Shown: in pieces, positions 1 through 28,325 of the stretch
Layout: every line of letters starts with the position of its first letter
Numbering within the stretch: the stretch's first letter is position 1
From: Macrostomum lignano
Lineage: Eukaryota
Direction of reading: 5' to 3'
Assembly (NCBI GenBank): GCA_002269645.1
Contig: NIVC01005028.1
Location: 1-28,325 of the forward strand
Length of the DNA: 28,325 nucleotides
Program-made: the position numbers and the translations under genes
Notes under the pieces: model-generated
What the model was told of the DNA's origin: nothing
What the model saw: only the letters and a program-made list of their open reading frames with translations
The model's database searches: none

Positions 1-230
1 ACATATGAGTCGAGGTCGCCGGAGGCTAACCCGAGATCAAGCACATTCCGGGACACAACGCCTTGTCGGTGGGCTATTCTAGTGAACTGGCCTGGTTGAT
101 TGAGAACGGTGGGCGCGGTGGGATGGATCGCCGCAGAGCCAATCATGGAGCTGCTTTCCGGCTCTGTTGTTGCGACTTTTGCCCCCAAAAAGCTGTGTCT
201 AGCATTAAGGTCTCCCATGATTAGCCACCA
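1..230 (-). pseudogene. AP-like (APE/EEP) endonuclease fragment of a non-LTR retrotransposon ORF2, frameshifted, continuing beyond the window start
   Basis: Manual translation across frameshifts: WLIMGDLNARHS (GDLNARH at 215..195), NNRAGKQLHDWL, TVLNQPGQFTRI, RNVLDLGLASGDL. These match the conserved GDFN-x-H, N-x-x-G-x-x-L, LN..TR and (I/L)DL motifs of LINE endonucleases. Confidence 0.8.
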
Positions 231-307
231 AAGAAATACTTGTCTTTTTTTTGGTTTGCGCTCGTTTTTATTCGTTTTTGTTTGTTTTTAGGTGCTTCCT
301 GTGCTCT

Positions 308-364
308 CGGTCCCGGATTTTTTTCAATAGTTCTTAGTCTCATTCTTATTATTTCTGCAAGGTG
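308..364 (-). other. 2A-like (StopGo) peptide motif HLAEIIRMRLRTIEKNPGP
   Basis: Within ORF 221..466(-); TIEKNPGP at 331..308 matches the (D)-[VI]-E-x-N-P-G-P consensus except Thr for Asp. It lies just upstream of the APE fragment, the position known for 2A-like motifs in APE-type LINEs. Confidence 0.55.
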
Positions 365-1515
365 TCTCTTCTTCTTCTTGATGTTGGTTCTGCTTGTTCT
401 CTTTCTCTTCTCATCCCCGTCTCGACTGTGGTTGTCCTGGTGTTGTGCGGCAGCTAGGTCGGCCATGGCTACCTGCCGTTGCTGAAAAGGGCCGGTTGCA
501 CAGTTCCGACTTGCGTCGTGGGCTGGGCTCCGTGCCGGATTCCCTCTGCGTCTTCTTTGCCAGGATGCGTGACCACATCCTGTCCGCTTGCCACCTCGGG
601 AAGGTGAGACACAATGGGCTTCACTCCATTCTTCTGGCTGAGCTTCATTGTCTTCGTCTTCTACCTCTTCATTCTCTGCTTCTCTAATTTGGCATCTCCA
701 ATTAATTCCTTCTTCATCGGATGATTATTCAGATTCAACAGAGTTTAGTTCTAGGGATTTCCGCCGGGGTTGACCTTCCTTAATTACAGGTTGTCTCTTA
801 GGTTTAGTTAAGGCGAGAATTGGAGCGGGAGTGGGAATGGGAACGGGAGCGGAATTAGGGGCGGAATCAGGGGCGGGGACTGAATACGGGCATCTTGCTG
901 GCCTTCCTTAGTGATTTATTCTGCGGCTGAGTTAGGGACTGGGGTTGAGTTGTCTCGATGTACGAGCATTTCTTTTCCTACTAATTCTCCTTCTTTCTGA
1001 ACTTTGAAGACTACTTCTGATAGTTGGGCTAAAACTCTAAAGGCGGATCTCTTCTTTTGGTGAAACTTGTGGGATTCTTCGCTATCTAACTAAGGGTTAT
1101 TAATTAGGACAAGGCAGCCTATGGGGACTTGGGGGGAAGTTTATTAGTTTCTGCGGCGGTCTGCCTTTTCTCAACCACTTTTTCCAACTTCTTTACTATC
1201 TTATGAGCTTCTAATCTTTCGGCATGCTTAGTAATGTAGGCGGGATAATCAGCATGTTCAGCTGCACTTCTAATCTGAGTGTCTAGAGGTAAGGTGGCTT
1301 CTCCGCCAAATAATAAGAATGAGGGGAAAAACCTGTTGTTACATTGGGGCTGGTGCGAACTGCTACTAGGGCTGCGGATATTAATAAATCCAAATCACCA
1401 TGATCCTTATTGATCAGGCAGTGATGATTGATTTCACTTGTTTGTTAAATCGCTCTACTAGTCCGTTAGATTGGGCATGATAAGGGGTGGTGAAGGTGTG
1501 GCGAATATTATATAG

Positions 1516-1660
1516 TGTAGCGGACACGTACTTCTGACAGAGCCAGCCACTGCTGCTCAAACTGTCTATGGCCCAAATAAACTCGAGCCGTAAAAGGCCC
1601 AGCCGCAGCACTTTATTAAAAGACAAGCGGTCTTCATCTCGCCGCACGCAAGCCGCTTCA
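1516..1660 (+). repeat. 5' LTR of the TRIM
   Basis: TG...CA termini with imperfect terminal inverted repeat (TGTAGCGG / CCGCTTCA); differs from the 3' LTR by one 2-bp indel and one C/T substitution by my reading. Confidence 0.92.
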
Positions 1661-1661
1661 G

Positions 1662-1674
1662 TGGTGAGCCCGAC
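1662..1674 (+). other. Primer-binding site, tRNA-Trp-like
   Basis: TGGTGAGCCCGAC, starting after a 1-nt gap from the LTR; 12/13 match to the complement of the common metazoan tRNA-Trp 3' end (TGGTGACCCCGAC). Confidence 0.7.
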
Positions 1675-2446
1675 TATACTCAGCCGTAGCTGAGTATTTC
1701 AAGCTTTTCGCCCGCTGCCTCGTCACAGTTTCGGCCACCAGGTCTTCCGAGTCCAGCCAAAGCCATCGGCCACCTCGATCCCTAAATCCGGCTCAGCGCT
1801 TCTGACTGGAGCCGCATCAAAGTGACCATGACCGATTCCTGGTCACTGCGGTTATGCAGTAGGTGAGCAGTGCACTCCGGGTAAGGGGCTCTCGCCTGCC
1901 AAAGTTTGCTTGCAATGCCCCACCCGACGCTGTGACGTCGATGCGGCTCACCTCGGCAACGCCTTGTCCCAGCAGCACAGGCGGACACGTCGGACGAAGC
2001 ATCGGTGCACTTTTCTGCGCTGCAGGCCCCACCACGCTACCGACGGATCACCACAATGGCATACGTACCAGCAGCATCATCATCAGCTCAACCATCCACT
2101 GCTGCCGCTGCCCTCGGCCTCGAGGATGCTGGTGTCTATGACCTCAACTGGCCCACAACGCCACCGGCTCGCAGCTCGATCTATCAGAAGCAAAGTGCTC
2201 ACACTTTTGGACAGTCCCTGAACACCCGCCATCGAGCCAGCCTCTGCACGCTTTCGATTTCTGTGCTACTAACAGTTTCACATGACCAATTTAGACGCCC
2301 CAACCCGGTCATCCACTGCCGGTGACCCTTTTCTAACCCAGTCGTTTCCATTGCGTTAGGGGCAAAGTAATCGCAGCCGACCCAGCCGTTGCCACAGCAG
2401 CTGAGCTCCCGACGAGCACAATGCAAGAGCAACATCGTCTGGCTCT

Positions 2447-2454
2447 GGGGGGAG
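2447..2454 (+). other. Polypurine tract of the TRIM
   Basis: GGGGGGAG ending 3 nt before the 3' LTR. Confidence 0.7.
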
Positions 2455-2457
2455 TTG

Positions 2458-2604
2458 TGTAGCGGACACATGTACTTTTGACAGAGCCAGCCACTGCTGC
2501 TCAAACTGTCTATGGCCCAAATAAACTCGAGCCGTAAAAGGCCCAGCCGCAGCACTTTATTAAAAGACAAGCGGTCTTCATCTCGCCGCACGCAAGCCGC
2601 TTCA
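2458..2604 (+). repeat. 3' LTR of the TRIM
   Basis: Direct repeat of 1516-1660, preceded by the PPT and followed by the ATAG TSD. Confidence 0.92.
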
Positions 2605-3434
2605 ATAGTTCACAGAATGCCTTAAACTGTTTGCTGGCAAAGGTTTTTCCATTGTCTGAATGAATCCAGCAGGGCTATCCATACTCTGCTACTATTCGTT
2701 CGAGTAGTATTTTTAATGACTGTATCTGACTTTTGGTTTCTAATAGGGAAAGCGAAGGGGTATCTAGTTGTGCTGTCAACAACTGTTAAAATATATTTAT
2801 GACCTCGTTTGCTTTCTTACGATCTATGTGCAGGCGGCTGAAAGCTTCGCCAATGGGGAACGATTGAATAGTGCTTGCACAAAGTGGTCTTTCTTACTCT
2901 CTAGACAGGGGATGCATTCAGCAATCAACTGCTCAACTGAAGTGCTCAGTCCGGGTCGCCAAAATCTTTCTCTTATTCTCTGGAGCGTCTTAAGATGTCC
3001 TGCAAGGGGGCTGCAGTGTAAGTCAGTAAAGACTGTTTTGTCTAGGAATGGGGGCAAAACTACTTTGGTTTTTCCGCCTTCGGTAATTGTCAATTATTCG
3101 TTATCGATTTTCATGGCTTCGAAAAGTTTACTGATCTTTTCTGGCACGTCCGGTGATTTGGGGAATTGGCTCAATTTCTGATTCTTAGCTTCTAACTAGC
3201 AATCTCTAGCAAGTCAGGTTATACTGTCCGTTTTTCTACATTTAGCCACATCAATTCTTGGACAATTCCATACGACCATACAGAGAGGTGTGGATAGATA
3301 AATTCAAACGGGTCGGCACTAAACACAAGGAATGTCGGCATTATAATAAGCAGTCATTGATTTATCTATATTTGCCAGGTAACTTAGATATTTGCTTGCT
3401 TCACAAGAACGAAAATAATTAAATCATTAGCGAA

Positions 3435-3740
3435 TCACTCCGAACTAGTCAATAAAATAACAATCCAAGAATCATTATAGGCGAGCATGAAACACTTCCT
3501 GTCTGGCACTCCAGAAAAAAATTGCGCGGCCTTCGTCGTAGAAGCCGATTCGGAGGAGGGAGGACTCATACGGATATTTGTAGAGGCTGCCAGTAAAAAC
3601 TAGCTCTACTCCGGTCACTATGCCGCCGCAAACACGAGTTACACGCAAAATGTGGCCTTCAATGACGCAGCAATTGTTAGGTTTCTTATTTGAGTATTTC
3701 TGGCTTGGAAGGTCAGCATGGAGCAGGTCACGCAACAAGG
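3435..3740 (-). pseudogene. C-terminal fragment of a second, diverged CACTA/CMC transposase
   Basis: LRDLL..KPNNCCVIEGHILRVTRVCGGIVTGVELVFTGSLYKYPYESSLLRIGF aligns with the end of ORF 5225..5812. After a 1-nt indel in the A7 run (3515-3521) it continues DRKCFMLAYNDSWIVILLTSSE* versus KKCFLFPRNGNIWLVIPLTETE*. Confidence 0.8.
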
Positions 3741-3796
3741 GGAGAAAGAAGAGAAGGGGGGAAAGAGAAAGAGAGCTAAGAAGAGACAGAACTTGA

Positions 3797-3878
3797 GCGG
3801 GCCGAATTGCTATTTTGAAGTTTCAAAGGACCCGAGGACCAGATAGAGAAGCCCGCGTTCAAAGTTTGCCAACCCCTG
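3797..3878. mobile_element. hAT-like (Charlie/MER58-type) terminal sequence
   Basis: Ends AAAGTTTGCCAACCCCTG (reverse complement CAGGGGTTGGCAAACTTT) with internal GCGGGCC, typical of hAT MITE ends; no partner end or TSD identified. Confidence 0.55.
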
Positions 3879-5224
3879 CACGATAAAAATGATTAAAGCG
3901 GTGATTGAGAATTTTTTGTCCAGAAGTCTATTTTTTTCAGTCAGTCAGTGAAAACCAGTTCATAGACGCATGGACCTGTACGACCGCAAACAATGTGGTA
4001 AGAATTCAAGCGGGCTGATGTTGGTGCCCAGCTGCAGTTTCCACTGACTTGGAATTCAAGAGGATGGAAGGACCGATTGACAATAAAACTGTCATGGGAA
4101 CGCAGAGACGCATCGGGCGCTTATGATGCAGTGAATTTATTTATCTTGAAAAATGCGAAAGGCATTTTTAGATGAATGCCTTAGATGAACCCTTCTGCCT
4201 TTCCACAAGTTTTTTTACAGACAAGCTTTAAAATAAGTCAAAAAATCTGTAGAAAAAATTTCTAGAAAAAAATACGTAAAAGACAGTTTTAGAAGCTGCA
4301 ATTAATTACCATATTTTTATTTGTAATTGTCACTGTGCCCTGTAGGAACCGAAAAGCAGACGAGTGTCGAGTGGGAGTGGCTTAGGAAAGGACATTCTTC
4401 ACCCACTATCGAACGCAGAGGAGGGGTTGACTGGGGTGCCATTTTTATAACTGGGAAAGAGGCACAAAATTTTTACTCTCCATGTGCAGTCTAGTCTTAC
4501 TTCGTGGTCTGTGGTGGGCACTCAGCATCAATGGGACTTGTCAGGAGAATTCCCTGGACTGAGTGCCTGCAGTGCCAGGTGGCCGGGGATCTAATTAGGT
4601 TATTATCCTGTTTGCTATTTTGCATTGCTTCCGCTTGAAAGGGCATTTTTACCAGTTGCTCTAAATTCACATACCTTCTGGGTTTGGAACAGATTGAAAA
4701 TGAACAGAACGGAGCCTAGGCCTATGACAAACCCCAATCCCAATAAAGCGGAGTCAAACTTTAGACAAAAAAACAAAATACTCGCATATCGTTGCTGTGT
4801 TTACGAGCGCACAGTAGAAACCGGGAGCCTATATTTATTCCTTGTTTTCTAGTCACTTCGTGGGCTGTCAAGAAATTCTAAGCACCTGGACTGGAAGCCA
4901 AAAGTTTTGCTTTCTTTTTTGGGGCATCTGGTTTTCCCTATTTGGCACCACAGATAGGCACACGGGAACAGAGCGCGTTACAAAAAATAATATAGAACAT
5001 AAAGCGATGATAGAACTGGCATAGCAGATAACATACGCAATGAAATAGATTTGTGATATAGATCAATAAAACTATATGCAGCATATTACATATGACCCGA
5101 TCAAAAAGCGCATGACAAGAGGAAATGGCATGGTAAGAAACACTTTCATTGTTTCATTGAAACACCAGAGTTTGACAAGCGAGTTAAGAAGACTAATGGT
5201 AAGAGACAGAGAGGGATTACACGC

Positions 5225-7457
5225 TCACTCCGTTTCGGTTAATGGGATAACAAGCCAGATGTTTCCATTACGAGGAAAAAGGAAACACTTTTTTACGGAA
5301 AACCAGAAATTACAGAGCGAATTTCTTGATAAAAAACCAATACCGAGTAGGGATGAAGTGTAAGGAGTGTTGTTCAATTCTTTGTTAAAAATTAAAACGA
5401 CACCTGAAACGATAGAGCCAGAGATGCATGTAATGCGTACAACTTTACTGTCAATTATACAGCAATTGTTAGGAGTCCTTACCGAATATTCAACAGAAAT
5501 AATAGGATTACTAGTGAGCAAATCGCGAAGAGAAAGCATTTGATTAAGCAAATGAGACGACACAAACCTTGTATTGCGTAAGCGCCTTTTCAGATGCGAC
5601 AAGTAGTTTTCAAATGGAAAGGCGGAGAATCCAAATACATTGCCACGTAGCCTAGCAGCATCAGCCAGGTGAAGCAACACATGAGTATTAAAGGTCATTA
5701 TGGTGTCGCCATACAATTCGGCGGCGTCGAACACAAAAAGGCGCATAGCAGCCTCAGCGAGGGACAGAAGGTGAGTCAGGGGCGAGATCAGAGCAGAATA
5801 TATAGCAGGCAAAGTGGAATAGCAGAAAATGCTTGTACAAAATTTCTAGTAGGAATTTCATAAAGAAGTACGGGCCCACATAGAGAACAAACGTGCGAAA
5901 CTCAGTGGCCTTGAAATGTCCCAATTCTCTGTCAATTCTTCGCGGGCGTCGCTGAAAGTTCGACGGCATGTAAGACGCATGTGACTCAATCTTATCAGAT
6001 AGAGTGGCGATTGCATCGGGACAGAGTTTACAGCGCCGCCCGTTGTCTTCTGCGAACAGGAAATGAAATAACCGACGAGCTATACCCAAGAAGAGAAGGT
6101 GCATTGTTTCCGGAGGGAAGGCGTCCAACATCGTCAAGTTTGGCAGTGAGAGCAGAGGGCTTGGCACTGCCTTCTGGTTGGACTCTCTGTGGAAAGGTAG
6201 GTGGGAGAATTAGAGTGATAGGTAGAGTGAGGAGTTAGGTAGAGGGAAGGGTAGAGGGAAGGATAGAATTAAAGGTAGAGTGATAGGCAGAATAATAAGT
6301 AGAGTGAGGAGTTAGGGGCAGGGGTAGAGGTTGAGTGAGGGGTGAGTGAGGAGTTAGAGGTAGAGTGAGAGAGACTGAGGGGTTAGAATTCGATGTTGAT
6401 TGAGGCAGAGTAGAGGTGGGTAGAGTAGATACTGACTTCTTACCTGTTTTCCCGGTAGACCTCGGCACTCCGACTTTCTCCGGTCACAGTGGGGTACACA
6501 ATCCGACGGTCCACCGTTTTCGCAACGGCCCTGCAGTACGGACACCCATGGAAAGCGTTGTGAGACATGGTAGACATGATGTACGATCGAGCCGGCGAGT
6601 CACAGACGAAAGTAACTCGTCTGATGCGGATTGGAACGGATTCTACGGTGATGAAATCAGTCATGAAGGCATCCAACTCCTTGGCGAATTCCGCTAAATA
6701 GTATATCGGCATTCCGTCGATGCCAAAATGAACGTCGATCTCGTAACCAGTCCTCCCATCTGCGGTAGTTATCGACGTCGGCTTTGTAAACTTCAGCTTG
6801 CCCGTCTGCAGCAGAAAGGCAAGGTTACTCTGGATGCCAAGGTAGGCGAAGTTGCCCATTCCCATGCTGTACTTCATGATTTTGCCTACTCTGCTCTCTG
6901 ATCCACCGACTGTCGCATGCGTCAGTCGGTGCAGGGTTTTGACGACGGGCATCCCACGGCTGTACAGCGCATTGAGCAAAAATTGCATGGCTCGATGTGA
7001 TATGTTGAATCGGACGAAAAACATCAGAAGCTCCTCGTTCAGACTCTCCATACTGGGCCTCAGATTCGCCTGATCGTCGTCATCTTCACTCTCTGGGTAG
7101 TCCATGTCGTCCTCGACTCCATTTTCTTCAAAGTGAACATGGTCGCACATTGCGCCCTGTAAAGAAGCAGGGTGAGAAGTAGAGCGAGGTTGAGTGAGAG
7201 GCAAAGTGAGAAGTTATCAAACATGCACATGCAGACTGAGATGTTACGCTTACCTGCCGGAGCTCGGAGTCGGAGGAAGGGTCCAGTGTGGGTGTATCCA
7301 CACTCTCATCCGGTACGGATGGAGCCTCAAATGGAGCAGAAACTGTCACATGTGGAGCTTGAACAGTCTGTTAAGCGCTCAAATTTTCAGTAAGCCAATT
7401 TTTGAATAGACGGGACATATTACTGTCTCCTTCAGTGCGCCTTCTCTTAGGTGGCAT
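5225..7457 (-). pseudogene. CACTA/CMC (EnSpm/Mirage-type) DDE transposase; 3 coding exons (7457-7254, 7156-6444, 6186-5225)
   Basis: Motifs FGIDGMP, FVCDSPARSY..HNAFHGCPYC, SPLLSLP..FPPETMHLLFLG, FKATEFRTF, LYG..FNTHVLLHL..FSAFPFENYLSHLKR. GT-AG introns 7253-7157 and 6443-6187 join the ORFs in frame. Start MPPKRRR. Lesions: TAA at 7371-7373, +1 C in the run at 5779-5782, in-frame deletion near 6700. Confidence 0.9.
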
Positions 7458-7827
7458 TTTTCAAGACTATTGAATACGGTACAGAGTACAATAGAAAATA
7501 AAAAATGCATACTAGAGTAGAGTTATCTGGTAGGTATTGAACATGGGATATACAAATTGATTCGTCCGTAAAGGGTCGGAGTAAGGTAGGAGGCGGGATG
7601 GAGAAATTGATTGGGGCTGGGCGGGTGGAGTGGAGGGATGGGATGGGTCGGGAGGTCTTGAATGTGGAGGGTGGTGGGGTTGAGAGAGGGGCAACTGGGC
7701 AAGGCTGAACTTTTATGCAGTAAAATTATCCTGCAAACAGTAAAAAACTGCATTTCCCACTGTGACTGCAAAATTCTATATCTCCACAGTCGGCATTATA
7801 TTTCGAGCATTACATTACATTTGCAAC

Positions 7828-9898
7828 ATGTCGTCAAGGGCGGGCATTCGCTTTATTGTTTTCTTCATGGACGACGGCCAAATTCTGGAGAAGTCCGAGG
7901 AGGAACTGACACTCGGCCACTACCAAGGCTTCACGTCCGTTGACTGGCGAGCAATGGACGAGGCACTAATGTACGAGCCAACGCGAATGGAGGTGCGGGC
8001 AGAGTACGGTGATGAGTGGTATTCAGCCATCATACTGCAAGTGGTGCTGGACCCAGAGACAGACAGCGCGCCAACCATTCATCATCTCCGCAGAATGCGC
8101 TTCGAGAAGAAGAAGACGCTGGACTCTCTTCTCAAAGCGATTCGGCGAGTTAATTGCGGTCAGCGGAATCGAATCCCGCTGATCGATGTGAGTCTACCTT
8201 TCCTATTAGTGCATAGTATATGTGAGGGTGAGAGTGAGAGCAGACGAGACTGAGAGTGCGATGCGGTGAGGATAGAGGTGAGCAGCCCTGCTGTATGGGG
8301 TGGAACGCGCCAGAAGGATGAGGCGACGCTGAACGACAGTTTCATTAGGATATTTGCTACGGACATTATCTCAGAATTTGAATGTATCTTCTAAATGTAT
8401 TAATTCACAGAACATGCCAACGTCTGAGGAAAGCGAGAAGGATCAGGAAGGCGACTGCACCCTTACTTCTTCGACACCCCTCGACACACCAAGTGCGCTG
8501 CGACCGACACTGCCGTCACTGCCGATGTCGACACTTCGTTCCACACCCCTCAGCACACCAAGTGGGATGGGACCGACACTGTCGTCAATGCCAACACTGA
8601 TGCAGCGGCCGTTTCGGCAGCTTGTGTCAAATGAGTCCAGAGCAGTCTCTGAAGCTTCTGGAAGCGGTCACGGTGCTTATGAGCCTCCAAGTACCGTCCC
8701 CAAGAGCACAGAGCAGGACCGGCCTGAGGGCGGAGCAGCTTCGAGCGGCCTCGGGTTCCACCCCACAGCGTTGCGGGACATTCCAGCGCAGCTGATGGGC
8801 CTGGGACTTGATCCGGAGTCCATGTGCAGCGTCGCATACCTAGCCACTCTGGCTACTCGCAGAGCTTGCGAGACGCACGAGGCCATAAAACGCTGCAGAG
8901 GGAGTTATCCACCATCATTGAGGCTCTGTCCGTTCAAGTGGCTGTACTCAATCGACGAATGCAGGCACAGCCGCAACACGGGGCAGCCGTGGCAGATTCG
9001 ACTAGGCGCGACAACTTTCGCCCGATCAATTCCTGGCCGGATTACATTCGCTTCATCACTTCACGAGCGGAGCGAAGCAACTTGGTAAGAACACAGTAAA
9101 CATGGCTAATGCACCATATCGCAAATATCGAGAGTTCTGTGATATTATTTCCAAATGAATTTCCCACAAAACAGGCTCCAAGTCTACTCGGATGCCGGGC
9201 TGCTAGTACGCATGACACTGTCAAGCGCTTGCTAAACAAATGCCTGTCGCCGGAACTACAATGCCTCGTGAACTGGTCCGGTAGGAACATGGCCAGACGG
9301 CTTCTGGATGAGCACCCAGATTTCCAAGTGACGGACGCCTTCTTGGCTTTCAGAAATGCGCTGGACGTCTTCCTAGGTGAATTTTTTCCTGCTCAATATC
9401 ATGCCATGCATACCTTTGGGAGTGTTTCAAGGGGTTGTAATTGAGAGTGTGAAAGGGATGAATTCACGAAAAATCGGGGTCGCGTCACAAGCGCTAAATT
9501 TCACAAATTTCACAAGCGCAAAAAAATTCTAAATCTTCGGTGAACACAATTTTTATTGTAAAGTTTTCAACATGTGCATATCTTACTATCTTACTTATAG
9601 CAGTAGTCCCGATCACATCTGATAAGATTCTTAAGCACAAAACTGCAGAGCGTTCAGAACGTGCGAATAAATGCAGAGGGGTGAGAAAATAGTTGAAGGA
9701 AATTAAGCCTGCTATTCCAGTTATTCACTGTACATCCAAAAATCCAATCTCCCTTTTGATTCCTCAGAGGCCATCATCGCGTTGTACCTAGAGGAGGCCA
9801 GGCGGCCTTCCGAGTACGATGTAAAGAAGACGCTGAAAGACCTTCTGAAGCACGTCGCAGAGGCAGGCCGCAAGGCCCCGCCATACGCTCGAGCCTAG
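7828..9898 (+). CDS. Divergently transcribed accessory gene with a C-terminal DUF4806/BEN-like domain; exons 7828-8187, 8411-9084, 9175-9376, 9768-9898; one frameshift in the A4 run at 8887-8890
   Basis: All three introns are GT-AG with compatible phases (0, 0, 1). The C-terminus LLGCRAASTHDTVKRLLNKCLSPELQCLVNWSGRN...EAIIALYL..EYDVKKTLKDLLKHVAEAGRK resembles DUF4806. Ser/Thr/Pro-rich linker and a short heptad-like helix precede it. Confidence 0.7.
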
Positions 9899-10249
9899 GG
9901 AAGCTGGAGCGGCGGGACAGGAGGGCATTCAACAGCAAGCTGTTGCAGCGCAAGGCCATCGGCAGCTAGCGGCTGGCCGTCAGTAGCGAGAGGCGGGCTG
10001 TCGAGGTCCAGCGTCGAAGCGCCCTCGCATTAGCAGCAGTGACAGCTCCAGTGACTAATTTTATAAATTTATACACATTTATACTTTAAACAATCACAAA
10101 CTTTAACTTGCTAGTTCAATGCTAAACTTTAGCTTAACTCAATGCTAAAATAAACCATACATTTTTTCGGCAACTGCTTTGTCTTCTCATTTCTAAAATC
10201 GAATCTGCACGCATAGCTTGTGCTAATATTCTATCAACTTTTATTTTAG

Positions 10250-10426
10250 CTCTACTCCACTCTACTCTCCTCAGCTCTCCTCTCTACTTTATCCTCTCCT
10301 CTCCCCTTCTACTCTACTCTCCTCTCCTCACCTCACCTCACCTCTCTACTCTCTCCACACATCTCCTCTCTACTTCCCCCTCCTTATCTTTCCTCTTCCT
10401 TCTCTCCTCTCTCCCTACTCCCTACT
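10250..10426. repeat. CT-rich low-complexity tract
   Basis: Degenerate CTCTC/CTACT/CCTCA repeats. Confidence 0.9.
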
Positions 10427-10499
10427 CTGGCCCGCAGTCATGCGCTAAGTTATCAATCTGGCCCTTGACGGCTTGAAGTAAAAGTTTTGCCGACGCCTA
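10427..10499 (-). mobile_element. hAT-like (Charlie/MER58-type) terminus
   Basis: Reverse complement TAGGCGTCGGCAAAACTTTT...AAGGGCCAGAT...TGCGGGCCAG follows the layout of MER58-like hAT ends. Confidence 0.6.
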
Positions 10500-10961
10500 A
10501 GTTAGTGCTACAAGCAAACTGAAACAAGCAAGGAACTATAATGATACTTACCTTCTGCGTCACTCGAAAATTTGTAATGAAATTAGAAAGTGTAGAAAAA
10601 TAGTGAAAGAGTTGAAGTAGAAAGTTTGTAAGAAAATTATTGAGTAAGAGAGTAGGAAGGAAATTGAGCTGGAGTTAGAACTGAAGACTGACGTGTTTTA
10701 GACTGAAGAGACTGCAGACTGCAGAGTTAGAGATCGAGCTTTCAAACCGGTTCAAACCGGTTTATACTAGACAGATTGCTTTGTCTGCTTTCTGGGAATT
10801 TTCCACGTCCTATTTTCCATTAAGGTGGTTACTGTTTACGGGAAGTGAAGAAAGAGACTCCGTGCACCTTAGAGGACATCTGAGTTCGCATCTCCTCATC
10901 CAATGGCAGCTGACCAATGCTTCGACGACAAGGCCAATGAAAAAAGCTCGTCCCGTTTAGT

Positions 10962-11239
10962 TTAACAAAAGAAAACATTTTCATTGCTAGAGCGCTGTTG
11001 TGTCTGTAGGTTAGTTGGACCAGCTTCTCTACGGCAATTGAGTTGCAGGCCTTGCAGCTAGCTACTTTGAGATCATCAAACAAAACTCACTTTTTTGGAC
11101 TCGGTGTCGACGGATTTGCGAGCAGACTGACGATTTTCACCAGGCGATGCGGCCTTCTTCGATTTCGCAATGGCTTTTTGCGACAGTGTTTTTTTGTTTT
11201 TAACTTAGGCTTGGCGTCCTTTCTTTTGCGGCTCATCAT
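10962..11239 (-). pseudogene. Putative two-exon Lys-rich gene fragment, unidentified
   Basis: MMSRKRKDAKPKLKTKK/TLSQKAIAKSKKAASPGENRQSARKSVDTESKK (needs one extra A in an A7 run); donor AAA|GTGAGT at 11090, CTAAC branch site and CAG acceptor at 11004; exon 2 stops after 13 codons. Confidence 0.3.
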
Positions 11240-12288
11240 ATCTTGTTTATAGATTACAGTTTTGGCACAATAAATTTATATATGGATGAAATTTAGAGTA
11301 TGAATTAACATTAGACCTAATAAGTATAAATAAAATCAGTTCTAATTTATACAATTACAATTTTTTAAAGTTATACAGTATAGATTATAAGTACTTTCTT
11401 TTAAACTGTCTGTGTCTGGTCTAACTACGCCATGGTTTACGGCGACCACCCGCTTAGACATTATAAATCCCTTTGTCCACTTTCTTATCTTCAGAACCGG
11501 TTGGCTGCGGTAGTAGTAGGGCGAATTATGATACTGCCGCACTAGCACTGGCGAGATAGGCGGCAATGCAAATGTATAGGGAAAAATACACTGCGGAGAA
11601 ATGAGCCCTATCTCTGTGCATTGGGGACGGCTAAACATTGCAGAGATACGAGGGGTGGCCAATCTCTGTGCTCTGTGTTAGGGTAAGGTTAAAAAGTTTT
11701 ACAACTGCACAGTGGACGGCTGGTGTTGCTTACCTGGATAAGGGTACGGGGGAACACACTAATTACAGCCGGTGGCCTCTATAACGGTAAAGTAATTATT
11801 ACCTGAGCATGGCTGGATGTTCATATACGAAATGATAAGGAGAGGGCATGCATGTAAAAATTACTATATAAGCAGCCACGCAAGTACAAATAAACAAACA
11901 GTCATAAACAAATTGTATAAAAGGATTTTTAAAAACCTTACTACTTCTAAAAAACAACTCTTTCAAAATGAAAACTTTTTAAAGTTGTCATAGAGACCTC
12001 TATGAGGCCTGTATAAGCTGCGAAGTGTGCCTGCTTGGAGGCGTGTCGCCAAGACACCACGAGAATGAGAACTGTCTGGTCTCATGCTGGTTGGCATGCG
12101 ACCAGTGCGGCACCGTCGAAGCTCTGCAGGAGGGAAAAATTCCAGCATATCATCGAGGACACAGGATCGTCAGCGATGACAAGAAAAAGCAAGAAATTAA
12201 CCGCTAGAAAGTAATCCGCGCCATCAAGAAGAGCAAAGAGAGAGAAAAGAAAAGCCAGCAGAAAAAGGGAGCCAGCAGGAGTCTGCTA

Positions 12289-13715
12289 TCAGCTCACTTG
12301 AGTCAAGTCATTGACATGAGAAAATCTGCGTAGCCCTGGAAAGCAGAACCAATCTCCAACCGCAGATTTTTTGTCAGCTGGTGCCTTCGGAAGTGCGGCC
12401 AAACAAACCTTGATGGTGTTGGGATGCGTTTCTCCGGGCACCACAGCCAGCAGCTGGCGAAAGTCGCCAGCCAGCACCAGCAGCGCTCCTCCGAACGGCC
12501 GGTCGTTGCGCAGCAGATCCCACAGAGACCGCTCGACCATCTCCAGTTCCTTGCGATGCGTCATCGGCGCTTCGTCCCAAACAATGAGCTGCGTATGCCG
12601 CAGCATCTCAGCCAGCTTGCTCCGTCGGCCGATGGAACAGAAAGTATTGTCGAGACGCACCGCGCTGACGGGGATCTTGAACCTGGGCAGGTTGAGACAG
12701 CATTTTATATGCAGAGAAAATACTCGTAATACAATTTGCAGAAGTACTGCGTGTACAAACATGTAAGCTTGTTTATATTGAAGTCATATCTTCAATGAAA
12801 AATACAGAAAATGGCTTATCCTGTAAAAATATTTGATGTCATTAATCTAAGTTATTTTGACATTTTAATTTCTTAGTAAACAGTTTAAAGACAAGTCACA
12901 TGGAGTGTGCGGTCCTTCCCCCGGGACGAATGGTTGCCGCAATTCGAAACGACGCCACGGCAACAGCGATCTGACGCCTTGCTCGAACGCACATTAGCAG
13001 CAACGTCAGCAAGAACGTCTTTCCTGTTCCGCCGGGGGCATCGATAAAATGCAGTCCACCTCCGCCGGTCTCCAGATTGGCCTGCACGGCCTCAAAAATG
13101 ACTCGCTGCTCTTCAGTAAGCATGTCGATCTGGGCCTCGACTTCCGCGTGGAGCTCAGCGGCTTCTTGCGGTGTCGGCAGGCAGTCGGAATGCGGCGACT
13201 CTGAGAAAAAAAGCCTTCCGGACTTAGAATGTCGCCATGTCGCTGCCCTTAGTTATGTACTTGACGACATACTTTATCGCCTTGTCTGTCGCGCAGATCT
13301 CGACGTTCAGGTGACACCTAAACTCGCGCAGCAGCGCAGGGCAGTACGGCACCACCCAGCGGTTGTCAAAGGTGAAATTCGCCTTGTGACCGCCACGCAA
13401 CTTTGCCACCTTCTTCACCGATAAGCCGCCCATCTCGGTTGATCTGCGACGATAGTGCGGGTAGCCGTCCTCTTGAATCATCGTCACTGCCTGGAATTCT
13501 CTCGGATAGCGCTTGCTGCATGCGCCATTCTCCATGCATGACGCGGCTGGATTCAGCTGCATTCCACAGAGACCATGCAGGAGATTCTCAGCGACAAGCT
13601 TGTGCAGGTCCGCGTCGGCAACGGGGTCCGGGAGTTCTGCACTGATGATGGCGTCATACTTATCCGGCTTCAGCTTGACAGCCAACCAAAGCAGTGCGTC
13701 CACGTGGGGAAGACC
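12289..13715 (-). mobile_element. Helitron RepHel remnant A (HUH Rep plus PIF1-like helicase), spliced and internally deleted
   Basis: Rep: GLPHVDALLWL, ISAELPDP, CSKRYPREF, GYPHYRRR, DNRWVVPY, HLNVEIC, IKYVVKYITKGSD. Helicase: FIDAPGGTGKTF, GGRTAHSM|FKIP (intron 12899-12683), IVWDEAPM, PFGG..LAGDFRQLL. The Rep-helicase linker and helicase C-terminal half are missing. Confidence 0.93.
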
Positions 13716-13920
13716 TACGAGGGCACTACGAAAGTTTTTAGCTACATCTAAACAAGCAGCTATGAAACTGAAATTTTCAATATTCTCCACCTGCCTGGAT
13801 GCAGAGCCTTATTCTCTCAAACCAGGTGACAAAGCAGTGGTGCCATTCAGAAGTGGACACCCCTTTCACTATCTTGTCGAATGCATTAGCAGCCTCCTCT
13901 GCAGTCGAAAATCGCCATTT
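13716..13920 (-). mobile_element. mariner (Tc1/mariner) 3' remnant with one TIR and a flanking TA
   Basis: KWRFSTAEEAANAFDKIVKGVSTSEWHHCFVTWFERIRLCIQAGGEY is a typical mariner transposase C-terminus; terminus TA|CGAGGGCACTACGAAAGTTTTT (13716-13740) is irritans-like. The other TIR was not found. Confidence 0.8.
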
Positions 13921-14253
13921 CTAATAAAAGGCAATACAGAGGGGACAGTTTTAAAAGTCTTTTAACAAAAACGCCTTTTGAAATTCATTTGAATCCTATT
14001 CCTACCTACATCAATAGACGAATGAATATAATGGACTGCTAGTCTAGCCAACATCAAGGAATGAAGGCATACAATAGATTGCTAATCTAGTCAAAATAAT
14101 TTATAAAAGCCGAACATACACTACAGTGCTACACAATTGCCTATAGAATTCTCTATTTTTCAATATTCTATACTATTATGTCTATTTTACATATAATAAT
14201 ATTGTATACTGTGTCTATACAATAAATTCAAGTATAGATACAATGCAACTCAC

Positions 14254-14681
14254 TCTTGCAGGCGTACGTTTTGAAGGTCGCTTATTCGCGTTTAGTTACA
14301 CGCCCGTTCACTAACAGTCGGAACTTCATTGCTTCGAAATATTGATCCCTTGGAGTCAACAGAAAGAGACACCTCCATAGGATTATTCGTGCTGTTGTAT
14401 CTCGGATCCAAAGTCTTTACCATTCCGCCGGCTATCCGAACAGCATCGGAAGTATTGCAAACTTCCCAAATAGACCGCAGGTCCTTGCCGAAAACGCTGA
14501 CTCTCATCTCAGCCAAGTCGTCTACCAAGACGAATGAAAAAACTTCGCTTCGGACGTCGTTCTTCATGTAGGACCTGATCTCCTTCAAATCGGTTACAAG
14601 GCCAGTAACCGCCGCATTCATGTAGCCCAGTTTCAGGCCAGAGATATTTGCCTTAATCTTCTTGGTGATTGTAGACGCCAT
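14254..14681 (-). pseudogene. RPA70-like OB-fold ssDNA-binding protein gene (DBD-A plus start of DBD-B), probably Helitron-borne
   Basis: AVTGLVTDLKEIRSY..SEVFSFVLVDDLAEMRVSVFG..VRIAGGMVKTLDPRYNSTNNPMEV follows the RPA70 DBD-A pattern. Past TAA (14292-14294) the frame continues TRISDLQN (cf. FTGIDDLEN at the start of human DBD-B) to a GA|GTGAGT donor at 14253. Confidence 0.75.
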
Positions 14682-15587
14682 TGTAGCTTAGTTGTTCAGT
14701 TTAACAGTTTTAACAAAGTAGAAACAAAACTTAGAAAATAGAAAGAGCTTCTAGAAATGTTGCAGTGCAAAATACTTCAGTAGAAATAGCAGGTTAAACT
14801 CACAGTTTGCAATACATTTCGATTTAAATAGTCAAGCCCACACCCCAATCACCAGCAGTCAACCCCAACCCCACACAACTAAACAGCCAATCAGAACACA
14901 GATAACCCTCCCTCCCTGTGCAATCTCTTCGTTTCCAGACTAAATCGGCTGGGGTTGGTGGACTCTGGACCTTGTGGCGTGATCACACGACGCTAATTGA
15001 ACTCCCACGACCAACCCCTCGTTGTCTGCGACTTATCGTTTTTCACACTCATGAAAAGCAGCATAAACTTTCTTAGTCATTTATCCAGTTCATCTGAACT
15101 TGTCTGTGCTTACTCCATTTTCTCACCCTTCTCTATCTAATTTAGTCTTCTTATTCTTTTCTCTGTTTATACTCGCCGTCTCATTAGCTCTATAATCTCG
15201 CGCCTATCTCCACCACCCCTCCTAATTCTTACTTGCAATCAACCCTAACCTTGGAGTTTACACCTAAGTCATTGCAATGACTAAGAAAGTAGCAACAATT
15301 AAAAAGTTCAGGGTATTCTGTGTTGTTTACCGCTTCAAACTGGTTTTGATTCAATCTCCCCAGGCCCAGCTTGGCTTAAGTCACCCAACCAAAACTGTGC
15401 TCTCACCTCTTCTCTCTGTCAGTGTGAGCTTCACCCCTCAGCCGTGCATGGCTTAGCCCCAACCCGTCTAGCCACTGCCGTCACTCTTGCTTAGCTTCAT
15501 TTGTCCACCTCAGCCCTGAGTGGCTAATCCCCACACGACAGAGCTAATCGGGTTGGGCCAGCACCAACCCACCCCAGAAAGTTTTGC

Positions 15588-15613
15588 TATATATATATAT
15601 ATATATATATATA
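15588..15613. repeat. (TA)13 microsatellite
   Basis: Direct reading. Confidence 0.95.
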
Positions 15614-15727
15614 AAGAACAAATATATATATATTGTAGATTCTTACTCTACGCCAACTTAAGATATCCAAAAAATATAGTAAATTAAGATTTAGAATATT
15701 CGGATAAAACAATCTTTATATATTAAC

Positions 15728-16192
15728 ATGAAAGTAACCATAATCGAAAAAGGGCAGCAGCGCCGCCCGCGCCATCCCCGAAAACGTAAGTATTGCATAC
15801 ACTGTTGGTTACTACTTCCATATATTGTCATCTAATCACCAACCTCCTAGAACTTGCTTTCTTTCTTCCTCTTGACCAATCTTATGAATTGTTTCAAGGA
15901 ACCGATTCTGAGTTTAATTACGTACTTACGTACAAAACATACATGAAAACATGTACATTTATAAAAAAAACTGTCAGTATCACCATACCTTTCTTCTTTC
16001 ACAGCCATAAAATGCTACTTCTGCGGTGGCCCGCATCGGGTGGCCCGCTGCGACGCAATTAAAGAGTACTACCAACACCAGCAAGAACAGCAGCAGCAAC
16101 AGCAACAGAACCAGCAGGAGCAACCACGGGAAACGGAGGAGCAACCATCGCAGCAAGAAAGTCAGCAACAGCAGCAAAAAAAGCAGCTCTAA
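15728..16192 (+). CDS. Intact two-exon 81-aa microprotein: Arg-rich N-terminus, CCHC zinc knuckle (CX2CX3HX4C) and polyQ/Glu tail; exons 15728-15785 and 16005-16192
   Basis: AACATG start; phase-1 intron C|GTAAGT...TTTCTTCTTTCACAG|CC. Product MKVTIIEKGQQRRPRHPRKPIKCYFCGGPHRVARCDAIKEYYQHQQEQQQQQQQNQQEQPRETEEQPSQQESQQQQQKKQL*. AATAAA at 16251. A paralogue with the same intron phase lies at 19980-21892. Confidence 0.75.
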
Positions 16193-16760
16193 GACTCTAA
16201 GACTCCCGTCTATCTAACACTAACGAATTCGCACTATCGCACTACTACTAAATAAATTTAACAACTACTACTACTTTGGTTTAATTAATTTTGTTCGTTT
16301 AACTAATTTTGGTTTTGGTTTTGCACTACGAGTATAGAACTATAATCTTCATTTAATCAATTAATCATTTGCTATTATTTAACAATTAATCAAACTTTTT
16401 ATAAATTAATTTAACAACAACAAATACTACTACTACTACTACCAGTACCAACTTTCTCTACAACTAATCTCTGAAACCATAGAACTAAAATAGAACAAAT
16501 TAAACTTACTGCATGTACTTAAAACAAAACACTGCAACATGCAAGTACTATATTGATCACTCGCACTAACATGTACACTTAAAGTAATCTAACTAACCAA
16601 AATATCCGAATGGCTGACAATAAATTTACAGTAAACTTTCCTGCTTGAACTTCACACGCGTAACTTTTCCTAAATTAGGGGTGTAGTAAGATACCAGTCC
16701 TTTTCTCTGCGTACTCAGACAAAGAACAAGGAAACTCTGCACTGTAATTTTAATAGCGAA

Positions 16761-17530
16761 TTATCAAGTGCAATAATCCTTGGTTTGCCAAGTGCAATAA
16801 TCCTTAGCTTATTAAGAGCAATAATCCTTGGTTTATTAAGTGCAATAATCCTTATTGGTTTGCCAAGTGCAATAGTCCTTAGCTTATTAAGAGCAATAAT
16901 CCTTGGTTTATCAAGTGCAATAATCCTTATTAGTTTGCCAAGTGCAATAGTACTTAGCTTATTTAGAGCGATAATCCTTGGTTTATCAAGCGCAGTAATC
17001 CTTGGTTTATCAAGTGCAGTAATCCTTGGTTTATCAAGTGCAGTAATCCTTGGTTTATCAAGTGCAGTAATCCTTGGCTTATCAAGCGCAGCAATCCTTG
17101 GTTTATCAAGTGCAGTAATCCTTGGCTTATCAAGTGCAGTAATCCTTGGCTTATCAAGCGCAGTAATCTAAGTGATTTTAATTAGTCTTTCAATAAGAGC
17201 TCTCAATAAAAAAGCTTTGGTTTGCCAAGTGCAATAGTCCTTAGCTTATTAAGAGCAATAATCCTTGGTTTATTGACAGCAATAATCCTTGGTTTATTAA
17301 TAGCAATAATCCTTGGCTTATCGAGTGCAGTGATCCTTGGTTTATTAATAGCAATAATCCTTGGCTTATCAAGTGCAGTAATCCTTGGTTTAGTAATAGC
17401 AATAATCCTTGGCTTATCGAGTGCAGTAATCCTTGGTTTATCAATAGCAATAATCCTTGGCTTCTTGAGTGCAGTAATCCTTGGTTTATTAAGAGCAATA
17501 ATCCTTGGCTTATGGAGTGCAGTAATCTAA
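16761..17530. repeat. 24-bp minisatellite (AGTGCAGTAATCCTTGGTTTATCA consensus) in two duplicated blocks
   Basis: Roughly 30 degenerate units. The blocks (about 16761-17170 and 17215-17530) share a start variant and end with the same GCAGTAATCTAAGTG..TTT..TTAG..TTT.AATAA cap. Confidence 0.95.
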
Positions 17531-17939
17531 GTGTTTTTATTTAGCTTTTAATAAAAAAAGCAGTCTGGTCTGTTCAGCTCTAGGCTAGCTCTCATCGAAG
17601 TTATCAGTGAATTTGTACCACTTATATAATTCAACACTCACACAAAGTCAGGTAGAGTAAAAAGTCACGAAGCAGTTATGACATAATCAATTTCTTAGGC
17701 AAGTCAGTACCAGTCTCTATAAAAGTTAACAATATGGTTACGCAATATAAATTGAGTACTGTGCTATGCTTTCACACTCAACGCTGTGACGCAATTCAAT
17801 TGAGTGTCTTGTGTATTGTGATGCAATCTATTTTAGAATCAGAATTCAACCAGTCAGTTTTTCTGCTAGCATTCTTACAATGCATTTCGATGCTTTACCT
17901 TTGCAAAAAAGCATGTTTTTCGAATATTTAATCCCTTTA

Positions 17940-18155
17940 GCATCGAGAAATTTCTTAGCTACGATGCATGTACCGTCACGGAAAAATTTCTGATCGAATG
18001 GTGCAAGTTCGAAGAAAATCGGTTGAGCCATTTTTGCTAAAATCGATCACACACACACACACACACATACCGACAGACCATTTTTAGTATATGGAAAAAA
18101 AAAGTTTTGATTTTTAGTAAATTGGATGGATATAGTTTTCATTTTTAGTATATGA
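17940..18155 (-). mobile_element. Helitron 5' terminus (TC start) with internal (TG)n microsatellite
   Basis: Minus strand begins TCATATACTAAAAATG; the motif recurs as TCCATATACTAAAAATG; then (TG)n (18048-18067) and GGCTCAACCGATTTTCTTCGAACTTG, resembling the 5' layout of invertebrate non-autonomous Helitrons. Confidence 0.6.
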
Positions 18156-18187
18156 CTAGCTATTTAAAGCCCCCGTCTTCTGGGGGC
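18156..18187 (-). mobile_element. Helitron 3' terminus: GC-rich hairpin, 9-nt spacer and CTAG
   Basis: Minus strand GCCCCC-AGAAGAC-GGGGGC TTTAAATAG CTAG|T: 6-bp stem, 7-nt loop and CTRR end followed by T. Confidence 0.75.
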
Positions 18188-18319
18188 ATACAGTAATGTG
18201 ATGTAACCCCCTTTAATACTTAAGAACAGAACGGTAATATACGAGTAATAGATTAAATGCTTTTCCGTATCAGTCACTGGCCTAGATGCAGTGAGACGGG
18301 TGCTTCAACCGAATAGATA

Positions 18320-19480
18320 GATCCAACTCAAATTCTTCACCGGCAGATTGACGGCTGTGCCATGGGGAGCCCTTTAGCCCCCACCTTCCCAATCTTTGTC
18401 TGGCTCATTGGGAAGAGGAATTGATGAAGAGTGATGCGGCCCCCAAATTCTATAAGAGATATGTTGATGACACTTTTGGTTTTCAACGAAGGGACTGACT
18501 ATAGCCGATTCTTAGACATTTTCAACAGCACTCATCCGAACATAAAATTCACTGCTGAAGGAGATGGGAAATCTATACCTTTTCTAGACATTCAGATTAA
18601 TGTTGAAAACGATTGTGTCCACCAAAGTTTATCGTAAACCCACCTACACTGGTCTTCTGCTTAACTTCAATGCTCTCTGCCCAACCTAGTGGAAAGTGGG
18701 CCTGCTGCGTTGTATGCTCCACGAAATCTGTAGCACCTGGACTAGTTTCCACGAAGAAATTTGCTCGATTAGCACCTATTTTTCCAAAAAAAACTACCCG
18801 AAACGGTTCCTCGATTACCAAATTAGGAAATTCATTGATGGTAAAGTCAGGAATCCGAACAATATACAGAATAATGAAGAACAGAAAGACCTGACGACTG
18901 ATTACACCCATATTTCCATTCTTTTCTATGGGCCTGCTTCTGTTCATTTTAAAAAGAACCTCATCAAAGCGTTTAATAAGTATTTAAATGTGAAGCTCAT
19001 GGTCACTTTCCGTTGCGAGAAAATCGGTCAATTTGTTAGGAATTTGAAATGCCGCGTTCCCAGCTCCTTACGGGCAGGTGTCGTTTACCAATTTCAATGC
19101 TCTGGTGACCAGAGTATCACCTACATAGGTGAAACTACCCGACACCTGTACATGAGAAGTAGAGAACATAGGCAAAAGATGTCGGCCGTGCACGACCACC
19201 TGATGATATGCAAAGAATGCTGTGACAGCCAAATAGATAAAAAGTTTTCCACCATCCATACATGCTCAAATGAGTACAGACTAAAAGTACTTGAAGCCCT
19301 CATTGCAACTCTGTGAGCGCTCCGTCGGACTGTACAATCTACTGTTAATTTATATACATTTCTGACTTTTATCGACCCGTTTTTAGTCTTAATGTTGAAT
19401 ATAAATGAACAAATAAATCGTTACTAATTTTAATAGCCTGACGATGGCTGACGCGAGGCGAAACAAGTCGCATAAAATGA
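18320..19480 (+). mobile_element. Penelope-like retroelement (RT C-terminal part plus GIY-YIG endonuclease), 5'-truncated and degenerate
   Basis: QIDGCAMGSPLAP, YKRYVDDT, FNSTHPNIKFT, IPFLDI, TKVYRKPTYTG, GVVYQFQCS..TYIGETTRHL..RSREH, RLKVLEAL; several frameshifts and stops. Confidence 0.93.
19426..19478 (+). ncRNA. Minimal type I hammerhead ribozyme of the Penelope terminal repeat (slightly degenerate)
   Basis: CUGACGA core (19438-19444), extra U, stem II GGCU/AGGC (one G.G mismatch, loop GACGCG), GAAA, 2-bp stem III (AC-aa-GU), GUC cleavage triplet (19467-19469), bulged stem I (UUUUAAUAGC / GCAUAAAA). Confidence 0.65.
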
Positions 19481-19879
19481 TATCGCTCACCTTCTTAATT
19501 CTACTTTTAATCAATTATTAGTTGACAGTAGCTCGTAAGATATAAGATATAACATTTGATATGGAAAAAATACTTCTTTGTCTCCACAGCGCACTCGAAT
19601 TTTATTTATGTTCTCGTAGCCTGCAAACATTTGGTCGGAGCACTGCAACACAATTTCATCATGTCCAGATTGGCTCGCATGCTCTGTTGCTTAGGCCGCA
19701 CGGACCGACTCAAAGAGTTGCTGGCTGGACACCGCCTCTTCAAACCATTCTGTCAGATTGGAATCTTTGGCAAGGTGGTAGCGAATTTCAGCGAATAGTC
19801 ATTAAAGACTAATTAAAGTAATTACCAAATAGAACAAAAAATACCGGCCCACTGGCTCAATTCTGCGCTCGTGCGCCCC

Positions 19880-19887
19880 TATAAAAG
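19880..19887 (+). promoter_or_regulatory. Candidate TATA box (TATAAAAG) of the second zinc-knuckle/polyQ gene
   Basis: Consensus TATA about 100 bp upstream of the putative first exon. Confidence 0.4.
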
Positions 19888-19979
19888 ATCGCAATGAGGC
19901 AAGAGCTCTGAGATTACGCTTGTATTTGTTTTCTTCGTCATTAATACTTACATCACCTGAGCAACAGCACCGGCCAGCA

Positions 19980-21892
19980 AATACGAGTATAAGATAGTGA
20001 ACAACTACACCACGAACTCAAACTCAGGGCAGCGCCGTGGATGAGGGCGCCGGCCAAGGAACAATAATAAGTTTAATTTCCTTTTCCTATTTTTTAATGA
20101 GCCGCAAGCTTATTTGTTTCATGTACTCATAGTTACGTTAATTCTCTCTCATTCAACAGTTATCTGCTACCTTTGTGCCGGGCCGCATCCGGTCCGGCGT
20201 TGCCCGGCGCTGACTGCGCAGCGGCAGCAGCAGCATCATTAGCGGCAGCAGCAGAATCAGCACCAGTCGGTTCCGCAGCAGCAGCTGCAGCAACAAAGGG
20301 TCACTCTGGACGGCCAGCTGACCTTCGCCCAGCACGGAACCGAGGTGCGCCGTCGGATGGCCCAACGCCGCAGCGCCCCTCAGCGCCCTGGCCCACCGCA
20401 GCACCATTCGGGCCTGCGCTGACTACGGCGGTGCCGTATGGATCAACGGTGCCTCCCCGAGCACCCGGCGCAGCATTGAGAGCCAACAGGCGATCTGTGC
20501 GCGGCTCATCACCGGCTGCTGCAGCACGACGCCCAACCACTTGTCTCTCCGTCTCGCCGACCCCCCACCGATCAGCACCGTCGCCATCAAGCACGCCGTT
20601 AACCTGTTCGAGCGGATCGCCAGGCTCCCGCACGATTGCCCAGCGTACCTCACCGCCATGCGTGCTATTCGCCCACGCCTCAAGTGCCGGAGTTTCGAGG
20701 ACGACGCCGCCGTTGCTGGAGCAATCGACGACACTCGCTTCGAACTTGATCGGTCACGCCCTTTCGCGGATGTTGGCGTCACGCCGCGCAAGGGCTTCCG
20801 ATCTGCGCCACCACGCTGCATACCTCCGACCGCGAGCGCAGCCCCCGCCTCGCTCCCTGGCTTGACTACAGCGAGGGACACGTCGGTTTCGACCTCCAGG
20901 CTTGCAGTGTTCGCAGAGACGCCCCCGCCACTCTCCGGGCCGCAGCCGCAGCTGCGGGCATCGCGCGCGCCGAAGAGTTTCACGCCATTGCCTGGACCGA
21001 CGGCTCCGCCGAAAGCGGCACGGCCAACGGCGGCGGCGCAGCCGTCATCACCTTCAGCGATAACTCCACCTCTACCATCCGCGTCGCGGCCGGCCGCCTG
21101 TGCAGCAGCTTCCAGGCCGAGCTTGCCGCGATCCACGCCACCCTGGCCCACTGCATCCGCGAGCGCCCAGCCCCTCCTCCCAGCATAGCGGTCCTGACCG
21201 ACAGCCTCAGTGCTCTGACCGCTCTGGAGCAGGGACCCGCCGGCCAGACGAACGCCACCGTTGCGGCCTGCTGGCAGACCATCACCGAGTCCGCCGGGCG
21301 CTCCGACTTTCTGTTCTGCTGGGTCCCGGGCCACGCTGACATTGCCAGCAATACCGCTGCTGACCGCGCCGCCGCCGAGGCTGCCGGGCTGCCCCAGGTC
21401 GACGTGCCTATTAGCCTTGCGTCAGCCCGTGCGGCCATCCGCCGCGACCGCCGCGCCTTGGATGCCCGCATTCTGGGCTCTCCCCTCCGGCCCATGCATT
21501 CCCGTAACCGCCGCGAGCACGTCGCCATAAATCAGCTCAGAGCTGGCGTCAGCCCCCTGTGCGGGGCCTCCCGCCTCCGCCTCGGCATCAACGAACGAAG
21601 ACGCCTCCTGCCCTGACTGCGGCGCGCTCGACACGGTCGACCACGTCCTTCGCCGCTGCCCCCGGGGCGACTCTCTGCGCCTCCGGCTGTTCGGCGGCGG
21701 CGACCGGCTGGACGGGCCCGCCGGTAGAATTCTCGCCTTGCTCCGTGGGATGGGGCGCTGGCCCCCGCCCGTTTTAGCGCCGCAGCGCTAAGGGCGCGCT
21801 GGCAGAAGAAGAAGAAAAAGCAGCCGGCTCCGCAGCAGCAGCAGCCTGTCCAGCCGGTTCAGGATGACGACGAAATGCTTCTAGACGTCTGA
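19980..21892 (+). pseudogene. Second copy of the zinc-knuckle/polyQ microprotein gene, pseudogenised and split by a LINE
   Basis: Exon 1 ..YKIVNNYTTNSNSGQRRG*GRRPRNN with donor mutated to A|ATAAGT (20067); acceptor CAACAG|TT (20159); exon 2 ICYLCAGPHPVRRCPALTAQRQQQHH*RQQQNQ..QQQ. After the LINE: QPAPQQQQPVQPVQDDDEMLLDV* (21821-21892). AATAAA at 22005. Start codon not identified. Confidence 0.65.
20298..21816 (+). mobile_element. 5'-truncated non-LTR retrotransposon (I-group/Ingi-like): RT thumb, RNase H, CCHC motif and (GAA)4 tail
   Basis: VTLDGQLTFAQH, IRACADYGGAVW, ARLITGCCSTTP; RNase H WTDGSA..SSFQAELAAI..VLTDSLSAL..WVPGHADIASNTAADRAA; CPDCGALDTVDHVLRRCP; GAAGAAGAAGAA at 21805-21816. Several frameshifts. 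Confidence 0.9.
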
Positions 21893-23372
21893 ACTTTTGA
21901 TCTTTCGAACTTTGAACTTTGTTTGAACTTTGAAATCATGAGCTTAAATTTAAAGTATATTATCATTCGCACTATTATTTGTGAGTGCACTTTCTTGGAA
22001 GTGGAATAAAGAACTTCATAGTTAATATCCTTTTCAACTCCGAAAAAAAATCAGCACATTCTATTTCTATTAGAATATCCTAATTAATTTTCAAAAGTTT
22101 TCTCCTCGCAAGGAACCAAACAGAATATGTAAGTTAGGGAGATGCTTCTGCAGAAATTGCCACCAGCAAGACAGAAACCCTGCACAGTTTGATCCAATGG
22201 ATCTATTCAGGTGTCAGTCTTCCTGCTTGCTGGCTTCAACTCCGCATGGGAGACATTTATTGGGGCTAATCAGTGCACTCAGCATACTCAGCTGGGGAAC
22301 TGCTGTTCAGGGAACAATTAAGCGTCACAAGGAGCCTTCAGCTCTGCTGAGGCTACTTCAGACCATGGCTGCATAGTCTCTTCTGGTTGAGGCAGAAGAA
22401 AGTATGAATCATGAAAGTAGCGAACATGTAATTTTCAGCTGCTTCTTCAGGGCCAACACTATACAACCAACCTGCTCTCACTACAGTGGCACAAAAATTG
22501 GCAGTCCTACACTTTCGTTCGGTAAATTATTTTGACTTCAAATCTGTGCTCAGTGAACAATTTTAAGAATTTCAAACGTGAGTCTATATCTCGGTTTAAA
22601 AGCGTATGGGGCTGACATGGTCTAAGCCTGAGGTGTGAGCCCAAGAGAAGATATGAATTTGACATGATATTGTACCACGACCTTTTTGCCCAGCAGACCA
22701 ATAATTGTTCCCAGCATTGCCATAGACTTCATTAAGGCCCGCTGATGTTCCATTAACGCCCTTGAAGCATGGGTATTAGTATACTATTAGTCTGTGGTCT
22801 ACAGCAAAGGTGGGACAGGTGGGCTTATAGCTGCGAAACGGAGAATATCTCTGAGATAAAACATAGAATGGCTGGTTGCCCTACAGCACCATCTGCTATC
22901 GTTCCTGCCAATTAAGTTTGACCCACTGCTGAACTGTTTTAGCTTAACAGTTTACAGCTGAATTGCTTCAGTTTATAGTTTAGTTTGTTCGCTGAGCACA
23001 AAATTGATTATTTGAAGTAGAAAATATTTATTTTAATCAAGCCACTACTTGCAAGTGTAGCAACAATGTGTTCAGCTCTTATTAGCCTTAAGGAATACAG
23101 CTGCTGTTTGTGCCTGAATTTAACTATAGAGCGCATTATTACTTTTTTATCTTAATATATTCATACTAAAGCTGCTTGTTTATATCTGCTTTAGCTATTG
23201 GCTGGCAATAATCGGTCTAAAACTGTTCAAACTATGGTGCTTTCCAAGTTTTCAATGCTTTTAGTGCCACAGTAGTATGATTTAAACTGATATGCCTTCC
23301 GTGGGCCCTTGGTGTTGAACACCATTTACATATCAGTTGGCTGTACTTGTGACGGCTTTGGCATTCCCAGAT

Positions 23373-23860
23373 TCAGTCAGTCAGCACCTCAGGGTACACG
23401 AAATTCTTTGTTCTCTCACCGAAGATTCGGACGCGCACGCTGTACGCTCTTGGCCCGAGAAAGCGCCGTACAGCTGGCCGTGAGCAAAGCAGCCGACAGC
23501 CAGGTCGATGCCCACGGTGTCGAGCGACTGGCCCTGCGACTTGTGAATCGTCAGGCAGAACTCGGCTTGACTAGGAACTGCAGCCGCTTGAAGCAGACTG
23601 GCAGGTCAGCATTGTTGGGCTCAAGCGGAATCCTCGGCAGCAGGATCTCATCTCCAGTGAACTGGCCGGCAGCGAATTTGCAGTCTGTCCTCCTGGCAGC
23701 AGAGTGGCTGCGTTTCCAGACGACGCAACAGCCAGGGCGATTTCCCCTCGACTCCGCACAAACGCCGACAGGAGCGTCAAGGGAATGTAGGCCGCCCGAG
23801 CCAACGACAAGATCCGCAGTCACAGCCTCGTAGATGGCCATCTGTTCGGCCGTCAGCATT
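23373..23860 (-). mobile_element. Helitron helicase remnant B (N-terminal stub fused by deletion to the C-terminal motifs)
   Basis: LTAEQMAIYEAV..GGLHSLDAP, then ILLPRIPL..FKRLQFLVK, (M)TIHKSQGQSLDTVGIDL..CFAHGQLYGAFS, RTKNFVYPEVLTD* (stop 23373-23375): canonical Helitron helicase C-terminus with frameshifts. Confidence 0.92.
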
Positions 23861-24780
23861 GGCAGTCCCACCCGATGAAAACGTGACTGTGGTCTAGAAT
23901 CGTAAATAAAGCGTTTGCATCGTATTTGAATCGCTTTTGAAGCGTTTTGGAGTTGCACTGGGGGATAGGAGGGTACTGTGTGATTCAAAACCGACGAGAT
24001 GTCACGGTACACGTAAAAGACGCGCGTTTCTGAATAACTTTGTTTCTGAATAACTTTGAAGCGTTTTGTGGAAACGCGTCAAAAACGATTCAGGTGACGC
24101 GTTTTAGCGGCGTTACTGAATCGCTTTGACTCGCACTTAAATCGTTTGAATAGAGCTATCGCTGAAGCGTATCTGACGCGTTGTTGACGCGCTTTTGACT
24201 CGGAGTTGTAATTTGAGAAGTTTTTAATATTTGAAGCATTTCCGATTCTCTTCTGCTTCTCGTAGTCCTTATAGTACCATATTTTGTAGAAAGGAATCGC
24301 TACAAGAACTGTAGCAGAGCACTCAGTGCAGTTCGAATAATAAAAAAAAATTGTAACTCAATTTAACTACTAAATTTATTTAGGGTGATATGCACTTTAT
24401 TTAATTATTATTCCAGATTTATTTGATTGTAGTACATATCAATTTGAACACAATAAGATGCTCCTGAGTCTAAAATAATATTAATTATATTAAAATTACT
24501 AGGGCACAATCTTGGCGGCAGTTAATTTACTAAGTCTAATGTTTAAATTCGGTTTGGATTAGCTCTACGTGTATATGGCATATAGGGAAAATATTGTATT
24601 ATCGGATAGCACTGGACTCAAAACACCCGCACTTAAAACCGCGCCAAAAATGACCCACTTAACCTCTAATACTATCTGCAAAAAGGTAACCAAAATAATA
24701 GAGGAGTATATAAATTATAGACAATAATTTTCCTAGAACTAAACATAAAAGCGTTTTTCGCCTAACCCTATATTTTATTA

Positions 24781-25020
24781 CAAAAACTTGACAAACGTAA
24801 CAAAAAAAACTTTGACAAAAGTAGCCAAAAAACTTGACAAAAGTAACCAAAAAATTTGACAAAAGTAACAAAACACTTGACAAAAGTAGCCAAAAAACTT
24901 GACAAAAGTAAGAAAAGACTTGACAAAAGTAACCAAAAAATTTGACAAAAGTAACAAAAGACTTGACAAAAGTAACCAAAAAACTTGACAAAAGTAACAA
25001 AAGACTCGACAAAAGTAACA
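24781..25020. repeat. 21/22-bp tandem repeat (CAAAAAACTTGACAAAAGTAA[C]), about 11 units
   Basis: Direct reading; largely alternating 21- and 22-bp units. Confidence 0.95.
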
Positions 25021-25303
25021 AAAATATAACAAATAGCATAAAAGGCTTAACAAAATGCCCATGCCCATTAGCTCTATGAGGCGTGAATGTTTTCGCTGTT
25101 GTGTGGTTGTTAGGGTGGAGGTATTCATCTGCAAATAATCGCGATGTACATGTGTCGATGTACACTGATGTACATTGCAAATATATAAATCGTTGCACGT
25201 GGTTTTAGCCTTTAGCTACTTCATGTGTTTTTGGTCTTGCTTAACTTATAAGTTAACTTAGCTCGTATAACTTCTTGCCTTCTAATGCTCTCAGTTTACA
25301 GTT

Positions 25304-27202
25304 TTAATCAGCAGTCACCTCGTCGGACTTTTTTGCACGGCGCCTCTGCTCACTGCGCAAGCGTCGGAACACTAGCTGAATTTCCGCAGACGTCACTGCA
25401 GCTCCTGTGACTCGCACCAGGTATGACTGCACAACGTCCAGGAAACTAGATGGCACCAGTTCGCGGGTGCCCTGGTTGCGAGTCGGACCGGTCAAAGATT
25501 TTGTCGCGATGTCCTCTTCTGAGAAAACCGCGCGCAGTAGAGCCCGCACAAGCAGAAGCTGCGTGTGGCTGGACCGCATCCGCTTGTTTTCTTCAGTTGC
25601 GGACACTACCTCCGAGTAGCTTCTTGCCTTGACCTACAAGTGGAAGCAAGGATTTGGACAAGTCTACTGTGTGTTGGAAGTAATCGTCAAATGTTCATCA
25701 CCGTGATAATCATCAGAAAGAAATATACCTTGTATGGGTGCCCTGGAATCAGGGAGACCATATCTGGCATATCGGTCACGGCACCGGTGCCGCTGGTGTC
25801 GGCATCAGCAGTGGCGGCAACATCGGCAACGGGCAGCGGGAATGCAGTAGCGGCAACTGACACAGTGGCCGCAGCTGTATGTGGCGCGTCCAATGGAATG
25901 CCCATCAGCTCAGCTAGCATTCCAGACGCAAAATCGCCCGTGTCTGTGACTGGCTGTGCTGCTGGTGCATTGCTGCTGGCTGCGTCTTTAATGGCATCAG
26001 CAAAATGGGCGATGCGGAGAAATTGCGCCCTGAATGCGGCCTTTGAAGAGGAACTGTCATGCTGTACCTTAGTAATAGAAGGAGTAAAGAATTGACTGTA
26101 CAACCTTGAAATTTCTACAATAGCATGCGCGAATATAAATTTGGGCCCCGTGTTGCCAACCTGGACCAACTCCGCTTGTAGCTTGTCCAGCTCCTTCTCC
26201 AGGCCTGAAATACGGAGGCGCATTGCAGTGCTCTCCTGCTGCAGCCTGGCGTTGACTAGGTCCTTCGCGGCGCAATCCTCCTTGAGCTGCTGATGCTCAA
26301 TTTGTAAACATTTCATTGTGTGCCGCACACTCTGCAGCTCCGCGTCGCGCACATGGCACTGCGTGCAATCAAGTGACACTGAAAATTCGGGATTTTGGCA
26401 GACTTCGGAACAATTTTTGGCGAACTCGTGATTACCGTTTAGGTGCTGGCCCCATAAAAGGACAGTCCTGTGCACATTGCTTCTGGTTCGGCTTCTTAGC
26501 CCATTGCAGCAAAACGTGATACCGCTAGTGAAACCCTCTTCGTCAATGCATCTGAGCAATCAATTGAGACGCACCTGTCTCGACTGAAGTGGCTTGCATG
26601 GAAGCAGTAGCTGTGGCGGCAGCCTGCCTATTAGGAGCAGCGGCGACAGCGGCAGCCTCCTTACCAGCAGCGGCGACAGCGGCAGCATGCTTAGCAGCGG
26701 CAGCCTGCTTACCAGCAGGGGTGGCGGAGGTGGAGGCGATGGGCTTCGGGACGGTGGATGCAGCAGCAGCTTGGGGGTCCAGATGTAGTACAGGTGACCC
26801 TGTCTGAAAGTCTGTGAGGTAGAATGGCTCAACCTCAGTATGTAAGAGGCTCGGCTTTTGTGACTATGCGTCAATGAACCTGAGCAGTCAATTGACACGC
26901 ACCTGTCCAGACTGGAATGGCTTGCATGGAAGCAGCGGTGTGACGCTCGGGATGGAGGTGGCCGGCTCCACGGCTGTCTGATATAGTGGCTCCTCAACAG
27001 TGGCTGGCTCAGCAGTTTGGGCACTTGCTGATGCAGTTGCGGAGCCAATCGAACCACGTCTTGGCAGCTTTGACGGTGGTTTCAGGCGTGACACACTGTG
27101 TGGCAGGTTCTTAGGTCGGCGACCCCGCGCTTTGAGGTGCACCGCCTCGGAACAGCCGTCAATTATGCGACTAGGACTGTGCATGTTCCTACGCTTTGGC
27201 AT
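25304..27202 (-). CDS. Apparently intact 5-exon gene (about 471 aa): basic N-terminus, Ala-rich region, CxxC plus coiled coil, C-terminal BEN domain; exons 27202-26903, 26803-26575, 26378-26161, 26067-25729, 25633-25304
   Basis: GT-AG introns with compatible phases (0, 1, 0, 0) give 1416 nt without internal stops. The C-terminus LLVRALLRAVFSEEDIATKSLTG..RELVPSSFLDVVQSYL..SAEIQLVFRRLRSEQRRRAKK fits the BEN pattern. The 93-bp intron 26160-26068 is stop-free and least certain. Confidence 0.72.
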
Positions 27203-27419
27203 GCTTCTGTAGGTGTGATAGGAGGGACGTACCTGACATTCATATAGGTGTGCGGATTGACGTTAATACAGAACAGAATGCGAAAGAAGCAACAAAGTAA
27301 ATTTCTCGAACCATGCAGCGCATGCAATTAATGCGCTGTGTGGATAACGCCTCATCCAGGCGTCCGACAGCCCCAGGATGGCTGTAAAGCCAGTGCCTCC
27401 CCCGAAAAATTCCGCCATC

Positions 27420-28325
27420 CCCCATGAGCCTTCATATCTCAACAATTCCCATAGTAGGCCTTAACAACTCAGAAATTCCCTCAGTAAGCATCGACATTGC
27501 AGCAATTAAACTCGAGCCTTGACAGCTGCGCAATTCTTCCCGCCCAGTAAGCCTTGATATCTCAGCGATTCCCCCAGTAAGCTTTGGCATCTCAGCAATT
27601 CACCCAGTAGGCCTTGGCATCTCAGATATTCCCCCAGTAAGCCTTGACATCTCATCATAAGCCTCATAAGCCTCATTAGCCTTGAAATCTATCTTTCGCC
27701 GAAAGCTTTGACCTGTCAGCAATTCCCGAAGAGCTATGTCTGACAAGACGATTGTTCTATAATTGAACCCAAACCCTAACCATAACCCTAACCTGAAGAC
27801 GAGTCACAGCATTTCAGCAACTCCCTCTCAGCCTAAGAATTTCAGCAATTCGACCATGATTTTGAAATCTAAAAATTTTCCCAATGAGCCTTAAAATTTA
27901 GCGACCAACCTATCTTGGCAATTCCACATGAGTCATGGTTGAAAACTAACCCTAAGCCTGCCAAGTCACAGCGTTTCAGTAAGTCCCACCATGAACCGTA
28001 GTATTTCAACAATTACCCTTGACAATTCTTGAATTTCAGCTATTCCCAATGAGTCTTTGACATCTCAGCCAGTCTCATGTGAACCTTAGCATCTCAGCAA
28101 TACCCAAATAGCCCACAGTCTACAGCATTACAGGGATCCCCGTGAGCGTTGAAATTCCAGTGATTCCATAATGAGCATTGATATCTCAGAAATATCTCAG
28201 AAACTCCTAATTGAGCCACAAAATTTAGGCAATATCCCAAGTCTTGCAAACACAGCAGTTGCCCGAGCACAGTATAATCCAGATACCCCCCATGAGCTTT
28301 GGTATTCCCAATGAAGTCTTTAATG
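27420..28325. repeat. Degenerate 30-bp tandem repeat (CTCAGCAATTCCCCCAGTAAGCCTTGACAT consensus) running to the window end
   Basis: Four clear units at about 27541-27656 with more diverged units on both sides; interspersed AACCCTAAC motifs. Confidence 0.8.

What the first reader, a model, noticed from the sequence alone, without database searches (positions are those of the whole stretch)
15728..21892. Unrecognised zinc-knuckle/polyQ microprotein gene family, two copies, invisible to the ORF track
Seen: an intact 81-aa two-exon gene (15728-16192) and a diverged paralogue (19980-21892). They share the same architecture: Arg-rich first exon, phase-1 intron directly before a CX2CX3HX4C knuckle (CYFCGGPHRVARC versus CYLCAGPHPVRRC), Gln-rich tail and downstream AATAAA. 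The knuckle residues are conserved while the DNA has diverged, consistent with past selection. Known: CCHC knuckles with basic flanks bind single-stranded nucleic acids (nucleocapsid/CNBP-like), and Gln-rich tails promote condensates. Inference: a small ssDNA/RNA chaperone or condensate-forming protein. Each copy lies within an inferred Helitron span, antisense to RepHel, so it may be Helitron cargo rather than a host gene.
Basis: partly seen in the sequence, partly recalled or inferred. Interest (0 to 1): 0.85.

Follow-up and report, generated by a model that had tools for sequence, protein, structure and literature searches.

The report
Small zinc-knuckle gene and its dead duplicate
In a transposon-crowded stretch of a Macrostomum (flatworm) genome there is one intact, unannotated two-exon gene model for an 81-residue protein with a basic arm, a zinc knuckle and a glutamine-rich tail, plus a wrecked duplicate 4 kb away; it looks like a real but modest lineage-specific gene unit, with no homologue, no expression evidence and no demonstrable link to Helitrons.

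Summary
Copy 1 (15728-16192, +) splices cleanly (GTAAGT...CACAG, phase 1) into an 81-aa ORF. It has a basic N-terminus, one CX2CX3HX4C knuckle and a Q/E-rich tail, with AATAAA 59 nt after the stop.

Copy 2 is a pseudogene. It has no ATG, a TGA in the basic exon, a weak out-of-phase donor and a TAG in exon 2. A 1.5-kb 5'-truncated LINE (RNase H) with a 25-bp target-site duplication sits in its Gln tail.

The homology is not chance:
- The knuckle motif occurs twice in the window against 0.035 expected.
- A strong acceptor lies 5-8 nt before the first Cys codon in both copies, in the same phase.
- Knuckle pS is 0.77 against pN 0.22.

Flanks and introns share nothing, so the repeated unit is the gene alone.

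The window is Macrostomum lignano or a close relative. Three protein searches found no homologue. The M. lignano annotation pipeline dropped repeat-overlapping transcripts, so that absence says little.

"Helitron cargo" is not supported: the copies sit at non-equivalent positions next to two different Helitron remnants.

Best reading: a lineage-specific small gene, locally duplicated, probably a nucleocapsid-like nucleic-acid binder. A mobile-element accessory ORF or a gag relic remain possible. Interest is modest.

The parts
15728..15785 (+). Copy 1, exon 1: ATG plus the basic arm (MKVTIIEKGQQRRPRHPRK, then the first base of the Pro codon)
   Evidence: This is a GC-rich island (65%) in AT-rich surroundings.
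15786..16004 (+). Copy 1 intron, 219 nt, from GTAAGT to TTTCTTCTTTCACAG, phase 1
   Evidence: GTAAGT occurs only 4 times on the + strand of the window. Acceptor-like sites have a density of 0.0011 per nt. GC content is 23-38%.
16005..16192 (+). Copy 1, exon 2: knuckle CYFCGGPHRVARC (16013-16051), a Q/E-rich tail and the stop TAA (16190-16192)
   Evidence: Gln is encoded by 13 CAG and 9 CAA, and the longest pure CAG run is 3 codons. AlphaFold2 on this peptide alone gives a coil over the knuckle (pLDDT 86-88) and then a helix over residues 12-38.
16227..16256 (+). Copy 1 3'UTR landmarks: the 11-mer ATTCGCACTAT (16227) shared with copy 2, and AATAAA (16251-16256)
20027..20071 (+). Copy 2, relic of the basic exon (GQRRG*GRRPRNNNK): in-frame TGA at 20042-20044, no ATG, and only a weak GTTTAA donor that is out of phase
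   Evidence: The RRPR word is shared with copy 1, p about 0.04. This is a GC-rich island (70%).
20072..20159 (+). Copy 2 intron relic, about 88 nt, AT-rich, ending TCTCTCTCATTCAACAG
20160..20288 (+). Copy 2, exon 2, 5' part: knuckle CYLCAGPHPVRRC (20165-20203), the start of the Gln-rich tail, an in-frame TAG at 20240-20242, and the first copy of the target-site duplication (20264-20288)
   Evidence: DNA is 61.7% identical to copy 1 over 133 nt.
20289..21820 (+). Insertion of a 5'-truncated, GC-rich (63-65%) non-LTR retrotransposon fragment: the C-terminal end of RT, RNase H, a C-terminal Cys/His motif, and a (GAA)n/A tail
   Evidence: Pfam RNase_H E=1.5e-11. Composition. A 25-bp target-site duplication matches 22/25, and removing the insert restores the reading frame.
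21821..21892 (+). Copy 2, exon 2, 3' part: the second copy of the target-site duplication, the tail end ...QQQQPVQPVQDDDEMLLDV, and the stop TGA at 21890-21892
21965..22010 (+). Copy 2 3'UTR landmarks: the 11-mer ATTCGCACTAT (21965) and AATAAA (22005-22010)

Best explanation
This is a small two-exon protein-coding gene unit, about 0.5 kb, lineage-specific and unannotated, in a Macrostomum (lignano-like) genome. It was duplicated locally in the same orientation.

Copy 1 is still intact. Copy 2 died through stop codons, loss of its start and donor, and a LINE insertion into its Gln tail.

The encoded 81-aa, 9.9-kDa protein has three parts:
- a strongly basic N-terminal half (pI 11);
- a single Cys-X2-Cys-X3-His-X4-Cys knuckle (C23, C26, H30, C35), with aromatic Y24/F25 and a G-G-P turn;
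- an acidic, Gln-rich, helix-prone C-terminal half (pI 4.6).

Inferred mechanism, not shown: the four ligands hold one Zn2+. The knuckle aromatics and the basic arm bind unpaired bases and the backbone of single-stranded RNA or DNA, as in a minimal nucleocapsid or Lin28-type knuckle. The Q-rich helix mediates self-association.

What is shown: the gene architecture, its duplication, past purifying selection on the knuckle, and conservation of the acceptor site.

What is inferred: expression, zinc and nucleic-acid binding, present-day function, and that this is a host gene rather than a mobile-element gene.
For: - Copy 1 has a clean gene model.
- The two knuckles are the only ones in the window, against 0.035 expected.
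- tblastn and blastn between the copies are confined to the acceptor, knuckle and start of the tail.
- Across the 15 codons at the knuckle, pS=0.77, pN=0.22, Fisher p=0.002, and differences by codon position are 3:4:9.
- Both copies have an acceptor-like site, in the same phase, a few nt before the first Cys. Site density is 0.0011 per nt, which gives roughly p=0.004-0.013 for copy 2 given copy 1.
- One of only four GTAAGT on the + strand closes the basic exon.
- Both copies show the same GC profile: GC-rich island, AT-rich spacer, GC-rich exon.
- They share RRPR (p about 0.04) and a 3'UTR 11-mer (p about 0.002).
- Gln is encoded by mixed CAG and CAA codons, so the tail is not a pure microsatellite.
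- Introns and flanks have no detectable similarity. Only the parts a gene would constrain survived.
- Neither copy is flanked by terminal inverted repeats.
- No retroelement ORF adjoins either knuckle.
- The nearest solved relatives by sequence are Lin28 and HIV-1 NC knuckles, at non-significant E values of 0.17-3 and with a one-residue gap.
- The M. lignano annotation used TransDecoder and removed transcripts overlapping repeats (PMC5730564), which explains the absence from protein databases.
Against: - No homologue was found in 5.8 billion proteins or 1.84 billion representatives.
- No expression or splice-junction data were available.
- Only one intact copy exists.
- An open frame proves little here, because CAG-rich DNA is open in other frames too (the 63-aa ORF at 16026-16217).
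- The selection test rests on 15 codons that were found through amino-acid similarity, which is an ascertainment bias. Selection on a mobile-element gene would give the same signal.
- The knuckle fails Pfam zf-CCHC.
- The neighbourhood is almost entirely transposon debris.
- The genome itself could not be searched, so copy number is unknown.
Confidence: 0.45

Rival explanations
1. The unit is an accessory ORF or captured cargo of a mobile element, either a Helitron as the first reader suggested or another repeat family. On this view it is multi-copy in the genome, and the selection seen on the knuckle acted for the element, not the host.
For: - Both copies lie next to Helitron remnants on the opposite strand. 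One remnant carries RPA-like OB, Rep and PIF1 (12292-14687), the other a helicase fragment (23384-24078).
- Helitrons capture intron-containing gene pieces (established knowledge).
[quoted passage not shown] A fragment of such an element lies between the copies.
- The region is saturated with transposons.
- The unit has no homologue among annotated host proteins.
Against: - The positions relative to RepHel are not equivalent: copy 1 is 1047 bp upstream and divergent, copy 2 is 1492 bp downstream and convergent.
- The two Helitron remnants share only about 57-59% amino-acid identity over a helicase motif, and no flanking DNA.
- No Helitron termini could be located.
- There are no terminal inverted repeats and no hammerhead ribozyme or pLTR signature.
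- Similarity between the copies stops at the borders of the unit.
- Two same-strand copies 4.15 kb apart, separated mostly by a satellite and a Penelope-like fragment, fit local duplication better than two independent insertions.
Confidence: 0.25
2. The unit is a decayed relic of a retroelement gag or ORF1 nucleocapsid region. The knuckle is all that remains, and the start codon, splice-like signals and poly(A) signal are coincidental.
For: - CX2CX3HX4C is the spacing of the middle knuckle of the three in jockey- and Nimb-clade LINE ORF1 proteins (PMC2330053, PMC3391268).
- Basic residues before a knuckle are typical of nucleocapsids (alignments).
- LINE and Penelope-like debris is present locally.
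Against: - There is no first (CX2CX4HX4C) or third (CX2CX3HX6C) knuckle near either copy.
- Sequence upstream of both knuckles is AT-rich and full of stops, not ORF1 body.
- The similarity begins at a conserved acceptor and then reappears in a short GC-rich basic island, which is an exon-intron pattern.
- No ORF1 or gag protein was hit in any search.
- The LINE inside copy 2 is a later insertion with its own target-site duplication, not the source of the knuckle.
Confidence: 0.15
3. The two exons belong to a larger host transcription unit. They could be alternative terminal exons, or a gene whose true 5' end is supplied by upstream exons or by the spliced leader. In that case the 81-aa model is incomplete.
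For: - M. lignano uses spliced-leader trans-splicing widely and has long transcriptional units (PMC5730564).
- The nearest TATA-like sequence in copy 1 is only about 10 nt before the ATG, which is an odd promoter geometry.
Against: - The frame upstream of the ATG is closed by a TAG at 15692 (read).
- The upstream 1 kb belongs to the 5' side of the Helitron remnant.
- No other coding-looking + strand ORF lies nearby.
Confidence: 0.07
4. The resemblance between two unrelated Cys/His-containing stretches in CAG-rich DNA is chance.
For: The similarity is short. The Gln-rich parts align trivially because they are low complexity.
Against: - The motif occurs twice against 0.035 expected.
- 9 of 13 residues are identical, and the unusual X3 spacing is shared.
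- The acceptor is conserved in position and phase.
- The two copies share a 3'UTR 11-mer.
Confidence: 0.03

Closest known systems
Retroviral-type CCHC zinc knuckles (Pfam zf-CCHC PF00098; HIV-1 nucleocapsid, Lin28, CNBP)
   Same: The ligand order is Cys-Cys-His-Cys. An aromatic residue follows the first Cys and a Gly follows the second. A basic stretch lies immediately N-terminal. The best, non-significant PDB sequence matches are Lin28 and HIV-1 NC knuckles.
   Different: The spacing between the second Cys and the His is 3 residues, not 4. No Pfam zf-CCHC match appears even at E<=10. The PDB matches have E=0.17-6 and need a one-residue gap. There is a single knuckle in an 81-aa protein with a Q-rich tail.
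Middle knuckle of the triple Cys-rich cluster of LINE ORF1 proteins (jockey, I and Nimb clades)
   Same: The CX2CX3HX4C spacing is identical (PMC2330053, PMC3391268).
   Different: In those ORF1 proteins the knuckle sits between a CX2CX4HX4C knuckle and a CX2CX3HX6C knuckle, inside a protein of several hundred residues, with ORF2 downstream. Here neither flanking knuckle exists. The knuckle follows an intron, the ORF ends 46 codons later with a poly(A) signal, and no ORF1 protein is detectably similar.
Gene fragments captured by Helitrons
   Same: The unit lies adjacent and antisense to RepHel remnants, and it retains its intron as DNA-level capture would.
   Different: The position relative to RepHel is not equivalent in the two cases. 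The flanks are not shared. Termini were not found. No parent gene is known.
Upstream gag-like zf-CCHC ORFs and intron retention in Penelope-like elements
   Same: Some Penelope-like elements carry an upstream ORF with a gag-like knuckle, such elements retain introns, and they favour (TA)n targets (PMC8557442). A Penelope-like fragment and a (TA)n tract are nearby.
   Different: The local Penelope-like element is only a 5'-truncated fragment running from RT motif 4 to the GIY-YIG endonuclease (about 18250-19400). It is separated from copy 1 by 2 kb of unrelated DNA and a satellite. No hammerhead ribozyme was detected.

Membership tests
zf-CCHC retroviral-type zinc knuckle (PF00098) | C-X2-C-X4-H-X4-C spacing | tested here: not met
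   Both copies have C-X2-C-X3-H-X4-C.
zf-CCHC retroviral-type zinc knuckle (PF00098) | Match to the Pfam profile at or above the gathering score | tested here: not met
   hmmscan at E<=10 lists no zf-CCHC family at all.
zf-CCHC retroviral-type zinc knuckle (PF00098) | Aromatic residue after the first Cys, Gly after the second Cys, and basic flanks | tested here: met
   The sequence reads RRPRHPRKPIK-C-YF-C-GG-P-H. It aligns to Lin28 and NC knuckles in this register.
zf-CCHC retroviral-type zinc knuckle (PF00098) | Binds one Zn2+ and single-stranded nucleic acid | not testable with these tools
   This needs a peptide, metal-binding spectroscopy and a gel-shift assay.
LINE ORF1 (jockey/I/Nimb) Cys-rich cluster | CX2CX3HX4C middle knuckle | tested here: met
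   The literature pattern is in PMC2330053 and PMC3391268.
LINE ORF1 (jockey/I/Nimb) Cys-rich cluster | Flanking CX2CX4HX4C and CX2CX3HX6C knuckles in one long ORF1 | tested here: not met
   Only two knuckle motifs exist in six frames of the window, one per copy. Sequence upstream is AT-rich and full of stops.
LINE ORF1 (jockey/I/Nimb) Cys-rich cluster | Detectable sequence similarity to ORF1 or gag proteins | tested here: not met
   No hit at E<=10 in 5.8 billion proteins. No hit at E<=0.001 in 1.84 billion representatives.
Helitron cargo | Lies between identifiable Helitron termini (5' TC; 3' hairpin plus CTRR) | tested here: inconclusive
   No convincing terminal hairpin or terminus was found. 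No reference copies were available.
Helitron cargo | Same position and shared flanks in independent Helitron copies | tested here: not met
   Copy 1 is upstream of and divergent from its Helitron remnant; copy 2 is downstream of and convergent with a different one. The flanks share no similarity.
Expressed microprotein (smORF) gene | Intact ORF with start, stop, canonical splice sites and a poly(A) signal | tested here: met
   This holds for copy 1 only. Copy 2 fails on every count.
Expressed microprotein (smORF) gene | Purifying selection on the coding sequence | tested here: inconclusive
   The knuckle gives pS 0.77 against pN 0.22, p=0.002. The test covers 15 codons of one pair, is subject to ascertainment bias, and one partner is now a pseudogene.
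Expressed microprotein (smORF) gene | Transcript, splice-junction and translation evidence | not testable with these tools
   No Macrostomum genome or RNA data could be reached. Exact-protein look-ups found nothing, and a look-up of the spliced product was not accepted.

The most novel reading that the evidence does not exclude
A flatworm-specific microprotein that annotation has missed. It would be a minimal 'nucleocapsid in miniature': a basic arm, one non-canonical CX2CX3HX4C knuckle and a Q-rich self-associating helix. It may have been exapted from the middle knuckle of a LINE ORF1. It would be maintained by selection in a transposon graveyard and act on RNA or on transposon nucleic acids, for example in germline or neoblast granules.
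Probability: 0.25. Interest if true: 0.5.

Novelty: new variant of a known kind. Interest (0 to 1): 0.3.

Why it matters
If copy 1 is expressed, it is an example of a lineage-specific microprotein that standard pipelines discard. Those pipelines set a minimum ORF length and mask repeats, and this genome is more than half repeats.

It would also be an unusually small stand-alone zinc-knuckle protein. Its knuckle spacing is otherwise described in LINE ORF1 proteins, which hints at exaptation of a retroelement module.

If it turns out to be a multi-copy element ORF, it would help define an uncharacterised repeat family in Macrostomum.

Either way the consequence is local: better annotation and one candidate RNA-binding microprotein. 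It does not change how any system is understood.

Tried and rejected
1. Protein homology.
- The spliced 81-aa product and a two-sequence profile were searched against 5.8 billion proteins. Exon 2 was searched against 1.84 billion representatives. None gave a hit.
- The spliced product could not be submitted to the representative search or to the exact-protein contig look-up.

2. Pfam. Only sub-threshold noise appeared (DUF1644, E=0.049). No zf-CCHC family was listed.

3. Degenerate DNA pattern for the knuckle, scanned against JGI metagenome contigs. It gave one hit, on a 1.5-kb contig of bacterial appearance. There the motif lies in a 54-aa ORF that overlaps longer ORFs, and its second-to-last variable position is Ser, not Arg. 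This is chance.

4. Exact-protein contig look-ups for window ORFs and for the three M. lignano OB-domain proteins, made to fetch other Helitron copies. Nothing is on record, so the Helitron association could not be tested on independent copies.

5. The idea that the unit is the N-terminal part of a Penelope-like element. Rejected.
- The local element is only a 5'-truncated fragment.
- No RT remnants lie between copy 1 and it.
- No hammerhead ribozyme was found.
- A CUGACGA...GAAAC string at 19441-19465 does not fold better than shuffles.

6. Terminal inverted repeats around either copy: none.

7. Helitron terminal hairpins: nothing convincing.

8. Structure.
- AlphaFold2 on exon 2 alone gave a plausible coil followed by a helix.
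- Foldseek against the PDB found nothing.
- This neither helps nor hurts.

9. Gapped DNA alignment of exon 1 and the 3'UTR between the copies: not above shuffles.

Full report
ORGANISM AND SETTING

The 129-aa ORF at 14292-14681 (-) is 92-96% identical to three UniRef proteins of the flatworm Macrostomum lignano. They are annotated as OB or REPA_OB_2 domain proteins. The window therefore comes from M. lignano or a very close relative.

The neighbourhood is almost all mobile-element debris:
- A frameshifted Helitron remnant lies on the minus strand. It carries an RPA-like OB ORF (14687-14295), a Rep segment with the IKYVVKYITKG tyrosine motif (13808-13227), and PIF1 helicase pieces at Pfam E=1e-24 and 3.5e-16.
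- A 24-bp satellite of about 32 units occupies 16761-17527.
- A 5'-truncated Penelope-like fragment lies on the plus strand at about 18250-19400. I recognise it from the motifs DGCAMGSPLAP, RYVDD, HPNIKFT and VYQFQCSGDQSITYIGETTRH in the three-frame translation. This identification rests on my reading of the motifs, because Pfam gave no hit.
- A second, different Helitron helicase fragment lies on the minus strand at 24078-23384.

M. lignano is more than half repeats. Its published annotation used TransDecoder and removed transcripts overlapping repeats (PMC5730564).

THE OBSERVATION: COPY 1

- ATG at 15728.
- A 58-nt first exon that ends in a basic run.
- GTAAGT at 15786.
- A 219-nt AT-rich intron ending TTTCTTCTTTCACAG.
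- A second exon from 16005 that joins in phase 1.

The product is MKVTIIEKGQQRRPRHPRKPIKCYFCGGPHRVARCDAIKEYYQHQQEQQQQQQQNQQEQPRETEEQPSQQESQQQQQKKQL. Its stop is at 16190-16192 and AATAAA is at 16251. Without splicing, the ORF stops 16 codons after the donor.

The signals are not commonplace. GTAAGT occurs four times on this strand in 28 kb. Polypyrimidine+YAG acceptors occur at 0.0011 per nt.

THE OBSERVATION: COPY 2

Copy 2 is homologous but dead.
- Its knuckle CYLCAGPHPVRRC (20165-20203) and the copy-1 knuckle are the only C-X2-C-X3/4-H-X4-C motifs in six frames. Shuffles predict 0.035.
- An acceptor-like site ends at 20159, 5 nt before the first Cys codon. In copy 1 the distance is 8 nt. 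Both are phase 1.
- Upstream, after an AT-rich gap of about 88 nt, a GC-rich island reads GQRRG*GRRPRNNNK, against GQQRRPRHPRK in copy 1. That frame has a TGA and no ATG. Its only GT (GTTTAA at 20071) is out of phase. The frame that would splice in phase is not Arg-rich.
- Exon 2 has a TAG at 20240.
It contains the end of RT, RNase H (Pfam E=1.5e-11), a C-terminal Cys/His motif and a GAA/A-rich tail.
- This insert is flanked by a 25-bp target-site duplication: CAGTCGGTTCCGCAGCAGCAGCTGC at 20264-20288 and CAGCCGGCTCCGCAGCAGCAGCAGC at 21821-21845, matching 22/25.
- Deleting the insert and one duplicate restores a 58-codon exon 2...QNQHQSVPQQQQPVQPVQDDDEMLLDV*.

The LINE therefore landed in a pre-existing Gln-coding tail. 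It is not the source of the knuckle.

HOW FAR THE HOMOLOGY REACHES

DNA similarity between the copies is limited to 15986-16114 against 20134-20266. That region is the acceptor, the knuckle and the start of the tail, at 61.7% identity over 133 nt. Introns and flanks share nothing.

Three weaker signals extend the unit:
- The RRPR word in the basic island occurs in 4% of shuffles.
- An exact 11-mer, ATTCGCACTAT, occurs only twice in the window, each time between a stop codon and its AATAAA. This happens in 0.24% of shuffles, but I noticed it post hoc.
- Both copies show the same GC profile: GC-rich island, AT-rich spacer, GC-rich exon.

Gapped alignment scores for exon 1 and the 3'UTR do not beat shuffles, so these extensions are suggestive only.

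SELECTION

Over the 15 codons from two before the first Cys to the last Cys, synonymous sites are saturated (pS 0.77). Non-synonymous change is low (pN 0.22). The Fisher test gives p=0.002, and differences by codon position are 3:4:9.

Conservation of the acceptor tract at saturated neutral divergence points the same way.

There are four caveats:
- The pair was found through its amino-acid similarity.
- The sample is tiny.
- One partner is now a pseudogene.
- Selection on a transposon-borne gene would look the same.

ORF intactness itself is weak evidence, because CAG-rich DNA is open in other frames too. The Gln codons are mixed (13 CAG, 9 CAA, no pure run longer than 3), so the tail is not a plain microsatellite.

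WHAT IT IS NOT

It is not a LINE ORF1 fragment.
- The CX2CX3HX4C spacing is that of the middle of three knuckles in jockey- and Nimb-clade ORF1 proteins (PMC2330053, PMC3391268).
- Neither flanking knuckle exists here.
- The upstream sequence is non-coding.
- Nothing in the databases matches.

It is not the N-terminus of the nearby Penelope-like element.
- That element is 5'-truncated.
- It lies 2 kb from copy 1, with a satellite in between.
- No hammerhead ribozyme is detectable.

It has no terminal inverted repeats.

HELITRON CARGO

The two copies do lie on the strand opposite to Helitron remnants, but not in comparable places.
- Copy 1 starts 1047 bp upstream of, and divergent from, the RPA-like ATG of remnant 1.
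- Copy 2 ends 1492 bp downstream of, and convergent with, the helicase fragment of remnant 2.
- The two remnants share only a helicase motif at about 57-59% amino-acid identity, and no flanking DNA.
- Helitron termini could not be located.
- Independent Helitron copies could not be fetched.

The claim is therefore unsupported rather than disproved.

If the satellite and the Penelope-like fragment were later arrivals, which I infer but did not show, the two units would have been much closer together on the same strand. That is what a local tandem duplication looks like.

LIKELY FUNCTION (INFERENCE)

The protein is bipartite:
- Residues 1-35 have pI 11.0 and 10 Lys+Arg.
- Residues 36-81 have pI 4.6 and 22 Gln.

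The best, non-significant PDB sequence matches are the Lin28 and HIV-1 nucleocapsid knuckles with their basic leaders. They align with a one-residue gap.

AlphaFold2 on exon 2 alone gives a non-regular knuckle (pLDDT 86-88), followed by a confident helix through the first part of the Q-rich tail, up to the first Pro. Foldseek found no match.

I therefore propose a single-zinc, nucleocapsid-like binder of single-stranded nucleic acid with a self-associating Q-rich helix. None of this has been shown.

VERDICT

This is a real, homologous, gene-shaped unit, present as one intact copy and one pseudogene. It is absent from all the protein collections searched.

Whether it is a host microprotein gene (my best reading, about 0.45), an element-borne ORF (about 0.25) or a gag-derived relic (about 0.15) cannot be settled without the Macrostomum genome and transcriptome.

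It is a new variant of a known kind, the small zinc-knuckle protein. Interest is modest.

Noticed in passing
window 20289-21820 (+): A GC-rich (63-65%), 5'-truncated non-LTR retrotransposon fragment. It has RNase H and a C-terminal CPDCG...H...C motif, and several frameshifts. It ends in a GAA/A-rich tail and is flanked by a 25-bp target-site duplication matching 22/25.
   Followed up: yes
window 12292-14687 (-): A Helitron remnant with an RPA-like OB ORF 92-96% identical to Macrostomum lignano UniRef proteins, a Rep tyrosine motif and frameshifted PIF1 helicase pieces. This is what identifies the source organism.
   Followed up: partly
window 23384-24078 (-): A second, different Helitron helicase fragment. 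The N-terminal Walker region and the C-terminal TIHKSQGQSLD motif are present and the middle is missing. It is about 57-59% identical in amino acids to the first remnant.
   Followed up: partly
window 16761-17527: A 24-bp satellite of about 32 units, 75% matching. It produces spurious 100-130-aa ORFs on both strands.
   Followed up: no
window ~18250-19400 (+): A 5'-truncated Penelope-like element fragment running from RT motifs 4-5 and the thumb to a GIY-YIG endonuclease with the CCHH-type insert. Pfam gives no hit and Rfam finds no hammerhead. A CUGACGA...GAAAC string at 19441-19465 could be a decayed ribozyme core.
   Followed up: partly
window 16745 and 19425: The exact 13-mer TAATTTTAATAGC occurs only twice in the window: just before the satellite, and just after the ORF of the Penelope-like element. 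It may mark the two ends of one Penelope-type insertion. The surrounding similarity is not significant.
   Followed up: no
window 24780-25024: A tandem repeat with 22-bp and 43-bp periods, 83-90% matching, next to the second Helitron fragment.
   Followed up: no
window 3478-3822 and 5225-7204 (-): A transposase-like coding region (weak DUF4218 match, E=8e-5, below the cutoff) and a 43%-identical paralogous fragment 1.5 kb away.
   Followed up: no
window 1515-1660 and 2457-2604: A 148-bp direct repeat at 98% identity, about 0.9 kb apart. It could be short LTR-like or duplicated element ends.
   Followed up: no
window 25690-26559 (-): A 290-aa open frame with a coiled-coil-like middle (weak ATG16 and tropomyosin noise) and an Ala/Thr-rich tail. 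It matches no family.
   Followed up: no
window 15588-15633: A (TA)23 microsatellite 95 bp upstream of the copy-1 ATG. (TA)n tracts are favoured targets of some Penelope-like elements and of Helitrons.
   Followed up: no

Follow-up and report, generated by a model that had tools for sequence, protein, structure and literature searches.

Introduction

BEN domains are sequence-specific DNA binders found in animal repressors and insulator proteins, and their lineage-specific expansions are unexplained. In Drosophila Insensitive and Elba1/Bsg25A, and in human BEND5 and BEND6, a single BEN domain sits at the C-terminus after a long helix. A different kind of DNA-binding protein is TnpA of maize En/Spm (CACTA), an accessory product of a CMC-superfamily transposon that binds the element's subterminal repeats. 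Here we describe a gene, in a 28,325-nt stretch of Macrostomum lignano DNA (contig NIVC01005028.1; hereafter the window), whose predicted protein has the layout of the single-BEN repressors and whose only detectable relatives are transposon-linked. The Macrostomum genome is more than half repetitive (PMC5730564).

The predicted fold of the window domain superposes on the BEN structures 4x0g, 4ix7 and 7yul with an RMSD of 2.5-2.9 Å over 76-89 columns, but it differs from the single-BEN repressors in scoring below the Pfam gathering threshold and in sharing only 11-22% identity with them in structure-based alignments. Its family, unlike theirs, is confined to one flatworm lineage and is transposon-linked, and its DNA binding is putative. 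The closest relatives are the Mlig001703 family (A0A1I8JBV9, 1314 aa; PAA62969.1, 502 aa) and the C-terminus of A0A1I8I0H8, which like the window gene have a CxxC motif, a coiled coil, an Ala-rich linker and a C-terminal BEN-like domain in the same order. Unlike the Mlig001703 family, the window gene has no Cys/His zinc finger, its 5' exons are unrelated, and neither an adjacent transposase nor terminal inverted repeats were found with it. We use En/Spm TnpA as a working analogy only and claim no sequence or fold relationship. Both systems have a non-catalytic product that binds DNA (presumptively so in the flatworm) and lies beside the transposase or is alternatively spliced with it, and both have many short subterminal repeats in both orientations; the flatworm element differs in its termini, which are CCCGCTGG rather than CACTA, and binding of its BEN domain to the repeats is conjectural.

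Results and Discussion

Structure of the gene

The locus is a real, apparently uninterrupted minus-strand gene, running from an ATG at 27202-27200 to a TAA stop at 25306-25304, and its product is a predicted coiled-coil protein with a C-terminal BEN fold. Three segments are open (27202-26888, 26559-25687, the latter 290 codons, and 25633-25304), and the following features were placed along the gene:

26903..27202, minus strand: candidate first coding exon, 100 codons, with a basic N-terminus (MPKRRN...KARGRRPK); ATG, open frame and donor CAG/GTGCGT
26864..26935 (copy A) and 26536..26607 (copy B), minus strand: 72-nt internal duplication of an exon end, donor and intron start, 86-88% identity
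26575..26811, minus strand: candidate exon 2, 79 codons, Pro/Leu-rich, with GT-AG introns of 91 and 129 nt on either side and CAG/GTGCGT donors
25729..26445, minus strand: main exon, 239 codons in models B and C, with the CxxC motif, coiled coil, Ala-rich linker and start of the BEN domain
26158..26367, minus strand: CTQC motif followed by a helix of about 70 residues (AlphaFold), taken as an oligomerising coiled coil
25634..25728, minus strand: last intron, 95 nt, phase 0, with canonical sites (AAG/GTATAT...TTGTAG/GTC)
25304..25633, minus strand: last exon, 109 codons plus TAA, with most of the BEN domain, from homology and predicted fold

The 3' two-thirds, comprising the 290-codon segment, the 95-nt GT-AG intron and the 109-codon last exon, is the best-supported portion and is well supported. 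A stop-free run of 290 codons was reached in only 2 of 1000 dinucleotide-preserving shuffles of the region, and the last intron has its counterpart, in position and phase, in an 84-nt intron of the relative in the M. lignano 9.1-kb element described below. Runs of 100-110 codons, the size of exons 1 and 4, turned up in more than 90% of shuffles, so exon 1 is not independently supported, and the case for exon 4 comes from homology, not openness. Candidate exon 1 also gave no homologue and no Pfam family, and no homology to candidate exon 2 was found in Pfam or by BLASTP against A0A1I8JBV9. Since exon 3 has no ATG before 26316, however, the CxxC region can enter a protein only by way of the upstream ATG exon at 27202.

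How the 5' half is spliced admits many solutions. There are 42,968 frame-keeping GT-AG models with at most two introns, and 12,551 with at most three introns and a filter on site quality. The preliminary description had given a lesion-free gene of 471 codons; the uninterrupted module holds up, but 471 codons is one among tens of thousands of possible GT-AG splicings, and versions of that length depend on weak sites such as CCA/GTCTGG with CACTAG/CGG. Models with stronger sites have introns of 91, 129 and 95 nt and give 527 codons (model B), or 448 codons (model C) when the second exon is skipped, so candidate exon 2 is optional. The main-exon acceptor is TTTTATGGGGCCAG/CAC, and the frame is open as far as 26559. 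Candidate exon 2 contains a 30-bp in-frame repeat at 26616-26698, and the copies of the 72-nt duplication lie 328 nt apart, with model B reading LLPCKP(F/L)QS(G/R)Q followed by the donor GTGCGT in both. Introns of 23 or 39 nt at the duplicated donor were rejected, as they run into a stop or give no in-frame join to exon 3 through the best acceptor tried (26445), and they are far below the 79-106 nt of introns in related flatworm transposon genes. Rfam and tRNA scans gave no matches.

The gene could alternatively be a silent relic, a young copy whose frame is open only for that reason, which makes neither mRNA nor protein and whose upstream exons are chance open frames. We regard this as a doubtful reading, though one to be taken seriously: 100-codon open runs are usual in this composition, thousands of splice models fit, and exact look-ups of five window ORFs found no record in a public gene-call collection. 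Moreover, the GenBank annotation of M. lignano deliberately omits transcripts that overlap repeats (PMC5730564). The 290-codon frame and a conserved intron with intact splice sites nevertheless speak against long neutral decay, and a silent relic overlaps with, rather than excludes, an origin as a transposon module.

The C-terminal domain and the predicted coiled coil

Against Pfam BEN (PF10523) the last exon scores 15.1 bits (E 0.027), below the gathering cut-off of 23.2, and at the corresponding position the two M. lignano relatives score 12.7-18.2 bits. A profile built from all three sequences has 4ix7, 7yul and 4x0g among its top four PDB sequence matches, but with E-values of 0.065-1.5, and it aligns in one register with all three chains. 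The AlphaFold model of the last-exon domain, for which the input was an alignment of only three sequences, has a pLDDT of 77.7 and a pTM of 0.64. When it was compared with the PDB by Foldseek, ranks 1-13 were all BEN domains (Bsg25A, NACC1, BEND6, Insv and BANP), with probabilities of 0.89-1.00 and TM scores of 0.45-0.61, and the next match had a probability of 0.33. A BEN fold for the C-terminal domain is therefore supported by predicted structure together with weak but consistent profile matches, and not by the Pfam threshold; the BEN domain proposed in the preliminary description stands on the former and falls short on the latter.

The same description had also put forward a coiled coil and a second BEN-like gene in the window. 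The first was confirmed as far as prediction goes: in an AlphaFold model of the exon 3-4 construct a helix spans residues 28-96 and is followed by a low-confidence linker and the BEN domain, the region gives weak Pfam matches to ATG16 and Tropomyosin, and a CxQC motif followed by a coiled coil is also seen in A0A1I8JBV9. The long helix ahead of the BEN domain is thus consistent with a coiled coil. The second was not reproduced. ORF 9109-9444 has no Pfam BEN match and an hhalign probability of 1.3%, no other six-frame piece was matched by the family profile, and the window contains no second copy of the gene.

Relatives in M. lignano transposons

An exhaustive phmmer search of 1.84 billion protein representatives returned two relatives only, both from Macrostomum lignano, and in both the module stands at the C-terminal end of a model that also has a transposase part resembling those of CMC (CACTA/Mirage/Chapaev) elements. 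The last exon matches the C-terminus of A0A1I8I0H8 with a phmmer E-value of 2e-13. Identity in the BEN part is 55% with A0A1I8I0H8 and 31-35% with A0A1I8JBV9, whose BLASTP alignment is colinear from the CxxC motif to the end of the BEN domain (E 1e-14 without composition correction). The transposase-like part of both relatives bears a D(A/S)P(A/Q)R...GCxxC signature and resembles window ORF 5754-6167 weakly (31%, E about 1e-3); ORF 5225-5812, which overlaps and adjoins the latter, matches DUF4218 (E 8e-5). The CMC label for the relatives is a tentative one drawn from weak similarity and motifs, and Pfam assigned A0A1I8JBV9 to no transposase family. Word-indexed protein searches with the full spliced model, the BEN alignment and the window CMC ORF gave no matches, but these negatives carry little weight because they missed proteins that the exhaustive search later found. 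Literature searches found no papers describing BEN domains in CMC transposons.

The transposon itself could be delimited at two M. lignano loci, where a unit of 9102 bp is 99.76% identical. The unit is bounded by terminal inverted repeats CCCGCTGGAAAA and probably by a 3-bp target duplication; it also contains TTTACGCC repeats and, at its two ends, dense subterminal repeats of ACGC type that face in opposite directions. It is a bona fide mobile element and evidently was recently active. Its transposase ends about 0.5 kb upstream of the module exons, with no minisatellite between. The GenBank annotation lists, besides separate transposase-only proteins, the stand-alone zinc-finger/coiled-coil/BEN protein PAA62969.1, so a free-standing module has precedent. 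That annotation is described as transcript-based (PMC5730564).

Because its only detectable relatives are the tails of M. lignano transposase proteins, the gene most likely descends from a DNA transposon, as a remnant or an offshoot of one. We lean, if not strongly, towards reading the locus as a free-standing copy of an accessory module that, in a CMC-like DNA transposon of flatworm (Macrostomum) type, lies at the C-terminus; the module consists of a CxxC motif, a coiled coil, a flexible linker and a BEN domain. The module is free of stops and frameshifts, and it has its architecture and last intron in common with the transposon proteins. Against this reading, the window gene has at best a degenerate form of the M. 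lignano family's zinc finger, and nothing in that family corresponds to exons 1-2. At the nucleotide level there is no similarity to the 9.1-kb element save one 47-nt match elsewhere in the window.

Surroundings of the gene

Four features of the flanking DNA bear on these alternatives:

23384..23883, minus strand: deleted Helitron/PIF1-type helicase remnant (helicase B), a neighbour outside the gene, recognized by similarity to the Helitron A helicase
23897..24250, no strand assigned: cluster of an 11-bp motif, approximately TGAMKCGYTTT, direct and inverted; candidate 3' subterminal-repeat region
24780..25024, no strand assigned: 21/22-bp (43-bp dimer) minisatellite, 280 nt past the stop, with 11 head-to-tail CTTGACAAAAGTA cores (TRF)
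27418..27654, no strand assigned: 30-bp minisatellite, 216 nt upstream of the ATG (TRF), with degenerate copies to at least 28171

The two flanking arrays of the preliminary description are thus real, as is the co-oriented helicase B some 1.4 kb past the stop, which shares 57% identity over 35 aa with the start of the other Helitron helicase in the window (Helitron A) and whose C-terminal piece matches UvrD_C_2 (E 0.0099). Helitrons are known to capture genes, this remnant lies close by in the same orientation, and the preliminary description offered Helitron or CMC cargo as one possibility. Capture by the Helitron whose remnant lies downstream is very unlikely: helicase B is an internally deleted fragment of about 500 nt without a Rep domain, the 22-bp array and the block of subterminal-type repeats stand between it and the gene, and all relatives of the gene are tied to a DDE-type element and none to Helitrons. 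The CMC half of the suggestion survives in the link to a CMC-like transposon. It had also been stated that most neighboring genes are broken; this is now uncertain, as some apparent breaks may be introns, given the 79-106-nt introns of related transposon genes.

The repeat cluster at 23897-24250, with six direct families and 13 inverted pairs, is the sole region of the window enriched for [TGA]ACGC[CTG] (12 per 200 nt, against a mean of 0.64). At the 9.1-kb element locus, enrichment for this motif class is limited to the transposon's two subterminal regions. The window cluster lies 1.05-1.4 kb past the stop, and the corresponding clusters at the element locus lie 0.5-1.0 kb past the stop. The window cluster could belong to another element, so its ownership by the BEN-gene unit is putative. 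TGACGC alone, tried as a core common to the window and the element, is suggestive only, with 4 in 200 nt, a density reached in 41 of 5000 permutations.

There is no transposase-like sequence in the 1.1 kb upstream of the gene (27203-28325) and no 5' subterminal repeat cluster near it in the window, and both absences count against a transposon module. The window's CMC-like ORFs (5225-7204) lie 18 kb away and are only distantly related to the relatives' transposase; the M. lignano terminal inverted repeat is absent from the window; and no inverted pairs longer than 9 nt join 24000-25300 to 27200-28325, which also counts against this reading. The 5' end may lie outside the window.

In another explanation, the gene is the 3' part of a larger, possibly complete transposase gene with upstream exons past the window's right edge, the roughly 1-kb 30-bp minisatellite is intronic, and the ATG exon at 27202 is either fortuitous or a second start site. 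For the M. lignano relatives, WormBase-type models do splice the module to transposase exons, M. lignano introns average 1.1-1.4 kb (PMC5730564), a strong acceptor, CCTCCTATCACACCTACAG, ends at 27207, 4 nt before the ATG, and exon 1 lacks both homology and statistical support. We nonetheless judge it unlikely, in view of the short, minisatellite-free gap between transposase and module in the 9.1-kb element, the bare upstream 1.1 kb and the transcript-based models that separate the two.

Origin and possible function

Overall, we take the gene to be a transposon-derived coiled-coil/BEN module, probably in a rearranged element. We propose that the protein would oligomerise through its coiled coil and bind a short DNA motif through its BEN domain, and that in the parent elements the module may play the role of En/Spm TnpA, recognising short subterminal repeats and bringing the ends to the transposase. 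The window copy may have lost its transposase by internal deletion or rearrangement while minisatellites grew around the gene, or it may never have had a transposase within reach; the 3' boundary of the element would probably be the 23897-24250 cluster. If expressed, the window protein could act only in trans, where it might help related elements, or compete with and repress them.

A broader version of this model is possible but rather unlikely: that flatworm CMC-like transposons use a coiled-coil/BEN module as their end-recognition protein, a BEN-based counterpart of TnpA binding the 11-22-bp subterminal repeats, and that the window gene is a free-standing derivative acting in trans, either repressing related elements or serving as a chromatin/insulator factor of recent recruitment.

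Another possibility is that the flatworm has domesticated the transposon-derived protein and now keeps it as a sequence-specific repressor or insulator protein, comparable to Insensitive/Elba or BEND5/6. The frame is uninterrupted among decayed elements, the gene has its own ATG exon encoding a basic, NLS-like N-terminus, no transposase is adjacent, and conservation against A0A1I8I0H8 is patchy, with 13 of 13 residues identical in LRALLRAVFSEED against 55% overall, which would suggest descent from a selected lineage. Selection in active transposon lineages accounts for this conservation equally well, however, and there is no orthologue outside the transposon-linked M. lignano models among the 1.84 billion representatives. 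The 5' half is changing by duplication and in-frame minisatellite growth, and the gene sits in repeat-rich DNA beside a cluster of subterminal-type repeats. Domestication therefore strikes us as improbable.

In this regenerating flatworm model, a DNA transposon that was evidently active recently is physically linked to a divergent BEN family. Together with a free-standing copy, this family would offer a tangible path by which a module binding transposon ends could become a host regulator. If the BEN-based TnpA counterpart proves true, it would be a live example of BEN-domain regulators arising from mobile elements, and if the module reads subterminal repeats, it would provide a handle on transposon control in Macrostomum. 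There is also a lesson for annotation, as this gene would escape both Pfam thresholds and repeat-masked gene sets.

Flanking minisatellites

A CTTGACA heptamer is common to the 22-bp and 30-bp units, but by a rough estimate this would occur by chance with a probability of about 0.05 and we do not take it as evidence. The core of the 22-bp array has 11 matches, against about 1 expected, and all of them fall within 24780-25024.

Reading frame and gene model

An intact 471-codon gene had been proposed here in a preliminary description, and an open, strand-consistent gene is indeed present on the minus strand:

27202, minus: ATG opening a 100-codon frame; exon end at 26903, at the strong donor CAG|GTGCGT
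26559-25687, minus: main stop-free segment, 290 codons
25728-25634, minus: last intron, 95 nt, AAG|GTATAT...TTGTAG|GTC, phase 0
25633 to TAA 25306-25304, minus: last segment, 109 codons
27202-26903, 26811-26575, 26445-25729 and 25633-25304, minus: exons of model B, 527 codons, with introns of 91, 129 and 95 nt
Model B without exon 2, minus: model C, 448 codons, from splice-site modelling

The 290-codon run is rare, being reached in only 2 of 1000 shuffles of this composition. A 471-codon model can be built yet requires weak splice sites, and that exact model is not supported; enumeration left the frame open in 42,968 GT-AG models with up to two introns, and in 12,551 when up to three were allowed and splice-site quality was filtered. 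We regard model B as the most coherent; the intron sizes of models B and C agree with those in the Macrostomum relatives (79-106 nt). The last intron is the sole firm part of the splicing and the model upstream of it is open. Its position and phase are identical in this gene (PYK|VKARS) and in the M. lignano gene (NIL|VPALT), with the flanking residues aligned, K with L and V with V. Because the first ATG of exon 3, at 26316, already lies past the CxxC, an upstream ATG exon is needed; open runs of 100-110 codons are the usual outcome in shuffles, so exon 1 itself is a matter of this logic. Neither a homologue nor a Pfam family was found for exons 1 and 2 by Pfam scan or by BLASTP against the relatives. 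Candidate exon 2 carries an in-frame 30-bp (10-codon) tandem repeat at 26616-26698. In addition, an exon end with its donor is duplicated within the gene as a 72-nt unit (copies at 26536-26607 and 26864-26935, 86-88% identical), both copies translating in frame under model B as LLPCKP(F/L)QS(G/R)Q|GTGCGT. Together, the two show the gene's 5' half to be evolving by duplication. A strong acceptor, CCTCCTATCACACCTACAG, sits 4 nt 5' of ATG 27202 (minus strand, region 27203-27235) and may serve a spliced leader or a 5'-UTR intron; only 26 nt further upstream comes a strong donor, CAG|GTACGT, a gap below normal intron size.

Predicted protein

Both domains proposed earlier reappear in the predicted structures. 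In the model of exons 3-4, a helix of about 70 residues immediately follows the CTQC motif, overlapping weak Pfam matches to coiled-coil families, and is succeeded by a low-confidence Ala-rich linker and a BEN domain with pLDDT mostly 72-88. The Pfam BEN match of the last exon is itself sub-threshold (E 0.027, 15.1 bits against a cut-off of 23.2), and equally weak at the corresponding place in both relatives. When a three-sequence profile was compared with PDB sequences, three of the four best matches were the BEN structures 4ix7, 7yul and 4x0g, all aligned in the same register (E 0.065-1.5). When the AlphaFold model of the last exon (pLDDT 77.7, pTM 0.64) was searched with Foldseek, ranks 1-13 were all BEN domains (Bsg25A/Elba1, NACC1, BEND6, Insensitive, BANP), with probability 0.89-1.0, TM 0.45-0.61 and RMSD mostly 2.3-4.0 Å (one 5.8 Å), after which the probability falls to 0.33. 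The BEN fold of the last exon is thus established at the level of prediction, a prediction built on a three-sequence alignment.

Relatives and their mobile element

A word-indexed protein search returned no relatives, missing even those that exhaustive phmmer found: among 1.84 billion representatives, exactly two proteins at E <= 0.001, both from M. lignano, namely A0A1I8I0H8 (E 2e-13, 55% identity across the BEN part) and A0A1I8JBV9 (E 3e-5, 35% identity). BLASTP without composition correction gives a colinear alignment of our protein to A0A1I8JBV9 that starts at the CxxC and reaches the BEN end (E 1e-14), and a FADAIK block additionally connects exon 3 to A0A1I8I0H8. The suspected transposon link is borne out, in that the module is C-terminal in both relatives' models and each model also holds a transposase-like part. 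This part bears a ...ICPVYLS...D(A/S)P(A/Q)R...GCxxC signature, which we take to resemble the DFPAY...CPxC motif of CACTA/EnSpm transposases, and is weakly similar (31%) to the ORF at 5754-6167, which a DUF4218 ORF adjoins. Since Pfam finds no transposase family in A0A1I8JBV9, we apply the label CMC-like with moderate confidence. A literature search did not find BEN modules described on CMC-type transposons, which is absence of evidence only.

The element of the relatives is 9.1 kb long and present at two M. lignano loci:

NIVC01000822.1, 7391-16489: 9.1-kb element
NIVC01001884.1, 3626-12716: 9.1-kb element

The loci have one 9102-bp block in common, with sharp ends, and because the two are 99.76% identical the element was evidently active recently. 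Its termini are CCCGCTGGAAAA...TTTTCCAGCGGG, and AAG at one locus is a probable 3-bp target duplication, the other locus being ambiguous. Its subterminal regions hold 20/40-bp and 22/44-bp arrays together with many TTTACGCC/GGCGTAA-type repeats, whose orientation is reversed between one region and the other; in NIVC01000822.1, [TGA]ACGC[CTG] enrichment is confined to these regions. Compared with the UniProt model, the copy there changes frame inside its zinc finger.

The element encodes a multi-exon transposase gene and a Zn-finger/coiled-coil/BEN part, which WormBase-type models join into a single protein. In the GenBank annotation, which the genome paper describes as transcript-based (PMC5730564), the transposase is its own product (709-930 aa, read through a donor), apart from the 502-aa Zn-finger/coiled-coil/BEN protein PAA62969.1. 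For this reason the element may yield the module as a second product; the two products recall TnpA and TnpD of En/Spm, by analogy only.

These arrangements bear on whether our gene is the 3' end of a bigger transposase gene running past the window edge. The joined models would favor this; from exon 1 to the edge (27203-28325) we found nothing transposase-like, the content being minisatellite with telomere-like CCCTAA runs, and we consider such an extension rather unlikely. Our preferred reading, held at somewhat better than even, is a transposon-derived, stand-alone coiled-coil/BEN module that, if it acts at all, would be a putative DNA-binding oligomer working in trans. It is also conceivable, at a probability a little below that of the extended transposase, that the gene is a domesticated regulator. 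Conservation with A0A1I8I0H8 is patchy, with LRALLRAVFSEED identical against 55% identity overall, and the frame is open in both; this shows descent from a lineage selected for protein function, and does not discriminate transposon from host. A further alternative, partly overlapping the stand-alone module, is that this copy is silent and its frame open merely because it is young. Compared with the M. lignano loci, the window gave just one nucleotide match, of 47 nt.

Surroundings of the gene

The flanking arrays and the co-oriented helicase 1.4 kb away were described correctly:

24780-25024: 21/22-bp array (43-bp dimer), 11 head-to-tail CTTGACAAAAGTA cores
27418-27654: 30-bp array, with degenerate copies onward to at least 28171
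23883-23384, minus, co-oriented with the gene: helicase B, a Helitron helicase remnant of about 500 nt, internally deleted
23897-24250: motif cluster, made of closely packed direct and inverted copies of an 11-bp motif, approximately TGAMKCGYTTT

Since about 15% of the M. lignano genome is tandem repeats (PMC5730564), arrays adjoining a gene are unremarkable there. Short interstitial telomere-like CCCTAA runs occur within or beside the minisatellites (27775-27800, 27935-27950, 24762-24770). Helicase B was identified from a weak UvrD_C_2 match and from its similarity (57% identity) to the beginning of the other Helitron helicase in the window. Helitron cargo had been among the readings first put forward for the gene; the analysis does not support it and we hold it to be very improbable.

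The motif cluster lies 1.05-1.4 kb beyond the stop codon, directly adjoining helicase B; equivalent clusters in the NIVC01000822.1 element lie 0.5-1.0 kb beyond the stop. The ACGC motif class is enriched in a single region of the window, 23900-24300, the region of this cluster, where it reaches 12 per 200 nt compared with 0.64 on average. The cluster looks like a DNA transposon 3' subterminal region. This suggests, short of proof, that the gene belongs to the 3' portion of an element of broadly the relatives' kind, one that is rearranged or internally deleted. If so, the 22-bp array would be a later internal expansion. No inverted-repeat pair was found bracketing the gene, nor was the M. lignano element's terminal repeat found in the window. 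The start of ORF 23551-24012 passes through the cluster and is probably non-coding.

Other features of the window

The gene had been counted as the second BEN-like gene here. The first was possibly ORF 9109-9444 (plus), with its BEN-like-looking stretch VKRLLNKCLSPELQCLVNWSGRN; we reject it, as Pfam gives it no BEN match and hhalign scores it against the family profile at a probability of just 1.3%. A second BEN gene in the window is thus not supported. Further features are:

1515-1660 and 2457-2604: 148-nt direct repeat, 98% identity, 940 nt apart
5225-7204, minus: three overlapping or adjacent CMC-like transposase ORFs, DUF4218 E 8e-5, motif FVCDSPAR...GCPYC
12289-14681, minus: Helitron A, PIF1 helicase fragment (E 1e-24) and upstream ORFs
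16761-17527: 24-bp minisatellite, about 32 copies
20300-21730, plus: 63-69% GC block

The gaps between the ORFs at 5225-7204 may be short introns, not lesions; these ORFs share only 31% identity over 67 aa with the M. lignano transposase, and the word-indexed protein search found no relatives of them. One Helitron A ORF matches an OB fold weakly and below threshold (tRNA_anti-codon, E 0.066). The plus strand of the 24-bp minisatellite reads as long hydrophobic repeat ORFs, probably non-coding. The GC-rich block matches, at 36-60% amino-acid identity, the retroelement parts with RNase H in the chimeric protein A0A1I8I0H8 and is probably a retrotransposon fragment, and the 148-nt repeat could represent a small element's ends or a recent duplication.
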